IMG/VR virus record: IMGVR_UViG_2859783438_000003
Origin: a virus
Taxonomy: Duplodnaviria > Heunggongvirae > Uroviricota > Caudoviricetes
Direction: 5' to 3' (one strand)
DNA length: 32,689 nucleotides
Shown here: in pieces, positions 1 to 32,689 of the stretch
Layout: each line of letters begins with the position of its first letter
Position numbering within the stretch: position 1 is the first letter of the stretch
Translations under genes and position numbers: made by a program
The notes under the pieces: model-generated
The model's database searches: none
What the model was told of the DNA's origin: nothing
What the model saw: the letters and a program-made list of their open reading frames with translations, nothing else

Positions 1-219
1 TCAGTTTTCCTTATACGGATTAATTTTATTGTGCAGTGTGTTGAACGACGCCCATACAACGTCGGTATACAATTCAGTAACTGGCTCAATTATTTTCCCG
101 ATTGCCCAGACAAAAATTAGAGGGGATATCGGTATCATCAATACGATAAACAGAATGAGAAACAAAAATTCTGTCGCCCTACTTTTTTGCGGATATTCTT
201 TTCTGAATAATGTAGTCAT
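1..219 (-). CDS. hypothetical small membrane protein (72 aa, one predicted TM helix)
   Basis: ORF from track; hydrophobic stretch FLFLILFIVLMIPISPLIFVWAIG; second gene of a two-gene minus-strand unit with a GC hairpin (ccgcccgaaagggcgg) in the spacer to 252..464; AT-rich; no family recognised. Confidence 0.35.
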   Translation of the reverse strand: MTTLFRKEYPQKSRATEFLFLILFIVLMIPISPLIFVWAIGKIIEPVTELYTDVVWASFNTLHNKINPYKEN

Positions 220-251
220 TTCTTACCGCCCTTTCGGGCGGCCTCCCGACA

Positions 252-464
252 TTAATCGTTGTGGTAACTCATGGCTTCATTTGCAGCATCAACCGGATCA
301 ACCTCCCACCAGCAATAATTTGGTGCGTTTCCTTCAGGTGTCCACGGTTCTAATTCATTTTTTGCCACATTCTCGTCGCCAGTAATTTTAAAAATCTGCT
401 CAGAGAATTTTTTCACCCACTCGTTATATTTTTCAGTGTTAATAATTTTCTGTGTATTTGACAT
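252..464 (-). CDS. hypothetical protein (70 aa, acidic, Trp-rich C-terminus)
   Basis: ORF from track; GGAGG about 7 nt upstream of the ATG on the minus strand; no family recognised. Confidence 0.4.
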   Translation of the reverse strand: MSNTQKIINTEKYNEWVKKFSEQIFKITGDENVAKNELEPWTPEGNAPNYCWWEVDPVDAANEAMSYHND

Positions 465-522
465 AGATATACCTCCAGTTAAGGATTAAATTTTATTTAC
501 AGTGCCGGGTAATGACTCCAAC

Positions 523-726
523 TTATTGATAGTGTTTTATGTTCAGATAATGCCCGATGACTTTGTCATGCAGCTCCACCGATTTTGAGAACGACAGCGA
601 CTTCCGTCCCAGCCGTGCCAGGTGCTGCCTCAGATTCAGGTTATGCCGCTCAATTCGCTGCGTATATCGCTTGCTGATTACGTGCAGCTTTCCCTTCAGG
701 CGGGATTCATACAGCGGCCAGCCATC
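523..726 (-). CDS. insB: IS1 InsB transposase, C-terminal part (5' part in gap)
   Basis: Translation ...[67 protein letters not shown] matches the IS1 InsB C-terminus. Confidence 0.8.
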
Positions 727-826
727 NNNNNNNNNNNNNNNNNNNNNNNNNNNNNNNNNNNNNNNNNNNNNNNNNNNNNNNNNNNNNNNNNNNNNNNNNN
801 NNNNNNNNNNNNNNNNNNNNNNNNNN
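727..826. other. assembly gap (100 N) inside IS1; replaces roughly 330 bp of IS1 given the 768-bp element length
   Basis: Run of exactly 100 N between recognisable IS1 segments. Confidence 0.95.
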
Positions 827-989
827 TCTGGTGCGTACCGGGTTGAGAAGCGGTGTAAGTGAACTGCAGTTGCCATGTTTTACGGCAGTGAGAGCAGAGA
901 TAGCGCTGATGTCCGGCAGTGCTTTTGCCGTTACGCACCACCCCGTCAGTAGCTGAACAGGAGGGACAGCTGATAGAAACAGAAGCCAC
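827..989 (-). CDS. insA: IS1 InsA, N-terminal part (3' part in gap)
   Basis: Translation [54 protein letters not shown], the zinc-finger N-terminus of IS1 InsA. Confidence 0.8.
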
Positions 990-1116
990 TGGAGCACCTC
1001 AAAAACACCATCATACACTAAATCAGTAAGTTGGCAGCATCACCACAGTGCTGAACTTAATTATTCAGATTTTGGATTATGCTTTCTCTTCACGAAGTTC
1101 CGATTGTTAATTTGGC

Positions 1117-1455
1117 TCACAACAGCACCTTCTGAAAATTACCCTGATAGAAAGCCAGTACACGCTGCATAGCTTCGCTCTTCCGGCACTCGCTACAGAT
1201 TATGTTTTGACGCCTGTCGTAGCGGCGTATTTCTCCGTCTGGTAATGACCAGATAAGGTCAGGATCAACCACAGATGGTTTCTTCAGATTTGCCCTTGAG
1301 AGTTTTTTGCGGGCGTTTTGCCAGTCCTTACGCGCCTGTTCAGACGGGAATAACCCGTAACCAGAGTTGTATACATCGCCACTGGCAACCAGCTCTCTGG
1401 CGAGAACACTCATCAGATATCTTGTCGCACCTGTCTTGGCTTCCAGTTGCCGCAA
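1117..1455 (-). CDS. hypothetical protein (about 112 aa); 5' end uncertain, may be truncated or fused by the adjacent IS insertion
   Basis: ORF from track begins with a TTG codon and the frame stays open into the IS3-family end at 1507; an internal ATG (MSVLAREL...) is an alternative start; no family recognised. Confidence 0.35.
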   Translation of the reverse strand: MRQLEAKTGATRYLMSVLARELVASGDVYNSGYGLFPSEQARKDWQNARKKLSRANLKKPSVVDPDLIWSLPDGEIRRYDRRQNIICSECRKSEAMQRVLAFYQGNFQKVLL

Positions 1456-1506
1456 CGTCTCGCGACCGCTCAGACGTACAAGTTCAACAACCTGCCCTTT
1501 AATTTT

Positions 1507-1955
1507 TGAGGTAGCCTGAGTTTAACGGACACTCCTTCCTGAAATAGAATGGCATCAGAAGGAGCTAATAATGAGCAGAAAAACCCAACGTTACTCTAAA
1601 GAGTTCAAAGCCGAAGCTGTCAGAACGGTTCCTGAAAATCAACTTTCGATCAGTGAAGGCGCTTCCCGATTATCTCTTCCTGAAGGCACTTTAGGACAAT
1701 GGGTTACCGCCGCCAGAAAAGGGCTCGGTACTCCTGGTTGAACGCTGAAAAATGAGAGCCTGAGCCACTATCGTTTTAATAACCGGGATGAAGCCATCTC
1801 AGTAATACGGGAATACATTGAGATTTTCTACAATCGTCAGCGTCGTCACTCTCGTCTGGGGAATATCTCCCCGGCAGCCTTCAGGGAAAAATATCATCAG
1901 ATGGCTGCTTAAAAAAAGAACAAATGGTAGTGTCCGCTATTGCCAGTACACCTCA
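1507..1955 (+). mobile_element. IS3-family (IS600-like) remnant with internal deletion
   Basis: Starts TGAGGTAGCCTGAGTTTAACGGACACTCC and ends ...GGTAGTGTCCGCTATTGCCAGTACACCTCA (imperfect inverted repeat, TG...CA termini); orfA N-terminus MSRKTQRYSKEFKAEAVRTV... joined to an orfB C-terminus ...YNRQRRHSRLGNISPAAFREKYHQMAA. Confidence 0.7.
1571..1741 (+). pseudogene. IS3-family orfA, truncated by the internal deletion
   Basis: MSRKTQRYSKEFKAEAVRTVPENQLSISEGASRLSLPEGTLGQWVTAARKGLGTPG then stop; a second copy of the same N-terminus lies inverted at 11974..12081. Confidence 0.6.
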
Positions 1956-2154
1956 TCCATCACCGAAAAAAATTGGCTTTTACACCATTGGCGATAAAAG
2001 CATTTACCTGTATGACCTACGCCGCATGGATGAAATCATGGAGGCTCTTGATAATCGTTCGTCGATGGATTGGTGTGTTGCTGTTCATGATATGAATGCA
2101 GGGTTTGATGAAAAGATTTTGTTCCCCTCATCAGTTGAAAGCACTGCGGGTTAA
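1924..2154 (+). CDS. hypothetical phage protein (76 aa)
   Basis: ORF from track; the ATG lies inside the right end of the IS remnant so the native start may differ. Confidence 0.35.
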   Translation: MVVSAIASTPHPSPKKIGFYTIGDKSIYLYDLRRMDEIMEALDNRSSMDWCVAVHDMNAGFDEKILFPSSVESTAG

Positions 2155-2164
2155 GGAGTAACAC

Positions 2165-2332
2165 ATGACCACTATTACCAAAGAACGTATTGAATTGTTC
2201 ATTAAAAACCCGCTTGAAAACGGGCTTACCCGTGGTGAACAAATGGAACTGGCACGGATTGCGCTGGCATCGCTGGAAGCAGAGCCGGTTGTGTTCTGGT
2301 TTGAAAAATATCAAGAAGGGGCTACGGCATGA
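2165..2332 (+). CDS. hypothetical small protein (55 aa), paralogous to the N-terminal half of the next ORF
   Basis: Not in the ORF track (under 60 aa). ATG at 2165 follows GGAG; stop overlaps the next start (ATGA at 2329..2332); translation [55 protein letters not shown]. Confidence 0.4.
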
Positions 2333-2673
2333 CGACTTTTACCAGAGAGCAGTTAATAGCTCACGCAGAGGAGACTATTGAAGCACAGAGACTGTGCATA
2401 CCGGGCACAATCGACCATGACATCATCCGCACATATAAGATGGATATTGCTGTTCTGGAAATCGCACTGGTATCGCTGGCAGCAGAGCCAGCCGGTAAAT
2501 TGCATGAATACAAACCAGTGGGATATCAGCGTCTGGTCGATGAGTTAACCATGCTGGTAAAGCAGTTAACCTGGCAACTGAGGAAAGCGAAGCCAGACTG
2601 CAAATTACCGGATAAGGCGATGAGTTATCTGGAGCGGAACGGACTGATAAGCGTGGAGGATATTTTACGATGA
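2329..2673 (+). CDS. hypothetical protein (114 aa)
   Basis: ORF from track; shares MTT.T.E start and an IAL.SL.AEP motif with the preceding ORF; translationally coupled on both sides. Confidence 0.45.
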
Positions 2674-2753
2674 CCTGGCCTGAAGCATTAACAACGGTAG
2701 GAATTGCGATGGCGGTGGCGCTGGTGGTGTATTCGATTTGCCGCTGGGGATAA
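2670..2753 (+). CDS. possible 27-aa hydrophobic peptide
   Basis: ATG overlaps the stop of the previous ORF; translation [27 protein letters not shown]; very short, so weak. Confidence 0.2.
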
Positions 2754-2964
2754 AAACGGTTTGCGGGAAAAGGAGAGTTAAGTAGAATTGCAGCGGGTGC
2801 TTGAGGCTATCTGTCTCAGGCATGAACACCAAAAGGCAGATAGAGAAAAGCCCCAGTTAACATTACGCGTCCGGCAAGACGCTTAACATTAATCTGAGGC
2901 TCAATCTATGAACGGCAAATCTAGGTTAGCCTCTTACGTGCCGAAAGGCAAGGAGAAGCAGGCT

Positions 2965-3120
2965 ATGAAGCAGCAAAAGGCGATGTTAATCGCCCTGATC
3001 GTCATCTGTTTAACCGTCATAGTGACGGCACTGGTAACGAGGAAAGACCTCTGCGAGGTACGAATTCGAACCGGCCAGACGGAGGTCGCTGTCTTCACAG
3101 CTTACGAACCTGAGGAGTAA
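2965..3120 (+). CDS. hok: Hok/Gef-family type I toxin (51 aa)
   Basis: Translation MKQQKAMLIALIVICLTVIVTALVTRKDLCEVRIRTGQTEVAVFTAYEPEE matches chromosomal HokD/RelF-type toxins as I recall them; AAGGAG 8 nt upstream; the track ORF 2908..3120 is an in-frame upstream extension. Confidence 0.85.
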   Translation: MKQQKAMLIALIVICLTVIVTALVTRKDLCEVRIRTGQTEVAVFTAYEPEE

Positions 3121-3187
3121 GAGACCAGGCGGGGGAGAAATCCCTCGCCACCTCTGATGGGTCAGGCATCCTCAATGCACCCACACT

Positions 3188-3220
3188 TAACCCGCTTCGG
3201 CGGGTTTTTGTTTTTATTTT
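3188..3220 (+). terminator. intrinsic terminator downstream of hok
   Basis: Hairpin acccgcttcggcgggt followed by a T-run. Confidence 0.5.
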
Positions 3221-3337
3221 CAACGCGTTTGAAGTTTTAGATGGTGCCGGAATAGAATCAAAAATACTTAAGTAGCGCGCAGGGAGAAGAGGGATGGACC
3301 CCGAACAGGGGAGTGCTATTTATCTGGAAGGATTCTG

Positions 3338-3601
3338 TTGATGAAAATCGAAGAATTACGTGAAATTTTTAGTGAAGATGGCCTCTATACTGTGCGCGTT
3401 GAGAATGGCGCTATTGTCAGCCACTGCCGTATTAAATGTTTACAGTCTCAACAAAGGAAGAGTGGAGCTGCGTTAATTCATTTTGTGGATGGGCTTGTGA
3501 CGGATGGTTTTATTTCGCGTGCAAATGAATTTGTCACATCGTTGCCGTCTCTGAAAGAAGCTGGGATTAAGGCTGGTTTTTCTGCTTTTGAAGATGAGTG
3601 A
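3338..3601 (+). CDS. hypothetical phage protein (87 aa)
   Basis: ORF from track; sits in the same position as small nin-region genes of cryptic lambdoid prophages. Confidence 0.4.
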   Translation: MMKIEELREIFSEDGLYTVRVENGAIVSHCRIKCLQSQQRKSGAALIHFVDGLVTDGFISRANEFVTSLPSLKEAGIKAGFSAFEDE

Positions 3602-3667
3602 ATTCATCTACAATTCAGCGCAGGGCTGAACCCCTGTTGAGTAACACTGTGCCACCGGAGAAAGCCG

Positions 3668-3946
3668 ATGGCGCAAAATTCCAGACTACACAATTCTGAT
3701 AATTCAGCCGTCTTTGCCAGCAGGCACGGGCGGCGCTCTCACGCATTTAAATCTGATTGGTACCAGCATCCCCCATGCACTGAAGAACAGGCCGAATGGC
3801 TCATTCAGTGTTACCGCAGGCGCGGATGCGAGGTTAAAAAAGCCCTTAGCCTCGACTACCGTCACTGGATAATCTCCGTCAGGCTCCCTTACTCCGAACG
3901 GCCAACGCGTCCGTCCCGCACATTCCAGCAACGGATCTGGAGGTAA
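3668..3946 (+). CDS. hypothetical basic protein (92 aa)
   Basis: ORF from track; its stop abuts the start of the DUF968 gene. Confidence 0.4.
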   Translation: MAQNSRLHNSDNSAVFASRHGRRSHAFKSDWYQHPPCTEEQAEWLIQCYRRRGCEVKKALSLDYRHWIISVRLPYSERPTRPSRTFQQRIWR

Positions 3947-3947
3947 T

Positions 3948-5006
3948 GTGCGGGTATTACTTCGACCTGTTCTGGTACCGGAACTCGGTCTGGTTATCGT
4001 TAAGCCAGGCCGTGAATCAATGTCAGCATTCCATAACGGCAGAATACTGGTGGAGCCGGAACCAAAAAGCATGCGTAATCTGCCGTCCGGGGTCGTTCCT
4101 GCCGCTCGCCAGCCGCTGGTGGAAGACAAAACATTGCTGCCGTTTTTCAGTAACGCACGGGTGATTCGTGCTGCTGGTGGTGCTGGTGCATTGTCTGACT
4201 GGCTGTTGCGCCATATTAAATCCTGCCAGTGGCCACACGGCGATTATCATCACAGCGAAACCGTCATTCACCGTTATGGTACCGGCGCAATGGTGTTGTG
4301 CTGGCACTGCGACAACCAGCTGCGTGACCAGACATCCGAATCACTCGAGCAACTTGCTCATCAAAACCTGTCAGCATGGATGATTGACGTCATCGGTCAC
4401 GCAATAAGCGGTACGCAGGAGCGTGAATTATCTCTGGCTGAATTATCCTGGTGGGCGGTCCGCAATCAGGTGGCGGACGCGCTACCGGAAGCGGTATTAC
4501 GTCGTTCGCTGGGGTTGCGTGCGGAAAAAATTCGCTCTGTGTACAGTGAAAGCGACATCATACCGGGAGAGCAGACAGCCACCAGCATACTGAAGCAGCG
4601 CACAAAAAATATTGCGTTACTGCCTCACGTCCACCAGCAACAGAACCCACCACAGGAAAAGACGGTGGTCAGCATTGCCGTTGATCCGGAGTCACCGGCT
4701 CAGTATCTCCAGCGCCAGAAATCACAACGGGAAGAGATGCCTGTATACACGCGCTGGGTAAAAACGCAGAAATGCATGACGTGTGGCAATCAGGCAGATG
4801 ATCCGCATCACATCATTGGTCATGGACTGGGAGGGATGGGAACAAAGGCTGATGATTTGTTTGTTATTCCGTTATGCCGTAAATGCCGTAACGAACTACA
4901 TGCCGGAGTAAAAGATTTTGAAGAGAAACACGGCAGTCAGCTGTTGTTGCTGATTCGTTTTTTAATGCACGCGAGAAATTCGGGTGTTCTGAAGTGGAAA
5001 GCATAA
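3948..5006 (+). CDS. DUF968 / YdfU-like phage protein with C-terminal HNH-like zinc motif
   Basis: C-terminus CMTCGNQADDPHHIIGHGLGGMGTKADDLFVIPLCRKCRNELH; sits directly upstream of rusA as in lambdoid nin regions; true start may be an internal Met. Confidence 0.7.
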   Translation: MRVLLRPVLVPELGLVIVKPGRESMSAFHNGRILVEPEPKSMRNLPSGVVPAARQPLVEDKTLLPFFSNARVIRAAGGAGALSDWLLRHIKSCQWPHGDYHHSETVIHRYGTGAMVLCWHCDNQLRDQTSESLEQLAHQNLSAWMIDVIGHAISGTQERELSLAELSWWAVRNQVADALPEAVLRRSLGLRAEKIRSVYSESDIIPGEQTATSILKQRTKNIALLPHVHQQQNPPQEKTVVSIAVDPESPAQYLQRQKSQREEMPVYTRWVKTQKCMTCGNQADDPHHIIGHGLGGMGTKADDLFVIPLCRKCRNELHAGVKDFEEKHGSQLLLLIRFLMHARNSGVLKWKA

Positions 5007-5387
5007 ATGACCGAGCGCATAGAATTTGTTTTACCTTACCCGCCGACGGTGAACACTTACTGGCGTCGTCGTGGCAGCACATATTTTGTATCAAAAGCCG
5101 GGGAGCGTTATCGCCGGGCAGTGGCGCTTATTGTTCGCCAGCAGCGGCTGAAATTAAGCCTGTCCGGAAGGTTGGCAATAAAAATTATTGCAGAACCACC
5201 GGATAAGCGCCGCCGTGACCTGGACAATATTCTGAAAGCGCCGCTGGATGCGCTGACGCATGCGGGGTTGCTAATGGACGATGAGCAGTTTGATGAAATC
5301 AATATCGTTCGTGCTCAGCCAGTATCTGGTGGACGTCTGGGGGTGAAGATTTATCCCATAATGCTTGAAGGGCAGGTCAAAAAATGA
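5007..5387 (+). CDS. rusA: RusA-type Holliday junction resolvase
   Basis: Translation has LPYPPTVNTYWRRRG... and RRRDLDNILKAPLDALT, matching the RusA fold and catalytic Asp region. Confidence 0.85.
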   Translation: MTERIEFVLPYPPTVNTYWRRRGSTYFVSKAGERYRRAVALIVRQQRLKLSLSGRLAIKIIAEPPDKRRRDLDNILKAPLDALTHAGLLMDDEQFDEINIVRAQPVSGGRLGVKIYPIMLEGQVKK

Positions 5388-6205
5388 AACTGGAAGATTT
5401 ACCGAAATACTACTCCCCAAAATCCCCCGGCCTGACTGATGCATCGGCCTCAACGTCGAAAGATGCGCTGAGTATCACTGATGTGATGGCCGCGCAGGGC
5501 ATGACACAGAATCGGGCTGAGATGGGGGTTTCTGCGTTCCTTGGGAAAATGGGCATTAGTATGAATGACAGAGAGCGGGCAACAGAATTGCTGACAGAAT
5601 ATGCACTCAGTCGGTGTGATCGCGTGGCGGCGTTAAGAAAACTCCCGGCAGAAATAAAACCGGCAGTGATGCGTATTATGGCTTCGTATGCGTTTGAAGA
5701 TTATGCCCGTAGCGCGGCGAGCAAAAAACAGTGCCCCTGCTGTCACGGAAAAAAATTTATTGAAAGCGAGGTTTTTACAAACAAGATCCAGTATCCGGAT
5801 GGTAAGCCGCCGGTATGGGCAAAGTGTACGAAAGGTGTGTATCCGTCTTACTGGGAAGAATGGAAAAAAGTCAGGGAGGTGGTAAAAGTTGCCTGTCCGG
5901 AGTGTGGCGGAAAGGGTGAGGTTTCCACCGCCTGTAAGGATTGCCGTGGGCGTGGTGTCGCCATTCATCGTGAAGAGTCGGTAAAACGTGGTATGCCTGT
6001 TATCAGAGACTGCCAGCGTTGTGGTGGTCGTGGCTATGAAAGACTACCATCAACGGAGGCATTTAATGCTATATGCGAGGTGACAAACCAGATAACACGC
6101 GCGTCATGGGAAAAAACAGTTAAGAAATTTTATGATGCGCTGGTGACCCGGTTTGATATTGAAGAAGCATGGGCTGAGCGGCAGTTAAAAAAGGTAACTA
6201 GGTAA
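5384..6205 (+). CDS. late antiterminator Q (Cys-rich, zinc-binding)
   Basis: 273 aa with several CxxC pairs (CPCCHGKK, CPECGGKG, CKDCRGRG, CQRCGGRG); position directly after rusA and before a PR'/tR'-like pair. Confidence 0.7.
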   Translation: MKLEDLPKYYSPKSPGLTDASASTSKDALSITDVMAAQGMTQNRAEMGVSAFLGKMGISMNDRERATELLTEYALSRCDRVAALRKLPAEIKPAVMRIMASYAFEDYARSAASKKQCPCCHGKKFIESEVFTNKIQYPDGKPPVWAKCTKGVYPSYWEEWKKVREVVKVACPECGGKGEVSTACKDCRGRGVAIHREESVKRGMPVIRDCQRCGGRGYERLPSTEAFNAICEVTNQITRASWEKTVKKFYDALVTRFDIEEAWAERQLKKVTR

Positions 6206-6210
6206 CAAGG

Positions 6211-6238
6211 TTGATTTTTCCGGAATCTGTGGTAAATT
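6211..6238 (+). promoter_or_regulatory. candidate late promoter PR' (TTGATT, 16-17 nt spacer, TAAATT)
   Basis: Hexamers read directly downstream of Q; TAAATT is the lambda PR' -10 as I recall it; the qut site is not delimited. Confidence 0.4.
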
Positions 6239-6287
6239 CGTCATAACGATGGGCGTTTTATGCCTGACGTTAGAAGAGTTTCTACAA

Positions 6288-6309
6288 CCCGCCGCCGAGC
6301 GGGTTTTTT
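6288..6309 (+). terminator. tR'-like intrinsic terminator
   Basis: GC hairpin cccgccgccgagcggg followed by tttttt about 50 nt after the putative start site. Confidence 0.5.
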
Positions 6310-6429
6310 ATGACTGAAATCGCGTCAGTACAGTAAACGCGCTGGTGGCGGTGAATACCTGTCTTTCAGCTTGCTGGCTTTTTCGACAAGAGTTATTGGT
6401 GTGTCACGTTAACCGGAAAAGGAAAAGAC

Positions 6430-6627
6430 ATGCTAAAACAGCAGGATATGACAGAAACCGCCAGAGTGGTGTTTAATGAATTAAGCGTTACCGAACCGGC
6501 GACAGTCGGGGAGATAGCGCAGAATACTTACCTTTCACGCGAACGCTGCCAGTTAATACTGACCCAGCTGGTTATGGCGGGTCTGGCAGACTATCAGTTC
6601 GGTTGTTACAGACGCCTTCCGCAGTGA
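6430..6627 (+). CDS. small putative HTH DNA-binding protein (65 aa)
   Basis: ORF from track; ATVGEIAQNTYLSRERCQLILTQL resembles a helix-turn-helix; followed by hairpin gccttccgcagtgaaggc plus T-run. Confidence 0.4.
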   Translation: MLKQQDMTETARVVFNELSVTEPATVGEIAQNTYLSRERCQLILTQLVMAGLADYQFGCYRRLPQ

Positions 6628-6777
6628 AGGCTTTTTTATTTGTGGTAAATGGGCGGCTGGTGGGTGTTAGGGGCACCCACCAGCCATCTGCTCATGCGTT
6701 GGGTTCACAAGCAAACCTCAGGCCCACTGCTTTGCGCAAAAGCAGAATGAGCCTATCAGAGACAGGCTTAATGATCC

Positions 6778-7836
6778 ATGCTTAATACTGTAAAAATATC
6801 CAGTTGTGAGTTAATCAACGCCGACTGCCTGGAATTTATCCGGTCGTTACCCGAAAATTCTGTTGACCTGATAGTCACGGACCCGCCGTACTTTAAAGTG
6901 AAGCCTGAGGGCTGGGATAACCAGTGGAAGGGCGACGATGATTACCTGAAGTGGCTGGACCAGTGTCTGGCGCAGTTCTGGCGGGTGCTGAAACCTGCCG
7001 GAAGTCTTTACCTGTTCTGTGGTCATCGCCTGGCATCTGATATCGAAATCATGATGCGTGAACGCTTCAGTGTGCTGAACCATATTATCTGGGCGAAGCC
7101 GTCCGGACGCTGGAACGGATGCAACAAGGAAAGCCTGCGGGCGTATTTCCCCGCCACAGAGCGCATTCTGTTCGCGGAACATTATCAGGGGCCGTATCGT
7201 CCGAAAGATGCCGGGTATGCGGCGAAGGGCAGTGCACTGAAACAGCATGTGATGGCCCCGCTGATTTCTTACTTTCGTGATGCGCGAGCTGCCCTGGGGA
7301 TAACGGCAAAACAGATTGCAGATGCCACAGGAAAGAAAAACATGGTGTCGCACTGGTTCAGTGCCGGTCAGTGGCAGTTGCCGAATGAAAGCGATTATCT
7401 GAAATTACAGGCGCTGTTTGCCCGGGTGGCAGAAGAGAAGCATCGGCGTGGTGAACTGGAAAAGCTCCACCACCAGCTGGTGGATACGTATACCTCACTG
7501 AACCGGCAGTATGCGGAGCTGCTGAGTGAATATAAACATCTGCGGCGGTATTTTGGCGTGACGGTGCAGGTGCCGTATACCGATGTGTGGACGCATAAAC
7601 CGGTGCAGTTCTATCCCGGGAAACATCCGTGCGAAAAACCGGCAGAAATGCTGCAGCAGATAATCAGCGCTAGCAGTCGTCCGGGTGACCTGATTGCAGA
7701 TTTTTTCATGGGGTTGGGTTCGACAGTGAAAGCGGCACTGGCGCTCGGGCGTCGTGCAATTGGCGTTGAGCTGGAGACTGAACGTTTTGAGCAGACGGTT
7801 CGGGAAGTACAGGATTTAGTCAGCCAGAACGGATGA
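6778..7836 (+). CDS. DNA amino-methyltransferase (N6-adenine or N4-cytosine), orphan
   Basis: DLIVTDPPYF (motif IV) near the N-terminus and FFMGLGST (SAM-binding FxGxG) near the C-terminus; no restriction endonuclease gene adjacent. Confidence 0.8.
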   Translation: MLNTVKISSCELINADCLEFIRSLPENSVDLIVTDPPYFKVKPEGWDNQWKGDDDYLKWLDQCLAQFWRVLKPAGSLYLFCGHRLASDIEIMMRERFSVLNHIIWAKPSGRWNGCNKESLRAYFPATERILFAEHYQGPYRPKDAGYAAKGSALKQHVMAPLISYFRDARAALGITAKQIADATGKKNMVSHWFSAGQWQLPNESDYLKLQALFARVAEEKHRRGELEKLHHQLVDTYTSLNRQYAELLSEYKHLRRYFGVTVQVPYTDVWTHKPVQFYPGKHPCEKPAEMLQQIISASSRPGDLIADFFMGLGSTVKAALALGRRAIGVELETERFEQTVREVQDLVSQNG

Positions 7837-7876
7837 TATTGAAGAATTAATTACGCGTCGTTATTATGCGGCTCCC

Positions 7877-7952
7877 GGCCCTTTAGCTCAGTGGTGAGAG
7901 CGAGCGACTCATAATCGCCAGGTCGCTGGTTCAAATCCAGCAAGGGCCACCA
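7877..7952 (+). tRNA. tRNA with CAU anticodon (Met or lysidine-type Ile2)
   Basis: Cloverleaf folded by hand: 7-bp acceptor ggccctt/aagggcc, anticodon loop ctCATaa, T-loop ttcaaat, CCA encoded. Confidence 0.8.
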
Positions 7953-7959
7953 TCACATA

Positions 7960-8036
7960 CCGCCATTAGCTCATCAGGAAAGAGCGCCAGCCTTCGAAGC
8001 TGGCTGCGCGGGGTTCAAGTCCCCGATGGCGGTCCA
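7960..8036 (+). tRNA. tRNA-Arg (anticodon UCG)
   Basis: Acceptor ccgccat/atggcgg, anticodon stem ccagc/gctgg with loop ctTCGaa, T-loop ttcaagt, CCA encoded. Confidence 0.75.
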
Positions 8037-8049
8037 TTATCTGCATCAT

Positions 8050-8126
8050 GCGTTGTTAGCTCAGCCGGACAGAGCAATTGCCTTCTAAGCAATCGGTCAC
8101 TGGTTCGAATCCAGTACAACGCGCCA
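8050..8126 (+). tRNA. tRNA-Arg (anticodon UCU)
   Basis: Acceptor gcgttgt/acaacgc, anticodon stem attgc/gcaat with loop ctTCTaa, T-loop ttcgaat, CCA encoded. Confidence 0.8.
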
Positions 8127-8140
8127 CACTTATTTTCCCT

Positions 8141-8167
8141 GGCTCGCTTTTGCGGGCCTTTTTTTTT
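8141..8167 (+). terminator. intrinsic terminator after the tRNA array
   Basis: Hairpin ggctcgc-tttt-gcgggcc followed by a 9-nt T-run. Confidence 0.6.
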
Positions 8168-8173
8168 AAATGT

Positions 8174-8400
8174 CTCACAATTCAGACGGTTGACAGTTGT
8201 CTGTTTTGCGGGGAGTTTGTTAAAAGAAACTGGCATGGTGAATCCCCCTGTGCGGAGGGGCAATCAGCGAGTAGGTATATGGGATAATCGCGGATTCAGG
8301 TGCTGGTACTGAATTCACCGGGAGGCACCCGGCATCATGCAATGGCACATAGCGCCACTCTCCAGCCCTCTCCGGAGGGGCTTTTCTGTGCCGGATACAT
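8174..8400 (+). ncRNA. structured non-coding module A (candidate sRNA or regulatory leader)
   Basis: TTGACA hexamer near the 5' end, three GC hairpins (cccct/agggg; ccggg/cccgg; ccctc/gaggg + T-run); paralogous to module B; no conserved ORF. Confidence 0.25.
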
Positions 8401-8640
8401 CACAGTTTCTGGAACCTTAGGTACTACAGTATCAGTCAGGGTGCTATATTTTCAGATGTGATGAAAGCCTGTCAGCAGGCAGGGCGTATCGGAAATGACC
8501 CAGTAGAGAAAACGTTGACTCAGATACCGGTGCTGAGTTACCGGGAAACCGGCATCACATGACCGCTATCCTTCCAGGCCCATCCGCTCCGGTGGGCCTT
8601 TTTACTGCAGAAAACAGGTTCCCCGTTAAATGCTATGTTG

Positions 8641-8880
8641 CTCACAATTCAGTAAGTTGACAGTTGCCTGTCAGACTGGGCATTTGTTAAAAAAATTTCG
8701 CATGGTGAATCCCCCTGAGCGGAGGGGCGACTGGTGACGGTATAATCTCTGATTATCAAAACGAGAATGACGCGGGTTTAGTGGCACCGGGCTGAACTCA
8801 CCGGGAGGCACCCGGCACCATGTGCATGATGATACAGATACGCGGCTTTAGCCCCTCTCCGGAGGGGTTTTCTTGTGGGC
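8641..8880 (+). ncRNA. structured non-coding module B (paralogue of A)
   Basis: Same block order as A (ctcacaattcag, gttgacagttg, tttgttaaaa, gcatggtgaatccccctg.gcggaggggc, caccgggaggcacccggca, cccctctccggagggg + T-run); preceded by its own hairpin + T-run. Confidence 0.25.
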
Positions 8881-9102
8881 AAAAAAAGCCCGCGCTGGGA
8901 GACGCGGGCGGCAAGGAATAAACAATAAAACGTGAAGTAATATTTCAGCTGGCGAATAATACCCCATAGTAATCACTCTGCGCAACTGCGCGGTCTTTTT
9001 CGAATTGCGGGCTGTCGTCTCTCTTCTGCCATTGTCCTGTAACTTCCGGACTTCAGCCCGCTCCTTATTTTACTCACAATATTATCCCGGCCGGGAGGAT
9101 TC

Positions 9103-10956
9103 ATGGCATTTAAACACTATGACGTGGTCAGGGCGGCATCGCCGTCAGACCTTGCGAAACGACTGACACAAAAACTGAAGGAGGGCTGGCAGCCGTTTGG
9201 TAGTCCGGTGGCCATAACCCCTTATACCCTGATGCAGGCGATTGCAGCAGAAGGTGATGTGGTCGTCAGTGGTGCAACTGAGCCGGAGTGGTACTACGTC
9301 ATCGTACTGGCCGGGCAATCCAATGCCATGGCTTACGGTGAAGGTCTTCCGCTTCCGGATTCATACGATGCGCCCCATCCGCGCATTAAGCAACTGGCCC
9401 GTCGTAACACAGTGACTCCCGGTGGTGAAGTATGCGTATTTAACGACATCATTCCTGCTGACCATTGTCTGCATGATGTTCAGGATATGAGTACGATTAA
9501 CCATCCCCGGGCTGACCTGAGCAAAGGGCAGTACGGCTGTGTCGGACAGGGCTTACATATTGCCAAAAAACTGCTTCCGTATATCCCTAATAATGCGGGG
9601 ATCCTGCTGGTACCATGCTGTTGTGGTGGTTCGGCATTCACCCAGGGCACGGAGGGGACATTCAGCGAGTCCACGGGGGCCAGTCAGGATTCGGCTCGCT
9701 GGGGAGTGGGTAAGCCGTTATATCAGGATCTGCTTTTCCGCACGAAGGCAGCATTGCAGAAAAACCCGAAAAACGTTTTGCTGGCGATATGCTGGATGCA
9801 GGGGGAATTCGATATGACGAATGCCAGTTACGCCCAGCAGCCAGCAGCATTTCTTGCAATGGTACAGCAGTTCCGTGCTGACCTTGCCGGGCTGGCGGCG
9901 CAGTGTCACGGTGGAAGTCCGGCATCAGTCCCCTGGATTTGTGGCGACACGACATACGCGTGGAAACAAGAACACGGTACGCAATATGAAGTGGTATATG
10001 GTGCATATAAAGGTAAAGAATCCCAGCAGATTTATTTTGTTCCCTTTATGACCGATGGTAGCGGAGTTAATACACCGACAAACAACCCGTCAGAAGATCC
10101 TGATATTGCCGGGTCTGGTTATTACGGTTCGGCATCCCGAACGAACAAAAACTGGGTATCATCAAATCGCCCGACGCATTTCAGCTCATGGGCGCGTCGT
10201 GGCATTATTCCCGATCGTATGGCAACTGCTATTCTGAACGTAGCCGGTCGCACCTTAGCCTTCATTAGTGGTAAGGCACCGGAAATCAAACCCTCGCCCG
10301 GCGGCGACACGCCATCGGGGCCGTCTGAAGATGCATCCATACGCACAATCTCCCTGTTGCCGACAGCCGGAGACGCTGCTGCGCAGGGCTGGAGCATTAA
10401 GAATGGCGGAGTTCAGTTGTCAGATGGTGTATTTAAGATCACCAAGCAGAGCAATAAAGCCTGGTCCCTGACGCGCCCGGTGGATGACGCAGTCTCCCTG
10501 CTGACACGGGGTGGCAGACTGAGCTGTAAGTTTCGACTGTCAGGCGCACTGACCAACAACCAGTTCGGTCTGGGAATTTATCTGTATACCGATGTAGCGT
10601 TACCTGACGTCGTGGCGATGACCGGGACTGGTAACCCGTTCCTGATGTCGTTCTTCACCCAGACCACAGACGGCAAACTGAATCTGATGCATCACAAGAA
10701 AGCAGGAAACACAAAGTTGGGCGAGTTCGGGAATTACAGTAACGACTGGCTGACGCTGGAGCTGGTGTTCACCGCCGGCAGTGCCACGGTTACTCCGAAA
10801 CTGAATGGAGTGGCTGGCCCGGCATTCCAGGTCATAAAAGACAGTCTGACACTGGGGCTGAATGCGCTGACGCTGACGGATATTACCAAAAATGCAGCGT
10901 ATGGCGTTGAGATAGAAAGTCTGGTGCTGGAGATAAATGCACCGGCATCATCATAA
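9103..10956 (+). CDS. NanS-p-like sialate O-acetylesterase (DUF1737 N-terminal domain + SGNH/SASA esterase core)
   Basis: 617 aa; N-terminus MAFKHYDVVRAASPSDLAKRL... and VIVLAGQSNAMAYGEG with the SGNH-type Ser; sits where prophage nanS-p genes sit downstream of the Q-tRNA block. Confidence 0.8.
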   Translation: MAFKHYDVVRAASPSDLAKRLTQKLKEGWQPFGSPVAITPYTLMQAIAAEGDVVVSGATEPEWYYVIVLAGQSNAMAYGEGLPLPDSYDAPHPRIKQLARRNTVTPGGEVCVFNDIIPADHCLHDVQDMSTINHPRADLSKGQYGCVGQGLHIAKKLLPYIPNNAGILLVPCCCGGSAFTQGTEGTFSESTGASQDSARWGVGKPLYQDLLFRTKAALQKNPKNVLLAICWMQGEFDMTNASYAQQPAAFLAMVQQFRADLAGLAAQCHGGSPASVPWICGDTTYAWKQEHGTQYEVVYGAYKGKESQQIYFVPFMTDGSGVNTPTNNPSEDPDIAGSGYYGSASRTNKNWVSSNRPTHFSSWARRGIIPDRMATAILNVAGRTLAFISGKAPEIKPSPGGDTPSGPSEDASIRTISLLPTAGDAAAQGWSIKNGGVQLSDGVFKITKQSNKAWSLTRPVDDAVSLLTRGGRLSCKFRLSGALTNNQFGLGIYLYTDVALPDVVAMTGTGNPFLMSFFTQTTDGKLNLMHHKKAGNTKLGEFGNYSNDWLTLELVFTAGSATVTPKLNGVAGPAFQVIKDSLTLGLNALTLTDITKNAAYGVEIESLVLEINAPASS

Positions 10957-11041
10957 AAAGTGAGCCAGCCAAATGGAAGGTATCGTTAAACTCACCGGTA
11001 GTGTCAGTGGGTCGTCTGAGATGCCTGCATGAGTTATCAGA

Positions 11042-11071
11042 GCCATCAGTACTTAACTGGTGGCTTTTTTT
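11042..11071 (+). terminator. intrinsic terminator between nanS-p and S
   Basis: Hairpin gccatcag...ctggtggc followed by ttttttt; lies inside the upstream extension of the holin ORF, arguing for the 11107 start. Confidence 0.4.
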
Positions 11072-11106
11072 ATTGTTGTCAGCTTCCGGATAACGGGAGA
11101 CGGGGT

Positions 11107-11322
11107 ATGTACCAGATGGAAAAAATCACAACAGGTGTGTCATACACCACGTCAGCGGTGGGAACGGGCTACTGGTTCCTGCAGTTGCTGGACAGGGTTT
11201 CCCCGTCTCAGTGGGCGGCAATAGGCGTGCTGGGGAGTCTGCTGTTTGGGCTGCTGACATATCTGACTAACCTGTATTTCAAAATCAGAGAGGACCGTCG
11301 TAAGGCTGCACGGGGAGAGTAA
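11107..11322 (+). CDS. S: holin S, class II / pinholin-like (S21 type), dual-start motif
   Basis: [71 protein letters not shown]; two TM segments and a charged C-terminus; Met1/Met4 dual start. Confidence 0.8.
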
Positions 11323-11326
11323 TTCA

Positions 11327-11641
11327 ATGACTCAAAACTATGAACTGATTGTGAAAGGGATCCGCAATTTTGAGAATAAAGTTACGGTAACTTTAGCGTT
11401 ACGGGACAAAAAACGCTTTGACGGTGAAATTTTTGACCTGGACATCTCGCTGGACCGTGTTGAAGGTGCCGCGCTGGAGTTTTATGAGGCAGCAGCCAGA
11501 AGGAGCATCAGACAGGTCTTCCTGGATGTTGCTGCCGGGTTATGTGAAGGGGACGAGCTGTTGCCAGAAACGCGCCCCTGTTCAGAGGCGCGGTATACCA
11601 TAAAAATTAACAGTTCTGATAACTCGATTACGGGTTGTTAG
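11327..11641 (+). CDS. YdfR-like protein (DUF1327) between holin and endolysin
   Basis: 104-aa ORF in the holin-to-endolysin position, as in cryptic lambdoid prophages of E. coli; assignment by position and recollection, not by search. Confidence 0.5.
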   Translation: MTQNYELIVKGIRNFENKVTVTLALRDKKRFDGEIFDLDISLDRVEGAALEFYEAAARRSIRQVFLDVAAGLCEGDELLPETRPCSEARYTIKINSSDNSITGC

Positions 11642-11696
11642 CTTTTTGCAGTTGGCTTTCCAGTATCTTTCATTGGTAGCATCCTGATAAATATCC

Positions 11697-11750
11697 ATGA
11701 GCGCAAAAATCAAATACGGCCTGTCAGCTGCTGTTCTGGCGCTGATTGCA
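11697..11750 (+). pseudogene. R: SAR endolysin R, only the N-terminal signal-anchor retained
   Basis: Frame opens MSAKIKYGLSAAVLALIA, then loses lysozyme-like sequence and stops after 56 codons inside a tandem repeat. Confidence 0.5.
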
Positions 11751-11873
11751 AAATGGCATCTGAATCGATCGCAGTTTGGCATTCGAATCGATCATGATTT
11801 GGCATCCATCTCCGATCACAGTTTGGCATCACAATCGATCACGATTTGGCATACTTCCGATCATTGATTGGAA
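11751..11873 (+). repeat. five tandem 23-24-bp direct repeats (TTTGGCAT..ATCGATCA..A), each with a GATC, ending at the gap
   Basis: Units read at 11751, 11775, 11798, 11822, 11845, then ttggaa and the N run. Confidence 0.8.
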
Positions 11874-11973
11874 NNNNNNNNNNNNNNNNNNNNNNNNNNN
11901 NNNNNNNNNNNNNNNNNNNNNNNNNNNNNNNNNNNNNNNNNNNNNNNNNNNNNNNNNNNNNNNNNNNNNNNNN
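11874..11973. other. assembly gap (100 N), size unknown
   Basis: Run of N between the tandem repeats and an inverted IS3-family left end. Confidence 0.95.
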
Positions 11974-12145
11974 AAGAGATAATCGGGAAGCGCCTTCACT
12001 GATCGAAAGTTGATTTTCAAGAACCGTTCTGACAGCTTCGGCTTTGAACTCTTTAGAGTAACGTTGGGTTTTTCTGCTCATTATTAGCTCCTTCTGATGC
12101 CATTCTATTTCAGGAAGGAGTGTCCGTTAAACTCAGGCTACCTCA
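11974..12145 (-). mobile_element. IS3-family (IS600-like) left end, second copy, inverted relative to 1507..1955
   Basis: Reverse complement of the 1507..1680 sequence (1 mismatch seen); orfA N-terminus MSRKTQRYSKEFKAEAVRTVLENQLSISEGASRLSL on the minus strand; terminal ...cctca at 12145. Confidence 0.75.
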
Positions 12146-12292
12146 GCCGGAAGAACAGACTGGCTTCCTCTCTGTTCATCGGCAGATAGCCTATTTCATC
12201 CAGGATCAACACCCGGGCATAACTCAGTTGCTGTAGCTGACGCTCCAGCCGGTTTTCCTGTTTCGCTTTCAATGTAAAAGTCCTCTCTGCTC
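12146..12292 (-). pseudogene. fragment of an IS21-family IstB-like AAA+ helper gene
   Basis: Minus-strand translation ...KQENRLERQLQQLSYARVLILDEIGYLPMNREEASLFFRL has the LILDE.GY Walker-B signature; stop just upstream and the IS3-family end downstream. Confidence 0.4.
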
Positions 12293-12395
12293 AGCATGTT
12301 GATGTCCTTTCTGGTGTGAGAACCTTAAGGAAACAACATGTTGGGTGGAGCGGACAATCCAAATGGCGAATTACCGTCTTATATCACTGGCGCTG

Positions 12396-12473
12396 ACATC
12401 TCCGGATGACGGGGGCAGCTGTTATCTCTGGCTCAACCGTGGGCAACCACCCGCAGTTAACCGGCGACGATAA
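12396..12473 (+). pseudogene. 3' remnant of a lambda FII-like head-tail joining gene
   Basis: Translation ...SPDDGGSCYLWLNRGQPPAVNRRR* resembles the lambda FII C-terminus; no similarity further upstream. Confidence 0.5.
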
Positions 12474-12487
12474 ACGCAGGGTGAATT

Positions 12488-13063
12488 ATGGCGATAAAAG
12501 GGCTTGATCAGGCGATTGACAATCTGAGCCGGGTTCGTAAAAACGCCATTCCGGCTGCTTCTGCAATGACCATTAACCGCGTGGCCACAACGGCGATTAA
12601 TCAGTCTTCGTCACAGGTTGCCCGGGAAACCAGGGTGAGACGGAAACTGGTAAAGGAACGGTCCAGACTGAAACGGGCGACGGTCAGAAATCCGAATGCC
12701 AGAATTATCGTTAACCGCGGTGATCTCCCTGTGATTAAGCTGGGGATCAGAATGCTGGGGCGTCGTCCGAACAGCATACTCAAAGCCGGTCAGCATCGTT
12801 ATCAGCGGGCATTTATCCAGCGATTAAATAATGGGCGCTGGCATGTTATGCAACGTCTTCCCCAGGCCAGATATGAGGAGGGCAATGACGACAAGGGAAG
12901 GAAAAAGCGTAATCGCCTTCCCATTCAGGTGGTGAAAATCCCGATGGCGGCCCCACTGAAACAGGCATTTGATGAGAATGTTGACCGTATCCGGCGTGAA
13001 CGCCTGCCTAAAGAACTGGCATACGCGCTGAAACAACAACTGAGGATTGCGATAAAACGATGA
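12488..13063 (+). CDS. Z: tail completion protein Z
   Basis: MAIKGLDQAIDNLSRVRKNAIPAASAMTINRV... and C-terminal [23 protein letters not shown] closely resemble lambda gpZ. Confidence 0.85.
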   Translation: MAIKGLDQAIDNLSRVRKNAIPAASAMTINRVATTAINQSSSQVARETRVRRKLVKERSRLKRATVRNPNARIIVNRGDLPVIKLGIRMLGRRPNSILKAGQHRYQRAFIQRLNNGRWHVMQRLPQARYEEGNDDKGRKKRNRLPIQVVKIPMAAPLKQAFDENVDRIRRERLPKELAYALKQQLRIAIKR

Positions 13064-13455
13064 AACACACTGACATTCGTGCCGCAGTGCTGGATGCACT
13101 CGAGCAGCATGAACACGGGGCGACGCTGTTTGATGGTCGCCCCGTTGTTTTTGACGAAGAGGATTTTCCTGCGATCGCGGTTTATCTGACGGATGCAGAG
13201 TATACCGGTGAAGAGCTGGATGCAGATACCTGGCGGGCCACACTGCATATTGAGGTGTTTTTACCGGCACAGGTACCTGATTCGGAGCTCGATCAGTGGA
13301 TGGAAAGCCGGATTTATCCGGCGATGACTGCGATCCCTGCACTGGCAGGACTGATTACCACGATGGTTACGCAGGGCTATGAGTATCGTCGTGATGACGA
13401 TATGGCGTTATGGAGCTCTGCGGATCTGACTTATTCCATTACATACGAGATGTGA
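13060..13455 (+). CDS. U: tail terminator protein U
   Basis: [43 protein letters not shown]... ...[10 protein letters not shown] resembles lambda gpU. Confidence 0.85.
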
Positions 13456-13462
13456 GGACGAT

Positions 13463-14215
13463 ATGGCAACACCAAATCCCCTGGAGCCGGTAAAAGGTGC
13501 CGGTACCACTCTGTGGGTTTACAACGGCAAGGCTGATGCTTATGCAAACCCGTTGTCAGACGATGACTGGCAGCGACTGGCTAAGGTGAAGGATCTGACG
13601 CCGGGCGAGATGACGGCTGAATCCTATGATGATAACTACCTGGATGATGAAGACGCGGACTGGAGCGCGACCGGGCAGGGGCAGAAATCTGCAGGTGATA
13701 CCAGTTTTACGCTGGCCTGGAAACCGGGAGAGGAAGGCCAGAAAGGGCTTATAGGCTGGTTTGAAAGCGGCGATGTCCGGGCCTATAAAATCCGTTTTCC
13801 GAATGGCACGGTGGATGTGTTTCGTGGCTGGGTCAGCAGTATCGGTAAGGCCGTGACGGCGAAAGAAGTGATCACCCGCACGGTGAAAGTCACTAACGTG
13901 GGTAAACCTTCTGTAGCGGAAGAACGCAGCAAAATTACGCCGGTCAGTGCGATTAAGGTGACGCCGACATCCGGTACGGTGGCAAAAGGGAAAACAACCA
14001 CCCTGACGGTTTCTTTTGAGCCGGAAAGTGCAACCGACAAGACGTTCAGAGCGGTTTCCGCCGATCCGTCGAAAGCCACCATTAGTGTGAAAGATATGAC
14101 AATTACGGTAAACGGCGTGGCGACAGGTAAGGTGCAGATCCCTGTGGTGAGCGGAAATGGTCAGTTCGCCGCAGTGGCTGAAGTCACCGTTACTGAAGCG
14201 GGCGCTGCAGGGTAA
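13463..14215 (+). CDS. V: major tail protein V with C-terminal Ig-like domain
   Basis: [18 protein letters not shown]...[41 protein letters not shown] resembles lambda gpV. Confidence 0.9.
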
Positions 14216-14228
14216 ACGGAGGTAATAC

Positions 14229-14660
14229 ATGTTTCTGAAAACAGAACAATTTGAATATAACGGTGTGTCTGTCACGCTTTCCGAATTGTCTGCGCTGCAG
14301 CGTATCGAGCATCTTGCCCTCCTGAAACGGCGTGCAGAACAGGCAGAATCCAGCGGCAACCTGCAGGTAAGCGTGGAAGATCTCGTCAGAACCGGCGCGT
14401 TTCTGGTGGCGATGTCCCTGTGGCATAACCATCCACAGAAAACGCAGTCACCGTCAATGAATGAGGCCGTGATGAAGATAGAGCAGGAAGTGCTCACCAC
14501 CTGGCCTGCCGATGCCATTGCCCGGGCGGAAGACGTGGTGTTGTGCCTGTCCGGGATGATCGAAGCTGTTCGTCCGGATACTGATATTACTGAAGTGGCG
14601 AAAAATAACACGCTGACTGATGATGATTTTTCTGCGGGAAAGTCTTCGACGGCGAGCTGA
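14229..14660 (+). CDS. G: tail assembly chaperone G
   Basis: MFLKTEQFEYNGVSVTLSELSALQRIEHLALLKRRAEQAES... resembles lambda gpG; slippery GGGAAAG near the 3' end. Confidence 0.85.
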   Translation: MFLKTEQFEYNGVSVTLSELSALQRIEHLALLKRRAEQAESSGNLQVSVEDLVRTGAFLVAMSLWHNHPQKTQSPSMNEAVMKIEQEVLTTWPADAIARAEDVVLCLSGMIEAVRPDTDITEVAKNNTLTDDDFSAGKSSTAS

Positions 14661-15100
14661 ACTTTGCCCTCAGACTGGCGCGTGAGATGGGGAGACCCGA
14701 CTGGCGCGCCATGCTTGCCGGGATGACATCCACCGAATATGCCGACTGGCGCCGTTTTTACCGCACGCATTATTTTCAGGATACCCAGCTGGATATGCAT
14801 TTTTCCGGGCTGACGTACGCTGTACTCAGCCTGTTTTTTTGCGATCCGGATATGCATCCCTCTGATTTCAGTCTGCTTGTCCCCCGGCATGAGGAAGAGC
14901 AGGTGGAGAGGCCGGATGAGGACAAAATGCTGATGCAGAAAGCGGCAGGACTTGCCGGAGGCGTCCGGTTCGGTGGGGACGGAGGGCGCGATATTTTATC
15001 GTCTGCGGATGTGGCGGATGTCATGGTGGATGATGCCGCATTAATGATGGCTTCAGCGGGGATTCCGGGAGGTGTGAGATATGTCCCAGCCGGTTGGTGA
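14229..15100 (+). CDS. T: tail assembly chaperone G-T, made by programmed -1 frameshift at G GGA AAG (14636..14642)
   Basis: Slippery heptamer in the zero frame of G; the -1 frame continues GKVFDGELNFALRLAREMGRPDWRAMLAGMTSTEY..., matching lambda gpT. Confidence 0.75.
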
Positions 15101-18008
15101 TCTTGTTATTGACCTGAGTCTGGATGCTGTCCGTTTCGATGAGCAGATGAGCCGGGTAAGGCGTCATTTTTCAGGTCTGGATACCGACGCCAGAAAAACC
15201 GCCAGTGCTGTTGAACAGGGCCTGAGCCGCCAGGCGCTGGCTGCACAAAAAGCCGGGATTTCCGTCGGGCAGTATAAAGCGGCCATGCGAACCCTGCCCG
15301 CACAGTTTACGGATATCGCCACGCAGCTTGCCGGTGGTCAGAATCCCTGGCTGATCCTGCTGCAACAGGGCGGTCAGGTGAAGGACTCCTTCGGCGGGAT
15401 GATCCCCATGTTCAGGGGGCTTGCCGATGCGATCACCCTGCCGATGGTCGGGGTCACCTCGCTGGCGGTGGCGACAGGTGCACTGGTGTACGCCTGGTAC
15501 CAGGGAGATTCCACGCTTTCAGCGTTTAATAAAACCCTGGTTCTTTCCGGTAATCAGTCCGGACTGACTGCCGATCGTATGCTGACTCTCTCAAGAGCCG
15601 GGCAGGCAGCAGGGCTGACGTTTAACCAGGCGAGAGAGTCACTGGCAGCCCTGGTGAATGCCGGTGTGCGTGGTGGTGAACAGTTTGATGCCATCAACCA
15701 GAGTGTCGCGCGTTTTGCGTCTGCATCCGGTGTGGAGGTGGATAAAGTCGCTGAAGCCTTCGGGAAGCTGACCACTGACCCGACGTCGGGACTGATGGCG
15801 ATGGCGCGCCAGTTCCGTAACGTGACGGCAGAGCAGATTGCGTATGTTGCACAGCTGCAGCGTTCCGGAGACGAGGCCGGGGCATTGCAGGCGGCGAACG
15901 ATATCGCCACGAAAGGCTTTGATGAGCAGACCCGTCGCCTGAAAGAAAACATGGGAACACTGGAGACCTGGGCGGATAAAACAGGGAAGGCATTCAAATC
16001 GATGTGGGATGCCATTCTGGATATCGGTCGTCCGGAATCCTCAGCGGATATGCTCGCCAGTGCGCAGAAGGCATTTGATGAGGCGGATAAAAAATGGCAG
16101 TGGTACCAGAGTCGGAGCCAGCGCCGCGGTAAAACCTCCTCTTTCCGGGCCAACCTTCAGGGCGCATGGGATGACCGGGAAAATGCCCGTCTGGGTCTGG
16201 CAGCGGCAACGCTGCAGTCGGATATGGAAAAAGCCGGTGAACTGGCGGCAAGGGACAGGGCTGAGCGTGAGTCGTCACAGCTGAAGTATACCGGAGAGGC
16301 GCAGAAGGCGTATGAGCGCCTGCTGACGCCACTGGAGAATGCAGTCGGATATGGAAAAAGCCGGTGAACTGGCGGCAAGGGACAGGGCTGAGCGTGAGTC
16401 GTCACAGCTGAAGTATACCGGAGAGGCGCAGAAGGCGTATGAGCGCCTGCTGACGCCACTGGAGAAATATACCGCCCGGCAGGAAGAGCTGAATAAGGCC
16501 CTGAAAGACGGGAAAATCCTGCAGGCGGATTACAACACGCTGATGGCGTCGGCAAAAAAGGATTATGAGTCGACGCAGAAAAAGCCGTCCGGTGTGAAGG
16601 TGTCTGCCGGTGAGCGCCAGGAAGACCAGGCGCATGCAGCCCTGCTGGCGCTTGAAACTGAGCTCAGGACGCTGGAGAAGCACAGCGGTGCGAATGAAAA
16701 AATCAGCCAGCAGCGCCGTGATTTATGGAAAGCGGAAAATCAGTATGTNNNNNNNNNNNNNNNNNNNNNNNNNNNNNNNNNNNNNNNNNNNNNNNNNNNN
16801 NNNNNNNNNNNNNNNNNNNNNNNNNNNNNNNNNNNNNNNNNNNNNNNNAAGACCAGGCGCATGCAGCCCTGCTGGCGCTTGAAACTGAGCTCAGGACGCT
16901 GGAGAAGCACAGCGGTGCGAATGAAAAAATCAGCCAGCAGCGCCGTGATTTATGGAAAGCGGAAAATCAGTATGTGGTCCTGAAAGAGGCCGCCACGAAA
17001 CGGCAGTTATCTGAGCAGGAAAAATCCCTGCTGGCCCATGAGAAAGAAACGCTGGAGTACAAACGCCAGCTGGCTGAGCTGGGCGACAAGATTGAACACC
17101 AGAAACGGCTGAATGAGCTGGCACAGCAGGCGGCGCGGTTTGAACAGCAGCAGAGCGCGAAGCAGGCGGCAATCAGCGCAAAAGCCCGCGGACTCACCGA
17201 CCGTCAGGCGCAGCGGGAGTCGGAAGAGCAGCGCCTTCGTGAGGTGTACGGTGATAATCCGGCTGCGCTGGCGAAGGCCACATCTGCACTGAAGAACACC
17301 TGGTCTGCGGAGGAGCAGCTTCGTGGAAGCTGGATGGCCGGGATGAAGTCCGGCTGGGGCGAGTGGGCGGAAAGTGCGACGGACAGTTTTTCGCAGGTTA
17401 AAAACGCGGCCACGCAGACCTTTGACGGTATTGCACAGAATATGGCAGCGATGCTGATCGGCAGCGAACAGAACTGGCGTGGTTTCACCCGTTCTGTGCT
17501 GTCCATGCTGACAGAGATTTTTCTGAAGCAGGCGATGGTGGGGATAGTCGGGAGTATCGGCAGCGCCATTGGCGGTGCTTTCGGTGGTGGTGCGTCTGCC
17601 TCCACGGGGACGGCCATTCAGGCTGCGGCGGCGAACTTCCATTTCGCGACCGGGGGATTTACGGGGACGGGGGGTAAATATGAACCTGCGGGGATTGTTC
17701 ATCGCGGGGAGTTTGTCTTCACGAAGGAGGCGACCAGCCGGATTGGTGTCGGCAATCTGTACCGCCTGATGCGGGGCTATGCGGAAGGTGGTTATGTCGG
17801 CGGTGCCGGAAGTCCGGCGCAGATGCGGCGGGCGGAAGGCATTAATTTTAATCAGAACAATCACGTGGTGATTCAGAACGACGGCCCCAACGGGCGGGCA
17901 GGGCCGCAGCTGATGAAAGCGGTGTATGAGATGGCCCGCAAGGGGGCACAGGATGAACTCCGGCTGCAGTTGCGTGATGGCGGTATGTTATCAGGGAGCG
18001 GTGGATGA
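15081..18008 (+). CDS. H: tail tape measure protein H (reading frame broken in this assembly)
   Basis: N-terminus MSQPVGDLVIDLSLDAVRFDEQMSRVRRHFSG and C-terminus ...NNHVVIQNDGPNGRAGPQLMKAVYEMARKGAQDELRLQLRDGGMLSGSGG resemble lambda gpH; split into three track ORFs by a 125-bp tandem duplicate and an N gap. Confidence 0.8.
16214..16463 (+). repeat. 125-bp tandem duplication inside H (16214..16338 and 16339..16463) that shifts the frame
   Basis: Two adjacent near-identical copies differing by one base at the junction; the frame-0 ORF stops at 16367 and a frame-1 ORF restarts at 16339. Confidence 0.8.
16749..16848. other. assembly gap (100 N) inside H, flanked by an identical 127-bp direct repeat (16622..16748 and 16849..16975)
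   Basis: The 127 bases before and after the N run read identically, typical of overlapping contig ends that were not merged. Confidence 0.85.
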
Positions 18009-18334
18009 AAACCTTTCGCTGGAAAGTGAAGCCGGATATGGAGGTGAACTCGCAGCCATCGGTGCGTGAAGTGCGTTTTGGTGACGGGTACTCACAGCGT
18101 ATGGCGGCAGGGCTGAATGCTGACCTGAAAACATACAGGGTGACGCTTTCCGTGACCCGGGAGGAGGCCCGGCATCTGGAAGCGTTCCTGGCAGAGCACG
18201 GTGGCTGGAAGGCATTTTTGTGGAAGCCACCCTATGCATACCGGCAGATAAAGGTGACCTGTGCCGGGTGGTCTGCGCGGGTCGGGATGTTGCGCGTTGA
18301 GTTCAGCGCGGAGTTTAAGCAGGTGGTGAACTGA
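18005..18334 (+). CDS. M: minor tail protein M
   Basis: MKTFRWKVKPDMEVNSQPSVREVRFGDGYSQR...RVEFSAEFKQVVN resembles lambda gpM. Confidence 0.9.
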   Translation: MKTFRWKVKPDMEVNSQPSVREVRFGDGYSQRMAAGLNADLKTYRVTLSVTREEARHLEAFLAEHGGWKAFLWKPPYAYRQIKVTCAGWSARVGMLRVEFSAEFKQVVN

Positions 18335-19032
18335 TGCAGGATATTCGCGAAGAAAGTCTGAACGAGTCGGTTAAGTCAGAGCAGTCACCGCGGGTGGTAC
18401 TCTGGGAAATCGACCTGACGGTACAGGGTGGTGAGCGGTATTTTTTCTGTAATGAGCTGAATGAAAAAGGGGAGCCGGTCACCTGGCAGGGGCGTAAGTA
18501 TGAGGCATACCCGATTGACGGCAGCGGCTTTGAGATGAACGGCCGGGGCAGCAGTGCCAGACCGTCGCTGACGGTGTCCAATCTGTTCGGTCTGGTCACC
18601 GGGATGGCGGAAGACCTGCAGAGTCTGGTGGGGGCCACGGTGGTCCGCCGCCGGGTGTATGCCCGTTTTCTGGATGCGGTGAATTTCGTTGCGGGCAATC
18701 CGGAGGCGGACCCGGAGCAGGAGCTGAGTGACCGCTGGGTGGTGGAGCAGATGTCGCAGCTGACAGCCATGACGGCCTCGTTTGTGCTGGCTACACCGAC
18801 CGAGACGGACGGGGCGCTGTTTCCCGGTCGCATCATGCTGGCGAACACCTGTATGTGGGATTACCGGGGAGATGAATGCGGGTATAACGGTCCTGCGGTG
18901 GCGGATGAGTTCGACAACCCCACCACGGATATCCGTAAGGACAGATGCAGCAAGTGCATGCGCGGGTGTGAACTGCGCAGGAATGTCGGCAATTTTGGCG
19001 GTTTCCTTTCCATTAATAAACTTTCGCAGTAA
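18334..19032 (+). CDS. L: minor tail protein L
   Basis: MQDIREESLNESVKSEQSPRVVLWEIDL... and Cys-rich C-terminus resemble lambda gpL. Confidence 0.85.
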   Translation: MQDIREESLNESVKSEQSPRVVLWEIDLTVQGGERYFFCNELNEKGEPVTWQGRKYEAYPIDGSGFEMNGRGSSARPSLTVSNLFGLVTGMAEDLQSLVGATVVRRRVYARFLDAVNFVAGNPEADPEQELSDRWVVEQMSQLTAMTASFVLATPTETDGALFPGRIMLANTCMWDYRGDECGYNGPAVADEFDNPTTDIRKDRCSKCMRGCELRRNVGNFGGFLSINKLSQ

Positions 19033-19042
19033 ATCCCGGTTT

Positions 19043-19786
19043 ATGACACAGACTGAATCAGCGATTCTGGCACATGCCCGGCGGTGTGCGCCTGCGGAGT
19101 CGTGCGGCTTCGTGATAAGCACGCCGGAGGGGGAGCGGTATATCCCTTGTGTGAATATTTCCGCAGAGCCGGAGGCGTATTTTCGTATCGCACCGGAAGA
19201 CTGGCTGCGGGCAGAGATGCAGGGGGAGATTGTGGCACTGGTCCACAGTCATCCCGGTGGGCTGCCCTGGCTGAGCGAGGCTGACCGGCGGTTGCAGATA
19301 AAAAGCGCACTGCCCTGGTGGTTGGTCTGCCGGGGTGACATTCACAAATTCCGCTGTGTGCCACATCTGACAGGACGGCGCTTTGAGCACGGGGTGACGG
19401 ACTGTTACACGCTGTTCCGGGATGCTTATCATCTGGCGGGGACTGAAATGCCGGATTTTCATCGCGAGGATGACTGGTGGCGCAACGGTCAGAACCTTTA
19501 CCTGGACAATATGGCGGTCACCGGCTTTTACCGGGTGCCCCTGTCCTCTGCACAGGCGGGCGATATTCTGCTGTGCTGCTTTGGTGCTTCGGTACCGAAC
19601 CATGCCGCCATTTACTGCGGCAACGGTGAGCTGCTTCACCATCTGCCTGAACAACTGAGTAAACGGGAGAGGTATTCCGAAAAATGGCAACGACGAACGC
19701 ATTCAGTCTGGCGTCACCGCCACTGGCACGCATCTGCCTTCACGGGGATTTACAACGATTTGGCCGCCGCCTCAGCCTGTATGTGA
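19043..19786 (+). CDS. K: tail assembly protein K (NlpC/P60-like)
   Basis: MTQTESAILAHARRCAPAESCGFVISTPEGERY... with conserved Cys and His; 3' end overlaps I and may run long. Confidence 0.75.
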   Translation: MTQTESAILAHARRCAPAESCGFVISTPEGERYIPCVNISAEPEAYFRIAPEDWLRAEMQGEIVALVHSHPGGLPWLSEADRRLQIKSALPWWLVCRGDIHKFRCVPHLTGRRFEHGVTDCYTLFRDAYHLAGTEMPDFHREDDWWRNGQNLYLDNMAVTGFYRVPLSSAQAGDILLCCFGASVPNHAAIYCGNGELLHHLPEQLSKRERYSEKWQRRTHSVWRHRHWHASAFTGIYNDLAAASACM

Positions 19787-20362
19787 ACACGGCAGCGGAA
19801 GCCATTCGCGCCCTGTCGATGCAGATGCCGGGCTTTCGCCGTCAGATGAACGAAGGCTGGTACCAGATACGTATTGCCGGTTATGACACGGCACCGGAGG
19901 CGGTGTACGCCCGTCTTCACGAACAGCTGGGTGAGGGAACGGTCATCCACATTGTGCCGCGACTGGCCGGGGCCGGAAAGGGTGGACTGCAGATTGTGCT
20001 GGGGGCGGCAGCATCGTGGGCTCTTTCTTCACTGCCGGGGCATCAATGGCGTTATGGGGTTCAGCCTGGCAGCCGGTGGTTTTTCTGCCACCACGATGCT
20101 GTTTTCACTTGGAGCCAGCATGATTCTGGGCGGTGTGGCCCAGATGCTGGCCCCGAAGGCAAAAACACCGGATTACCGCGCAACGGATAACGGCAGACAG
20201 AACACGTACTTTTCCTCACTGGATAACATGATTGCCCAGGGGAACCCGATGCCGGTGCCTTACGGGGAAATGCTGGTTGGCTCCCGCCGTATATCCCAGG
20301 ACATCAGCACCCGTGATGAAGGCGGGGGCGGAAAGGTCGTGGTTATCGGGCGGCAGGGGTAA
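19684..20362 (+). pseudogene. I: tail assembly protein I, with two apparent frameshifts (about 19995..20060)
   Basis: Lambda gpI-like sequence is spread over three frames: MATTNAFSLASPPLARICLHGDLQRFGRR... then IVGSFFTAGASMALWG then GFSLAAGGFSATTMLFSLGASMILGGVAQMLAPKAKTPDYRATDNGRQNTYFSSLDNM...VVVIGRQG. Confidence 0.6.
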
Positions 20363-20705
20363 AAAGAATAAAAAAATCCCGCAGTGATCGCGGACAGGAA
20401 CTGCGGGAGAGTTACGAAGATTAAGTGTAAGGAATTATTCTTATATCACGACAAAAAAATTAACGCAGAGAAATTATACGCGCCACAGTCAGTTTGTGAA
20501 AATGTGAAGATATTCAGAATTTTTATGCCATTACCGGTTTTAACCAACAGGATTATCGGTGGGCATGAAAGAAAACCCCGGTATCTGCTGATACCGGGGT
20601 TTCTCTTTAGCATGGCAGAAATGTGTTTCATGCTTTTCGGGCGAAGGATATCCGACTTCTGTACGGAATGGCAAGTGGCGGTTAATTTATTCAGGGGAAG
20701 GCTGT

Positions 20706-23700
20706 ATGGGAAAAGGTGGCGGTAAGGCACACACGCCTCGTGAGGCGAAGGATAATCTCAAATCCACGCAGATGATGAGCGTGATTGATGCGATTGGTGA
20801 GGGACTGATAGAAGGTCCGGTGAAGGGACTGCAGAGTATCCTGGTGAACAAAACCCCGCTGACGGACACGGACGGTAATCCCGTGATACACGGTGTGACG
20901 GCGGTCTGACGCGCCGGGGAGCAGGAGCAGACACCACCGGAAGGCTTTGAGTCCTCCGGTGCTGAAACCGGACTGGGCGTGGAAGTGACGAAGGCAAAAC
21001 CGGTGACGCGCACCATTACGTCCGCGAACATTGACCGCCTGCGGGTTACCTTCGGGGTGCAGTCACTGGTGCAGACCACGTCAAAGGGTGACCGAAACCC
21101 GACATCCGTCCGCCTGCTGATTCAGTTACAGCGTAACGGTAACTGGGTGACAGAAAAGGATGTCACCATTAACGGCAAGACCACCTCGCAGTTTCTGGCG
21201 TCGGTGATTCTGGATAATCTGCCTCCCCGTCCTTTTAACATCCGGATGGTCCGGGAGACAGCGGACAGCACCACGGACCAGCTGCAGAATAAGACGCTGT
21301 GGTCGTCATACACCGAAATCATCGATGTGAAACAGTGCTACCCGAACACGGCCATTGTGGGGCTGCAGGTGGATGCGGAGCAGTTCGGCGGCCAGCAGAT
21401 GACGGTGAACTACCATATCCGCGGTCGCATCATCCAGGTGCCGTCAAACTATGACCCGGAAAAACGCACGTACAGTGGTATCTGGGACGGCAGCCTGAAA
21501 CCGGCATACAGCAACAATCCGGCCTGGTGTCTGTGGGACATGCTGACTCACCCGCGCTACGGCATGGGAAAACGTCTGGGGGCGGCGGATGTGGACAAGT
21601 GGGCGCTGTATGCCATCGGGCAGTACTGCGACCAGACGGTCCCGGATAGTTTCGGGGAGACCGAGCCGCGGATGACCTTCAATGCGTACCTGGCACAACA
21701 GCGTAAGGCATGGGACGTGCTCAGTGATTTCTGCTCGGCGATGCGCTGTATGCCGGTATGGAACGGCCAGACGCTGACGTTTGTTCAGGACCGCCCGTCG
21801 GATGTGGTGTGGCCGTACACCAACAGCGATGTGGTGGTGGATGATAACGGCGTGGGTTTCCGCTACAGCTTCAGTGCCCTGAAGGACCGGCACACGGCGG
21901 TGGAGGTGAATTATACCGACCCGCAGAACGGCTGGCAGACCTCCACGGAACTGGTGGAAGACCCGGAAGCCATACTGCGCTACGGACGCAACCTGCTGAA
22001 GATGGACGCGTTCGGCTGTACCAGCCGCGGTCAGGCCCACCGTGCCGGACTGTGGGTGATAAAGACCGAACTGCTGGAAACGCAGACGGTGGATTTCACG
22101 CTCGGGTCTCAGGGGCTGCGGCACACACCCGGTGACATCATTGAAATCTGTGATAACGACTATGCCGGGACCCTGACCGGCGGACGTGTCCTGTCCATTG
22201 ATGCTGCCACCCGCACTCTGACGCTGGACCGTGAAGTGACACTTCCGGAGACCGGTGCCGCCACGGTGAACCTGATTAACGGCAGCGGTAAGCCGGTGAG
22301 TGTGGACATCACCGAACACCCCGCGCCGGACCGGATACAGGTCAGTACCCTGCCTGATGGTGTGGAGACATACGGGGTGTGGGGACTCTCCCTGCCGTCA
22401 CTGCGCCGTCGCCTGTTCCGCTGTGTCTCCGTCCGGGAAAACACGGACGGCACCTTTGCCATCACGGCGGTGCAGCACGTACTGGAAAAAGAAGCCATCG
22501 TGGATAACGGTGCCCGCTTTGAGCCGCAGTCAGGTTCCCTGAACAGCGTCATCCCACCGGCAGTGCAGCACCTGACGGCCAGTATCTGGCGCAGGCGAAA
22601 TGGGACACGCCGCGGGTGGTGAAGGGTGTGCGCTTCAGTCTGCGCCTGACCAGTGGTAAGGGAACGGATGCCAGACTGGTGACCACCGCCATCACCGCAG
22701 ACACGGAGCACCGTTTCAGCGGCCTGCCGCTCGGGGAATACACCCTGACGGTGCGGGCGATAAACAGCTATGGCCAGCAGGGTGAACCTGCCACCACCAC
22801 CTTCCGGATTGCCGCACCGGCAGCACCGTCGCGGATTGAGCTGACGCCGGGCTATTTTCAGATAACCGCAACGCCGCATCTTGCCGTTTATGACCCGACG
22901 GTACAGTTTGAGTTCTGGTTCTCGGAAAAGCGGATTGCGGATATCAGGCAGGTTGAAACCAGCGCCCGCTATCTTGGCACGGCGCTGTACTGGATAGCCG
23001 CCAGTATCAATATCAAACCGGGCCATGATTATTATTTTTACGTTCGCAGTGTGAACACCGTTGGCAAATCGGCATTCGTGGAGGCTGTCGGTCGGGCGAG
23101 CGATGATGCGGAAGGTTACCTGGATTTTTTCAAAGGAGAGATAGGGAAAACACATCTGGCTCAGGAGCTGTGGACGCAGATTGATAACGGTCAGCTTGCG
23201 CCTGACCTGGCTGAAATCAGGACGTCCATTACGGATGTCAGCAATGAAATCACGCAGACTGTCAATAAGAAACTGAAAGACCAGAGTGCGGCAATCCAGC
23301 AGATACAGAAGGTTCAGGTTGATACAAATAATAATCTGAACAGCATGTGGGCTGTGAAGCTGCAACAGATGAAGGACGGACGCCTTTATATTGCGGGTAT
23401 CGGTGCCGGTATTGAGAATACGCCAGCAGGAATGCAGAGTCAGGTGCTGCTGGCGGCAGACAGGATTGCGATGATTAATCCTGCGAATGGCAACACAAAG
23501 CCGATGTTTGTTGGTCAGGGCGATCAGATATTCATGAACGACGTGTTCCTGAAACGCCTGACGGCTCCCACCATTACCAGCGGCGGTAATCCTCCGGCAT
23601 TTTCCCTGACACCGGACGGAAAACTGACCGCTAAAAATGCAGATATCAGTGGCAGTGTGAATGCGAACGCCGGGACGCTCAACAATGTCACAATTAATGA

Positions 23701-24157
23701 GAACTGTCAGATTAAGGGGAAACTGTCAGCCAACCAGATTGAAGGCGATATAGTCAAAACAGTGGGTAAGGCTTTTCCGCGGGACTCCCGGGCACCGGAG
23801 CGGTGGCCATCAGGGACCATTACCGTCAGGATTTATGACGATCAGCCTTTTGACAGGCAAATTGTTATTCCGGCGGTGGCATTCAGCGGCGCTAAACATG
23901 AGCGGGAGAATAACGATATTTATTCGTCATGCCGCCTGATAGTACGGAAAAACGGTGCTGAAATTTATAACCGTACCGCGCTGGATAATACGCTGATTTA
24001 CAGTGGTGTTATTGATATGCCAGCTGGTCGCGGCCACATGACGCTGGAGTTTTCGGTGTCAGCATGGCTGGTGAATAACTGGTATCCCACAGCAAGTATC
24101 AGCGATTTGCTGGTTGTGGTGATGAAGAAAGCCACCGCAGGCATCAGTATCAGCTGA
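20706..24157 (+). pseudogene. J: tail tip / central fibre protein J, with an in-frame TGA at 20907..20909 and a frameshift near 22570..22620
   Basis: MGKGGGKAHTPREAKDNLKSTQMMSVIDAIGEG... closely resembles lambda gpJ; stop replaces the residue before RAGEQEQTPPEGFE in the same frame; later PPAVQHLTA in frame 0 continues as [24 protein letters not shown] in frame 2. Confidence 0.7.
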
Positions 24158-24175
24158 ATTTTATAACCCATATAC

Positions 24176-24203
24176 GGGCGCCAGAAATGGCGCCTTTTTT
24201 ATT
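24176..24203 (+). terminator. intrinsic terminator after J
   Basis: Hairpin gggcgcc-agaaat-ggcgcc followed by ttttttatt. Confidence 0.6.
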
Positions 24204-24224
24204 GCAGAAAAGCGAGAGGTAATT

Positions 24225-24824
24225 ATGCGTAAAGTTTGTGCAGCCATTTTGTCCGCAGCCATCTGTCTGTCCGTATCCGGTGCGCCTGCATGGGCGTCTG
24301 AACATCAGTCCACACTGAGCGCGGGGTATCTTCATGCCCGTACGAACGCTCCCGGCAGCGATAATCTGAACGGGATTAACGTGAAATACCGTTATGAGTT
24401 TACGGACGCGCTGGGGCTGATTACGTCCTTCAGTTATGCCAATGCTGAGGATGAGCAAAAAACGCACTACAGCGATACCCGCTGGCATGAAGATTCCGTG
24501 CGTAACCGCTGGTTCAGCGTGATGGCGGGGCCGTCTGTACGCGTGAATGAATGGTTCAGCGCGTATGCGATGGTGGGTGTGGCTTACAGCCGTGTGTCGA
24601 CTTTCTCCGGGGATTATCTCCGCGTAACTGACAACAAGGGGAAAACGCACGATGTGCTGACCGGAAGTGATGACGGTCGCCACAGCAACACGTCTCTGGC
24701 GTGGGGGGCTGGCGTGCAGTTTAACCCGACCGAATCCGTGACCATTGACCTTGCTTATGAAGGTTCCGGTAGTGGTGACTGGCGAACGGATGCATTTATT
24801 GTTGGTATCGGATACCGTATCTGA
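24225..24824 (+). CDS. lom: Lom outer-membrane protein (Ail/OmpX family)
   Basis: Signal peptide MRKVCAAILSAAICLSVSGAPAWA; INVKYRYEFTD and C-terminal YEGSGSGDWRTDAFIVGIGYRI resemble lambda Lom. Confidence 0.85.
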   Translation: MRKVCAAILSAAICLSVSGAPAWASEHQSTLSAGYLHARTNAPGSDNLNGINVKYRYEFTDALGLITSFSYANAEDEQKTHYSDTRWHEDSVRNRWFSVMAGPSVRVNEWFSAYAMVGVAYSRVSTFSGDYLRVTDNKGKTHDVLTGSDDGRHSNTSLAWGAGVQFNPTESVTIDLAYEGSGSGDWRTDAFIVGIGYRI

Positions 24825-24930
24825 CAACAGACGCCGATTTATCTTCTGTAAATATTGTTATGATACGCAGGTTCATCCACCTTATGGGGTGAACTGCGTT
24901 TGAGGAAACGTAAAGTTACACTGTCCTGAA

Positions 24931-24961
24931 GCCCGTGGCGTCACTGCTGCGGGCTTTTTTT
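24931..24961 (+). terminator. possible intrinsic terminator after lom
   Basis: gcccg...cgggc stem followed by ttttttt; loop is long. Confidence 0.35.
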
Positions 24962-24975
24962 ATTGGTGGAAAAGT

Positions 24976-27732
24976 ATGACAGTAAAAATTTCTGGCGTGC
25001 TTAAAGATGGCACAGGAAAACCAGTACAGAACTGCACCATTGTGCTGAAGGCCAGACGAACCAGCAGCACGATGGTGGTGAACACGGTGGCCTCTGAAAA
25101 TCCGGATGAAGCCGGACGTTACAGCATGGATGTTGAGCATGGTCAGTACAGCGTCACCCTGCTGGTTGAAGGTTTTCCGCCTTCACATGCCGGGACCATT
25201 ACCGTCTATGAAGGTTCCAGACCAGGTACGCTGAATGATTTTCTCGGTGCCATGACGGAGGATGATGTCCGACCGGAGGCACTGCGCCGCTTTGAGCAGA
25301 TGGTGGAAGAGGTGTCACGTAACGCCTCCGCGGTTGCACAGAATACGGCAGCCGCGAAAAAATCAGCCAGCGAGGCGGCAACTCATGCAACCGATGCTGC
25401 AGCCTCAGCACGTGCCGCCAGCACGTCAGCCGGACAGGCCGCGTCGTCGGCTCAGTCAGCGTCTTCCAGCGCAGGAACGGCATCGACAAAGGCCCGTGAA
25501 GCAGCAAAAAGTGCTGCTGCAGAGTCATCAAAAAGCGCGGCAGCTACCAGCGCCAGTGCCGCGAAAACGTCAGAAACGAATGCCGCAGCATCACAAAAAT
25601 CGGCAGCCACTTCTGCATCCACAGCGACCACGAAGGCGTCAGAAGCTGCCACCTCGGCACGGGGTGCGGCGGCCTCAAAAGAGGCAGCGAAATCTTCAGA
25701 AACGAATGCATCATCAAGTGCCAGTAGTGCAGCTTCCTCGGCAACGGCGGCAGGAAATTCCGCGAAGGCGGCAAAAACGTCCGAGACGAACGCTAAGTCT
25801 TCTGAAACAGCAGCGGGACAGAGCGCCTCAGCTGCGGCAGGTTCAAAAACAGCGGCTGCATTATCTGCCAGTGCCGCGTCAACAAGTGCCGGGCAGGCCT
25901 CAGCCAGTGCCACCGCCGCCGGAAAATCGGCAGAAAGCGCCGCATCATCCGCGTCAACAGCCACAACGAAGGCTGGCAAAGCCACTGAGCAAGCCACTGC
26001 AGCAGCGAGGTCTGCTTCTGCAGCAAAAACCTCTGAAACAAATGCAAAGACTTCAGCAGACAATGCTGCTTCCTCTAAGGCAGCAGCCGCATCGTCAGCC
26101 AGTTCAGCGGCGTCATCGGCATCATCTGCGTCTGCTTCAAAAGATGAGGCGACCAGACAAGCGTCAGCAGCGAAAGGTAGTGCCACGACAGCAACAACGA
26201 AAGCATCAGAGGCGGCAGGCAGTGCGACGGCTGCATCTCAGAGCAAAGTTGCTGCTGAATCCGCGGCAACGCGCGCCGAGACAGCAGCAAAACGGGCAGA
26301 GGATATTGCATCCGCCGTGGCGCTGGAGGATGCGAGCACGACGAAAAAGGGGATAGTACAGCTCAGCAGTGCGACCAACAGCACTTCCGAGTCACTGGCG
26401 GCAACGCCAAAAGCGGTTAAGGCGGTAATGGGTGAAACGAACAAGAAAGCGCCCTTAAATAGTCCTGCACTGACCGGAACGCCAACAACACCAACTGCGC
26501 GACAGGGAACGAATAATACCCAAATCGCAAGCACGGCTTTCGTTATGGCTGCGATTGCCGCCCTTGTAGATTCGTCACCTGATGCACTGAACACGCTGAA
26601 CGAGCTGGCTGCGGCGCTGGGCAACGACCCGAATTTTGCGACCACCATGACTAACGCGCTTGCGGGTAAGCAACCGAAAGATGCCACCCTGACGGCGCTG
26701 GCCGGACTTACTACTGCGGCAGGCAAGTTTCCGTATTTTACGGGGAATGATGTCGCCAGCCTGGCAACCCTGACAAAAGTCGGGCGGGATATTCTTGCGA
26801 AATCGACCGTTGCTGCCGTTATCGAATACCTCGGTTTACAGGAAACGGTAAACAAGGCTGGTAACGCCGTTCAGCGTTCCGGCGATAAAATGACCGGAGA
26901 ACTGAAAATTGGCACGGTGAATGCGCTGCGAATTTTCAATGATACCTTCGGTCTAATTTTCCGTCGTTCAGAAGATTTTCTTCATTTCATTCCGACGGCT
27001 GAAGGACAAGGCGAAAACGGTAATATCGGCCCATTAAGGCCATTCGCTATAAATCTGAGAACAGGTGCTATATCTGTCAGCCACGGGGCCAAAATTAAAG
27101 GAGGTCTAGCTATTGGAGCTACTGATAACGCACTGGGTGAAAACTCCATTGTTCTGGGAGATAACGACACCGGATTTAGGCAAGATGGAGATGGTATTAT
27201 TAGCTTCTATTCAAATGGTTCGCGCATCGGACATATTGATGAGTTAGGATTACATCTTTATAAAGATATTGAATCTAATGGCAGCAATTTTAGATTAAAA
27301 AGTAATTACCGCCACCACATTACATTCGCCAACGAAGACGGAAGAATTCGTATGTTTTTGTGGAAAGATAACGGTGGTGATGGTGTTCATATTAATAACG
27401 GTTCAGATGGTGGTGGTGATTTCATTTTTAAAACAGATGGGGGATTTGCGCTGGGAAGTGGTGCGCAAGTTGCGTCTAGTGGCGATATTTATGGTTCAGT
27501 GTGGGAAAACAACTGGTTAAGCACATGGCTGCATAATCATGTCGTTCGGGATATTCGTCTTGGCAGCATTGAATATAAAAACGTATGGCGCGACTACGGC
27601 TTTGGCGATGCGTCAGGTTATGTTTTAACAGCCGCAATTAACAGCAATGCGGATGATATTGTCGACACTGTTGCCAGAAGGCCAATTCAGAAATTGATTG
27701 GGGGAATATGGTACAACGTGGGGAGTGTTTAA
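24976..27732 (+). CDS. stf: side tail fibre protein Stf with long Ala/Ser/Thr-rich repeat region
   Basis: 918 aa; N-terminus [30 protein letters not shown] resembles lambda Stf; residues about 110-470 are low-complexity repeats (AAKTSETNA...); C-terminal Gly-rich fibre domain. Confidence 0.85.
26819..26844 (+). other. left crossover site for a Gin/Pin/Hin-type DNA invertase, inside stf
   Basis: TTATCGAATACCTCGGTTTACAGGAA; right half matches the gix/pix consensus TTATCCAAAACCTCGGTTTACAGGAA as I recall it; inverted relative to the site at 29735..29760. Confidence 0.6.
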
Positions 27733-27733
27733 G

Positions 27734-28261
27734 ATGATGCACCTGAAAAATATTAAGGCCGGGAATCCGAAAACACCGGAACAATACCAGCTAACTAAAA
27801 AAGCGGGCGTGGTATGGCTCTTTTGCGAAGATGGCAAAAACTGGTATGAGGAACAAAAGAATTTTCAGCCAGACACCATAAAAATTGCTTACGATGAGAA
27901 CAACATCATCGTTGCTGTCAGTAAAGACGTTTCAACTATTAATCCTGAAGGGCTAAGCATAGTTGAAGTTCCTGATATTACGGCAAATCGTCACGCAGAC
28001 AATAACGGAAAATGGATGTTTCTGGATGGTAAAGTAGTAAAGAGGGAATATACAGAACAGGAACTGCAACAACAGGCCGAATCACAAAAGGCCGCATTGC
28101 TTTCCGAAGCTGAATCAGTCATCCAGCCGCTGGAACGCGCTGTCAGGCTGAATATGGCAACAGACGAGGAACGCACACGACTGGAAGCATGGGAACGCTA
28201 CAGTGTTCTGGTCAGCCGTGTGGATACGGCAAATCCTGAATGGCCACAAAAGCCTGAATAA
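27734..28261 (+). CDS. tfa: tail fibre assembly protein Tfa
   Basis: [40 protein letters not shown]... resembles Tfa chaperones; the track ORF starts upstream but ATG 27734 follows the stf stop. Confidence 0.8.
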
Positions 28262-28289
28262 AAATTAAGGCCCGATAGCGGGCCTTCTC
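28262..28289. terminator. bidirectional hairpin between convergent tfa genes
   Basis: ggcccgatagcgggcc palindrome flanked by A/T runs. Confidence 0.5.
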
Positions 28290-28823
28290 TCATTCTGGTT
28301 GTTCGGGAAACGTTACTGGCAGGCTGGAGGTGTCTGTGGATTCAACCTTCTGCGCATAGAGCATCCACTCGGTTAATTTTTGTTTATTCTCATCGGAAAT
28401 GATGCCCAGCTGTAGCTGAGAGTCCCACAGCTGGGTTTTATCCCTGACGAGCTGCAGCAGGCTCTGCTTTTCATTTTCCGCTTGTTGCCTTTGCTCTTCC
28501 TCGGTATAAGTTCGCTTTATCACCGCACCATCTTTGAACATCCAGTTGCCCGAAATATCAGCCCGGCGATTTGCTGTAATATCAGGCAACTCAACGACAC
28601 TTAAACCTTCTGGATTAATTGCTGATACATCCTTGTCTATAGCAATAATTATTCCCTCAACTGTGTAAGCCAGTTTTATTGTATCCTCCTGAAAGTTTTT
28701 TAATTCCTCATGCCAATTTTTTCCATCTTCGGACCATAACCAGATAACATCAAAATTCTTTGTTAGCTGGTATTGTTCAACGGTTTTTGGATTACCTGCG
28801 ACAATGTTTTTTAAATGCTGCAT
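28290..28823 (-). CDS. alternative tail fibre assembly protein Tfa' (inverted orientation)
   Basis: [40 protein letters not shown]... paralogue of the plus-strand Tfa. Confidence 0.75.
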
Positions 28824-28975
28824 GATTATACCTGCGATACGTTATACCATGTTCCGTTAATTAACTTTTGTATTGGTCTGAATACTGCCGGATCATCACC
28901 ATCGACTTCACCGATAATACCAAGCCCCGTGATTACATGGCCTGATTTTTCATACATCACGCCTTTCTTCATGGT

Positions 28976-29734
28976 CTAAACAACTCGTGTGCCAAGTCTG
29001 ACATCTCTCACATAGCGGGAATCAAAGTTACCGTAATCCGAGGGATTAACACGTCCCGTAATATTTATGGTTTTATTACTTTGAATGCTTCCGGAGACAA
29101 AGCGCATAACATGGACGTTATTAGCATAAACATCCAGATTACCATCGCCTTTTTGTTTAAAGCCCGTGTCATTATCACCCAATACAATCGAATTACCGCC
29201 AAGAGCACTGGATGTTCCGATACCCAGTGCACCATTCAGTTGACCACCAGATAACGGCAGTGCACCAACATCTCCTGCTGAAGGTTTTCTGGTGGTGTAA
29301 AATTCGGACCAGTCGGCTTCAAAACCATAACCATCACGGGCTGAACGATAAAAAATACCGCCATTTTTATAATTAATCCGAAACTGAGCTGCAGGACAAC
29401 TTCCTTCTCCCATATAAAAATGAATAATTAACGTTGATGCACCACTAATAGTTGCGTTATAGGCTCCGCTACTCCAGTTCCATCCAACTGCTTTATCATT
29501 CGCAACGGTGCTTCCTGTTTTCCCTAAGGCAAACGCACCAACATGACTTGCTTTTAATGTGATATCGGAGGAACCATCAAAAGCCACATTGCTTATTTTC
29601 CTGGCAGTTTTTAATTTTGCAGCTGTAGAAGCATTGCCGGATAGTTCACCAGAAAGGCCACCGCTGAATGTTTGTCGATTAGTCCAGGTATTCGCTGTAC
29701 TGAGTAACGGTATTTTCTCCCCGCTTGTGCCGAG
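28976..29734 (-). CDS. alternative tail-fibre C-terminal cassette (promoterless, starts at the crossover site)
   Basis: Minus-strand frame open from the crossover site: LGTSGEKIPLLSTANTWTNRQTFSGGLSGELSGNASTAAKLKTARKISNVAFDGSSD... ...[21 protein letters not shown]; in frame with stf if the segment inverts. Confidence 0.65.
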   Translation of the reverse strand, partial: LGTSGEKIPLLSTANTWTNRQTFSGGLSGELSGNASTAAKLKTARKISNVAFDGSSDITLKASHVGAFALGKTGSTVANDKAVGWNWSSGAYNATISGASTLIIHFYMGEGSCPAAQFRINYKNGGIFYRSARDGYGFEADWSEFYTTRKPSAGDVGALPLSGGQLNGALGIGTSSALGGNSIVLGDNDTGFKQKGDGNLDVYANNVHVMRFVSGSIQSNKTINITGRVNPSDYGNFDSRYVRDVRLGTRVV

Positions 29735-29760
29735 TTCTCGTAAACCGAGGTTTTAGATAA
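29735..29760 (-). other. right crossover site for a Gin/Pin/Hin-type DNA invertase
   Basis: Plus strand TTCTCGTAAACCGAGGTTTTAGATAA, whose complement TTATCTAAAACCTCGGTTTACGAGAA matches the left site and the gix/pix consensus. Confidence 0.65.
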
Positions 29761-29790
29761 TGGCGGTTTCTGGCCTGCATGGCATGATTT

Positions 29791-30045
29791 GTGCTTTTGG
29801 ACGGGAGATTCAGCGTGCTGATTGGCTATGTAAGGGTATCAACAAATGACCAGAATACAGACCTGCAACGAAACGCTCTTGTTTGTGCAGGATATGAACA
29901 AATATTTGAAGATAAATTAAGCGGAACAAGGACAGGCCGACCTGGATTAAAACGTGCTTTAAAGCGCCTTCAAAAAGGTGACGCACTGGTTGTCTGAAAA
30001 CTGGACTGACTGGGTCACTGTATGCGGCATCTTGTCGTGCTGGTG
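29791..30045 (+). pseudogene. pin: serine-recombinase DNA invertase (Pin/Gin family), inactivated
   Basis: GTG start then LIGYVRVSTNDQNTDLQRNALVCAGYEQIFEDKLSGTRTGRPGLKRALKRLQKGDALVV, then TGA where the family has W, a second TGA, degenerate sequence, and fusion to a tfa 3' end around 30039. Confidence 0.75.
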
Positions 30046-30120
30046 GTGGAAGCCTAGAAAAAGTATCGGGTGTTGCTGAACCGTGTTGATACATCAACTG
30101 CACCTGATATTGAGTGGCCT
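30039..30120 (+). pseudogene. tfa 3'-end fragment, duplicate of 31104..31185
   Basis: Encodes ...[21 protein letters not shown], nearly identical in DNA to the end of ORF 30921..31190. Confidence 0.6.
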
Positions 30121-30195
30121 ACGAACCCTGTCAGGGAGTAATCATTGGGATTATGCCGCAGCACGTCTTAAGCAAGAACGTGCTGCGGTTGGATG

Positions 30196-30864
30196 CTATT
30201 TTTTCCCTGAAGCGGAAAACATTACTACAGTACCTTGAACCCTGGTTTTAACATTCTCGAAATGCTCTGAGAGTATATGTGTTAAGCCTTCTTCGGAATC
30301 TTTTGTGTTTGAAAAGATGCCTTTCTGATTGTAAATGCGCATCAGTTTTTGACCGAAGCTATTGTGCACAACTCCATCGCCAAGAATTGTGGCTCCGTAT
30401 AGAGTTCCATCATCAGTTAAGGCCTGCGCCGCATTGCGTATTACACAGCTTTTTGTAGATATATTTCCAGGCAGGCAGTGAAGAAGGTAAAACATGGAAA
30501 TGGAATCAAATTGACCATGTAACGCCGCGGGATAAGGTTCAAAAACATCATGGCTAATTTTATGTTTAATTTTTGATTCCCCAGCCCTTGTAGATGCCGC
30601 GTTCAGGCTAGCTTCGTTCAAATCCATTAAAGATATCAGACTACTCTCAGGTACGTGAGTAAGGTAAAACCCAGTTCCAACACCAATATCCAGATGGTTG
30701 TTACCTAAATGTTCCAGAAAGTGTGGAAGAAGGTGTTCCTTTGTAGGACATCCCCATGCAAGCCGATTTGATACTCCCAAAACCCACCAGTCATAAAGCT
30801 TTAGGGTAAGTGGTGTGTAAATTTTAGCCCCATCATCTGTGTTTTTTTTCATTAATTTCACCAT
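30196..30864 (-). CDS. class I SAM-dependent methyltransferase, substrate unknown (AT-rich cargo gene)
   Basis: 222 aa with glycine-rich motif I LDIGVGTG and downstream acidic and hydrophobic motifs of Rossmann-fold methyltransferases; lower GC than the flanking phage genes. Confidence 0.65.
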   Translation of the reverse strand: MVKLMKKNTDDGAKIYTPLTLKLYDWWVLGVSNRLAWGCPTKEHLLPHFLEHLGNNHLDIGVGTGFYLTHVPESSLISLMDLNEASLNAASTRAGESKIKHKISHDVFEPYPAALHGQFDSISMFYLLHCLPGNISTKSCVIRNAAQALTDDGTLYGATILGDGVVHNSFGQKLMRIYNQKGIFSNTKDSEEGLTHILSEHFENVKTRVQGTVVMFSASGKK

Positions 30865-30920
30865 ATTATAGTTTTATTTGTGAATTAAATCAATTATGGC
30901 GATGAATTACAAGGGGTTAA

Positions 30921-31190
30921 ATGCTGCCGCAGCATAGCGATATTGAAATAGCCTGGTATGCTTCGATACAGCAGGAGCCGAATGGCTGGAAGACCGTCAC
31001 CACACAGTTCTACATCCAGGAATTCAGTGAGCATATTGCGCCACTTCAGGATGCTGTAGATCTGGAGATCGCAACGGAGGAAGAAAACTCGTTGCTGGAA
31101 GCCTGGAAGAAGTATCGGGTGTTGCTGAACCGTGTTGATACATCAACTGCACCTGATATTGAGTGGCCGGAAGAACCAGACACAATGTAA
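30921..31190 (+). pseudogene. tail fibre assembly protein fragment (C-terminal half only)
   Basis: Ends ...[37 protein letters not shown] like Tfa C-termini; lacks the conserved N-terminal ...KNI.AGNP.. region. Confidence 0.55.
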
Positions 31191-31316
31191 GGCAGTATGA
31201 CTTTCCGTGAGACAGATGCTGGCCAACGTGGGATATTTAACGCGGGTTAACATCGTTGTCAGAGCCGCATGGGTGAGCTGTTGCTACACCCCGGTATTTC
31301 CACCACGGAGGCCAGC

Positions 31317-31411
31317 ATGAACAACAATAACACATTGTACGTCGGGTTAGATGTTCACAAAGAATCGATTACTGTCGCTTATGCTATCAATTCAGAACCT
31401 GTTGAACTGAT
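31317..31411 (+). mobile_element. start of an IS110-family-like transposase gene (rest in gap)
   Basis: GGAGG then ATG; MNNNNTLYVGLDVHKESITVAYAINSEPVEL has the VG.DV.K motif typical of IS110-family N-termini; call is tentative. Confidence 0.4.
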
Positions 31412-31511
31412 NNNNNNNNNNNNNNNNNNNNNNNNNNNNNNNNNNNNNNNNNNNNNNNNNNNNNNNNNNNNNNNNNNNNNNNNNNNNNNNNNNNNNNNNN
31501 NNNNNNNNNNN
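31412..31511. other. assembly gap (100 N)
   Basis: Run of N between an IS110-like start and an IS1 3' part. Confidence 0.95.
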
Positions 31512-31730
31512 GATGGCTGGCCGCTGTATGAATCCCGCCTGAAGGGAAAGCTGCACGTAATCAGCAAGCGATATACGCAGCGAATTGAGCGGCATAACCT
31601 GAATCTGAGGCAGCACCTGGCACGGCTGGGACGGAAGTCGCTGTCGTTCTCAAAATCGGTGGAGCTGCATGACAAAGTCATCGGGCATTATCTGAACATA
31701 AAACACTATCAATAAGTTGGAGTCATTACC
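31512..31730 (+). mobile_element. insB: IS1, 3' part of a second copy (InsB C-terminus 31512..31715 plus terminal repeat)
   Basis: Same InsB C-terminal translation as 523..726 and terminal ...caataagttggagtcattacc. Confidence 0.85.
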
Positions 31731-31759
31731 TATGCCGCAGACACGTCGTATGCAGGAAC

Positions 31760-32005
31760 GTGCTGCGGTTAGTTTGTGAGCTTTCGATAGTGGTTGTTAT
31801 TTTTGCCCTTATTTGTTCCGGAGGCCATGGTTCAATGGTCCGTCTGCCCCCTGTGGTGATGTCAGCAAAATCAGCCACTGCGCGAACCACAATAGCCCGG
31901 GAAGATGCTGAAGATCACCAGGTAAAGCTGTCAGCGCAGAAACTGGAAGAACTGCTCGCATCAATGGTTAAGGATGAGGTTGATCGCAATGATGGGATTT
32001 ATTGA
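31760..32005 (+). CDS. hypothetical protein or gene fragment (81 aa, or 48 aa from an internal Met)
   Basis: ORF from track starting right after the IS1 end; no family recognised. Confidence 0.25.
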   Translation: MLRLVCELSIVVVIFALICSGGHGSMVRLPPVVMSAKSATARTTIAREDAEDHQVKLSAQKLEELLASMVKDEVDRNDGIY

Positions 32006-32131
32006 CGTCAGCGAGAGCAGAAGGAAGAACTGAATAACCTGAATGATTTACGCTCAATCAGAGCGATGGCGATTAGCGGCAATCACGCTCGATAAAATTA
32101 ACCTCGGTGATCATCCGGGGTTTTGCATTCA

Positions 32132-32689
32132 TTAAAACCGCATCAACCTTTCCACCAATTGTTCTTTACGGGCAACGATCCACCCATGTTGCTCCAGATA
32201 AAATTTAAACCGTTCCAGAGTGCATACCATCGCATCGGCGGGGACTTTTTCTGTGAACTCGACCTGACCGTGTTTATCGAAGTGGATCAGTAATGCGCAT
32301 CCATTATTTGGGGCGGGGGAGTTTTGTGCTGCAGGAGGACGTTTGTGGAGTTCTTCTTCCATTGCGTTAAATTTTTCAATGTAAGCTTCTTTTAGTCTGG
32401 CTGCTTTTTTGCCAGTAAATCCCATTACGAGGAACATGAAGCCGTCTTTTGTGATCAGGTAGCATCGTGATTCACGTTCTGCGCCGTTGCCAATTTCGAC
32501 AGTCTGAACATCGGCCGAAAAGTTGGCTGATGTAAATTCGGGAGAGCAGTCGAGTGTGTCAATCTTAGCTAAAACGTGTTTATGTTGTTTATCGAAGTAG
32601 TCGGCAACAGCTTGAGAGGTGGTAACCAGGCGACCATCTTTGAAAAAGACTTTTGGTGACTCGTTAGAAAAAGTTATAGCTGTATTCAT
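32132..32689 (-). CDS. Rha-family phage regulatory protein
   Basis: 185 aa; N-terminal VTTSQAVADYFDKQHKHVLAKIDTL... is typical of the Rha N-terminal domain; ATG is at the window edge. Confidence 0.6.
   Translation of the reverse strand: MNTAITFSNESPKVFFKDGRLVTTSQAVADYFDKQHKHVLAKIDTLDCSPEFTSANFSADVQTVEIGNGAERESRCYLITKDGFMFLVMGFTGKKAARLKEAYIEKFNAMEEELHKRPPAAQNSPAPNNGCALLIHFDKHGQVEFTEKVPADAMVCTLERFKFYLEQHGWIVARKEQLVERLMRF

Follow-up and report, generated by a model that had tools for sequence, protein, structure and literature searches.

A probably independent hok/mok/sok cassette, two mosaic-family paralogues and a conserved 27-codon gene in a decayed lambda-like prophage

The region spanning positions 1507-3337 of the window, by which we mean the whole 32,689-nt stretch of viral DNA analyzed here (IMGVR_UViG_2859783438_000003), belongs to a decayed lambda-like prophage and is unremarkable for such DNA. 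As summarized in Table 1, it very probably represents the distal end of the ea/ead-type early accessory block of a lambdoid Escherichia/Shigella prophage, in which an IS3-family remnant separates the upstream genes from two mosaic paralogues, a 27-codon gene and an independent hok/mok/sok locus. [quoted passage not shown] The hok/mok/sok cassette and the families of the 55- and 114-aa proteins are already known; the novelty is limited to the 27-aa ORF as an annotation-level small gene. The four ORFs listed in the initial annotation, that is, those for the 55-, 114- and 27-aa proteins and a Mok-type extension containing Hok, were all present, with ATGA overlaps at both junctions of the first three (2329-2332 between the 55- and 114-aa ORFs, and 2670-2673 between the 114- and 27-aa ORFs). 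The 87-aa rem homologue was found downstream of hok in the same order as in the Qin prophage, and none of the six region proteins matched the PADLOC defence-system models.

Table 1. Positions in the window of the features discussed in the text, with the evidence used to place each of them
Feature	Position	Strand	Evidence
IS3-family remnant, internally deleted	1571..1956	+	Pfam HTH_Tnp_1 1.7e-14, rve_2 7e-12
76-aa ORF, phrog_1714 gene truncated at the 5' end	1924-2154	+	phrog_1714 5.3e-37
55-aa ORF, N-terminal module and 14-aa tail	2165..2332	+	phrog_3323 1.3e-19; phrog_60 4.3e-18; RefSeq WP_000207997.1
114-aa ORF, N-terminal helical-hairpin module and conserved 45-aa C-terminal module	2329..2673	+	phrog_660 8.2e-43; RefSeq WP_000206826.1
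27-aa single-pass membrane peptide gene	2670..2753	+	ORF conservation, mosaic junctions, dN/dS
Putative hok/mok promoter	2760..2788	+	-35 TTTGCG 2760-2765, 17-nt spacer, -10 TAGAAT 2783-2788
hok mRNA, full-length	2795..3214	+	Rfam RF01794 112.4 bits at 2795-2970; MFE fold
5' tac element	2795-2806	+	GGGUGCUUGAGG
Predicted Sok antisense RNA, ~71 nt	2846..2916	-	Position matches the annotated SokW RNA of 933W
mok, 70-codon frame, in frame with hok, common stop	2908..3120	+	phrog_251 'MokW-like host killing' 7.7e-33
sok promoter	2923..2951	-	-35 TTGCCT 2951-2946, 17-nt spacer, -10 TAACCT 2928-2923
hok, 51-aa Hok/Gef membrane toxin	2965..3120	+	Pfam HOK_GEF 3e-23, profile positions 1-42 of 42
3' fbi element	3170-3182	+	CCUCAAUGCACCC
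Intrinsic terminator of hok mRNA	3189..3216	+	Stem AACCCGC-TTCG-GCGGGTT, then T run
Rem homologue, 87 aa, context gene	3338..3601	+	Collinear DNA alignment with K-12 hokD-rem; phrog_340 1.1e-21

The small-ORF operon is severed from the upstream prophage genes by the IS3-family remnant, which consists of an orfA fragment (1571-1741), the C-terminal part of orfB (1742-1912) and then the element end. Homology to intact prophages began at query position 57/58, corresponding to approximately position 1956 of the window. The first ORF of the region, at 1924, proved to be a 5'-truncated phrog_1714 gene, the start codon and first ~11 codons of which are derived from the IS end. Its residues 10-76 matched profile positions 21-87 of 87, and the intact gene is 87 aa long in both the PHROG profile and annotated relatives, L003 showing the intact form at 5935-6198. 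With the IS inserted, this copy may have lost transcription over 2165-2753.

The hok locus has all the parts of a canonical hok/mok/sok cassette and is of the hokW type; the earlier assignment of its product to the Hok/Gef toxins was confirmed by the Pfam HOK_GEF match. Transcription of hok would start at G2795. Among 166 hok loci, some of them with diverged flanks, the hexamer at the -10 position was -10-like with only one or two exceptions (TAGAAT in 141, TAAGAT in 10, TAAAAT in 6, and TACAAT and TATAAT in 3 each). Both the hok and the sok promoters were below the threshold of a generic sigma-70 consensus scan, and they were placed by homology, by conservation across loci and by the published mutagenesis of sokW. 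In the MFE fold of the hok mRNA (-169 kcal/mol, z=-6.8), the first 12 nt, which constitute the tac element, were paired with the fbi segment, and the fbi motif was found in 145 of the 166 loci. The mok start lies 19 codons upstream of hok, and an in-frame ATG occurred at that offset in 126 of 150 loci. While the in-frame extension had initially been regarded as unlike a separate-frame mok, taking this as a departure was a misjudgment for this class of locus, because mokW/hokW and K-12 mokC/hokC likewise share a frame, with mok starting 19 codons ahead; we rejected the notion of an anomaly, the in-frame arrangement being usual in chromosomal and phage loci.

Whether a Sok-like antisense RNA accompanies the toxin had been left as a question, and the sequence points to its presence through the Rfam match of 112 bits, a promoter on the opposite strand, the correspondence in position to SokW, and a fold (-29.9 kcal/mol, z=-4.9) with a long hairpin and a U tail after a 14-nt single-stranded 5' tail. 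This 5' tail was complementary to the mok start region (2903-2916), including the mok AUG. The sok promoter was conserved in 117 of the 166 hok loci, and the terminator of the hok mRNA was conserved in K-12 Qin.

With these elements, a weak promoter would give rise to a stable hok mRNA of ~420 nt closed by the 5'-tac/3'-fbi pairing, and a stronger antisense promoter would supply the unstable Sok of ~71 nt. The 5' tail of Sok would pair over the mok start codon, so that translation of mok, and thereby the coupled translation of hok, would be blocked. Upon loss of Sok, for example on prophage induction, Hok would be made and the inner membrane depolarized. The toxicity of Hok, the antitoxin activity of Sok and a role in phage release are presumed for this copy by analogy with published near-identical or related loci. 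Among them, hokW/sokW functions as a type I toxin-antitoxin pair and promotes the release of Sp5 phage, hokW alone being toxic and sokW alone neutralizing it (Takada et al., 2021, PMC8621323). In the same study, replacement of the sokW -10 box with primer YO-421 (TAGGTTA to CCGGCTC) yielded a mutant without antitoxin activity, and the box thus mutated corresponds to positions 2923-2928 of the window. HokW is only 44% identical to Hok of plasmid R1 (PMC8621323).

The hokW-mokW-sokW locus of the Stx2 phages 933W/Sp5 showed ~92% DNA identity to the window from 2670 to ~3190 and had the same layout, comprising the promoter, tac, Sok target, in-frame mok 19 codons upstream, 51-aa Hok and fbi, together with identical sok -35/-10 boxes and the same 27-aa ORF immediately upstream. 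The two loci differed in the C-terminus of Hok (FTAYEPEE here versus FVDYESEK in HokW) and in mok codons 2-6. They also differed in the gene upstream of the 27-aa ORF and hok (that of the 114-aa mosaic protein here, L0139 in 933W), and in the position within the prophage, which is between the replication and DUF968/RusA/Q genes here and near attR in 933W.

The relationship to hokD (relF) of K-12 Qin was of another kind. The hok coding DNA, 3' UTR, fbi and terminator were nearly identical between the two and were followed by the same rem homologue, and the 51-aa Hok of the window carries the HokD name in databases (HOKD_ECOLI by exact-sequence look-up). In the alignment with K-12 Qin, however, the homology began only at the Shine-Dalgarno sequence of hok; everything upstream of it (promoter, tac, Sok target, sok and mok start) is missing from K-12 hokD, in which relBE is found instead, whereas the locus in the window is intact. 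K-12 hokD is a derived copy that was 5'-truncated by relBE. The absence of relBE upstream of hok was correctly noted at the outset, yet it is K-12, not the window, that shows the derived state. K-12 hokC/mokC/sokC (gef) resembles the window in having mok in frame with a start 19 codons upstream of hok, and its sokC overlaps the mokC start by 9 nt; unlike the window locus, it is not carried by a prophage and sits beside nhaA, with IS186 close by. The hok/sok locus of plasmid R1 and related loci belong to the same family with the same regulatory logic, and conserved leader and sok-promoter segments occur on many plasmids, but in the plasmid loci mok (DUF5431) is in a separate frame from hok with a different stop.

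The two genes upstream of the 27-aa ORF share N-terminal motifs, as had been noticed initially, and this similarity is real: BLASTP gave 33% identity over 54 aa (E=1e-5), and the shared N-terminal module was found on at least 68 distinct proteins of 53-289 aa in the fetched loci. The leader pattern M-[TS]-T-[IF]-T-x-E is present in both the 55- and 114-aa proteins and also on DUF551 proteins. The common part would correspond to a portable helical-hairpin module of ~45-50 aa; the 55-aa ORF would consist of this module alone, and the 114-aa ORF of the module plus the conserved C-terminal module. The 55-aa protein, beginning with M-T-T-I-T-K-E, has the N-terminal module of Eaa/DUF551-type proteins, is named 'Eaa protein' or 'DUF551 ..., partial' in databases, is annotated in RefSeq relatives (Table 1), and has near-identical counterparts at the N-termini of 231- and 289-aa proteins; the 55-aa ORF is probably a gene remnant. 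The 114-aa ORF is a minimal member of the mosaic family, the three-part architecture of which was visible in alignment A3. All of its 238 homologues were enterobacterial prophage hypotheticals, and its AlphaFold2 model was all-helical (pLDDT 77.8).

Searches for functional relatives of these proteins gave little. PHROG families 3323, 60 and 660 were all matched significantly, and all three are of unknown function. For neither the 55- nor the 114-aa protein did Pfam return a family at E<=1, Ead/Ea22 and DUF551 included, and DUF551 was readily detected by Pfam in the relative P0002. Scans of the 55-, 114- and 27-aa proteins against Pfam, NCBIfam and PADLOC yielded nothing significant. When the 114-aa family was compared as a sequence profile with the PDB, a single match with E=0.17 was obtained, and a Foldseek search of the 114-aa model against the PDB gave none at E<=0.001, with generic helical hairpins only.

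In relatives, genes of the 55-aa/114-aa type were located among ead/Ea22-like genes of the early accessory block, with a third gene bearing the same N-terminal module just upstream. A 101-aa hybrid of the two genes was also found (L049; P0150), and because such hybrids exist, the conserved N-terminal motif appears to act as a recombination joint. The genes of the Ea22 family have been described as mosaic with portable domains (PMC10834534). The Ea22/ead/Eaa/DUF551 genes of lambdoid phages, which occupy the exo-xis or ea region (PMC10834534, PMC7093339), resemble the 55- and 114-aa genes in lying in the same type of early accessory block and in showing the same domain shuffling, and many DUF551 proteins carry the N-terminal module common to both proteins. 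In contrast to those families, neither local ORF contains DUF551 or matches the Ead/Ea22 Pfam families, and the pro-lysogenic role of Ea22 is not transferable to them.

The initial annotation had spoken of an internally duplicated gene, and a recent local tandem duplication that formed a toxin-antitoxin or exclusion operon with the 27-aa ORF might be imagined from the adjacency, overlap and common N-terminal motifs of the 55- and 114-aa ORFs, small overlapping ORFs being typical of toxin-antitoxin operons. The identity in the common part is only 33%, however, and each N-terminal variant resembled the N-termini encoded by certain longer genes at other places far more closely than that of its neighbor. 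The third gene with the same module in relatives and the absence of any match to toxin-antitoxin or defence families in PADLOC, Pfam and NCBIfam likewise stand against this scenario, which we regard as most improbable. The two ORFs are rather neighboring members of a large mosaic family whose portable N-terminal module also occurs on DUF551/Eaa-type proteins. RefSeq, PHROG and database names identified both as known hypothetical prophage proteins, one of the findings that the initial annotation had named as speaking against its reading, and the initial fallback that these might be just small nin-region genes is essentially right.

The 27-aa ORF is a genuine conserved small membrane-protein gene. 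It was kept in ~116 of 123 viral-contig occurrences, mosaic junctions fell exactly at its start and stop, and divergent 27-aa homologues were found in BP-4795, PhiR12_1 and Av-05. Pairwise dN/dS was 0.09-0.57 in frame and mostly ~1 or above in the other two frames (0.40-6.2), while the within-population value of ~0.5 indicates only moderate constraint. The variable sites were enriched at third codon positions (26 versus 16 and 12). The length was fixed at 27 codons in sequences with synonymous divergence up to saturation, and the variants in some viral contigs remained in frame (3-, 6- and 9-nt indels). In addition, the ATGA overlap and the Shine-Dalgarno sequence were kept behind three unrelated upstream gene ends. 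All of these features, together with the presence of the ORF where no hok follows, argue against the alternative of an untranslated frame in which it is the DNA or RNA that is conserved, for instance an upstream hok-promoter element or a 3' UTR belonging to the gene before it. That alternative would accommodate the very short length of the frame, its omission by PGAP from the RefSeq record inspected, the few copies that are frameshifted or contain a nonsense codon, and the lack of a convincing Pfam, NCBIfam or PHROG family. It would also agree with the full-text search, which returned no paper for the peptide string, and with its absence from the supplementary files of the RIBO-seq study of small genes in Sakai. 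On balance we consider a purely non-coding role unlikely and retain the interpretation as a translated gene.

DNA of the 27-aa gene was present in 1634 of 5426 complete E. coli genomes (~30%), often in several copies, and the ORF was unannotated in every RefSeq/phage record inspected. A degenerate-pattern scan of 185,579 species genomes detected the gene only in Escherichia and Shigella, apart from two doubtful contigs of <450 bp labelled Xanthomonas and Acinetobacter, which are probably contaminants. In a few relatives the ORF is disrupted (689R5 and two viral contigs have lost 1 nt, and L051 carries a nonsense codon), and it is therefore dispensable.

The peptide is hydrophobic, and its gene is coupled translationally to the upstream gene and does not stand alone. 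A generic sigma-70 scan, which also misses the hok and sok promoters, detected no promoter-like site on either strand around 2600-2800, and Rfam gave no match over 2670-2753. As the last gene of the accessory block, the ORF would have its translation coupled, via the ATGA overlap and the Shine-Dalgarno sequence, to that of any gene in front of it. The product is probably a single-pass inner-membrane peptide with an N-out/C-in orientation, and our guess is that, once the prophage is induced or a cell infected, this small membrane protein is made along with the products of the early accessory genes. In size and in its single hydrophobic helix it is similar to small single-pass inner-membrane proteins of enterobacteria and phages such as KdpF and MgtU, but it has no significant homology to proteins of this type, the matches to KdpF and DUF883_C being weak and sub-threshold, nor do genes close by encode a cognate membrane complex. 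A cluster look-up that placed the 27-aa peptides with DUF551 proteins was rejected as an artefact, as those members lack the peptide, and names from exact-sequence look-ups alone were used.

The proposal that hok and the small ORFs together make up a toxin-antitoxin or exclusion module was not supported, and the hok cassette is independent of them. It has its own promoter and many different left neighbors (at least five classes), and the 27-aa ORF also occurs without hok. Specifically, 27 of the 123 occurrences had no hok within 2 kb, although a few contigs end sooner, and in other occurrences a terminator or other genes followed directly. In BP-4795 and PhiR12_1 the ORF precedes DUF4222-xis-int, in ArgO145 it precedes a type II toxin-antitoxin pair, and the virulent phage Av-05 also carries it. 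Because the 27-aa ORF is found without hok, even in a virulent phage, it is most likely not a Hok partner. Its inclusion in the minimal hok cassette was also rejected, as the left end of the cassette lies after the stop codon of the ORF.

A partnership between the 27-aa peptide, together with analogous hydrophobic ORFs, and Hok, in which they would serve as modulators, immunity factors or co-toxins of a two-peptide module, nonetheless had to be weighed, since the 27-aa ORF directly adjoins hok in 70 of the 123 sampled occurrences. Moreover, a short hydrophobic ORF precedes ~70% of 115 sampled phage hok cassettes, four unrelated classes of such ORFs ending within ~100 nt of the hok promoter, and the 27-aa ORF is incidentally part of the functional hokW-sokW clone of Takada et al. 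However, the class-A loci all share a single junction, which indicates descent rather than repeated association. The 27-aa ORF without hok in many prophages and one virulent phage, the existence of hok cassettes without any such ORF, and the tolerance of remnants of the B/C-type peptides also weaken the case. The classical plasmid hok/sok loci are not known to need a hydrophobic-peptide partner. Furthermore, toxicity and neutralization have been assigned to hokW and sokW, each acting alone (PMC8621323). We therefore hold a partnership with Hok to be quite improbable, and the independence of the cassette remains the preferred reading.

The candidate companion families comprised the 27-aa MxWPEAF..YSICRWG peptides, 30-34-aa peptides with ..YCLxVxLMDRLxx, and 59-72-aa two-helix proteins. 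There is only a slim chance that such short hydrophobic peptide genes are recurrent, functionally meaningful left companions of prophage hok/sok. If this were true, the companion peptides might tune the membrane insertion or oligomerization of Hok or protect the lysogen, and phage hok/sok would be a three-component system.

As for hok/sok biology, the present results change little, although the intact cassette of the hokW/hokD type exposes K-12 hokD as a truncated derivative. The annotation gains, as a by-product, a 27-codon membrane-peptide gene that is under purifying selection, that ~30% of complete E. coli genomes contain, and that was annotated in none of the RefSeq and phage records inspected; it also sits unnoticed inside the published hokW-sokW expression construct. 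For the Eaa/DUF551-type genes, the region provides a clean case of module shuffling through a conserved N-terminal leader, including a hybrid of neighboring genes.

The window is a portion of an Escherichia/Shigella lambdoid prophage, in which tRNAs and STnc100 copies follow the putative Q gene in a layout as in Stx-phage-like late regions. E. coli PRO_A (comparison locus L003) and phage vB_EcoS-689R5 (L002) share 1.25 kb of the cluster at 98-99% identity; there it comes after cI/cro, the replication genes, DUF977 and several consecutive ead/Ea22-like genes, a gene order from which the window departs. Its IS1-like element and inverted DUF977 gene point to IS-mediated rearrangement of the prophage early region. 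Since homology to the intact relatives starts only at ~1956 and an IS3-family element abuts the small ORFs, the first ORF of the cluster is taken as a truncated gene with an IS-derived start, and the native upstream operon has been lost to the small ORFs. A separate Rfam IS009 match was located at 30944-31147 (129 bits, gathering score 117).

Features of the small-ORF cluster and its surroundings
Feature	Position	Strand	Remarks
IS1-like element	523-1018		includes a masked stretch (N, translated as X)
DUF977 gene	1117-1455	-	inverted relative to intact relatives
IS3-family element, internally deleted	1571-1912		HTH_Tnp_1 and rve_2 fragments; adjoins small-ORF region
First ORF of cluster	1924-2154		truncated phrog_1714 gene
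55-aa ORF	2165-2332		overlaps 114-aa ORF by ATGA
114-aa ORF	2329-2673		overlaps 27-aa ORF by ATGA
27-aa ORF	2670-2753		ATGA overlap with 114-aa ORF
Putative hok promoter	2760-2788	+	TTTGCG-17-TAGAAT; precedes conserved 5' end GGGUGCUUGAGG at 2795
Sok RNA, predicted	2916 to 2846	-	placed by alignment with 933W SokW
sok promoter	2951-2923	-	TTGCCT-17-TAACCT; kept in 117/166 related loci
hok	2965-3120	+	Pfam HOK_GEF 3e-23; exact 51-aa sequence filed under K-12 HokD name
DUF968 gene	3948-5006		downstream of cluster
RusA-sized ORF, 126 aa	5007-5387		identity from annotation of collinear relatives
Q-antiterminator-sized ORF, 273 aa	5384-6205		identity from annotation of collinear relatives
Three tRNAs and two STnc100 sRNAs (124, 161 bits)	7877-8123, 8204-8393, 8671-8880		downstream of putative Q ORF

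The ORFs and ATGA overlaps described in the initial annotation were recovered in the window sequence, as was the N-terminus that the 55-aa protein has in common with the 114-aa one (33% identity over 54 aa, E=1e-5). This likeness had been read as an internally duplicated gene, and is better explained by membership of a mosaic family in which the common N-terminus is a portable module. In the comparison loci and the window together (216 sequences), this N-module (M-[TS]-T-[IF]-T-x-E...) occurs on 68 distinct proteins, 53-289 aa long, ahead of widely differing C-terminal parts (DUF551, the phrog_660 C-terminal module, a GWNACRAAML-type end and others), and PRO_A has a third such gene just upstream. 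Mosaicism with portable domains has already been described for Ea22-family genes (PMC10834534). The almost identical N-termini of 231-aa and 289-aa proteins argue that the 55-aa ORF consists of the module and a 14-residue tail, and it would most simply be a remnant. In the 114-aa family (29 aligned homologues), the N-module is followed by an insert that varies from 0 to ~100 aa and then by a 45-aa C-module that hardly changes; the window protein is the minimal version of this three-part architecture. Furthermore, a 101-aa hybrid, in which residues 1-37 of the 55-aa protein are joined at IALASL/AAEP to the remaining 114-aa protein, occurs in a viral contig (L049), a database protein (P0150) and several E. 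coli and Shigella genomes, demonstrating that recombination has passed through this conserved motif.

Both proteins proved to be known prophage proteins. RefSeq relatives carry them as hypothetical proteins (WP_000207997.1, 55 aa; WP_000206826.1, 114 aa), their PHROG matches are of unknown function (phrog_3323/phrog_60 and phrog_660, respectively), and sources of the exact sequences name them "Eaa protein", "prophage protein" or "DUF551 domain-containing protein, partial". The AlphaFold2 model of the 114-aa protein contained a confident helical hairpin in the N-module (residues 6-51, pLDDT ~90) and further helices; neither a PDB profile search nor Foldseek on this model gave a match to a function, and PADLOC matched no defence model.

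The toxin gene was confirmed as hok of the HokD type, and the question of an accompanying Sok RNA was answered by several lines of evidence. The Rfam sok model matched 2795-2970 with 112 bits, and the predicted Sok RNA, placed by alignment with that of the Stx2 phage 933W, has in its fold an unpaired 5' tail of 14 nt ahead of a long hairpin and a U tail; the 5' tail is complementary to 2903-2916 and thus covers the mok AUG at 2908. The position of the hok -10-like hexamer is held in nearly all 166 loci, even with differing flanks. In the predicted fold of the 420-nt transcript (2795-3214), which ends at an intrinsic terminator, the first 12 nt pair with 3170-3182 (tac-fbi, z=-6.8). The mok start lies 19 codons upstream of hok in the same frame; this extension had been considered unlike mok, whereas mokW/hokW and K-12 mokC/hokC, in which SokC and the mok start overlap by 9 nt, share the identical offset, and only the plasmid-type mok (DUF5431) occupies another frame.

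From 2670 to ~3190 the window is ~92% identical to 933W, in which mokW, hokW and SokW RNA are annotated. Homology to hokD of the K-12 Qin prophage starts only at the hok Shine-Dalgarno (~2951), spans the 3' UTR and extends into the rem homologue (3338-3601). Qin does have relBE before hokD, as initially noted, but this start of homology shows that it is the K-12 copy, behind relBE, that has lost its 5' part, the window retaining the intact form. Experiments by Takada et al. (PMC8621323) established hokW/sokW as a type I toxin-antitoxin pair: upon mitomycin C induction Sok disappears and HokW then arrives at the inner membrane, and phage yield in the presence of the locus is ~twofold that in its absence. 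In their promoter-less sokW mutant, antitoxin activity was lost upon replacement of the -10 box, and the replaced sequence is exactly the sok -10 box of the window. The hok/mok/sok cassette is canonical and already characterised, and adjoins ordinary prophage accessory genes. The hok 3' UTR and terminator (3129-3210) also gave a sub-threshold Rfam isrK match (25.7 bits, E=0.002; gathering score 50), which probably reflects the terminator hairpin alone, and a promoter-like TTGAAG-18-TAGAAT conserved in Qin lies just past the terminator at 3229-3258, upstream of the rem homologue.

The 27-aa ORF was located 123 times in viral contigs by a pattern scan, with the frame intact in ~116; some variants are 24-26 aa through in-frame deletions, and a 1-nt deletion or nonsense codon interrupts a few. 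Homology between the window and 933W begins exactly at its ATGA, the upstream genes being unrelated, and three unrelated upstream gene ends (including ...LPEPPQEVNQ and ...NIEQEVNR) all retain the ATGA overlap and Shine-Dalgarno. Right after the stop, the sequence splits into many classes (the hok cassette in 70/123, various intrinsic terminators, other genes), and thus both mosaic junctions coincide with the boundaries of the ORF. Among five divergent copies, pairwise dN/dS was 0.09-0.57 in frame and mostly ~1 or above in the two other frames (range 0.40-6.2), while 55 closely related alleles had 26 variable sites at third positions versus 16 and 12 at the others, with a dN/dS-like ratio of 0.50. 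Most substitutions in the hydrophobic core are conservative, and W3-P4, G11, Y21-S22 and R25-W26 are largely retained. We conclude that the 27-aa ORF is a genuine gene for a small membrane protein, placed last in the Eaa/DUF551-type block, and not a component of the hok cassette. In 689R5 (5714-5824) and two further loci (L142, L161), the frame is shifted by a 1-nt deletion immediately following the ATGA, which could be a sequencing error or genuine gene loss; the 689R5 record has a 36-aa ORF of the shifted frame annotated instead.

Divergent homologues, all of exactly 27 codons, were found in BP-4795, PhiR12_1, ArgO145 and Av-05. The ORF follows a DUF551/Ea22 gene and precedes DUF4222-xis-int, without hok, in BP-4795 and PhiR12_1, and precedes a type II toxin-antitoxin pair in ArgO145. 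In the virulent Vequintavirinae phage Av-05 (L218, KM190144.1; 1342-2084), an N-module protein (MSILTKERL...ARIALAVLETKPVAW) is joined by an ATGA overlap to the homologue MTWPEAFTTVGVVMAVAFAVYSVCRWG, so this gene pair has moved between temperate and virulent phages. Of 5426 complete E. coli genomes, 1634 contain the 27-aa DNA, at 3110 sites in total and in up to 7 copies per genome, and a scan in which each species was represented by one genome detected the gene only in Escherichia and Shigella. No CDS for it is annotated in the RefSeq record and the phage records inspected; a few GenBank submissions name the exact peptide "prophage protein". E. coli-type 27-aa/hok sequence also appeared in short contigs of Xanthomonas pisi (L221, 431 bp) and Acinetobacter idrijaensis (L224, 369 bp) and in Actinobacillus phage vB_Apl-pPE4 (search hit H28, 96.7% identity), all likely contaminant contigs or mis-assigned sequence.

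The left neighbours of hok were counted in 115 evaluable loci among the matches listed, a highly redundant sample: the 27-aa ORF in 29, a ..YCLxVxLMDRLxx peptide of 30-34 aa in 31, a two-helix protein of 59-72 aa in 17, a membrane protein of 108 aa (phrog_3772) in 3 and other neighbours in 35, so that short hydrophobic classes account for ~70% of these loci. Examples before phage hok cassettes are MSDDISLAMEGALAVIAVVGVYCLVVFLMDRLGN and ..AIYCLAVVLMDRLSD; upstream of the hok leader lie ORFs of 34 aa in L047, L019 and L073, of 30-34 aa in L022, L044 and L048, and of 59 aa in L005, L016 and L034 (the two-helix class ends MCIEYWR), and the phrog_3772 protein in L063 and L093. While this pattern is suggestive of a functional link of hok to these short hydrophobic ORFs, we regard such a link as very improbable, since each neighbour class in the redundant sample represents one junction, remnants of the B/C-type peptides are tolerated, and the ORFs and hok also occur apart. 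The proposed toxin-antitoxin or exclusion module including hok was accordingly not sustained; the initial observation held, and of its interpretation the accessory small genes remain, but not the module or the odd mok.

The published pBAD18-hokW-sokW clone starts at the ATG of the 27-aa ORF (primer YO-432, window 2664-2686, beginning GAATCAATGACCTGGCCTGAAGC; PMC8621323), which places the unannotated ORF under the arabinose promoter; the sections and legends consulted make no mention of the ORF, and since the clone includes it, the experiments published there do not separate it from hok. The conserved 27-codon gene is the only new element of the cluster, and is new at the level of annotation.

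Follow-up and report, generated by a model that had tools for sequence, protein, structure and literature searches.

The stretch of DNA analysed here (the window, 32,689 nucleotides) carries at positions 6206-10956 what is very probably a run of accessory ("moron") genes that opens the late operon of an stx-negative, defective lambda-like E. coli prophage and is transcribed by Q-dependent read-through. The comparisons below point to the architecture of an Stx phage late region in which the toxin slot is filled instead by four predicted small-RNA genes. A previous reading of the bare sequence (the sequence-only reading) had proposed a winged-helix ORF, a DNA methyltransferase, tRNAs with anticodons CAU, UCG and UCU, and a 617-aa NanS-p-like esterase, and all of these lie where it placed them; the block is indeed flanked by Q with a PR'/tR' pair on one side and by a P21-type holin on the other, and terminators punctuate it as had been described, with 21 terminator-like hairpins in 5300-11700 against 7.0 ± 2.6 in shuffled sequences. 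The 25 complete E. coli genomes that match best carry the block at 97.8-98.5% identity; coverage reaches 80% or more in 792 of 5426 genomes, and the toxin slot is covered in 353. All features are on the plus strand unless noted otherwise.

The antiterminator gene Q (5384..6205) encodes 273 residues with four CxxCxGxG motifs and matches PF03589 over its full length (E = 1.6e-53) and DnaJ_CXXCXGXG at 30 bits; 258 of the 273 residues are identical in Q of the phage Stx2_EH1910 and of the E. coli 042 prophage. It is followed by a PR'-like late promoter (6211..6250) composed of a -35 element TTGATT (6211-6216) and an extended -10 element TGgTAAATT (6230-6238); the hexamers are weak (8 of 12 consensus matches, with a 16-nt spacer), and a promoter scan of the sequence missed the site. 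A -10-like pause element, AACGAT (6245-6250, presumed +1 to +6), was read from the sequence; its distance from the -10 equals that of the sigma-70 pause element in lambda PR', and the AACGATGGG motif and its offset are identical between the two promoters. Alignments show that conservation of the PR' element is restricted to phages sharing this Q type, and that Q and PR' exchange together as one module with a joint just before the intrinsic terminator tR' (6286..6311), whose hairpin is conserved across differing Q types. This terminator consists of a 7-bp stem (hairpin 6286-6305) followed by a T run, and the PR' leader that it would end (6245-6311, about 67 nt) folds at -21.4 kcal/mol (z = -2.47). 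Promoter, lambda-like pause-element offset and terminator together bear out, at the sequence level, the PR'/tR'-like pair that had been suspected after Q.

The first ORF of the block (6430..6627) encodes a stand-alone winged-helix protein of 65 aa (phrog_331, 1.4e-37) with 334 homologues in enterobacterial prophages, which NCBI labels 'TrmB family' or 'DprA-like winged helix'; its match to Pfam TrmB is weak (18 bits, cutoff 25.6). In the AlphaFold2 model (pLDDT 89.3) three helices form a bundle that bears a beta-hairpin wing, a winged-helix topology, and Foldseek ranks an IclR winged-helix domain as the best fold match (TM 0.82). A hairpin scan places an intrinsic terminator (6614..6637) across the 3' end of this ORF. 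The methylase gene (6778..7836, 352 aa; PF01555, E = 7.9e-42) encodes the motifs DPPY (residue 35) and FMGLG (residue 310) in the order of beta-class N6-adenine DNA methyltransferases, which have DPPY near the N terminus, a target-recognition domain in the centre and FxGxG towards the C terminus. The protein is identical to M.EcoGII (reference sequence from the PMC11551740 supplement) at 324 of 349 residues (93%) and 95% identical to the methylase of phage 1720a-02, and we classify it as an M.EcoGII-type, putatively non-specific m6A methyltransferase.

The tRNA cluster is preceded by a promoter-like site, TTGAAG-17-TATTAT (7839..7867), which is a consensus match only, and it ends in a terminator found by hairpin scan (8141..8167) that forms the left joint of the stx slot. 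ARAGORN and Rfam (58-72 bits) both call all three genes: the CAU tRNA (7877..7952), tRNA-Arg(UCG) (7960..8036; 58 bits) and tRNA-Arg(UCU) (8050..8126; 70 bits), a set that is also present in the Stx2 phages examined. We assign the CAU tRNA to tRNA-Ile2 of the ileX/ileZ type, with a predicted lysidine at C34, because 68 of its 76 bases (89%) are identical to K-12 ileX; its orthologue is a tRNA-Ile in the PGAP annotation, and its acceptor stem (GGCCCUU/AAGGGCC) contains C4-G69 and C5-G68, which are reportedly the determinants for TilS. The sequence-only reading had the cluster serve the rare codons AUA, AGA and CGA. Relative to a host baseline of only 34 K-12 genes, the prophage genes are enriched in ATA (odds ratio 3.1), AGA (8.4), AGG (14) and CGG (2.6), all at p < 1e-7, and show no enrichment in CGA (1.25, p = 0.42); the tRNA set matches the enriched ATA, AGA, AGG and CGG.

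The interval between the tRNAs and nanS-p had been taken to hold terminators only, which proved incorrect: Rfam and alignments place four sRNA genes in this 1-kb "empty" slot, comprising two strong STnc100 genes and a third copy that has diverged, plus a convergent sRNA on the minus strand. STnc100 copies 1 (8204..8393) and 2 (8671..8880) score 123.6 and 161 bits against RF02076 (gathering score 47); copy 2 is the orthologue of the copy located 3' of stx2B and is 84-87% identical to that of Stx2_EH1910. The diverged unit between them (8432..8605, with its own terminator at 8576-8599) reaches 30.1 bits, under the gathering score, with a local E of 4.5e-5 and all model helices retained. A validated relative, PasD2, likewise scores below the RF02076 gathering score (41.4 bits), and PasD has been described as related to STnc100 (bioRxiv 10.64898/2026.05.13.724894); the middle unit would work like a family member, yet it fails the formal STnc100 cutoff. 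In a search of phage records it was found only in five non-Stx phages. The three tandem paralogues are 57-68% identical to one another, and a conserved 29-nt box at the STnc100 5' edge is repeated at 8175 and 8642.

The convergent gene (8881..9062, minus strand) was identified by alignment as an EcOnc08/21/42 homologue (fold z-score -2.75). At 171 of 182 bases (94%) it is identical to NC_011601 1444797-1444978, its EPEC counterpart being the Hfq-associated RIL-seq candidate E2348C_1409.E2348C_1408.IGR, and a northern probe from Tree 2014 matches within it at 8955 (30/35). It has a terminator at 8909-8888 and a promoter-like site (9109-9081) that overlaps the start codon of nanS-p. Convergent sRNA pairs are known from the moron site 3' of PR' (PMC4104026), and the gene shares position and orientation with the AgvB/AsxR anti-sRNAs; identity with these (RF02702, RF02703) was considered and rejected, there being no Rfam match at E <= 1 and an unrelated RNA body. 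The slot might be a small "sRNA island" whose paralogues, together with the convergent sRNA, diversified for different host targets, with the 29-nt box as the joint for cassette-swap recombination, an idea to which we give rather little credence.

Beyond the slot, the 617-aa protein (9103..10956) combines DUF1737 (residues 3-50, 57 bits), a SASA domain and a C-terminal lectin-like DUF6645. Residues 59-379 match NanS/YjhS 3PT5 (E = 4.9e-121) and residues 421-613 the NanS-p C-terminal domain 6YP6 (8e-30); SGNH-type block I is present as GQSN at residue 71, and block IV (RxxH) as RPTH, a variant shared with phage 86. These domains, SASA among them, agree with the earlier call of a NanS-p-like esterase, and we annotate the protein as a predicted sialate O-acetylesterase. 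The P21-type class II holin gene (11107..11322; PF04971, 2.3e-32) follows; the mechanical ORF begins at 11029, and the E. coli 042 orthologue is annotated as a 216-nt CDS. The gene for a YdfR/DUF1327 protein (11327..11641; PF07041, 5.1e-39) is the last late gene before a deletion, 3' of which lie IS fragments and then gpZ at 12488. Everything from endolysin to head is gone from the prophage (endolysin, Rz, terminase and head genes), and the tail genes are lambda-type (Z, U, V, G, T, H, L). The prophage is defective, and since these genes are missing, this copy can no longer yield any benefit to the phage from the methylase, the tRNAs or NanS-p.

Whether the lineage lost stx or never had it had been called undecidable; comparison with other phages narrows the question. 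The Stx2a phage Stx2_EH1910 (LC567834) has the 273-aa Q, the 65-aa ORF, the 352-aa methylase and the three tRNAs in common with the window, with 93.8% nucleotide identity from Q through the tRNA terminator, and continues with stx2AB, STnc100 and nanS-p; its stx2AB sits exactly between the tRNA terminator and STnc100, which correspond to window positions 8164 and 8642, and homology of the window to Stx2 phages stops at 8164. The window slot has 477 extra bases (8165-8641), of which the part searched (8394-8640) occurs in no Stx phage among 50,697 phage records. No stx ORF lies in the slot, where no ORF exceeds 82 aa; over the whole window stx2AB left no trace as an ORF or by tblastn (E at least 0.37), and blastn-short for stx2 returned only the shared terminator and box, plus a 14-nt chance match at 15851 (E = 0.14). 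The slot takes other states elsewhere: tRNAs with a single STnc100 in PPwrbA_EH2201, a toxin-antitoxin pair with terB, STnc100 and AgvB in PPyecE_EH1910, and two STnc100 copies in PhiR5_2. The stx slot thus appears to be one state of a hypervariable cassette site that has the tRNA terminator as its left boundary and the STnc100 gene as its right one, and the window to be an alternative state of it; a simple deletion derivative is excluded because there is no stx2 remnant and because of the 477 extra bases, whose searched part is in no Stx phage. That the block is instead a decayed toxin locus, left by a former Stx-converting phage after deletion of stxAB, strikes us as very improbable. Stx2a phages do have the Q-methylase-tRNA backbone, and one Stx2a prophage combines the 273-aa Q with the 352-aa methylase (PMC10462455); elsewhere the prophage analysed here has undergone at least one large IS-associated deletion, and the 29-nt box at 8175 and 8642 could support recombination. 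A clean deletion, however, would leave the tRNAs and one STnc100, as in PPwrbA_EH2201, and the flanks are ~94% identical to Stx phages as opposed to 98-99% to many stx-negative E. coli prophages with the same slot.

In the expression scheme that we propose, PR' (6211-6250) would fire in the lysogen and RNA polymerase would stop at tR' (6286-6311), giving a leader RNA of about 67 nt, in keeping with the description of PR' as constitutive and terminating at tR' (PMC7547250). On induction, Q would modify the polymerase paused at the AACGAT element, which would then pass about eight intrinsic terminators and yield the 65-aa winged-helix protein; the M.EcoGII-type methylase, whose m6A would blanket replicating phage DNA and blunt host restriction; tRNA-Ile2(CAU), tRNA-Arg(UCG) and tRNA-Arg(UCU), which would decode ATA, CGG/CGA and AGA/AGG; NanS-p, which would remove O-acetyl groups from sialic acids and perhaps dock on the capsid via DUF1737; and the lysis genes. 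For the four sRNA genes and the tRNA cluster, which have terminators and candidate promoters of their own, expression is probable in the lysogen as well, where the sRNAs would act as Hfq-dependent regulators. Gene content, homologies, joints and codon bias can be read off directly; expression and activity, including promoter use and sRNA 5' ends, are what we infer from them, and Q-dependence of the block fits the data on homologues of the methylase (PMC5778455) and of nanS-p (PMC10462455). It seems unlikely that the block is a set of autonomous lysogenic-conversion units with their own promoters, to whose present function Q antitermination is irrelevant, even if the tRNA cluster has both a promoter-like site and a terminator, each sRNA unit is closed by its own terminator, sRNAs homologous to these are abundant and bound by Hfq in EHEC and EPEC without induction (PMC4104026; PMC8550237), and, because the prophage is defective, only lysogen-state functions would be selectable. 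Against such units, M.EcoGII, a non-specific adenine methylase, is silent in its lysogen and does harm under constitutive expression (PMC5778455), and nanS-p is induced along with the phage and rises under inducing conditions (PMC10462455); the promoter scan found no plus-strand promoter-like site 5' of the methylase or nanS-p, and Q, PR' and tR' are all intact. We are also doubtful, if less firmly, that nanS-p is a structural late gene and not cargo, with DUF1737 on the capsid and an esterase that works on the virion or once self-cleavage has occurred. In cryo-EM of phi24B, the capsid hexons bear the DUF1737 domain of gp84, a homologue of NanS-p (bioRxiv 10.64898/2026.04.10.717836), and since this domain, present in the window NanS-p, decorates that capsid, NanS-p may be a virion protein and not pure cargo. 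But phi24B is a T=9 phage with a short tail; here the tail genes are lambda-type and the head genes deleted. A growth benefit of soluble NanS-p to lysogens is claimed separately in the literature.

What the window offers is a clean comparison: the late region of Stx phages serves as a shared chassis, stx is one of its interchangeable cassettes, and stx-negative relatives fill the toxin slot with regulatory RNAs. This is relevant to the movement of stx between phage backbones, and to annotation pipelines, which leave the slot's 1 kb blank. As a discovery the block matters little: every part of it (layout, methylase, tRNAs, NanS-p and both sRNA classes) is already described in the literature and hundreds of sequenced E. 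coli genomes carry it.

The stx-negative lambdoid prophage of E. coli 042 (NC_017626, 1415652-1421911) is collinear with the window and 97.6% identical across 5384-11400, all four sRNA units included, and about 350 other genomes share this layout; the 042 prophage retains endolysin, Rz, terminase and portal genes, which the window copy lacks. Stx2a phages with the 273-aa Q (Stx2_EH1910 and the prophage of STEC 00-3076) have PR'/tR', one STnc100 and a P21-type holin in the same order; relative to Stx2_EH1910, the window lacks stx2AB and iraM, gains an extra STnc100 copy, the diverged unit and the EcOnc08/21/42-type convergent sRNA, and has a different nanS-p allele, with 77% identity in the first 1.1 kb and a C-terminal domain that is unrelated. 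Phage 933W reportedly carries an ileZ-argN-argO tRNA cluster, likewise CAU, UCG and UCU tRNAs directly 5' of the stx position, from which the sole notable difference of the window is that no stx lies downstream. M.EcoGII of E. coli O104:H4 C227-11 has the beta-class motif order and a prophage setting in common with the window methylase, which differs by 25 substitutions, three additional C-terminal residues, and FMGLG in place of FMGSG as the SAM-binding motif. The PR' moron-site pairs of EHEC (EcOnc27/AsxR and AgvB; Tree et al. 2014) occupy the same site, between the moron genes and nanS-p, and resemble the window in having one sRNA on the PR' strand and one convergent, with back-to-back terminators; the convergent partner is an anti-sRNA of 51-60 nt (AgvB/AsxR) in EHEC, whereas in the window it is of the EcOnc08/21/42 type and about 182 nt long, and the single PR'-strand sRNA of the EHEC pairs is matched here by three paralogues.

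The interval from the antiterminator gene Q (5384-6205; PF03589, E 1.6e-53; 273 aa) to the P21-type holin gene, which lies 3' of the gene for a 617-aa NanS-p protein, contains every part that the sequence-only reading had listed there: a 65-aa ORF (6430-6627), a methyltransferase gene (6778-7836; PF01555), three tRNA genes and nanS-p (9103-10956). Its punctuation by terminators is also borne out, with 21 terminator-like hairpins against 7.0 ± 2.6 in shuffled sequence (roughly threefold). That reading's observation is real and its interpretation sound; each of the parts has been described before, as has the layout as a whole, and copies that are nearly identical occur widely. It overlooked the 976 bases from the tRNAs to nanS-p, which are dense with RNA genes.

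On the minus and plus strands of this slot, between the tRNA terminator and nanS-p, we find an sRNA gene and three STnc100-family units, respectively. Copy 1 (8204-8393) and copy 2 (8671-8880) match STnc100 (RF02076, gathering score 47) with 124 and 161 bits in Rfam; between them, a diverged middle unit (8432-8605) scores 30 bits against RF02076, keeps all of the model's helices and ends in its own terminator. Pairwise identity among the three is 57-68%; the middle unit's stand-alone fold only marginally beats shuffles (z -1.93), and its distinct homologues are few. The orthologous slot of a related stx-negative lambdoid prophage of E. coli 042 (NC_017626) is essentially blank in the RefSeq annotation. 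PasD2, a validated Hfq-dependent sRNA of EPEC (PMC8550237) encoded directly upstream of a nanS-p gene, scores 41 bits against RF02076, a value that is consistent with the recently proposed common ancestry of PasD and STnc100 (bioRxiv 10.64898/2026.05.13.724894). The northern probe for PasD has no match anywhere in the window, and thus no unit of the slot is PasD itself. A PasD2-like start is possible at CATGGTGAATCC (8234 and 8701), with TGtTAAAAR just before it. An attempt to assign sigma-70 promoters to these units gave no confident site, the perfect TTGACA in a 29-nt box (TCACAATTCAG...TTGACAGTTG) having no usable -10 element; because RpoN binding to STnc100 has been reported in Salmonella, a sigma-54 site was also sought for the STnc100 units, and no convincing match was found.

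The convergent sRNA gene (minus strand, 9062-8881) is identical at 171 of 182 positions (94%) to NC_011601 1444797-1444978, an EPEC RIL-seq sRNA candidate listed as a homologue of EHEC EcOnc08/21/42 (PMC8550237), and the published EcOnc08/21/42 northern probe (Tree 2014) matches at 8955 in 30 of its 35 bases. Its terminator (minus strand, 8909 to 8888) lies directly against the one that ends STnc100 copy 2, and its promoter-like site (minus strand, 9109-9081) overlaps the ribosome-binding site and start codon of nanS-p, so that the convergent sRNA and nanS-p could interfere with each other. Assignment of the minus-strand sRNA to AgvB or AsxR was rejected, as there is no Rfam match and the RNA body is different; a minus-strand transcript of about 70 nt from TTGCGC-18-TATTAT was dropped, since the probe and the EPEC coordinates give about 182 nt across that site.

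Stx phages hold stxAB in this slot; in the window, three tandem STnc100-family units occupy that place. The Stx2a phage Stx2_EH1910 has the 273-aa Q, the 65-aa ORF, the methylase and the tRNAs in common with the window at 93.8% identity; homology extends as far as window 8164, in the T run that closes the tRNA-cluster terminator, stx2AB then intervenes, and homology restarts about 4 bases 5' of the 29-nt box, which sits at the 5' edge of that phage's single STnc100 gene, an orthologue of window copy 2 (87% identical). The window has the box twice, at 8175 and 8642. The sequence-only reading had left it undecidable whether the lineage never had stx or lost it; the comparison narrows the matter by disfavouring a simple deletion. 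There is no trace of stx2 in the window, where a search for stx or iraM remnants (tblastn, blastn-short) returned only the common terminator, the 29-nt box and one 14-nt chance match; only five phage records contain the middle unit, and none is from an Stx-converting phage; and 353 complete E. coli genomes out of 5,426 cover at least 80% of the whole slot, with identities as high as 99.4%. Together, these results argue that the window is not a simple deletion derivative of an Stx phage. Isolates from humans, poultry, swine, wild geese and seawater account for the best 25 full-block matches (97.8-98.5% identity). Other phages show other contents: PPwrbA_EH2201 has three tRNAs and one STnc100; PPyecE_EH1910 lacks the tRNAs and carries a toxin-antitoxin pair, terB, STnc100 and AgvB; PhiR5_2 has two STnc100 copies. 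The slot of the window thus represents an established stx-negative cassette state, the lineage either never having had stx or having exchanged it long ago.

The Q that would serve this block is of a rare 273-aa type, seen by Pascal et al. (2023) in only one Stx2a prophage, strain 00-3076; it has four CxxCxGxG motifs, and its DnaJ-like zinc centre scores 30 bits, just below the Pfam cutoff. The PR'/tR'-like pair described 5' of the block was found as a promoter, a pause-element match and a terminator. A PR'-like promoter (-35 TTGATT at 6211, a 16-nt spacer, TGgTAAATT at 6230-6238) lies directly after the Q stop codon, and six bases past it comes AACGATGGG (6245), an offset identical to that of lambda PR' (TTGACT-17-TAAATT, six bases, then AACGATGGG). 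The lambda AACGAT is a -10-like element; it retains sigma-70 at the pause close to the promoter, which is the loading point of Q. The intrinsic terminator tR' is at 6286-6311, and the predicted PR' leader of about 67 nt folds better than shuffles (z -2.47). When five phages are aligned, conservation of the promoter segment is confined to the ones whose Q has 273 aa; in those with a 126-aa Q the segment is unrelated to the window's, whereas tR' and all downstream sequence are common to all five. Q and the site it acts on thus move together as a single module, as expected of a genuine PR'. A mosaic joint lies directly 5' of tR' (window 6195-6311 compared with Stx2_EH1910 (L002), PPyecE_EH1910 (L009) and two further phages, L001 and L004).

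The winged-helix call for the 65-aa ORF between Q and the methyltransferase is supported by its assignment to phrog_331 (1.4e-37), by homologue names, by an AlphaFold2 model and by structural matches. Its Pfam TrmB match is under threshold; prophages of Escherichia, Salmonella, Klebsiella and Citrobacter supply 334 homologues, which some sources name TrmB-family or DprA-like winged helix. The model, made from 20 homologues (pLDDT 89.3), runs helix, short strand, helix, helix, beta-hairpin wing, and in structure it compares best with the winged-helix domains found in regulators of the IclR and MarR types (TM 0.82 to 2g7u).

The methyltransferase is identical to M.EcoGII (sequence from the PMC11551740 supplement) at 324 of 349 residues, or 93%, and its identity to the phage 1720a-02 methylase, which the M.EcoGII paper singles out as closely similar, is 95%; its DPPY (residue 35) and FMGLG (residue 310) motifs stand in beta-class order. 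M.EcoGII methylates adenine in any sequence context, is silent in its own lysogen and is harmful when expressed constitutively (PMC5778455). By homology we infer that the product of 6778-7836 is a late-expressed, context-free m6A methylase, which would shield progeny DNA from restriction.

Both ARAGORN and Rfam call the claimed tRNAs, with anticodons CAU (7877-7952), UCG (7960-8036) and UCU (8050-8126). The CAU tRNA shares 68 of its 76 bases with K-12 ileX and carries both of the pairs, C4-G69 and C5-G68, on which TilS relies; its orthologues are annotated tRNA-Ile by PGAP. As for the codons that the set reads, in 7,384 codons of 28 prophage ORFs set against the 12,865 of 34 core genes of K-12, ATA (odds ratio 3.1, p 9e-8), AGA (8.4, p 1e-11), AGG (14, p 4e-13) and CGG (2.6, p 2e-10) are enriched but CGA is not (1.25, p 0.42), and therefore the set fits the prophage codon bias for ATA, AGA/AGG and CGG, not specifically for CGA. 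Framed by a promoter-like site at its 5' edge (TTGAAG-17-TATTAT, 7839-7867) and a strong terminator at its 3' edge (8141-8167), the cluster is possibly an autonomous unit.

The 617-aa protein has DUF1737, SASA and DUF6645 domains, the SASA match confirming it as NanS-p-like. Its match to 3PT5, the NanS/YjhS esterase of known structure, spans residues 59-379 (E 4.9e-121), and that to 6YP6, the solved NanS-p C-terminal domain, spans residues 421-613 (8e-30); a GQSN block stands at residue 71, and block IV is RPTH, a variant reported for Stx2 phage 86 (PMC10462455). In Stx2a strains, nanS-p transcription rises under phage-inducing conditions (PMC10462455). A 2026 preprint reports that the phi24B homologue is self-processed and that its DUF1737 binds capsid hexons (bioRxiv 10.64898/2026.04.10.717836), so NanS-p here may belong to the virion and not be cargo alone, if such binding extends to a lambda-type head. 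The gene is mosaic: over the first 1.1 kb it has 77% identity with the allele of Stx2_EH1910, in which its C-terminal domain has no nucleotide match.

After the holin come a YdfR-family gene (11327-11641) and, at 11642-12487, minus-strand IS3-family OrfA-like and IstB-like ORFs together with a masked stretch. The lambda-type tail genes begin immediately beyond it, with Z at 12488 and then U, V, G, T, H, L and the tail fibre. The IS fragments and the masked stretch stand in place of the endolysin, Rz, terminase, portal and head genes, which the 042 relative retains. The prophage is therefore defective, and this copy cannot make phage. Its methylase, tRNAs and NanS-p are of no further use to a lytic cycle, and selection is now limited to functions in the lysogen, most plausibly those of the sRNAs. 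A sok antitoxin RNA lies at 2795-2970 (Rfam, 112 bits) and hokD is annotated at the matching place in the 042 relative, so the nin region contains a hok/sok type I toxin-antitoxin system. An IS009 RNA lies past the tail-fibre genes (30944-31147; Rfam, 129 bits). The tape-measure region (15081-18008) is broken into three ORFs of 428, 214 and 427 aa that overlap one another and surround the masked run at 16749-16848, a split that could be a frameshift or a masking artefact; runs of exactly 100 N, presumably masked sequence, stand at 727-826, 11874-11973, 16749-16848 and 31412-31511.

The 29-nt box at the STnc100 5' edge may be a joint for cassette exchange. In Stx phages, PR' is reported to be constitutive and terminated at tR', yielding the sRNA StxS (PMC7547250); at 258 nt, that leader is much longer than the 67 nt predicted for the window, a comparison of length only. 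EHEC prophages carry a convergent sRNA pair in a moron site 3' of PR' (PMC4104026). The sRNAs of the window are likewise convergent and 3' of PR', but three paralogues lie on the PR' strand, and the convergent partner is not of the short AgvB/AsxR class, its body being unrelated and its flanks conserved. In PPyecE_EH1910 (4964-5025, minus strand), STnc100 converges with AgvB (96.5 bits); the sequence on either side of AgvB aligns with the window but the RNA body is swapped, so the locus bears alternative sRNA alleles behind a common promoter region.

Follow-up and report, generated by a model that had tools for sequence, protein, structure and literature searches.

Tandem STnc100-type small RNA genes between the tRNAs and nanS-p of a lambdoid prophage

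Introduction

What occupies the interval between the tRNA genes and nanS-p of a lambdoid prophage, in the region where Stx phages carry stxAB? We addressed this question for one window, by which we mean the whole stretch of 32,689 nt of DNA that was analysed. A preliminary description had reported two paralogous structured non-coding modules there (8174-8400 and 8641-8880), and had offered two readings of them, a duplicated pair of prophage sRNAs or Q-readthrough leaders of nanS-p. We conclude, with a probability of about 0.8, that genes for small regulatory RNAs form an array in this interval, which belongs to the 'moron' region of a lambdoid prophage's late operon. With the same confidence, we take the array to be made up of three tandem plus-strand STnc100-type genes (~8233-8388, 8456-8604 and 8700-8875) and one convergent sRNA gene on the minus strand (8881-9062).

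STnc100, known as EcOnc27 in Sakai and as sRNA103 in EDL933, is a prophage sRNA that is bound by Hfq and is related to PasD1 and PasD2 of EPEC; the family is described in PMC4104026, PMC5331693, PMC7873438, PMC12711010 and bioRxiv 10.64898/2026.05.13.724894. EDL933 carries 11 copies of STnc100, all of them with RNA-seq reads and one, STnc100_4, with a Northern blot (PMC5331693). EcOnc27 was crosslinked to Hfq (Hfq-CRAC) and detected by Northern blotting (PMC4104026, PMC7873438), and in Salmonella LT2 the binding of RpoD at STnc100 promoter regions was seen by ChIP-exo (PMC10794520). For STnc100 proper, the putative links to fimZ and espA come from overexpression and in-silico prediction.

Results

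The genes around the array follow the order Q, methylase, tRNAs, sRNAs, SASA esterase, holin. Domain matches agree with the Q, tRNA, nanS-p, holin layout of the preliminary description: Q carries PF03589, nanS-p encodes a 617-aa protein (9103-10956) with the domains DUF1737, SASA and DUF6645, and a P21-type holin is found downstream of nanS-p. Three tRNAs lie at 7877-8126, the last of which is tRNA-Arg(tct). As had been claimed, the interval contains no Stx-like ORF, and no ORF in it has a significant Pfam match. Its position is that of RF02076 (STnc100), the late/moron region of lambdoid prophages of Enterobacteriaceae. Of 5426 complete E. coli genomes, 353 have the full interval; in UTI89, S88, IHE3034, NU14 and ATCC 11775 it is 99.3% identical to that of the window. 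Homologues are located in Stx2 phages and E. coli prophages. A search of genome contigs (596 Gb) with the 16-mer GCATGGTGAATCCYCC gave, among the matches listed, only chance ones in unrelated phyla, the pattern being too short; a longer gapped pattern, used to search viral contigs, succeeded where the 16-mer had failed. PasA and PasC were sought in the stretch from nanS-p to the holin by means of their published Northern probes, which had no match there with up to 3 mismatches.

Are the two modules copies of one element? In a global alignment, 8174-8400 and 8641-8880 shared 176 matches over 257 columns (68.5%; 83.8% over ungapped columns), and the alignment score was 218 compared to 38 ± 9.5 in shuffles (z = 18.9). 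The modules are thus paralogous, and the earlier figure of roughly 70 percent identity is right and far above chance. The shared blocks also sit where they had been placed, in three families of direct repeats: D1 (8174-8261/8641-8728, 82%), D3 (8309-8339/8792-8822, 94%) and D2 (8366-8390/8853-8877, 88%). The block CTCACAATTCAG forms the left edge of unit 1 on the plus strand (8174-8185) and is repeated at 8641-8652.

Both modules are copies of STnc100, a catalogued and already known prophage small RNA. They match the full Rfam model RF02076 (positions 1-206) well above its gathering score of 47 bits: the first module, here unit 1, from 8204 to 8393 with 123.6 bits (E 6e-27), and the second, here unit 3, from 8671 to 8880 with 161 bits (E 2e-36). 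The suggestion of duplicated prophage sRNAs is therefore borne out, whereas the novelty implied by the title of the preliminary description is absent, the family being in Rfam and described repeatedly. The units resemble STnc100/EcOnc27/sRNA103 in their helices and in their prophage position, with the Q/tRNA region on one side and nanS-p or the lysis genes on the other.

The predicted RNA of unit 1 (8233-8388, plus strand) is about 156 nt long, its ends being placed from PasD2 (5′) and from the terminator scan. It consists of helix P1 (GCAUGGUG/CAUCAUGC), hairpins P2, P4 and P5, a 3′ single-stranded stretch AAUGGCACAUAGCGCCACUCUCCAG, and a terminator at 8364-8382 with the tail UUUUCUGUG; the 5′ arm of this terminator has one C fewer than in UTI89 and most homologues. 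Unit 3 (8700-8875, plus strand, about 176 nt), the orthologue of EcOnc27/sRNA103 of Stx2 phages, has the 3′ single-stranded stretch GUGCAUGAUGAUACAGAUACGCGGCUUUAG and a terminator at 8850-8869 with the tail UUUUCUUG. Each module thus ends in a terminating hairpin, as had been noticed. The U-tails of both units are short and interrupted, and weaker than typical Hfq-binding 3′ ends. A terminator before each module was also described correctly. The first, with its hairpin at 8141-8158, is the intrinsic terminator 3′ of tRNA-Arg(tct) (8141-8167, plus strand; GGCTCGC-TTTT-GCGGGCC then T9; a stem of 7 pairs, 6 of them G-C, in the terminator scan), and the second lies at 8576-8599 with T5. The scan found 12 terminator-like hairpin sites in the region compared to 1.4 ± 1.2 in shuffles.

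Which promoters would the units use? The hexamer TTGACA, to which the preliminary description had pointed, is present at 8190-8195 and 8657-8662. It is probably not a -35 element, and we rejected it as such: 25 nt separate it from the -10 hexamer, and conservation also speaks against it. The likely promoter is instead the conserved extended -10 TGnTAAAA. In unit 1 the predicted sigma-70 promoter (8197-8226, plus strand) has a -35-like TTGTCT (8197-8202), an 18-nt spacer and the extended -10 TG-t-TAAAAG (8218-8226). The predicted promoter of unit 3 (8664-8693, plus strand), with a -35-like TTGCCT (8664-8669) and the extended -10 TG-t-TAAAAA (8685-8693), has the same conservation and geometry. 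Of 135 family instances, 87 have TGnTAWAA with its first base at -15 relative to the G of GCAUGG, and 86 have CACAATTCAG at -57 from the RNA start; the columns of TTTGTTAAAA are at least 90% conserved in alignment A1. The promoter of unit 1 and its putative +1 at 8233 were placed by geometry, and this +1 matches the reported 5′ end of PasD2, whose transcript start, derived from its size on Northern blots and from RNA coverage, lies at 741157, on the corresponding G of GCAUGGUG (Table S6, PMC8550237).

We then asked whether the structure is kept in the family. Across 42 diverse homologues, including both modules, 95.2% of cells were paired in the Rfam-type structure, compared to 37-50% when the partners were slid. 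Nine pairs had changed on both sides, and none of 500 shuffles reached the observed covariation score. The consensus structure is thus kept, with compensatory changes, across homologues, which the preliminary description had proposed as a check. The changes are located in P4 and the terminator. The 5′ strand of P1 and P2 were unable to vary because the search pattern fixed both, and the informative covariation is that of P4, the terminator and the middle unit described below. The arrangement is that of RF02076, with P1 enclosing the hairpins and the terminator hairpin following. RNAalifold, run on alignment A1, proposed an alternative 5′ core in which a CCCC run pairs with GGG of the P5 region; this core was set aside because the Rfam-type P1 is an 8-bp perfect complement, appears in the minimum free energy (MFE) folds of units 2 (the middle unit) and 3, and has four compensatory pairs in the middle unit. 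The MAFFT alignment A3 misplaces P2 of the middle unit and the 3′ strand of PasD2 P1, and covariance-model alignments were used there. Folded as single sequences, unit 1 (z = -0.38) and unit 3 (z = -1.28) had energies no better than those of shuffles. Unit 1 deviates from the consensus in its MFE fold, and the MFE fold of unit 3 shows P1, P2, P4, P5 and the terminator.

The MFE folds of units 2 and 3 leave the bases that separate P1 from the terminator unpaired. This segment occurs in about 19 alleles, which recombination has combined with 7 alleles of the middle region. There is a clear division in the family between a scaffold that stays constant and a 3′ stretch that varies and is reshuffled from phage to phage.

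Two modules had been counted, and the related units are three. The spacer between the modules (8432-8605) is a diverged copy, and 8456-8604 (plus strand, about 149 nt) is a diverged third STnc100-type unit with its own predicted extended -10 promoter and its own terminator. The extended -10, TG-c-TATATT (8442-8450, plus strand), as read from the sequence, stands in the same position relative to the 5′ strand of P1 as in units 1 and 3. P1 of this unit is AUGUGAUG/CAUCACAU, P2 is GCCUG/CAGGC, P4 is GACUCAG../..CUGAGUU and P5 is CCGG-GAAA-CCGG; the single-stranded stretch GACCGCUAUCCUUCCA and the terminator (8576-8599, with U5) follow. All 8 of the 8 pairs of P1 are Watson-Crick, with 4 double-sided changes compared to units 1 and 3, and both the MFE and the centroid fold show the family architecture (z = -2.5). 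The match to RF02076 runs end to end with 30.1 bits (E 4e-5 to 7e-4). As this is below the gathering score that units 1 and 3 exceed, we file the middle unit as a diverged relative of STnc100 and not as a member. It has two variants and is carried by 673 of 5426 complete E. coli genomes; lying under the Rfam threshold, it is left unannotated.

Downstream of unit 3, the predicted convergent sRNA gene lies on the minus strand at 8881-9062, with a terminator at 8909-8888 followed by U7. It was defined by homology to an EPEC candidate, from which the 5′ end of its long form was also taken; a short form of about 55-60 nt is possible. Most columns aligned with the minus strand of E2348/69 (NC_011601 1444797-1444978) are identical. 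That locus is the EPEC RIL-seq sRNA candidate 'E2348C_1409.E2348C_1408.IGR', with the target motif GGCAAGG/GGCAGGG. Just 5′ of its terminator, the minus-strand gene has a seed-like CCUUGCC (the complement of plus-strand 8910-8916), which is complementary to this motif; CCTTGCC and the terminator are both conserved in the alignment. Identity and seed together equate the gene with the EPEC candidate. Judged by its sequence, the predicted gene would belong to the EcOnc08/21/42 group, the EcOnc equivalence being that of the note in Table S6.

Could the minus-strand gene be AsxR or AgvB? These are RNAs of 51-60 nt with a conserved 42-nt 3′ region, and we required a covariance-model match for them. 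Neither AsxR (RF02703) nor AgvB (RF02702) was found in the window at the gathering score or at E up to 5, whereas the same Rfam search finds AsxR in the minus-strand slot of Sakai Sp5 at 88.1 bits. We rejected this identity, as position and orientation alone are common to them. Like AsxR, the gene sits in the same slot and is convergent with an STnc100-type gene, terminator to terminator, and the EcOnc27 locus has the same pairing with a convergent minus-strand sRNA. The architecture is also that of the 'sRNA dyads' that occur in at least 8 Sakai prophages (Tree et al. 2014). The gene differs from AsxR and AgvB in its seed-like sequence, CCUUGCC.

Do the modules occupy the slot of stxAB? In both Stx2 phages that were compared, Sakai Sp5 and an Stx2a phage, the tRNAs are followed in turn by stx2A, stx2B, STnc100, the minus-strand sRNA slot and a nanS-p homologue, and STnc100 coexists there with stx. 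The STnc100 copy of Sp5 begins 75 nt past stx2B, with the same sRNA dyad 3′ of stx2B, and downstream of stx2B the homology with the window starts at the CACAATTCAG block just upstream of module 2. Unit 3 and the Sp5 copy have a common promoter, scaffold and left boundary. Therefore module 2 is the resident neighbour of stx and not its replacement: it is the orthologue of the sRNA beside stx. The proposal that the modules fill the toxin slot holds for module 1 and the middle unit, which lie there, and not for module 2. This removes a false lead, since the modules are not an unknown stand-in for Shiga toxin and their catalogued relatives adjoin stx. In contrast to Sp5, which has one copy, the window has three units in tandem at a pitch of ~230 nt, and none of the 11 listed copies of EDL933 is less than 25 kb from another (PMC5331693). 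The 3′ single-stranded stretches of the window units also differ from that of EcOnc27.

PasD1 and PasD2 of EPEC E2348/69 (Pearl Mizrahi et al. 2021; Zhu, Shabalina and Storz 2026 preprint) share the scaffold of the window units. They score 41.4 and 37.7 bits against the STnc100 model, have the same 5′ start GCAUGGUGAAUCC and a similar length (172-173 nt), and likewise lie upstream of a sialate esterase or a holin. Their stability depends on Hfq, and they have RIL-seq partners (PMC8550237). The PasD seed UGUGAG, located just 5′ of the terminator in an RNA for which a Northern blot exists, is absent from the three window unit sequences, and the 3′ regions of the window units gave no alignment with PasD2. 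The window units are related to PasD at the level of the scaffold only, and are not PasD copies. The promoters differ as well, PasD having a TTGACT -35 with TTTATTAAAA compared to the TG-extended -10 of the window units, and the PasD copies are distal (at least 74 kb apart) and not tandem according to the preprint, whereas the window units are in tandem.

Discussion

How might such an array work? Each plus-strand unit would be a gene complete in itself, transcribed from a sigma-70 promoter of the extended -10 type (TGnTAAAA or TGnTATATT). Its product would be a structured RNA of about 150-175 nt in which the long-range 8-bp P1 closes three hairpins, and P1 would be followed by a single-stranded stretch of 16-30 nt and a Rho-independent terminator. 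To judge from their homologues EcOnc27/sRNA103 and PasD1/PasD2, the units would be transcribed from the prophage in lysogens, and their RNAs would be bound by Hfq and would be expected to act in trans through base pairing. Discrete transcripts, Hfq binding and the 5′ end are taken from papers on these homologues, and from them we infer the expression of the window copies, the position of their seeds and the existence of targets. Because the PasD seed lies just 5′ of the terminator, the single-stranded stretch there would be the seed of each unit, and as three different stretches are carried by a common scaffold, different targets may be expected. The unit terminators imply that nanS-p and the downstream lysis genes would be reached only by Q-antiterminated transcription.

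The array resembles OmrA/OmrB and PrrF1/PrrF2, which the Zhu et al. preprint cites, in that these too are adjacent paralogous Hfq sRNA genes with separate promoters and terminators. Those pairs belong to the core genome, are unrelated in sequence and mostly have the seed in common; the window units, in contrast, have a common scaffold and differing putative seeds.

A broader model is tentative, and we consider it rather doubtful as a whole. In it, a fixed Hfq-binding scaffold (P1 to P5) carries interchangeable 3′ seed cassettes that lambdoid phages shuffle through recombination at conserved blocks, the three units and the convergent sRNA give one prophage several host-directed regulators, the middle unit is a functional third subfamily that Rfam misses, and CTCACAAT might link the sRNAs to the control of nanS-p. 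CTCACAAT occurs three times in the 32.7-kb window, always on the plus strand and within the interval, and matches the CUCACA motif of PasD RIL-seq targets. Its third copy (9073-9080) is in the nanS-p 5′ leader (9073-9102, plus strand), which also holds the RBS GGGAGGA before the start codon at 9103 and is invariant in five loci.

Could the units instead be cis-acting leaders or insulator terminators that keep the late genes silent in the lysogen until Q readthrough and have no function in trans? The interval lies inside the Q-dependent late transcription unit, and a tR′-like terminator hairpin is present at 6286-6305, about 80 nt past Q. Five plus-strand terminator-like hairpins lie between the last tRNA and the start of nanS-p (at 8141, 8364, 8576, 8850 and 8978), the last of them (8978-8999; CTGCGC-AACT-GCGCGG then TCTTTTT) being conserved in Sp5 and in alignment A2. 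However, a terminator requires a hairpin and a T-run alone, and not a conserved and covarying multi-helix scaffold of 130 nt. A separate conserved promoter precedes each unit, the 5′ end of PasD2 falls at the base predicted from the promoter, and in cultures without induction homologues build up as discrete RNAs associated with Hfq. Moreover, the same RNA stands before different genes, before nanS-p here and directly before the holin in EPEC prophage PP4. We therefore think this explanation unlikely, and the Q-readthrough leaders for nanS-p of the preliminary description are not the best reading; the insulating effect is real and is better seen as a by-product of the sRNA genes.

Short transcripts of the lambda 6S RNA/StxS type start at PR′ immediately downstream of Q and end at tR′. 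This type was excluded for the units, which lie 2.0-2.5 kb downstream of Q, with the methylase gene and the three tRNAs in between and the tR′-like hairpin as a separate element.

The conserved blocks might also be mainly homologous 'linker' sequences for the exchange of moron cassettes such as stx, the RNA being incidental. The strong mosaicism of the family (about 19 3′ alleles × 7 middle alleles), the beginning of the window-Sp5 homology exactly at the CACAATTCAG block and the restriction of the three CTCACAAT copies to the interval are in line with this idea, and unequal recombination between the blocks could yield tandem copies. It leaves unexplained the compensatory base changes that keep the helices, the conserved promoter geometry and the Hfq binding of the transcripts, and we regard it as quite improbable as the main explanation. 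The two ideas are compatible, as the scaffold of the sRNAs may double as a recombination substrate.

Least probable is that the modules encode small proteins or dual-function RNAs on either strand: ribosome footprints occur on some of the STnc100 copies of EDL933 (with a ribosome coverage value of at most 3.21, PMC5331693), a putative Shine-Dalgarno 'tatgggata' of EDL933 is also in unit 1, the minus-strand ORFs 8015-8263 and 8671-8811 match the function-unassigned families PHROG 27294 and 24488, and in UTI89 the RefSeq annotation of unit 1 includes a pseudogene for a 'hypothetical protein', but no frame on either strand is open across 88 unique homologues (shortest stop-free runs 11-20 codons, runs of at least 50 codons in 5-39% of sequences by frame), the internal ATGs are followed by a hypervariable stretch whose indel lengths are not divisible by three, Pfam matches are absent, and the PHROG matches span just 27-30 residues, the simplest explanation of these families being automatic ORF calls over conserved RNA-gene DNA. 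The short ORFs of the modules are not conserved, as had been stated, although their lengths differ from the 25 and 11 codons given: those that begin with ATG have 27 aa (8337-8420) and 33 aa (8820-8921). Together with the STnc100 match and the covarying structure, the lack of a frame open across homologues upholds the earlier preference for RNA over protein genes.

For the sRNA units of the window, PasD1 and PasD2 are the best experimental anchors. Strains like UTI89, in which three different versions lie side by side, could be convenient for questions about the targets of STnc100 RNAs.

Identity and setting of the two modules

Both modules in the interval between the tRNA array and nanS-p (about 8127-9102) are members of a known sRNA family in a known location. 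In an Rfam scan of the whole window they were full-length matches to RF02076, 'Gammaproteobacterial sRNA STnc100' (8204-8393, 123.6 bits; 8671-8880, 161 bits; gathering score 47). The preliminary description had presented them as paralogues sharing ordered blocks, each preceded and closed by a terminator, and this was borne out. In a global alignment, module 1 (8174-8400) and module 2 (8641-8880) were 68.5% identical when every column is counted and 83.8% identical when gapped ones are left out, with z = 18.9 relative to shuffles. The direct-repeat families D1, D3 and D2 reproduced the blocks in their places, and each module was preceded by and ended in a plus-strand terminator-like hairpin. 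A terminator scan returned 12 terminator-like sites in the region versus 1.4 expected.

Members of the family are expressed elsewhere: E. coli O157:H7 EDL933 has 11 STnc100 copies, all with RNA-seq reads and one confirmed by Northern blot (PMC5331693), and the Sakai copy adjoining stx2 is the Hfq-crosslinked sRNA EcOnc27, named sRNA103 in EDL933 (PMC12711010; PMC7873438). The validated EPEC sRNAs PasD1 and PasD2 are structural relatives of STnc100 (bioRxiv 10.64898/2026.05.13.724894); their scores against the STnc100 model (37.7 and 41.4 bits) reproduced this claim.

The gene surroundings that had been supposed (Q, tRNAs, a nanS-p-type esterase and a holin) were confirmed, the protein genes by domain content. 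The interval is bounded by the last tRNA, tRNA-Arg (tct, 8050-8126), and by a 617-aa ORF starting at 9103 with DUF1737, SASA and DUF6645 esterase domains of the nanS-p type. On the tRNA side the domain search placed Q (5384-6205, PF03589) accompanied by a DUF968 protein and RusA, with a DNA methylase (6778-7836) between Q and the three tRNAs; a P21-type holin and a DUF1327 protein lie with the esterase on the far side. ARAGORN called the tRNA at 7877-7952 tRNA-Met (anticodon cat), and the UTI89 and Sakai records list the identical gene as tRNA-Ile of the ileZ type, its CAU presumably modified to lysidine. A strong plus-strand terminator-like hairpin (AACCCGC..GCGGGTT then TTTT, 6286-6305) stands ~80 nt 3' of the Q stop codon, where tR' would be expected, together with a short PR' transcript of the lambda 6S/StxS type; a second one follows at 6614-6631. 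Elsewhere in the window, a plus-strand match to the sok antitoxin RNA (2795-2970, RF01794, 112.4 bits) indicates a putative toxin-antitoxin locus of the hok/sok type in the early region of the prophage, and IS009 was matched at 30944-31147 on the plus strand (RF02111, 129.2 bits versus a gathering score of 117); IS009 is frequent near PasB according to the Zhu et al. preprint (bioRxiv 10.64898/2026.05.13.724894).

Structure and coding potential

Homologues were recovered from 120 viral contigs with a gapped pattern built around the invariant 5' core. Together with reference loci these gave 135 full-length instances, of which 88 were unique, in 40 clusters at 93% identity; 42 representatives, including both modules, were aligned for structure. 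The Rfam-type structure paired 95.2% of cells in this alignment versus 37-50% with slid partners; nine pairs had changes on both sides, and the observed covariation score was reached in 0 of 500 shuffles. The informative changes fall in the terminator and in hairpin P4, where 14 sequences replace G-C by A-U and 10 replace A-U by G-C or U-A. As the search pattern fixed hairpin P2 and the 5' strand of P1, the long-range 8-bp helix enclosing P2, P4 and P5, their invariance is uninformative. The folding energies of the two modules as single sequences were unremarkable. The 5' arm of the module 1 terminator (AG-CCCTC, 8364-8382) has one C fewer than AGCCCCTC of UTI89 and most homologues, which shortens the stem and may weaken termination in this genome.

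The preference for RNA over protein was also right: no frame on either strand stayed open throughout the 88 unique homologues, and the ORFs of the interval had no significant Pfam match. Two minus-strand ORFs matched PHROG families with no function assigned in the database, one over tRNA and sRNA DNA (8015-8263, PHROG 27294, E 2.5e-16) and one over sRNA DNA (8671-8811, PHROG 24488, E 4e-11). The matches span just 27-30 residues, and in UTI89 a RefSeq pseudogene lies under module 1; all are probably automatic ORF calls over conserved RNA-gene DNA. Some EDL933 STnc100 copies carry ribosome footprints (PMC5331693), which keeps an improbable small-peptide reading alive.

Predicted promoters and RNA ends

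In the 42-sequence alignment, TTTGTTAAAA forms a block with conservation of 90% or more. In 87 of the 135 instances TGnTAWAA begins at -15 from the G of GCAUGGUG, so that the hexamer of a TG-extended -10 falls at -12 to -7. For PasD2, RNA coverage and Northern size set the 5' end at 741157 (PMC8550237), exactly the equivalent G. By homology, the RNAs would span about 8233-8388 (module 1), 8456-8604 (middle unit) and 8700-8875 (module 2), so that the first 29 RF02076 model positions would be promoter DNA. The TTGACA hexamers noted earlier are present (8190-8195 and 8657-8662) but ill-placed, 25 nt from the -10; the -35-like elements TTGTCT and TTGCCT are better placed, with an 18-nt spacer.

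A third, diverged unit

At a relaxed threshold, 8432-8605 matched the whole STnc100 model with 30.1 bits; the E value was 7e-4 when 3.9 kb was searched and 4e-5 when 251 nt was. The preliminary description had noticed only the terminator of this middle unit. Four features argue that the match is not noise. An extended -10 (TG-c-TATATT, 8442-8450) is positioned with respect to the RNA body as in the modules; the terminator (8576-8599, 9 pairs, T5) is the strongest of the interval; 8455-8606 folded alone gave agreeing MFE and centroid structures with the family architecture (long-range helix, three internal hairpins, single-stranded stretch and terminator; z = -2.5); and the long-range helix, AUGUGAUG/CAUCACAU versus GCAUGGUG/CACCAUGC in canonical units, has 8 of 8 Watson-Crick pairs, four of which differ on both sides from the canonical ones. 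The middle unit is thus the missing test for P1.

Of 5426 complete E. coli genomes, 673 have the unit, as two variants (100% and ~91% identity); five phage records have it too, among them PhiR5_2, in which it likewise lies between two STnc100 matches. PhiR5_2 was the only phage record covering most of the interval. Parts of the interval matched 2728 of the 5426 genomes and 353 covered at least 80% of its 976 nt; the closest among the matches listed included ExPEC UTI89, S88, IHE3034 and NU14 and the type strain ATCC 11775 (99.3-99.4% identity). Paired units in viral contigs were 468 nt apart at seven loci and 483 nt at two. A different tandem, two full STnc100-type units head to tail and 267 nt apart with no middle unit between them, was found in IMGVR_UViG_2698536657_000017 (1392-1687); its spacing differs from the 467-483 nt of window-type tandems.

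Relation to stx and the opposite-strand gene

We compared the interval with two Stx2 phages. Sakai prophage Sp5 has the order ileZ-argN-argO, stx2A, stx2B, STnc100 (207.7 bits, beginning 75 nt past stx2B), AsxR on the opposite strand and a nanS-p homologue; an Oslovirus-type Stx2a phage has the same order of tRNAs, stx2A, stx2B, STnc100 and nanS-p homologue. Homology between the window and Sp5 starts at CACAATTCAG, just upstream of module 2, so module 2 is a resident sRNA also found in Stx phages. The proposal that both modules occupy the stxAB slot therefore stands for module 1 and the stretch after it and fails for module 2, which is also present beside stx. Among phage records, Stx phages matched the module 2 half of the interval and left the rest unmatched.

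A minus-strand terminator (8909-8888, U7) lies directly after module 2. The gene it belongs to differs at few aligned positions from NC_011601 1444797-1444978, an EPEC RIL-seq sRNA candidate whose homology to EcOnc08/21/42 its authors note (PMC8550237), and just 5' of the terminator it has a conserved heptamer CCUUGCC that complements the target motif GGCA(A/G)GG. Although it shares the slot of AsxR in Sp5, its sequence matched neither the AsxR nor the AgvB Rfam model, and both identities were rejected; in the Stx2a phage, the minus-strand region past STnc100 aligned with the window's counterpart and not with AsxR. A review places StxS on one side of the stx genes and the AsxR/EcOnc27 dyad on the other ('bookended'), with dyads in at least eight Sakai prophages (PMC7873438). 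With its minus-strand gene in the AsxR slot beside module 2, the interval corresponds to such a 'dyad' (Tree et al.) plus two extra STnc100-type genes upstream.

A constant scaffold and a variable 3' stretch

P1, P2, P4 and P5 were near-constant in the alignment, whereas the stretch that links the 3' strand of P1 to the terminator had ~19 discrete alleles, joined with 7 middle-region alleles in many combinations. The PasD seed UGUGAG sits in exactly this stretch, which is unpaired in folds of the middle unit and module 2 and has three different sequences in the three window units. We infer that it serves as the seed and that each of the three RNAs would have targets of its own.

The octamer CTCACAAT has exactly three copies in the 32.7-kb window. 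All are on the plus strand and lie within a 900-nt interval: upstream of the RNAs of modules 1 and 2 (8174-8181 and 8641-8648) and in the nanS-p leader (9073-9080), 23 nt ahead of the ATG. About one copy is expected, and 9 of 100 shuffles reached three. CUCACA is enriched in RIL-seq targets of PasD, with its seed UGUGAG (PMC8550237 supplement), and the octamer may mark a module boundary, serve as a target site or be coincidental. At the 3' end of nanS-p, GATAGAAAGTCTGGTGCTGGAGATAAATGCA (10910-10940, plus strand) equals a PasA RIL-seq target site of EPEC (the E2348C_1246 site); no PasA or PasC gene was detectable in the window using the published probe sequences.

The remaining interest is modest: it lies in a third paralogue below the Rfam threshold, whose compensatory changes are clear, and also in the tandem arrangement and the organisation of the family as a scaffold plus a variable stretch.

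What the first reader, a model, noticed from the sequence alone, without database searches (positions are those of the whole stretch)
11697..12487. Lysis-to-tail junction: endolysin cut after its signal-anchor, head and terminase genes absent, IS debris in their place
After S and the YdfR-like ORF, a frame opens with a SAR-endolysin-like N-terminus (MSAKIKYGLSAAVLALIA) but stops after 56 codons with no lysozyme domain. It is followed by five tandem repeats, an N gap, an inverted IS3-family end, an IstB-like fragment, and only the last 23 or so codons of an FII-like gene before Z. No Rz, Nu1, A, W, B, C, D, E or FI is visible. The FII remnant lies on the far side of the IS fragments, so the head module is unlikely to be hidden in the gap. 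The element therefore looks like a tail-plus-holin remnant that cannot package DNA or lyse. A head-less lambda-type tail cluster is also the layout of F-type tailocins, but the broken endolysin and the lesions in I and J argue for decay rather than domestication.
Basis: partly seen in the sequence, partly recalled or inferred. Interest (0 to 1): 0.5.

Follow-up and report, generated by a model that had tools for sequence, protein, structure and literature searches.

The report
IS-scarred headless prophage remnant, Shigella sonnei
In this draft Shigella sonnei genome, three nested insertion sequences have replaced a decaying lambda-like prophage's lysis-enzyme, DNA-packaging and head genes; this ordinary decay is already visible in finished genomes of the species, and several of the "lesions" seen here are assembly artefacts.

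Summary
Its supporting argument was weak, and some details are assembly artefacts.

**What the window is.** It is a short-read scaffold of five contigs joined by 100-N runs, from Shigella sonnei.

**The junction.**
- The endolysin gene keeps only nt 1-50.
- It abuts the left end of ISSso4 (IS21 family). The "five tandem repeats" are that element's subterminal repeats.
- After the gap come IS600 (minus strand), two slices of IS21 (minus strand), and the last 24 codons of FII.

**What fills the gap.** Four closed S. sonnei genomes are 99.98-100% identical on both flanks. In them the gap is 1,250 bp of ISSso4 and IS600 only, with no phage genes.
- About 10.5 kb is gone: the rest of R, then Rz, Nu1, A, W, B, C, D, E, FI and most of FII.
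- The single IS600 lies between two unrelated IS fragments and has no 3-bp target duplication. That marks it as a deletion scar.

**Assembly artefacts.**
- The tiny IstB fragment is an artefact. Exactly 127 nt of repeat flank each join (k=127), and 1,567 bp of IS21 were skipped.
- Two 127-bp duplications in tape-measure gene H are artefacts of the same kind.

**Not a tailocin.** J carries a stop and a frameshift in all the closed genomes examined across it. Six other closed S. sonnei genomes (FORC_011 among them) have deleted the whole tail module from the same IS600 anchor.

The result is ordinary and already known, so interest is low.

The parts
11107..11322 (+). Class II (phage 21-type) holin S, 71 aa, intact
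   Evidence: Pfam PF04971 Phage_holin_2_1, E=9e-33. Annotated 'class II holin family protein' in matching E. coli records.
11327..11641 (+). YdfR/DUF1327 ORF, 104 aa, intact
   Evidence: Pfam PF07041, E=5e-39. Annotated 'YdfR family protein' in E. coli records.
11697..11746 (+). 5' remnant of the endolysin gene R: nt 1-50 of a 534-nt gene. The next 3 nt (TGC) are shared with the IS end.
   Evidence: 100% identical to E. coli 042 up to 11749. The intact 042 protein is 177 aa with Phage_lysozyme PF00959 at residues 33-167. Only residues 1-18 match.
11697..11867 (+). 56-codon chimeric ORF: 17 endolysin codons read through into the ISSso4 end. No lysozyme domain.
   Evidence: The identical ORF is called in closed S. 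sonnei genomes.
11747..11873 (+). ISSso4 (IS21 family) left end, nt 1-127, plus orientation. It contains the five ~23-bp subterminal repeats. The contig stops exactly 127 nt into the repeat.
   Evidence: 100% identical to the sequence upstream of istA in an annotated ISSso4. Inverted copies of the motif sit at the other end of a full ISSso4. TRF result.
11874..11973 (.). 100-N scaffold gap. In closed relatives it equals 1,250 bp: ISSso4 nt 128-285 plus the 3' 1,092 bp of IS600. No phage genes.
   Evidence: The window flanks map to L008 10177 and 11428 at 99.98-100% identity. Composition of L008 10178-11427. L011 and L020 differ from L008 by 1 and 0 nt across the junction.
11974..12145 (-). IS600 (IS3 family), nt 172-1. 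Left inverted repeat at 12145, orfA start codon at 12081.
   Evidence: Terminus located.
12145..12271 (-). IS21 istB internal slice, exactly 127 nt (base 12145 is shared with the IS600 end). The IS600|IS21 junction at 12145/12146 is the right side of the deletion scar.
   Evidence: 99.2% identical to IS21 istB. Same junction in L008 at 11599/11600.
12272..12398 (-). IS21 left end, nt 127-1 (inverted repeat plus the first 26 nt of istA), exactly 127 nt. The 12271/12272 join is an assembly artefact that omits 1,567 bp of IS21 (all of istA and the 5' part of istB).
   Evidence: L008 11726-13292 is absent from the window and is bounded by 127 nt on each side. Closed genomes call a 390-aa IstA and a 184-aa IstB' here.
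12399..12473 (+). 3' remnant of head-tail joining gene FII: codons 94-117 plus the stop
   Evidence: 97-98% identical to 042 FII from nt 280. Translation SPDDGGSCYLWLNRGQPPAVNRRR* equals the C-terminus of 042 FII. Intact FII hits PF05354.
12488..13063 (+). Minor tail protein Z, 191 aa, intact. First gene of the retained tail module.
   Evidence: Pfam PF06763, E=1e-50. The identical protein follows a full head module in many E. coli-type genomes.

Best explanation
The window is a short-read draft (k=127) of Shigella sonnei. It covers a defective lambdoid prophage in which about 10.5 kb has been replaced by a nest of three insertion sequences.

**True structure, read from closed genomes of the same species:**
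holin S - ydfR - R nt 1-50 | ISSso4 nt 1-285 (+) | complete IS600, 1,264 bp (-) | IS21 nt 1820-1 (-; IstB truncated, istA intact) | FII nt 280-354 - Z - U - V - G - T - H ...

**What was lost:** the rest of endolysin R, then Rz/Rz1, Nu1, A, W, B, C, D, E, FI and the first 93 codons of FII.

**Most likely history (inferred, not shown):**
1. ISSso4 inserted into R.
2. IS21 inserted into FII.
3. The interval between them was then lost in an IS600-associated deletion. The likeliest route is homologous recombination between two direct IS600 copies, one in ISSso4 and one in IS21 istB. That would leave a single hybrid IS600 with no target-site duplication.

**Consequences:** the remnant cannot package DNA, build heads or degrade murein. 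The tail module is also decaying, because J is a pseudogene.

**Gap:** the 100-N gap hides only IS sequence.
For: **Identification of the pieces (shown).**
- Exact mapping of every piece to annotated ISSso4, IS600, IS21 and the intact E. coli 042 prophage.

**Closed genomes (shown).**
- The identical 56-aa ORF occurs in 75 collection blocks with contigs over 1 Mb.
- L008, L011, L013 and L020 are contiguous from this ORF to Z and the tail genes.
- L008, L011 and L013 match the window at 99.9-100% on both sides of the gap; L020 is identical to L008 across the 3.5-kb junction.
- L008, L011 and L020 differ by 0-1 nt over the 3.5-kb junction.
- The gap corresponds to 1,250 bp of ISSso4 plus IS600.

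**Deletion scar.**
- IS600 lies between two unrelated IS fragments with flanks AAC and GCC.
- A simple IS600 insertion in the same data set has a TCC/TCC 3-bp duplication.

**Organism.**
- HE616528.1 is S. sonnei 53G and CP010829.1 is S. sonnei FORC_011 (PMC5447701).
- IS21, IS600 and ISSso4 are among the 12 IS types of 53G (PMC7373316).

**Ancestral state.**
- The identical Z protein lies behind a full lysozyme-Rz-Nu1-A-W-B-C-D-E-FI-FII module in many genomes.

**Assembly signature.**
- The three repeat stubs are each exactly 127 nt.
- There are two exact 127-bp duplications in H.

**General mechanism.**
- IS-mediated deletion between homologous IS copies is described for Shigella (PMC7373316).
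Against: - The left side of the scar (ISSso4 nt 285 | IS600 right end) lies inside the window's gap. It is inferred for this isolate from relatives, not observed.
- The order of the IS insertions and the deletion route (two-copy recombination or transposase-mediated adjacent deletion) are inferences. No intermediate was found, meaning IS21 in FII with heads still present, or ISSso4 in R with the rest of R present. None was in 5,426 complete E. coli genomes, in species-representative genomes or among 10 contexts of the identical Z protein.
- This scaffold has other questionable joins, for example at 30800-31411. Adjacency of the two contigs in this particular isolate is therefore likely but not proven.
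Confidence: 0.92

Rival explanations
1. The head module is present but hidden. ISSso4 simply inserted into R and IS21 (later hit by IS600) simply inserted into FII. The intervening 10.5 kb then assembled as a separate contig bounded by IS repeats and was left out of the scaffold.
For: - Both contigs end inside multi-copy IS elements, exactly 127 nt into the repeat on the left side.
- The gap is a fixed 100 N of unknown true size.
- Each phage breakpoint coincides with an intact IS terminus, as a simple insertion would give.
Against: - Four closed genomes carry the identical junctions, with flanks matching the window or one another at 99.9-100%. They contain no phage sequence between the two junctions.
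- The window itself carries the IS600|IS21-nt-1820 junction that forms the right side of the scar.
- In the closed genomes IS600 has no target duplication and different IS fragments on its two sides.
Confidence: 0.02
2. In this isolate the two contigs are not neighbours. An IS600- or IS21-mediated inversion or translocation separates the holin side from the tail side, and the scaffolder joined them by graph or reference. The head genes are still deleted.
For: - S. sonnei has hundreds of IS copies and IS-mediated rearrangements (PMC7373316).
- The scaffold shows other irregular joins: the collapsed IS600 at 1507-1955, and the unmatched 31169-31411 preceded by a 95%-identity stretch.
Against: All closed genomes that have both the ORF and the IS21'-FII'-Z junction place them 3.4 kb apart in the same orientation. 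Both contig ends fit that layout exactly.
Confidence: 0.05
3. It is a domesticated F-type (lambda-tail-like) tailocin: a head-less tail cluster kept with a holin for release.
For: - The layout is a head-less lambda-type tail cluster behind Q and a holin.
- Z, U, V, G, T, H (857 aa in closed genomes), M, L and K are intact.
Against: - The endolysin is reduced to 17 codons and Rz/Rz1 are deleted.
- The tail-tip gene J has an in-frame stop after codon 67 and a frameshift in the window and in closed genomes L016, L017 and L018.
- Six closed S. sonnei genomes (FORC_011 among them) have deleted the whole tail module, 16.5 kb, from the same IS600.
- The deletion boundaries are IS termini inside genes, not a tidy module boundary.
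Confidence: 0.02

Closest known systems
The same locus in closed Shigella sonnei genomes (UGZB01000001.1, CP026802.1, CP032523.1, JANXIY010000004.1; tail part also in 53G, HE616528.1)
   Same: Identical 56-aa ORF, identical IS600|IS21 and IS21|FII junctions, 99.98-100% flank identity.
   Different: - The closed genomes show the 1,250 bp hidden by the gap.
- They also show the 1,567 bp of IS21 skipped in the window and an intact H.
- Their I gene lacks the window's two 1-bp deletions.
Intact lambdoid prophage of E. coli 042 (NC_017626.1, about 1.41-1.43 Mb) and relatives
   Same: Same gene order: Q - tRNAs - SASA esterase - holin - ydfR - lysozyme ... FII - Z - U - V. Identity is 99.9% up to R nt 53 and 97-98% from FII nt 280.
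   Different: 042 keeps the 10.5-kb R-Rz-Nu1-A-W-B-C-D-E-FI-FII interval that the IS elements have replaced here.
IS-driven genome degradation in Shigella (Hawkey et al. 2020, PMC7373316)
   Same: IS600, IS21 and ISSso4 are resident IS of S. sonnei. IS elements interrupt genes and mediate deletions between homologous copies.
   Different: The paper does not mention prophages (0 occurrences of 'prophage'), so it does not describe this locus. The stepwise deletions anchored on one IS600 copy are my reading of the closed genomes.
Phage 21-type lysis cassette (class II holin/pinholin plus signal-anchor-release endolysin); own knowledge for the pairing
   Same: The holin hits the P21 holin family. 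The ancestral endolysin has an N-terminal Gly/Ala-rich hydrophobic segment followed by a Phage_lysozyme domain.
   Different: Only codons 1-17 of the endolysin survive, and Rz/Rz1 are gone. The cassette is not functional as a lysis system.
F-type tailocins (for example F-pyocins); own knowledge
   Same: Lambda-like flexible-tail gene cluster without head genes.
   Different: There is no working lysis cassette, J is a pseudogene, and the module has been lost in part of the species.
E. coli Z1323PEC0008 prophage (NZ_CP148289.1, L001)
   Same: An independent head-less derivative of the same prophage type, with ydfR adjacent to FII.
   Different: It is a clean deletion with no IS at the junction. 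FII is complete, ydfR is fused or extended, and its tape-measure gene is cut by an IS66-family element.

Membership tests
ISSso4 (IS21 family) - left-end stub at 11747-11873 | Sequence identity to an annotated ISSso4, positioned upstream of istA | tested here: met
   127-128 nt are 100% identical to L003 4001-4128, which lies 105 nt upstream of the istA annotated 'IS21-like element ISSso4 family transposase'.
ISSso4 (IS21 family) - left-end stub at 11747-11873 | 5'-TG terminus and multiple subterminal repeats present in inverted orientation at both ends (family trait; own knowledge) | tested here: met
   - The stub starts TGCAAAATGGCAT.
- There are five TGGCAT-bearing ~23-bp units.
- Two inverted copies lie near the right end of the complete element in L003.
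ISSso4 (IS21 family) - left-end stub at 11747-11873 | istA and istB genes present (a complete element) | tested here: not met
   In closed genomes only nt 1-285 remain and IS600 follows directly. It is a fragment, not a functional IS.
IS600 (IS3 family) | Identity to annotated IS600; 1,264-bp element with orfAB; 3-bp target duplication on simple insertion | tested here: met
   - The window piece is 97.8-100% identical to IS600 copies.
- The full 1,264-bp copy with a 385-aa transposase is present in closed genomes.
- A control insertion shows a TCC duplication. The scar copy shows none, as expected after a deletion.
IS21 | Identity to annotated IS21 istA/istB and the left inverted repeat | tested here: met
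   - The two 127-nt slices are 99.2% identical to IS21.
- L008 carries 1,820 nt at 98.4-98.6% identity, with a 390-aa IstA and a 184-aa truncated IstB.
Signal-anchor-release (SAR) endolysin | Lysozyme catalytic domain following the N-terminal anchor | tested here: not met
   - The intact homologue has PF00959 at residues 33-167.
- The window ORF shares only residues 1-18.
- SAR behaviour of the ancestral protein itself was not tested. It is inferred from the Gly/Ala-rich N-terminus and the P21-type holin.
Lambdoid prophage capable of producing virions | Terminase (Nu1/A), portal, protease/scaffold, major capsid and head-tail connector genes | tested here: not met
   All are absent between R' and FII' in the window and in four closed relatives. 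They are present in E. coli 042 and nine other genomes with the identical Z protein.
F-type tailocin | Head genes absent | tested here: met
F-type tailocin | Complete, intact set of tail genes including tip/host-specificity protein J | tested here: not met
   - J is split into 67, 547 and 513 aa by a stop and a frameshift, both in the window and in closed genomes.
- I is additionally frameshifted in the window.
F-type tailocin | Functional lysis cassette for release (holin plus endolysin, with or without spanin) | tested here: not met
   The holin is intact. The endolysin is truncated at codon 17 and Rz is deleted.
F-type tailocin | Particle production and killing activity | not testable with these tools
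   Needs induction, electron microscopy and killing assays.

The most novel reading that the evidence does not exclude
The structural half of this prophage may be being erased stepwise from one fixed IS600 anchor.

- The first step would have removed R'-FII' (about 10.5 kb).
- A second step, in six closed genomes including FORC_011 (lineage IIIc), removed a further 16.5 kb: IS21', FII' and every tail gene.
- Meanwhile the upstream Q-tRNA-SASA/NanS-like esterase-holin segment stays intact across the species.

If that asymmetry reflects selection for the esterase/tRNA 'moron' block, the locus would be a small natural example of selective prophage pruning and a usable lineage marker. The alternative is that the asymmetry only reflects where the IS elements happen to sit.
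Probability: 0.15. Interest if true: 0.25.

Novelty: already known. Interest (0 to 1): 0.08.

Why it matters
Biologically it matters little. It is one more case of IS-mediated prophage decay in Shigella sonnei, a species known for IS expansion, and the exact structure already sits in several finished public genomes.

The practical lesson concerns reading draft scaffolds.
- The fixed 100-N runs are joins of unknown size between contigs that here end in multi-copy repeats (IS elements, or the internally repeated H segment).
- Stubs of exactly k nt (here 127) at contig ends, exact k-nt duplications and IS copies with 'internal deletions' are assembler signatures, not mutations.
- Three apparent lesions in this window are of that kind: the tiny IstB fragment, the broken tape-measure gene and the collapsed IS600 at 1507-1955.
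- The stepwise deletions anchored on a single IS600 copy could serve as a lineage marker.

Tried and rejected
- **Intermediate states in E. coli.** I searched 5,426 complete E. coli genomes for either junction (R|ISSso4 and IS21|FII). No record covers 80% or more of either query.
- **Species-representative genomes.** An exact 38-nt R|ISSso4 junction scan of 185,579 genomes gave 0 hits.
- **Other contexts of the identical Z protein.** Ten contexts were read. Nine have an FII gene called immediately upstream of Z, eight of them behind a complete head module and one (L021) with a partly IS-disrupted one. One is the S. sonnei scar. None has IS21 in FII with heads retained.
- **A 12-13-nt overlap between the IS600 and IS21 matches** suggested that IS600 might carry IS21 sequence with it. 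Comparison of flanks showed only a chance 8-nt similarity (tgttcttc), so I rejected this.
- **Literature search** for 'IS21 family' plus 'multiple repeated sequences' found nothing. The statement that IS21-family ends carry multiple subterminal repeats rests on my own knowledge and on the direct check of both ends of a full ISSso4.
- **The IS21 'internal deletion' at 12271/12272 as a real event.** I rejected this. Both slices are exactly 127 nt, the same length as the ISSso4 stub and the two duplications in H, and closed genomes have the full 1,820 nt.
- **First Pfam call** failed on a one-base coordinate error and was repeated successfully.
Full report
**1. The observation**

- The ORF 11697-11867 has 56 codons.
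- Its first 18 residues, MSAKIKYGLSAAVLALIA, are identical to the start of the 177-aa lysozyme of an intact lambdoid prophage in E. coli 042. After that there is no similarity.
- The intact protein has a Phage_lysozyme domain at residues 33-167, and none of it survives here.
- Upstream lie an intact phage 21-type class II holin (11107-11322) and a YdfR/DUF1327 ORF (11327-11641).
- Downstream of the ORF start lie five TGGCAT-bearing ~23-bp units (TRF: period 23, 4.3 copies).
- Then come a run of exactly 100 N (11874-11973), IS-like sequence on the minus strand, the last 24 codons of FII (12399-12473) and Z (12488-13063; Pfam Minor_tail_Z, E=1e-50).

**2. What kind of sequence the window is**

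The window contains four runs of exactly 100 N, so it is a scaffold of five contigs.

Contig ends and internal joins carry a k-mer signature.
- The ISSso4 stub is 11747-11873, exactly 127 nt.
- The two IS21 slices are 12145-12271 and 12272-12398, each exactly 127 nt.
- The tape-measure gene H contains two exact 127-bp duplications: 16213-16339/16340-16466, and 16622-16748/16849-16975 across a gap.
- Closed genomes have a single copy of each of these H segments and an intact 857-aa H.

My inference is that assembly-graph edges with k=127 were concatenated without trimming overlaps, and repeat interiors were skipped. Apparent lesions next to such joins are therefore not mutations.

**3. Identity of each piece**

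- **11697-11746:** endolysin R nt 1-50. The next three bases, TGC, are common to R and the IS end, which is why 18 residues match.
- **11747-11873:** the left end of ISSso4, an IS21-family element, in plus orientation. It is 100% identical to the sequence just upstream of istA in an annotated copy.
  - The 'tandem repeats' are this element's subterminal repeats.
  - Inverted copies of the same motif sit near the right end of a complete ISSso4.
- **11974-12145:** IS600 (IS3 family) on the minus strand. This is its first 172 nt, with the left inverted repeat and the start of orfA at 12081.
- **12145-12271:** an internal slice of IS21 istB on the minus strand.
- **12272-12398:** the first 127 nt of IS21 on the minus strand (left inverted repeat and 26 nt of istA).
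- **12399 onward:** FII from nt 280.

ISSso4 and IS21 are different elements of the same family.

**4. Closing the gap in silico**

The exact 56-aa ORF is on record in 196 blocks of the assembly collection, 75 of them with contigs longer than 1 Mb.
- Two of the records involved are identified in the literature: HE616528.1 is S. sonnei 53G and CP010829.1 is S. sonnei FORC_011 (PMC5447701).
- IS21, IS600 and ISSso4 are three of the 12 IS types of 53G (PMC7373316).

Four closed genomes are contiguous from the ORF to the tail genes: L008 (UGZB01000001.1), L011 (CP026802.1), L013 (JANXIY010000004.1) and L020 (CP032523.1). Alignment of the window to L008 gives:

| Window | L008 | Note |
|---|---|---|
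| 1740-11873 | 45-10177 | 99.98% identity |
| 100-N gap | 10178-11427 | 1,250 bp |
| 11974-12271 | 11428-11725 | 100% identity |
| 12272-16339 | 13293-17360 | 99.98% identity |

- The 1,250 bp are ISSso4 nt 128-285 plus the remaining 1,092 bp of IS600. No phage gene is among them.
- L008 11726-13292, which is 1,567 bp of IS21 interior, is simply missing from the window (section 2).
- L011 and L020 differ from L008 by 1 and 0 nt over the 3.5-kb junction.

The real structure is therefore:
R nt 1-50 | ISSso4 nt 1-285 (+) | IS600 1,264 bp (-) | IS21 nt 1820-1 (-; IstA 390 aa, IstB' 184 aa) | FII nt 280-354 | Z.

**5. What was lost**

In E. coli 042 the interval between the two breakpoints is about 10.5 kb. 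It encodes the rest of the lysozyme, Rz, two small ORFs, terminase small and large subunits, W, portal, the S49 protease, the decoration protein, the major capsid protein, FI and most of FII.

The identical Z protein follows a complete module of this kind in eight of the ten contexts read, and a partly IS-disrupted one in a ninth (L021). That is the ancestral state.

Neither junction occurs in 5,426 complete E. coli genomes or in species-representative genomes. Among the collections searched, the junctions were found only in records of the S. sonnei type.

**6. Mechanism**

*Shown.* The single IS600 has an ISSso4 fragment on one side and an IS21 fragment on the other.
- Its 3-bp flanks are AAC and GCC.
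- A simple IS600 insertion in the same data set (L006 5609-6872) is flanked by a TCC duplication.
- The scar IS600 therefore sits at a deletion junction, not at a simple insertion.

*Inferred.*
- ISSso4 had inserted into R and IS21 into FII, because each phage breakpoint is an intact IS terminus.
- The DNA between them was then lost through IS600.
- IS3-family elements transpose by copy-out/paste-in (own knowledge). The most likely route is therefore recombination between two direct IS600 copies, one in ISSso4 and one in IS21 istB.
- Deletion between homologous IS copies is the process described for Shigella in PMC7373316.
- A transposase-mediated adjacent deletion is the alternative.

*Related observation.* Six other closed genomes, L006, L007, L009, L010, L012 and L014 (L014 is FORC_011, lineage IIIc), keep the same left flank of this IS600. 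Their right flank is window position 27444.
- That means a further 16.5 kb has gone: IS21', FII' and the whole tail module up to the tail-fibre gene.
- 53G (lineage II) keeps the tail module.
- The locus is being eroded stepwise from one IS anchor.

**7. The tailocin alternative**

Head genes are absent and Z through K are intact, but three observations count against a tailocin.
- There is no endolysin and no Rz.
- J has an in-frame stop after codon 67 and a frameshift. It is called as 67, 547 and 513 aa, in the window and in closed genomes L016-L018.
- Part of the species has deleted the whole module.

The window's I gene has two 1-bp deletions (20011, 20064) that four closed genomes lack. 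These may be real private mutations or errors.

The defining features of a tailocin were tested and not met.

**8.

- The argument offered for 'nothing in the gap' was not sufficient. Two simple IS insertions would give the same contig ends. The closed genomes supply the missing evidence.
- 'IS debris' is partly an assembly artefact.
- The endolysin is cut within its N-terminal hydrophobic segment, not after it.

**9. Novelty**

None. The structure is present in several finished public S. sonnei genomes, and the process is textbook Shigella genome degradation.

**10. Caveats**

- The left side of the scar is not observed in this isolate.
- Adjacency of the two contigs in this isolate is inferred from relatives.
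- The scaffold has at least one other doubtful region. Window 30800-31168 is only 95.4% identical to the closed genomes, and 31169-31411 is unmatched and opens with MNNNNTLYVGLDVHKESITVAYAINSEPVEL.
- The order of IS events is inference.

Noticed in passing
window 16213-16466 and 16622-16975: There are two exact 127-bp duplications in tape-measure gene H, one abutting directly and one across the 100-N gap at 16749-16848. Closed genomes have a single copy of each and an intact 857-aa H. These are untrimmed k=127 contig overlaps, and they make H look frameshifted.
   Followed up: yes
window 1507-1955: This IS600 copy has its interior (815 bp) skipped by the assembly: nt 1-233 abut nt 1049-1264. 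Closed genomes have the full element here. Its flanks (ttt / tcc) show no 3-bp target duplication, so this copy probably also marks a deletion or rearrangement at the left edge of the prophage remnant.
   Followed up: partly
window 20011 and 20064 (gene I, 19682-20362): There are two single-base deletions relative to four closed S. sonnei genomes, in which I is an intact 226-aa ORF. They are private to this assembly and may be real mutations or sequencing errors.
   Followed up: partly
window 20706-24157 (gene J): J carries an in-frame stop after codon 67 and a later frameshift, giving pieces of 67, 547 and 513 aa. Both lesions are shared with closed genomes L016-L018, so they are real and old.
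   Followed up: yes
window 20363-20705: About 340 nt between the stop of I and the start of J contain no long ORF. Related intact prophages call a small ORF of about 84 aa in this position (L019 17624-17878).
   Followed up: no
L006, L007, L009, L010, L012, L014 (closed S. sonnei, including FORC_011), locus positions 10336-11600: The same IS600 copy has a different right flank, equal to window 27444 onward. A further 16.5 kb has been deleted: IS21', FII' and all tail genes Z through most of the tail-fibre gene. These genomes also have an extra IS600 between the methyltransferase and the esterase gene (window about 8570, TCC duplication).
   Followed up: partly
L001 (E. coli Z1323PEC0008, NZ_CP148289.1) 6428-7154: This is an independent head-less derivative of the same prophage type. 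ydfR runs directly into a complete FII gene with no IS at the junction, and its tape-measure gene is truncated by an IS66-family element.
   Followed up: partly
window 30800-31411: The last 369 nt that still align to the closed genomes are only 95.4% identical, against 99.9% or more elsewhere. The next 243 nt, up to gap 4, match none of the fetched loci and open with a peptide MNNNNTLYVGLDVHKESITVAYAINSEPVEL, which looks like the start of an IS110-family transposase (from memory, not tested). This may be a paralogous copy or a mis-join.
   Followed up: partly
window 506-1044 and 31512-31730: Gap 1 is flanked on both sides by sequence that the closed genomes place in Pfam IS1-transposase genes. 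Gap 4 has such sequence on its right side only. The gaps at 727-826, 11874-11973 and 31412-31511 have IS sequence on at least one flank. The one in H is an overlap artefact.
   Followed up: partly
window 7877-8126: Three tRNA genes (anticodons CAT, TCG, TCT) lie between the methyltransferase and the 617-aa SASA/DUF6645 esterase gene (9103-10956). The CAT tRNA is annotated tRNA-Ile in matching E. coli records. This Q-tRNA-esterase-holin block is intact in all the S. sonnei genomes examined.
   Followed up: no

What the first reader, a model, noticed from the sequence alone, without database searches (positions are those of the whole stretch)
11751..11873. Five tandem 23-bp repeats, each with a GATC, at the break point of the endolysin
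The units (consensus TTTGGCAT, 3-4 variable bases, ATCGATCA, 2 bases, A) start exactly where endolysin homology ends and run to the contig edge at the gap. Arrays of about 22-bp direct repeats at an element terminus are characteristic of transposase binding sites in IS21-family and Tn7- or Mu-like elements, and an IstB-like fragment lies just across the gap in the matching orientation. Alternatives are an iteron-like origin or partition site with clustered Dam sites, or a collapsed repeat at a contig end.
Basis: inference. Interest (0 to 1): 0.45.

Follow-up and report, generated by a model that had tools for sequence, protein, structure and literature searches.

The report
Orphan left end of insertion sequence ISSso4
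The five 23-bp repeats are the transposase-binding sites at the left tip of a catalogued IS21-family insertion sequence (ISSso4) that landed in a prophage lysis gene and was later truncated, so the feature is real but ordinary.

Summary
Window 11747-11873 is, base for base, the first 127 nt of ISSso4, a 2638-bp IS21-family insertion sequence. It holds five units spaced 23-24 bp apart, each made of TTTGGCAT, a 3-5 nt variable spacer, and CGATCA. It starts where an rrrQ-type phage lysozyme breaks off after codon 18.

Intact copies put the array at the TG tip upstream of istA-istB. A shorter inverted set of three units sits at the CA tip. Three of four intact copies checked have 5-bp target duplications.

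Two points need correcting:
- The IstB fragment across the gap belongs to IS21 proper, a different element. It lies on the opposite strand, behind an IS600.
- Finished chromosomes with the same junction show only 285 nt of ISSso4 here, cut off by IS600. The array is an orphan end.

The array stops at the gap because the window is built from k=127 contigs, and the contig runs exactly 127 nt into a multicopy repeat.

The iteron, partition-site and assembly-artefact readings are rejected. GATC also occurs in units of related elements from Burkholderia and Bradyrhizobium, so it is probably part of the recognition motif. Already known; low interest.

The parts
11697..11750 (+). 5' stub of a phage lysozyme (rrrQ-type endolysin): start codon plus 18 codons. 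Only nt 11697-11746 are phage DNA; codon 18 is completed by the first IS bases. It reads on into the IS as a 56-aa fusion ORF (11697-11867).
   Evidence: 100% identical to intact E. coli lysozyme genes up to 11749. 18/18 residues match WP_001737095-type lysozyme, Pfam Phage_lysozyme.
11742..11746 (+). CTGAT, the presumed left copy of the 5-bp target-site duplication. The right copy has been lost with the deletion.
   Evidence: Three independent intact copies have 5-bp duplications directly outside the TG...CA tips and one has 7 bp. For this site it is an inference.
11747..11873 (+). ISSso4 left terminal repeat region, nt 1-127 of the element, starting with the terminal TG.
   Evidence: 127/127 identity to the ISSso4 copy in L001. 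Found in 339 plasmid records, many at 99-100%. PGAP names the adjacent genes 'IS21-like element ISSso4 family' istA/istB.
11752..11774 (+). Unit L1 (AATGGCAT-CTGA-ATCGATC-GCAG), the terminal IstA binding unit.
11775..11797 (+). Unit L2 (TTTGGCAT-TCGA-ATCGATCA-TGA).
11798..11821 (+). Unit L3 (TTTGGCAT-CCATC-TCCGATCA-CAG), 24 nt.
11822..11844 (+). Unit L4 (TTTGGCAT-CACA-ATCGATCA-CGA).
11845..11867 (+). Unit L5 (TTTGGCAT-ACT-TCCGATCA-TTGA).
11868..11873 (+). Start of a decayed sixth unit (TTGGAA...), cut by the contig end. The sixth unit is intact in the relatives L015 and L016.
11874..11973 (.). 100-N placeholder. In finished chromosomes with the same junction it stands for 1250 bp: ISSso4 nt 128-285 (including the first 54 nt of istA) followed by 1092 nt of IS600.
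11974..12145 (-). IS600 (IS3 family), 172 nt at its left end, with the orfA start at 12081.
   Evidence: Annotated IS600 matches. Pfam HTH_Tnp_1. Position within the 1264-bp IS600 of L007.
12146..12271 (-). Internal fragment of istB of IS21 proper (Walker B region), interrupted by IS600. It is not part of ISSso4.
   Evidence: 98.4% to IS21 istB in L003. Pfam IstB_IS21. Only 9/16 residues align to ISSso4 IstB. No blastn match to ISSso4.
12272..12399 (-). IS21 left end (102 nt) plus the first 26 nt of its istA. In the window it is joined directly to the istB fragment, skipping 1567 bp that finished relatives have.

Best explanation
The array is the left terminal repeat region of ISSso4, an IS21-family insertion sequence.

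How it works. Each 23-bp unit is one binding site for the IstA transposase. By analogy with the solved IS21-family transpososome, the two conserved blocks, TTTGGCAT and CGATCA, sit about one helical turn apart and would be read by the two N-terminal helix-turn-helix domains of one IstA subunit. The variable spacer would not be read. The two outermost units of each end are the ones shown to be needed for synapsis and cleavage at the terminal CA. IstB, the AAA+ partner, captures target DNA and activates IstA. The inner units (L3-L6) are extra sites of unproven role. They may aid transpososome assembly or repress the nearby istA promoter region.

History here. ISSso4 inserted into codon 18 of a lambdoid prophage lysozyme gene. 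An IS600-associated deletion or recombination then removed everything beyond nt 285 of ISSso4, together with the rest of the lysis and head genes. It joined what was left to an IS600 sitting in an IS21 copy next to the tail genes. The array is therefore an orphan end. It can still be bound by IstA made from intact copies elsewhere, but it cannot transpose as an element.

Shown: the identity of the array, its position at the tip, the architecture at both ends, conservation of the two blocks, the truncation, and the reason for the contig break. Inferred: that IstA binds these particular units, and the block-to-domain assignment.
For: Identity:
- Window 11747-11873 equals nt 1-127 of a 2638-bp element, 100%.
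- That element's genes are annotated ISSso4-family istA/istB.
- The gene products hit rve + Mu-transpos_C_2 and IstB_IS21 in Pfam.

Architecture:
- Intact copies start with TG and end with CA. Target duplications are 5 bp in three copies and 7 bp in one, in unrelated flanks: an IS66 gene, the pINV spa region, and others.
- Five composite units lie at nt 8-123 of the left end. Three units lie in inverted orientation at the right end.
- 8 of the element's 13 GATC sites lie in these units.

Conservation:
- Among relatives with 79-92% IstA identity, the two blocks are conserved while the spacers vary. Unit number ranges from 3 to 6.
- Elements with 42-47% IstA identity in Pseudomonas, Burkholderia, Bradyrhizobium, and ISEc12 and ISAs29, each have their own 23-bp arrays: 3.3-4.9 copies on the left. 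TRF scored a right-end array (2.6-3.4 copies) in only two of the five, Pseudomonas and Bradyrhizobium.

Literature (PMC10122671):
- IS21 terminal repeats consist of multiple direct repeats (L1/L2, R1/R2) spaced 23 bp apart.
- Each repeat has two conserved segments about 10 bp apart, contacted by HTH-1 and HTH-2 of IstA.
- Two complete repeats are required for integration.

Remnant status: finished chromosomes with the identical junction show ISSso4 nt 1-285 followed directly by IS600.

Contig break: the window carries 127-nt duplicated overlaps at other contig joins, and the array contig ends exactly 127 nt into the IS.
Against: - No binding or footprinting data exist for ISSso4 IstA in anything I could search. 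The unit-to-protein assignment is by analogy with IS5376/IS21.
- The right end of this copy is absent, so the target duplication at this site cannot be checked.
- The terminal right-end unit R1 has a poor first block (TTCCGCT), so the two ends are not equivalent.
- ISfinder itself could not be queried. The name ISSso4 rests on PGAP product names of identical copies.
Confidence: 0.95

Rival explanations
1. The array is an iteron-like replication origin or a partition (parS-like) site with clustered Dam sites, belonging to the prophage or to a plasmid.
For: It has tandem ~23-bp direct repeats, each with a GATC, and it is frequent on plasmids (339 records).
Against: - In every intact copy examined the array sits at the tip of a 2.6-kb unit carrying istA/istB. 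That unit is flanked by target duplications and inserted in unrelated genes.
- An inverted set of the same units lies at the other tip.
- No rep or par gene is consistently adjacent.
- In the window it interrupts a lysozyme reading frame.
Confidence: 0.01
2. The array is an assembly artefact: a collapsed or mis-extended repeat at a contig end.
For: The window does carry assembly artefacts. There are duplicated 127-nt overlaps at 16213-16466 and across gap 16749-16848, and there are unmarked skipped IS interiors. The contig ends inside the array's element.
Against: The identical 127 nt, and the identical junction with the lysozyme, occur in finished chromosomes of more than 4.5 Mb and in hundreds of complete plasmids. 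Only the end point of the contig is technical, not the repeats.
Confidence: 0.02
3. The array and the IstB fragment across the gap are two ends of one IS21-family element.
For: Both are IS21-family sequences, a nominal 100 N apart.
Against: - The IstB fragment is 98.4% identical to IS21 proper.
- It has no blastn similarity to ISSso4 and aligns to ISSso4 IstB only over 16 residues.
- It is on the minus strand, whereas the array precedes istA on the plus strand.
- Finished relatives place IS600 between them, with ISSso4 ending at nt 285.
Confidence: 0.01

Closest known systems
ISSso4 (IS21 family), as annotated on Shigella sonnei pSS_046 and many Escherichia/Salmonella plasmids
   Same: 100% identical over all 127 nt present, and over 285 nt in finished relatives. 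Same TG tip and same five units upstream of istA.
   Different: Here it is only a 285-nt remnant. It has no istA/istB and no right end, and it is truncated by IS600.
IS21 / IS5376 terminal inverted repeats (L1-L2(-L3), R1-R2), bound by IstA in the cryo-EM cleaved-donor complex (PMC10122671)
   Same: 23-bp spacing of the direct repeats. Two conserved blocks per repeat about one helical turn apart. A terminal TG/CA. More units on the left than on the right.
   Different: The motif sequence is different. ISSso4 has five to six left units and three right units, not two to three. Every unit contains GATC.
Multiple transposase-binding repeats at the ends of Mu and Tn7
   Same: Several direct copies of the transposase recognition sequence at each end. 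The transposases (MuA, TnsB) are related RNase-H-fold DDE enzymes with an AAA+ partner.
   Different: No MuA/TnsB-type genes and no Mu or Tn7 end sequences are present. The element is a 2.6-kb two-gene IS.
Dam-regulated ends of IS10, IS50 and IS903 (established knowledge, not tested here)
   Same: GATC lies inside the transposase binding region of an IS in a Dam-positive host.
   Different: No evidence exists for Dam control in ISSso4. GATC also occurs in the units of relatives from Burkholderia and Bradyrhizobium, genera that to my knowledge lack Dam.

Membership tests
IS21 family (ISSso4) | Near-identity to a catalogued family member. | tested here: met
   127/127 nt to copies whose genes PGAP names 'IS21-like element ISSso4 family'. 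285/285 nt in finished relatives. The ISfinder reference itself was not available.
IS21 family (ISSso4) | Terminal 5'-TG...CA-3' and short target-site duplications (5 bp reported for the IS21-family element studied in PMC10122671). | tested here: met
   TG at 11747. Intact copies end in CA, with 5-bp duplications in three and 7 bp in one. The duplication cannot be checked in the window because the right end is deleted.
IS21 family (ISSso4) | Ends made of multiple direct repeats about 23 bp apart, each with two conserved blocks, in inverted orientation at the two ends. | tested here: met
   Five units on the left and three on the right. Matches the description in PMC10122671.
IS21 family (ISSso4) | istA (DDE transposase) followed by istB (AAA+ helper) between the ends. 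| tested here: not met
   Met in intact copies. At this locus only the first 54 nt of istA remain in finished relatives. The window therefore holds a remnant of a member, not a functional member.
IS21 family (ISSso4) | IstA binds the repeated units. | not testable with these tools
   Inferred from the IS5376 structure and biochemistry.
Iteron origin / partition site | Repeats adjacent to a cognate rep or par gene, in a fixed replicon context. | tested here: not met
   The array travels with istA/istB into unrelated sites. Here it lies inside a lysozyme gene.
Tn7-like / Mu-like transposon end | A TnsB or MuA transposase gene set and the matching end repeats. | tested here: not met
   Intact copies encode only IstA and IstB within 2638 bp.

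The most novel reading that the evidence does not exclude
Every IstA-binding unit of ISSso4-group elements contains an invariant GATC: 40 of 40 units that carry a GATC (the anchor used to define a unit), and the decayed sixth unit has none. Dam methylation state might therefore modulate IstA binding and tie transposition, or istA repression, to passage of the replication fork, as in IS10 and IS50. That would make five or six tandem methylation-sensitive sites an unusually steep switch. The orphan array in the chromosome might also titrate IstA made by the plasmid-borne copy.
Probability: 0.12. Interest if true: 0.35.

Novelty: already known. Interest (0 to 1): 0.08.

Why it matters
It matters little beyond annotation. 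It explains why the prophage lysozyme is dead. It shows how the prophage lost its head and terminase genes, through nested ISSso4, IS600 and IS21 events. It explains why the short-read assembly breaks here.

It is a clean textbook example of the multi-repeat ends of the IS21 family. The comparison across relatives (23-bp arrays of 3-6 left units, each clade with its own two-block motif) may be useful for recognising IS21-family ends automatically.

Tried and rejected
- blastn of the whole ISSso4 against the window found only the 127-nt end, which rules out a second piece of the element.
- A sigma-70 promoter and terminator scan of the left end of an intact copy found nothing. No promoter claim is made.
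- A literature search for IS21 together with Dam/GATC returned only incidental hits.
- The Dam-adaptation idea was weakened by finding GATC in units of relatives from Burkholderia and Bradyrhizobium, and none in the Pseudomonas and ISAs29 relatives.
- No E. coli complete genome carries the lysozyme-IS junction: 0 of 5426 cover 80% or more of the query.
- The genome-contig scan returned only Enterobacterales relatives. More distant relatives had to be taken from the plasmid collection.
- The organism was not established directly. The IS set seen in the window (IS1, IS21, IS600, ISSso4) all belongs to the 12 IS listed for Shigella sonnei 53G (PMC7373316). An intact, 100% identical ISSso4 lies on S. 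sonnei pSS_046. This is circumstantial.

Full report
**Observation.** The window at 11740-11873 reads ...GCGCTGAT|TGCAAAATGGCATCTGAATCGATCGCAG TTTGGCATTCGAATCGATCATGA TTTGGCATCCATCTCCGATCACAG TTTGGCATCACAATCGATCACGA TTTGGCATACTTCCGATCATTGA TTGGAA, followed by 100 N.
- Tandem Repeats Finder calls a period-23 array (11754-11852, 4.3 copies, score 98) and a period-47 version (score 136). The repeat finder gives the same register.
- The composite motif TGGCAT-N6-9-GATC occurs at 11754, 11777, 11800, 11824 and 11847, and only once elsewhere in the window.
- None of 2000 dinucleotide shuffles of the segment reached two composite sites or five TGGCAT.

**The endolysin break.** The ORF at 11697 starts MSAKIKYGLSAAVLALIA. 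This is 18/18 identical to the N-terminus of a 177-aa E. coli prophage lysozyme (Pfam Phage_lysozyme).
- DNA identity to more than a thousand intact E. coli copies stops at 11749.
- No complete E. coli genome in the collection has the junction.

**What the array is.** The 134-nt query matches 339 plasmid records, many at 99-100%. In two of them the array lies about 105 nt upstream of genes annotated 'IS21-like element ISSso4 family transposase' (istA) and 'helper ATPase IstB'.
- The copy in L001 is 2638 bp long, starts TGCAAAATGG and ends GGAATACGCA. It is flanked by a CTCCT duplication inside an IS66 gene.
- Other intact copies and relatives have GGCAT and CTGTA duplications, and one has a 7-bp duplication.
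- Window 11747-11873 equals nt 1-127 of this element at 100%. Nothing else in the window resembles it.
- IstA hits rve and Mu-transpos_C_2, and IstB hits IstB_IS21.
- The right end carries three units of the same kind in inverted orientation: R1 with a degenerate first block, R2 with TTGGCAT, and R3 with TTCGCAT. All three have CGATCA.
- Eight of the element's 13 GATC sites lie in these terminal units.

**Comparison with what is known of the family.** Spinola-Amilibia et al. (PMC10122671, read) report the following:
- IS21 terminal inverted repeats are composed of multiple direct repeats (L1-L2, R1-R2), usually at least two.
- The repeats are separated by 23 bp.
- Each repeat has two conserved segments about 10 bp apart, contacted by HTH-1 and HTH-2 of IstA.
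- Two complete repeats are needed for integration.
- Insertions carry 5-bp duplications.

ISSso4 fits this on every count and has more units.

**Relatives.** Ten loci with 79-92% IstA identity in Serratia, Klebsiella, Erwinia, Enterobacter and others keep the blocks TTTGGCAT and CGATCA while the spacers vary.
- They have between three and six left units.
- The sixth unit, decayed in ISSso4 (TTGGAAT..GCCAGTCA), is intact in some of them, for example L015 and L016.

Five elements at 42-47% IstA identity each have their own 23-bp arrays: 3.3-4.9 copies on the left, and TRF scored right-end arrays (2.6-3.4 copies) in two of the five, Pseudomonas and Bradyrhizobium. Their motifs differ:
- A Pseudomonas plasmid: ATTCCACG-N-CTTGGACA, without GATC.
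- ISAs29: TGAACAC-N-ATTCCGG, without GATC.
- ISBmu3 in Burkholderia, a Bradyrhizobium element, and ISEc12: all contain GATC.

The 23-bp multi-unit end is thus a general trait of this branch of the family. GATC is best read as part of the recognition motif rather than a Dam-specific device. That Burkholderia and Bradyrhizobium lack Dam is my own knowledge and was not tested here.

**Closing the gap with relatives.** The 56-aa fusion ORF (11697-11867) is on record in 196 blocks of public assemblies, 75 of them with contigs above 1 Mb. Three finished or near-finished chromosomes (L007, L010, L012) are collinear with the window at 99.9-100%.
- In them the window's 100 N stand for 1250 bp. These are ISSso4 nt 128-285, identical to the intact copy and including 54 nt of istA, followed directly by the end of a 1264-bp IS600 on the minus strand.
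- Beyond IS600 lies istB of IS21 proper (truncated to 184 aa), a full istA, the IS21 left end, and then tail genes Z, U and onward.
- ISSso4 is therefore an orphan left end here.
- The two flanks of IS600 are unrelated: ISSso4 istA on one side and IS21 istB on the other. This implies an IS600-associated deletion or recombination between two IS600 copies. That event also removed the remainder of the lysozyme, and the terminase and head genes expected between lysis and tail modules (inference).
- Other strains (L005, L006, L008, L009, L011) have yet another arrangement beyond the same IS600.

**The IstB fragment.** Window 12146-12271 (minus strand) is 98.4% identical to IS21 istB, and 12272-12399 to the IS21 left end plus 26 nt of its istA.
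- It aligns with ISSso4 IstB only around the Walker B motif (9/16 residues).
- It belongs neither to the same element nor to a matching orientation.

**Why the array stops at the gap.** The contig ends exactly 127 nt into the IS.
- The window also has a perfect 127-nt tandem duplication at 16213-16466, and the same 127 nt on both sides of the gap at 16749-16848.
- It has unmarked joins that skip IS interiors: 1567 bp of IS21 at 12271|12272, and the IS600 interior at 1739|1740.
- This is the signature of k=127 de Bruijn contigs laid end to end (the k-mer attribution is inference). The end of the array at the gap is technical. The array itself is genuine.

**Verdict.** The set of IS in the window (IS1, IS21, IS600, ISSso4) all belongs to the list for Shigella sonnei 53G in PMC7373316, which suggests but does not prove the host. 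The only mildly open point is whether the invariant GATC in each unit gives Dam-dependent control. No literature on this was found, and the comparative evidence leans against a dedicated role.

Noticed in passing
window 16213-16466 and 16622-16748 / 16849-16975: There is a perfect 127-nt tandem duplication inside the tape-measure gene, and an identical 127 nt on both sides of the 100-N gap. Finished relatives have one copy. These are contig overlaps (k=127) left untrimmed, not biology.
   Followed up: yes
window 12271|12272: An unmarked join abuts 127 nt of IS21 istB to 128 nt of the IS21 left end. Finished relatives (L007) have 1567 bp of IS21 between them, so the apparent internal deletion of IS21 is probably an assembly shortcut.
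   Followed up: partly
window 1506-1955: The two ends of an IS600 (234 nt and 216 nt) are joined at 1739|1740 without the interior. This is another collapsed IS.
   Followed up: partly
window 506-1044 and 31512-31730: The gaps at 727-826 and 31412-31511 are flanked by IS1 sequence, judged by matches to the IS1 copy in L005. At least three of the four gaps in the window sit at IS copies; the gap at 16749-16848, inside the tape-measure gene, shows only the 127-nt contig overlap noted above.
   Followed up: partly
window 9103-13063: The prophage goes straight from the lysis cassette (617-aa DUF1737/SASA protein, class II holin, DUF1327/YdfR, lysozyme stub) to tail genes Z and U. There are no Rz, terminase, portal or head genes, so it is a defective prophage shaped by nested IS events. 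In other strains (L005 type) the sequence beyond the same IS600 differs again.
   Followed up: partly
L025 (Burkholderia glumae plasmid, ISBmu3) 980-1280: The left end of this distant relative has about four direct 23-bp units, followed by about four units of the same motif in inverted orientation (period 21). None of the other elements looked at has this arrangement.
   Followed up: no
L003 (E. coli plasmid NZ_CP054233.1) 1057-5160: Two complete IS21 copies lie in direct tandem, separated by a few bases. This is the (IS21)2 arrangement known to be the reactive form for IS21 cointegration.
   Followed up: no
L016 / L017 (Serratia fonticola plasmid pSR07_2): Two copies of an ISSso4 relative on one plasmid each lack matching target duplications. 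This suggests recombination between the copies, or movement as a composite unit.
   Followed up: no

Follow-up and report, generated by a model that had tools for sequence, protein, structure and literature searches.

The invertible tail-fibre segment of prophage Phi4 from Escherichia coli ST131 strain EC958 was described with a "truncated DNA invertase" (Forde et al. 2014, PLoS One 9:e104400; PMC4134206). PacBio reads from one EC958 culture contained both Phi4 orientations, and an alternative Phi4 contig was assembled; at the segment of the P2-like prophage Phi1, about half of the reads from one culture supported each orientation, and inversion of Phi4 in trans by the Phi1 invertase was inferred by the same authors (PMC4134206). 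Experimental precedent for inversion across prophages comes from PinQ of Qin, which inverts the P segment of e14 (PMC12529663). The recombinational enhancer of such systems is 65 bp long, is located about 100 bp from a crossover site and has a Fis site at each end; in Mu it is found within the invertase gene (PMC3798978).

The window analysed here is a 32,689-bp stretch of tailed phage DNA (IMG/VR record IMGVR_UViG_2859783438_000003), and its invertible locus is, as judged by sequence comparison, the orthologue of EC958 Phi4. Both are lambdoid prophage remnants beside ompW/trp, and they have in common the two 26-bp crossover sites, two TGA codons in the invertase gene, the fusion of this gene to a tfa fragment and a downstream methyltransferase. 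The first ~755 bp of the silent fibre cassette (cassette B) and the downstream region were 98.5 % identical. In contrast, the distal part of the expressed cassette (cassette A), the tfa genes and the C-terminal tail of cassette B differed, forming a mosaic, while a private TAG codon in cassette B, a 22-bp deletion in gene J and an IS1-containing insertion downstream set the window apart from Phi4. The invertible segment was 2.9 kb long, against 3.1 kb in Phi4.

Architecture of the invertible segment

The stf reading frame (918 aa, 24976-27732) started with a constant, non-inverting 5' part extending to the crossover point (24976..26831, plus strand; PF08400, residues 1-134), which displayed 96 % identity to stf of EC958 and NCTC86. 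It continued in frame into cassette A (26832..27732, plus strand; PF20744 match), the intact C-terminus that is now expressed. Its counterpart in strain E66 (~93 % identity) is silent, inverted and adjoins the dead invertase. Its cognate tail-fibre assembly chaperone gene, tfa (A), followed at 27734..28261 (plus strand; PF02413, E = 8e-37). On the minus strand were found the inverted assembly gene tfa' (B), cognate to cassette B (28290..28823; PF02413, E = 5e-34), and cassette B itself, the silent alternative stf C-terminus (28826..29747; PF12604), interrupted by an in-frame TAG at 28976-28978. The 5' end of tfa' and tfa formed a 159-nt imperfect inverted repeat. The content proposed in the initial annotation (stf C-terminus, tfa, inverted tfa' and a silent alternative C-terminus) was thereby confirmed by the PF08400, PF02413 and PF12604 matches.

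The two inverted 26-bp sites announced there were likewise recovered by pattern scan. The left gix-like site lay inside stf (26819..26844, plus strand; TTATCGAATACCTCGGTTTACAGGAA) with central dinucleotide TC at 26831-26832, and the right one at 29735..29760 (minus strand; reverse complement TTATCTAAAACCTCGGTTTACGAGAA) with central dinucleotide GA at 29747-29748. A degenerate gix pattern matched the window exactly twice, at these positions, whereas 0.00 matches were expected (100 shuffles). In inverted orientation the sites were identical at 22 of 26 positions, and relatedness to gix was checked against the Mu sequence (TTATCCAAAACCTCGGTTTACAGGAA, from AF083977), from which they deviated by two (24/26) and three (23/26) mismatches; the pix sites of e14 (TTCTCCCAAACCAAGGTTTTCGAGAG) were clearly unlike them. 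The window thus displayed the site arrangement of Gin/Hin/Cin/Pin (Din) serine-invertase systems, namely two inverted, imperfectly palindromic 26-bp sites with identical non-palindromic central dinucleotides. Moreover, both 26-mers were identical to the published Phi4_5prime and Phi4_3prime sites of EC958 (Table 3 of PMC4134206).

In-silico inversion at the central dinucleotide joined ...VIEYLGL to RELGTSGEKIPLLSTANTW... and kept the frame, reproducing the earlier prediction. The segment offered alternative in-frame fibre C-termini, each with its cognate tfa, with the caveat that cassette B is truncated by its TAG. Assignment of the locus to the Gin-family invertible tail-fibre segments is supported.

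The segment had also been called complete, of which the Gin-type layout stood but completeness did not, the in-frame TAG of cassette B having been missed. This codon fell 49 codons short of the natural end; the same position is CAG (Gln) in NCTC86 and in isolate 30821_1#280, both of which express cassette B uninterrupted. These two served as references in place of e14 stfE, which was dropped as unrelated. In addition, the prophage J gene carried the 22-bp deletion mentioned above, which is frameshifting. Because cassette B is cut by the TAG and J is frameshifted, inversion in the window would not yield a working alternative tip, and the claim that it gives a different receptor-binding tip was overstated. 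A flip would here exchange an intact Stf for a truncated one, without benefit to any virion. Any prediction of a "different receptor-binding tip" should be preceded by a check of the silent cassette for lesions of its own.

The invertase stub and its predicted enhancer

The gin/pin pseudogene (29815..30043, plus strand; GTG start at 29815; PF00239, residues 3-60) was a stub of about 77 codons. Its first TGA (29995-29997) replaced the residue corresponding to W61 in Gin and its second (30007-30009) the one corresponding to R65. Similarity to invertases stopped at about 30043, and from 30044 to 30141 (plus strand) the stub continued in frame into the 3' fragment of a tfa gene; this fragment displayed its own TAG (30055-30057), was a 96 % direct repeat of 31093-31168 and is annotated in EC958 and NCTC86 as a partial tail fibre assembly protein. 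The earlier picture of a pin gene with two in-frame TGA codons, truncated and fused to a tfa fragment, was hence accurate. Aligned with Mu gin, e14 pinE and an intact P2-type invertase, the pseudogene lacked about 115 of 193 codons, among them those for the E-helix and the DNA-binding domain; stub nucleotides ~285-312 resembled pinE, not gin. The lesions were common to ST131 and NCTC86, and the stub translation differed from that of EC958 by a single residue, with all three stops in common. The dead-invertase module was absent at >=80 % coverage from 50,697 deposited phage genomes, where the sole matches to the stub were Gin-like invertases, all intact, from P2-like and Mu-like phages. In a collection of genome contigs, an exact 50-mer spanning the TAG of cassette B had no match, and a 32-mer across the invertase-tfa fusion matched nothing but an uninformative 2.5-kb contig from a MAG labelled Bacillota. 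The stub is probably an old, widely inherited pseudogene, in which a deletion first joined the invertase to the tfa fragment and the nonsense codons arose later.

No other invertase was found in the window, which leaves neither site with a functional serine invertase beside it. Because of the two nonsense codons and the loss of about 115 of 193 codons, the cis invertase, as read from its sequence, cannot be functional. Residual activity of the stub, through TGA read-through or as an N-terminal fragment, might be envisaged from its first 60 codons, which were open, included the catalytic Ser9 motif VRVSTNDQ and matched intact phage invertases at 95-96 % DNA identity. However, a read-through product would still have tfa sequence in place of the E-helix and the helix-turn-helix DNA-binding domain, would meet a third stop codon (TAG) further on and would lack R65, so that the chance of such activity is considered negligible.

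A Fis-dependent recombinational enhancer was predicted inside the stub (29860..29922, no strand assigned), composed of two G-N13-C 15-mers (29860-29874 and 29908-29922) with centres 48 bp apart. The individual Fis sites and the enhancer function are putative, being deduced only from identity to Mu gin: positions +80 to +180 from the crossover were identical at 100 of 101 nucleotides, and the ~250 nt adjoining the crossover at 92 %. Among the compared carriers, the enhancer zone and its flanks were alike 98-100 % identical, a comparison with no power to reveal extra conservation.

One may speculate that the first ~250 nt of the stub were kept for this cis enhancer, the locus being a selected "orphan inverton" that uses invertases of co-resident P2- or Mu-like prophages and has reached about 10 % of E. 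coli genomes, at a minimum of two attachment sites. Alternating Stf might then serve the host, for instance to block adsorption of other phages, an effect reported for PinQ and StfE2. This proposal is regarded as rather improbable; the whole module was ~99 % identical among compared carriers, a level too uniform to reveal selection on the stub.

Orientation among relatives and proposed inversion in trans

The whole segment (26300-30300) was found in one place at >=80 % coverage in none of 5426 complete E. coli genomes. The A + B cassette combination of the window was absent from all of them, and since it was unrepresented, junction-specific queries replaced the whole-segment query. The dead-invertase junction was present in 532 of the 5426 genomes, adjoined by cassette B in 374 and by an A-type cassette in 150, counts that are phylogenetically non-independent, with ST131 heavily over-represented. 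The module occupied two attachment regions, ompW/trp and potB. The window displayed the same context as its relatives (methyltransferase, tfa fragments and Rha regulator), followed in the latter by ompW and trpA. For the 24 kb at the left end of the window, identity to the closest relatives was only 97.7 %.

A pair of ST131 isolates and one further record documented inversion at these sites. When the locus of strain 4/1-1 (ST131) was inverted in silico, it became identical to that of strain 4/0 over 10,743 of 10,743 bp, with 0 mismatches; the outer half-sites were swapped as expected, and the exchange was confined to a 12-bp identical core (site positions 10-21). An "extrachromosomal" 32.7-kb record from an O25b:H4 strain proved to represent this locus in its opposite orientation. 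The intact Phi1 invertase of EC958 (199 aa) was 100 % identical in strain 4/1-1.

The two orientations could in principle result from RecA-dependent recombination between inverted repeats or from horizontal cassette replacement, instead of site-specific inversion. Cassettes are clearly mosaic and swapped between prophages, as illustrated by the unrepresented A + B combination (0/5426), and the module resides at two attachment regions. Nevertheless, inversion was the sole difference between 4/0 and 4/1-1. RecA-dependent recombination needs homology longer than 12 bp, and the identical core in which exchange took place, centred on the known cleavage dinucleotide, is too short for it. The roughly equal Phi1 read orientations within one culture and the alternative Phi4 contig (PMC4134206) argue in the same direction, and this origin is considered very unlikely.

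The initial annotation held the switch to be locked unless an invertase acts in trans. Its trans clause was upheld at the orthologous locus, by the reads of Forde et al. in both orientations, by the 374 and 150 genomes and by the flip between 4/1-1 and 4/0. As a general statement, "locked" was wrong, because the orthologous locus occurs both ways, including a clean inversion between ST131 isolates; flipping in the genome of the window would depend on a co-resident Gin-like invertase.

It remains quite conceivable, at somewhat less than even odds, that the window is a fully locked fossil whose genome harbors no compatible invertase, with cassette A frozen on and the segment decaying. The cis invertase is dead, and the nonsense codon of cassette B and the J frameshift are what would be expected without selection on the switch. 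The invertase allele nearest to the window (99.8 %) was found in four assemblies of the NCTC86/B-2207 lineage, which displayed a single orientation; since all four share it, the orphan switch may be static in some lineages. By megablast, only 641 of the 5426 genomes contained an intact invertase of the Phi1 type. Such fossilization, however, would describe the state of one genome and would say nothing on whether the locus is competent: in ST131 a segment with identical sites and stub does flip, other Pin-family invertases are common in E. coli genomes and active across prophages, and a nonsense codon can arise in a silent cassette whether or not it flips.

The best explanation, to which we attribute a probability of roughly 80 %, is that a defective lambdoid prophage carries an orphan Gin-type switch of tail-fibre host range, orthologous to Phi4 and flippable only in trans. 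The prophage would have inserted beside ompW and the trp operon. Each 26-bp site would bind one serine invertase dimer, and a Fis-bound enhancer in the 5'-terminal part of the invertase gene would activate the synapse. Strand exchange at the TC/GA dinucleotide in the site centre would flip the 2.9 kb and join the constant 5' part of stf to cassette A or B, each with a tfa chaperone gene of its own behind it. The locus is an orphan because its cis invertase is a pseudogene; with the sites and the enhancer-bearing stub intact, it could flip only with a compatible Gin-like invertase from elsewhere in the cell, for which P2-like prophage Phi1 is the candidate in ST131.

Relation to known inversion systems

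This type of switch is textbook knowledge, and an orthologue with a truncated invertase was already described and explained in 2014. The survey makes a modest addition: roughly one in ten complete E. coli genomes shares a single pseudogene allele, and at least one major clone has continued to flip the segment. A dead neighbouring invertase does not equate to a frozen inverton, and at this locus both orientations, as well as spurious alternative contigs, should be anticipated by pipelines for annotation and assembly.

Salmonella Hin/hix belongs to the same invertase subfamily and likewise relies on 26-bp sites and an enhancer of 65 bp, placed about 100 bp away from one of them (PMC3798978). It differs in flipping a promoter for flagellin phase variation rather than a coding cassette, and its sites and cargo are unrelated. 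The e14 P segment with PinE is, like the window, a tail-fibre inverton of a cryptic prophage in E. coli, and is inverted by an invertase from another prophage, PinQ or PinR in E. coli K-12 (PMC12529663); unlike the window, it displays an intact pinE, different pix sites and unrelated cassettes. The Mu G segment differs in its carrier, the window having a lambdoid side tail fibre (stf) and not a Mu/P2 baseplate fibre, and the window differs from it further in its invertase pseudogene and one nonsense-mutated cassette. Both nevertheless share the S(c)-gix-[Sv U / U' S'v]-gix-gin layout and in-frame alternative fibre C-termini, each with a chaperone, as well as sites that differ at only two to three of 26 positions, 92 % identity over the first ~250 nt and 99 % identity in the enhancer zone.

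Crossover sites and the invertible segment

A repeat finder returned a 30-nt inverted repeat (arms 26815-26844 and 29735-29764) that encloses two 26-bp cores: the left crossover site at 26819-26844 (TTATCGAATACCTCGGTTTACAGGAA, central dinucleotide TC) and the right one at 29735-29760 (reverse complement TTATCTAAAACCTCGGTTTACGAGAA, central dinucleotide GA). The cores displayed 22/26 identity to each other and are inverted relative to one another, as announced in the initial annotation; TC and GA correspond to the same dinucleotide in inverted orientation. The degenerate pattern of gix, the crossover site of Mu Gin, had exactly two matches in 32.7 kb, which were these two cores (0.00 expected from shuffles).

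All four elements previously placed between the sites were present: cassette A, which is the expressed C-terminus of the side tail-fibre gene stf and ends at 27732; the assembly chaperone gene tfa (27734-28261, + strand); its inverted counterpart tfa' (28290-28823, - strand); and cassette B, an inverted and N-terminally incomplete fibre C-terminus (28826-29747, - strand). Pfam matches comprised PF08400 (stf N-terminus), PF02413 (twice, tfa and tfa') and gp37-type fibre domains. In-silico inversion of 26832-29747 preserved the reading frame and yielded the predicted junction, ...VIEYLGL followed by RELGTSGEKIPLLSTANTW... The expectation that inversion would provide a different receptor-binding tip was thus borne out for in-frame joining, but not for an intact alternative tip. 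Cassette B is not intact in the window, a lesion absent from the initial annotation: it contains an in-frame TAG (28976-28978), 49 codons short of its natural end. Because of this stop, a flip would swap the intact 918-aa Stf for a fibre stopping at 875 aa, in which the conserved C-terminal tip (the last 49 residues) is lost. NCTC86 and isolate 30821_1#280, in which stf continues into this cassette and expresses it, had CAG (Gln) as the same codon. The window's pairing of cassettes A and B was encountered in none of 5426 complete E. coli genomes, and cassettes at this tail-fibre locus are mosaic.

Decay of the invertase gene and of the prophage

The adjacent pin gene, initially described as carrying two in-frame TGA codons, truncated and fused to tfa, was found in that state. 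From its GTG start codon (29815), the first 60 codons were nearly identical to Gin, followed by TGA codons at 29995-29997 (W61 in Gin) and 30007-30009 (R65). Invertase homology stopped near 30043 and gave way from 30044 on to a tfa 3' end, which recurs in direct orientation at 31093-31168 (96 %) and contains a third stop (TAG, 30055-30057). Around 115 of 193 invertase codons were missing, among them the E-helix and the DNA-binding domain, and no second invertase-like sequence was found elsewhere in the window. Truncation probably came about by loss of the sequence separating pin codon ~77 from the tfa that precedes the methyltransferase gene in other genomes (see below), with CTGG/TGG as the microhomology used. 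Over its first, Gin-like ~270 nt the stub displayed 95-96 % identity to intact invertase genes from P2-like and Mu-like phages (P88, SfMu, D108, Xuanwuvirus); nt ~285-312 agreed with e14 pinE and not with gin, so that the ancestral gene was already mosaic. The pinE-identical stretch, TATGCGGCATCTTGTCGTGCTGGTGG, was located at 30019-30043 of the stub, up to the deletion point (columns ~285-312 of invertase alignment A1; also given as window 30099-30126).

All three stops and the fusion point were common to the window and the alleles of EC958, 4/0, 4/1-1 and NCTC86, the latter being 99.8 % identical to the window over 29761-30200. E66 displayed the R65 stop and the fusion only, isolate 30821_1#280 the W61 stop in addition, and the window, NCTC86 and ST131 the further TAG in the tfa fragment; pseudogene decay was thus stepwise across lineages. 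A search of 50,697 deposited phage genomes did not find the fusion (coverage of at least 80 %). An exact E. coli fusion 32-mer was present in a 2.5-kb contig of a 'Bacillota bacterium' MAG (JAEWTL010000008.1), most likely an Escherichia contig that was mis-binned or contaminating.

The module is ordered stf, invertible segment, invertase stub, tfa fragment, class I SAM-dependent methyltransferase (30196-30864, - strand), tfa fragment and Rha regulator. Its gene order matched that of a prophage remnant located next to ompW and trpA in EC958 (E. coli ST131) and NCTC86; in E66 and 30821_1#280 the module was found in a prophage adjoining potB, which indicates transfer between attachment sites. The methyltransferase was flanked by direct repeats of the tfa 3' end (30044-30119 and 31093-31168, 96 %); E. 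coli genomes with an intact tfa ahead of it number in the thousands. A C-terminal part of an IS1 transposase (31512-31715; PF03400, E = 2e-35) adjoined a masked run within an insertion (31170-31730) whose counterpart is absent from EC958 and NCTC86. Four runs of exactly 100 N were present (727-826, 11874-11973, 16749-16848 and 31412-31511), and ORFs seemingly crossing them (split tape-measure ORFs at ~16.7 kb, a 148-aa ORF at 31269-31715) are artefacts.

Compared with gpJ of NCTC86, tail-tip gene J (20979-24157) has lost 22 bp at ~22572; the short repeat CTGACGG borders this deletion, which splits the gene into ORFs of 547 and 513 aa. Given this frameshift and the TAG of cassette B, the prophage is defective beyond loss of its invertase: alternative cassette and tail-tip gene are both broken, and a normal tail tip is beyond its capacity.

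Inversion of the locus in relatives

Junctions expected for each orientation were built and searched in the 5426 genomes. The dead-invertase/tfa fusion (coverage of at least 80 %) was present in 532; the cassette B-stub junction, as in the window, was found in 374 and the cassette A-stub junction of the in-silico inverted form in 150, these genomes being phylogenetically non-independent. ST131 held both states (EC958, 4/1-1, 4/4 and U13A-U15A versus JJ1886, 4/0 and U12A). When flipped in silico at the central dinucleotide, the 4/1-1 locus equalled that of 4/0 over 10,743 bp with 0 mismatches and 0 gaps; uninverted, the alignment broke precisely at both sites. The outer half-sites CAGGAA and CGAGAA were exchanged as predicted, and the exchange was limited to the 12-bp identical core, a pattern consistent with site-specific cleavage that speaks against RecA-dependent recombination as cause of the flip. 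The NCTC86/B-2207 lineage displayed a single orientation in four of four assemblies, so flipping is not universal.

The initial annotation was right about the dead invertase, but its reading of the switch as locked does not hold in general: in relatives this orphan inverton of the Gin type demonstrably undergoes flipping in trans, the exception for which the annotation had allowed. EC958 carries, in its P2-like prophage Phi1, an intact 199-aa invertase gene adjoining its own gix-like sites, 100 % identical in 4/1-1. Phi1-type genes were detected by megablast in 641 of the 5426 genomes, and other Pin-family genes are common in E. coli. Flipping in the source genome of the window would depend on a co-resident Gin-like invertase.

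Two records with unusual junctions were encountered. NZ_CP015087.1 (O25b:H4 'extrachromosomal', 32,764 bp) was a copy of the chromosomal ompW/trp prophage end with the segment oppositely oriented and trpA and trpB frameshifted; it has the look of a spurious contig for the alternative orientation that was submitted as a replicon, an artefact type warned of by Forde et al. (PMC4134206). The 5.45-Mb chromosome NZ_CP082831.1 (strain SCAID WND1-2021) displayed both junction types, at 4.77 Mb and 2.25 Mb, reflecting either two module copies or an assembly duplication.

Relation to known inversion systems

Enhancers of this invertase family span 65 bp, are bounded by two Fis sites and lie ~100 bp away from one of the crossover sites (PMC3798978); that of Mu is indicated there, among others by the cited title of Kahmann 1985, to lie within the invertase gene. 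From +80 to +180 of the crossover, the window displayed 100/101 identity to Mu gin and contained two G-N13-C 15-mers (29860-29874 and 29908-29922; centres 48 bp apart), so the stub likely keeps the predicted enhancer, which would account for the orphan locus still being a good inversion substrate. All module segments were 98-100 % identical among the carriers compared, a similarity too uniform for selection on the enhancer zone to show.

Reference sites were taken from the K-12 e14 region and from the sequence of phage Mu (AF083977). Mu gix (TTATCCAAAACCTCGGTTTACAGGAA) differed from the two sites of the window at two and three positions, and the pix sites of e14 Pin were far more distant from them. 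The tail-fibre switch system is already known: EC958 prophage Phi4 is the same locus. Forde et al. 2014 (PMC4134206) gave its crossover 26-mers, identical to those of the window, an invertible segment of 3106 bp and a truncated invertase; the alternative orientation was assembled separately as a PacBio contig, and inversion in trans by the Phi1 invertase was inferred. An independent experimental precedent for action across prophages comes from K-12, in which the e14 P segment is flipped by PinQ, an invertase of Qin (PMC12529663).
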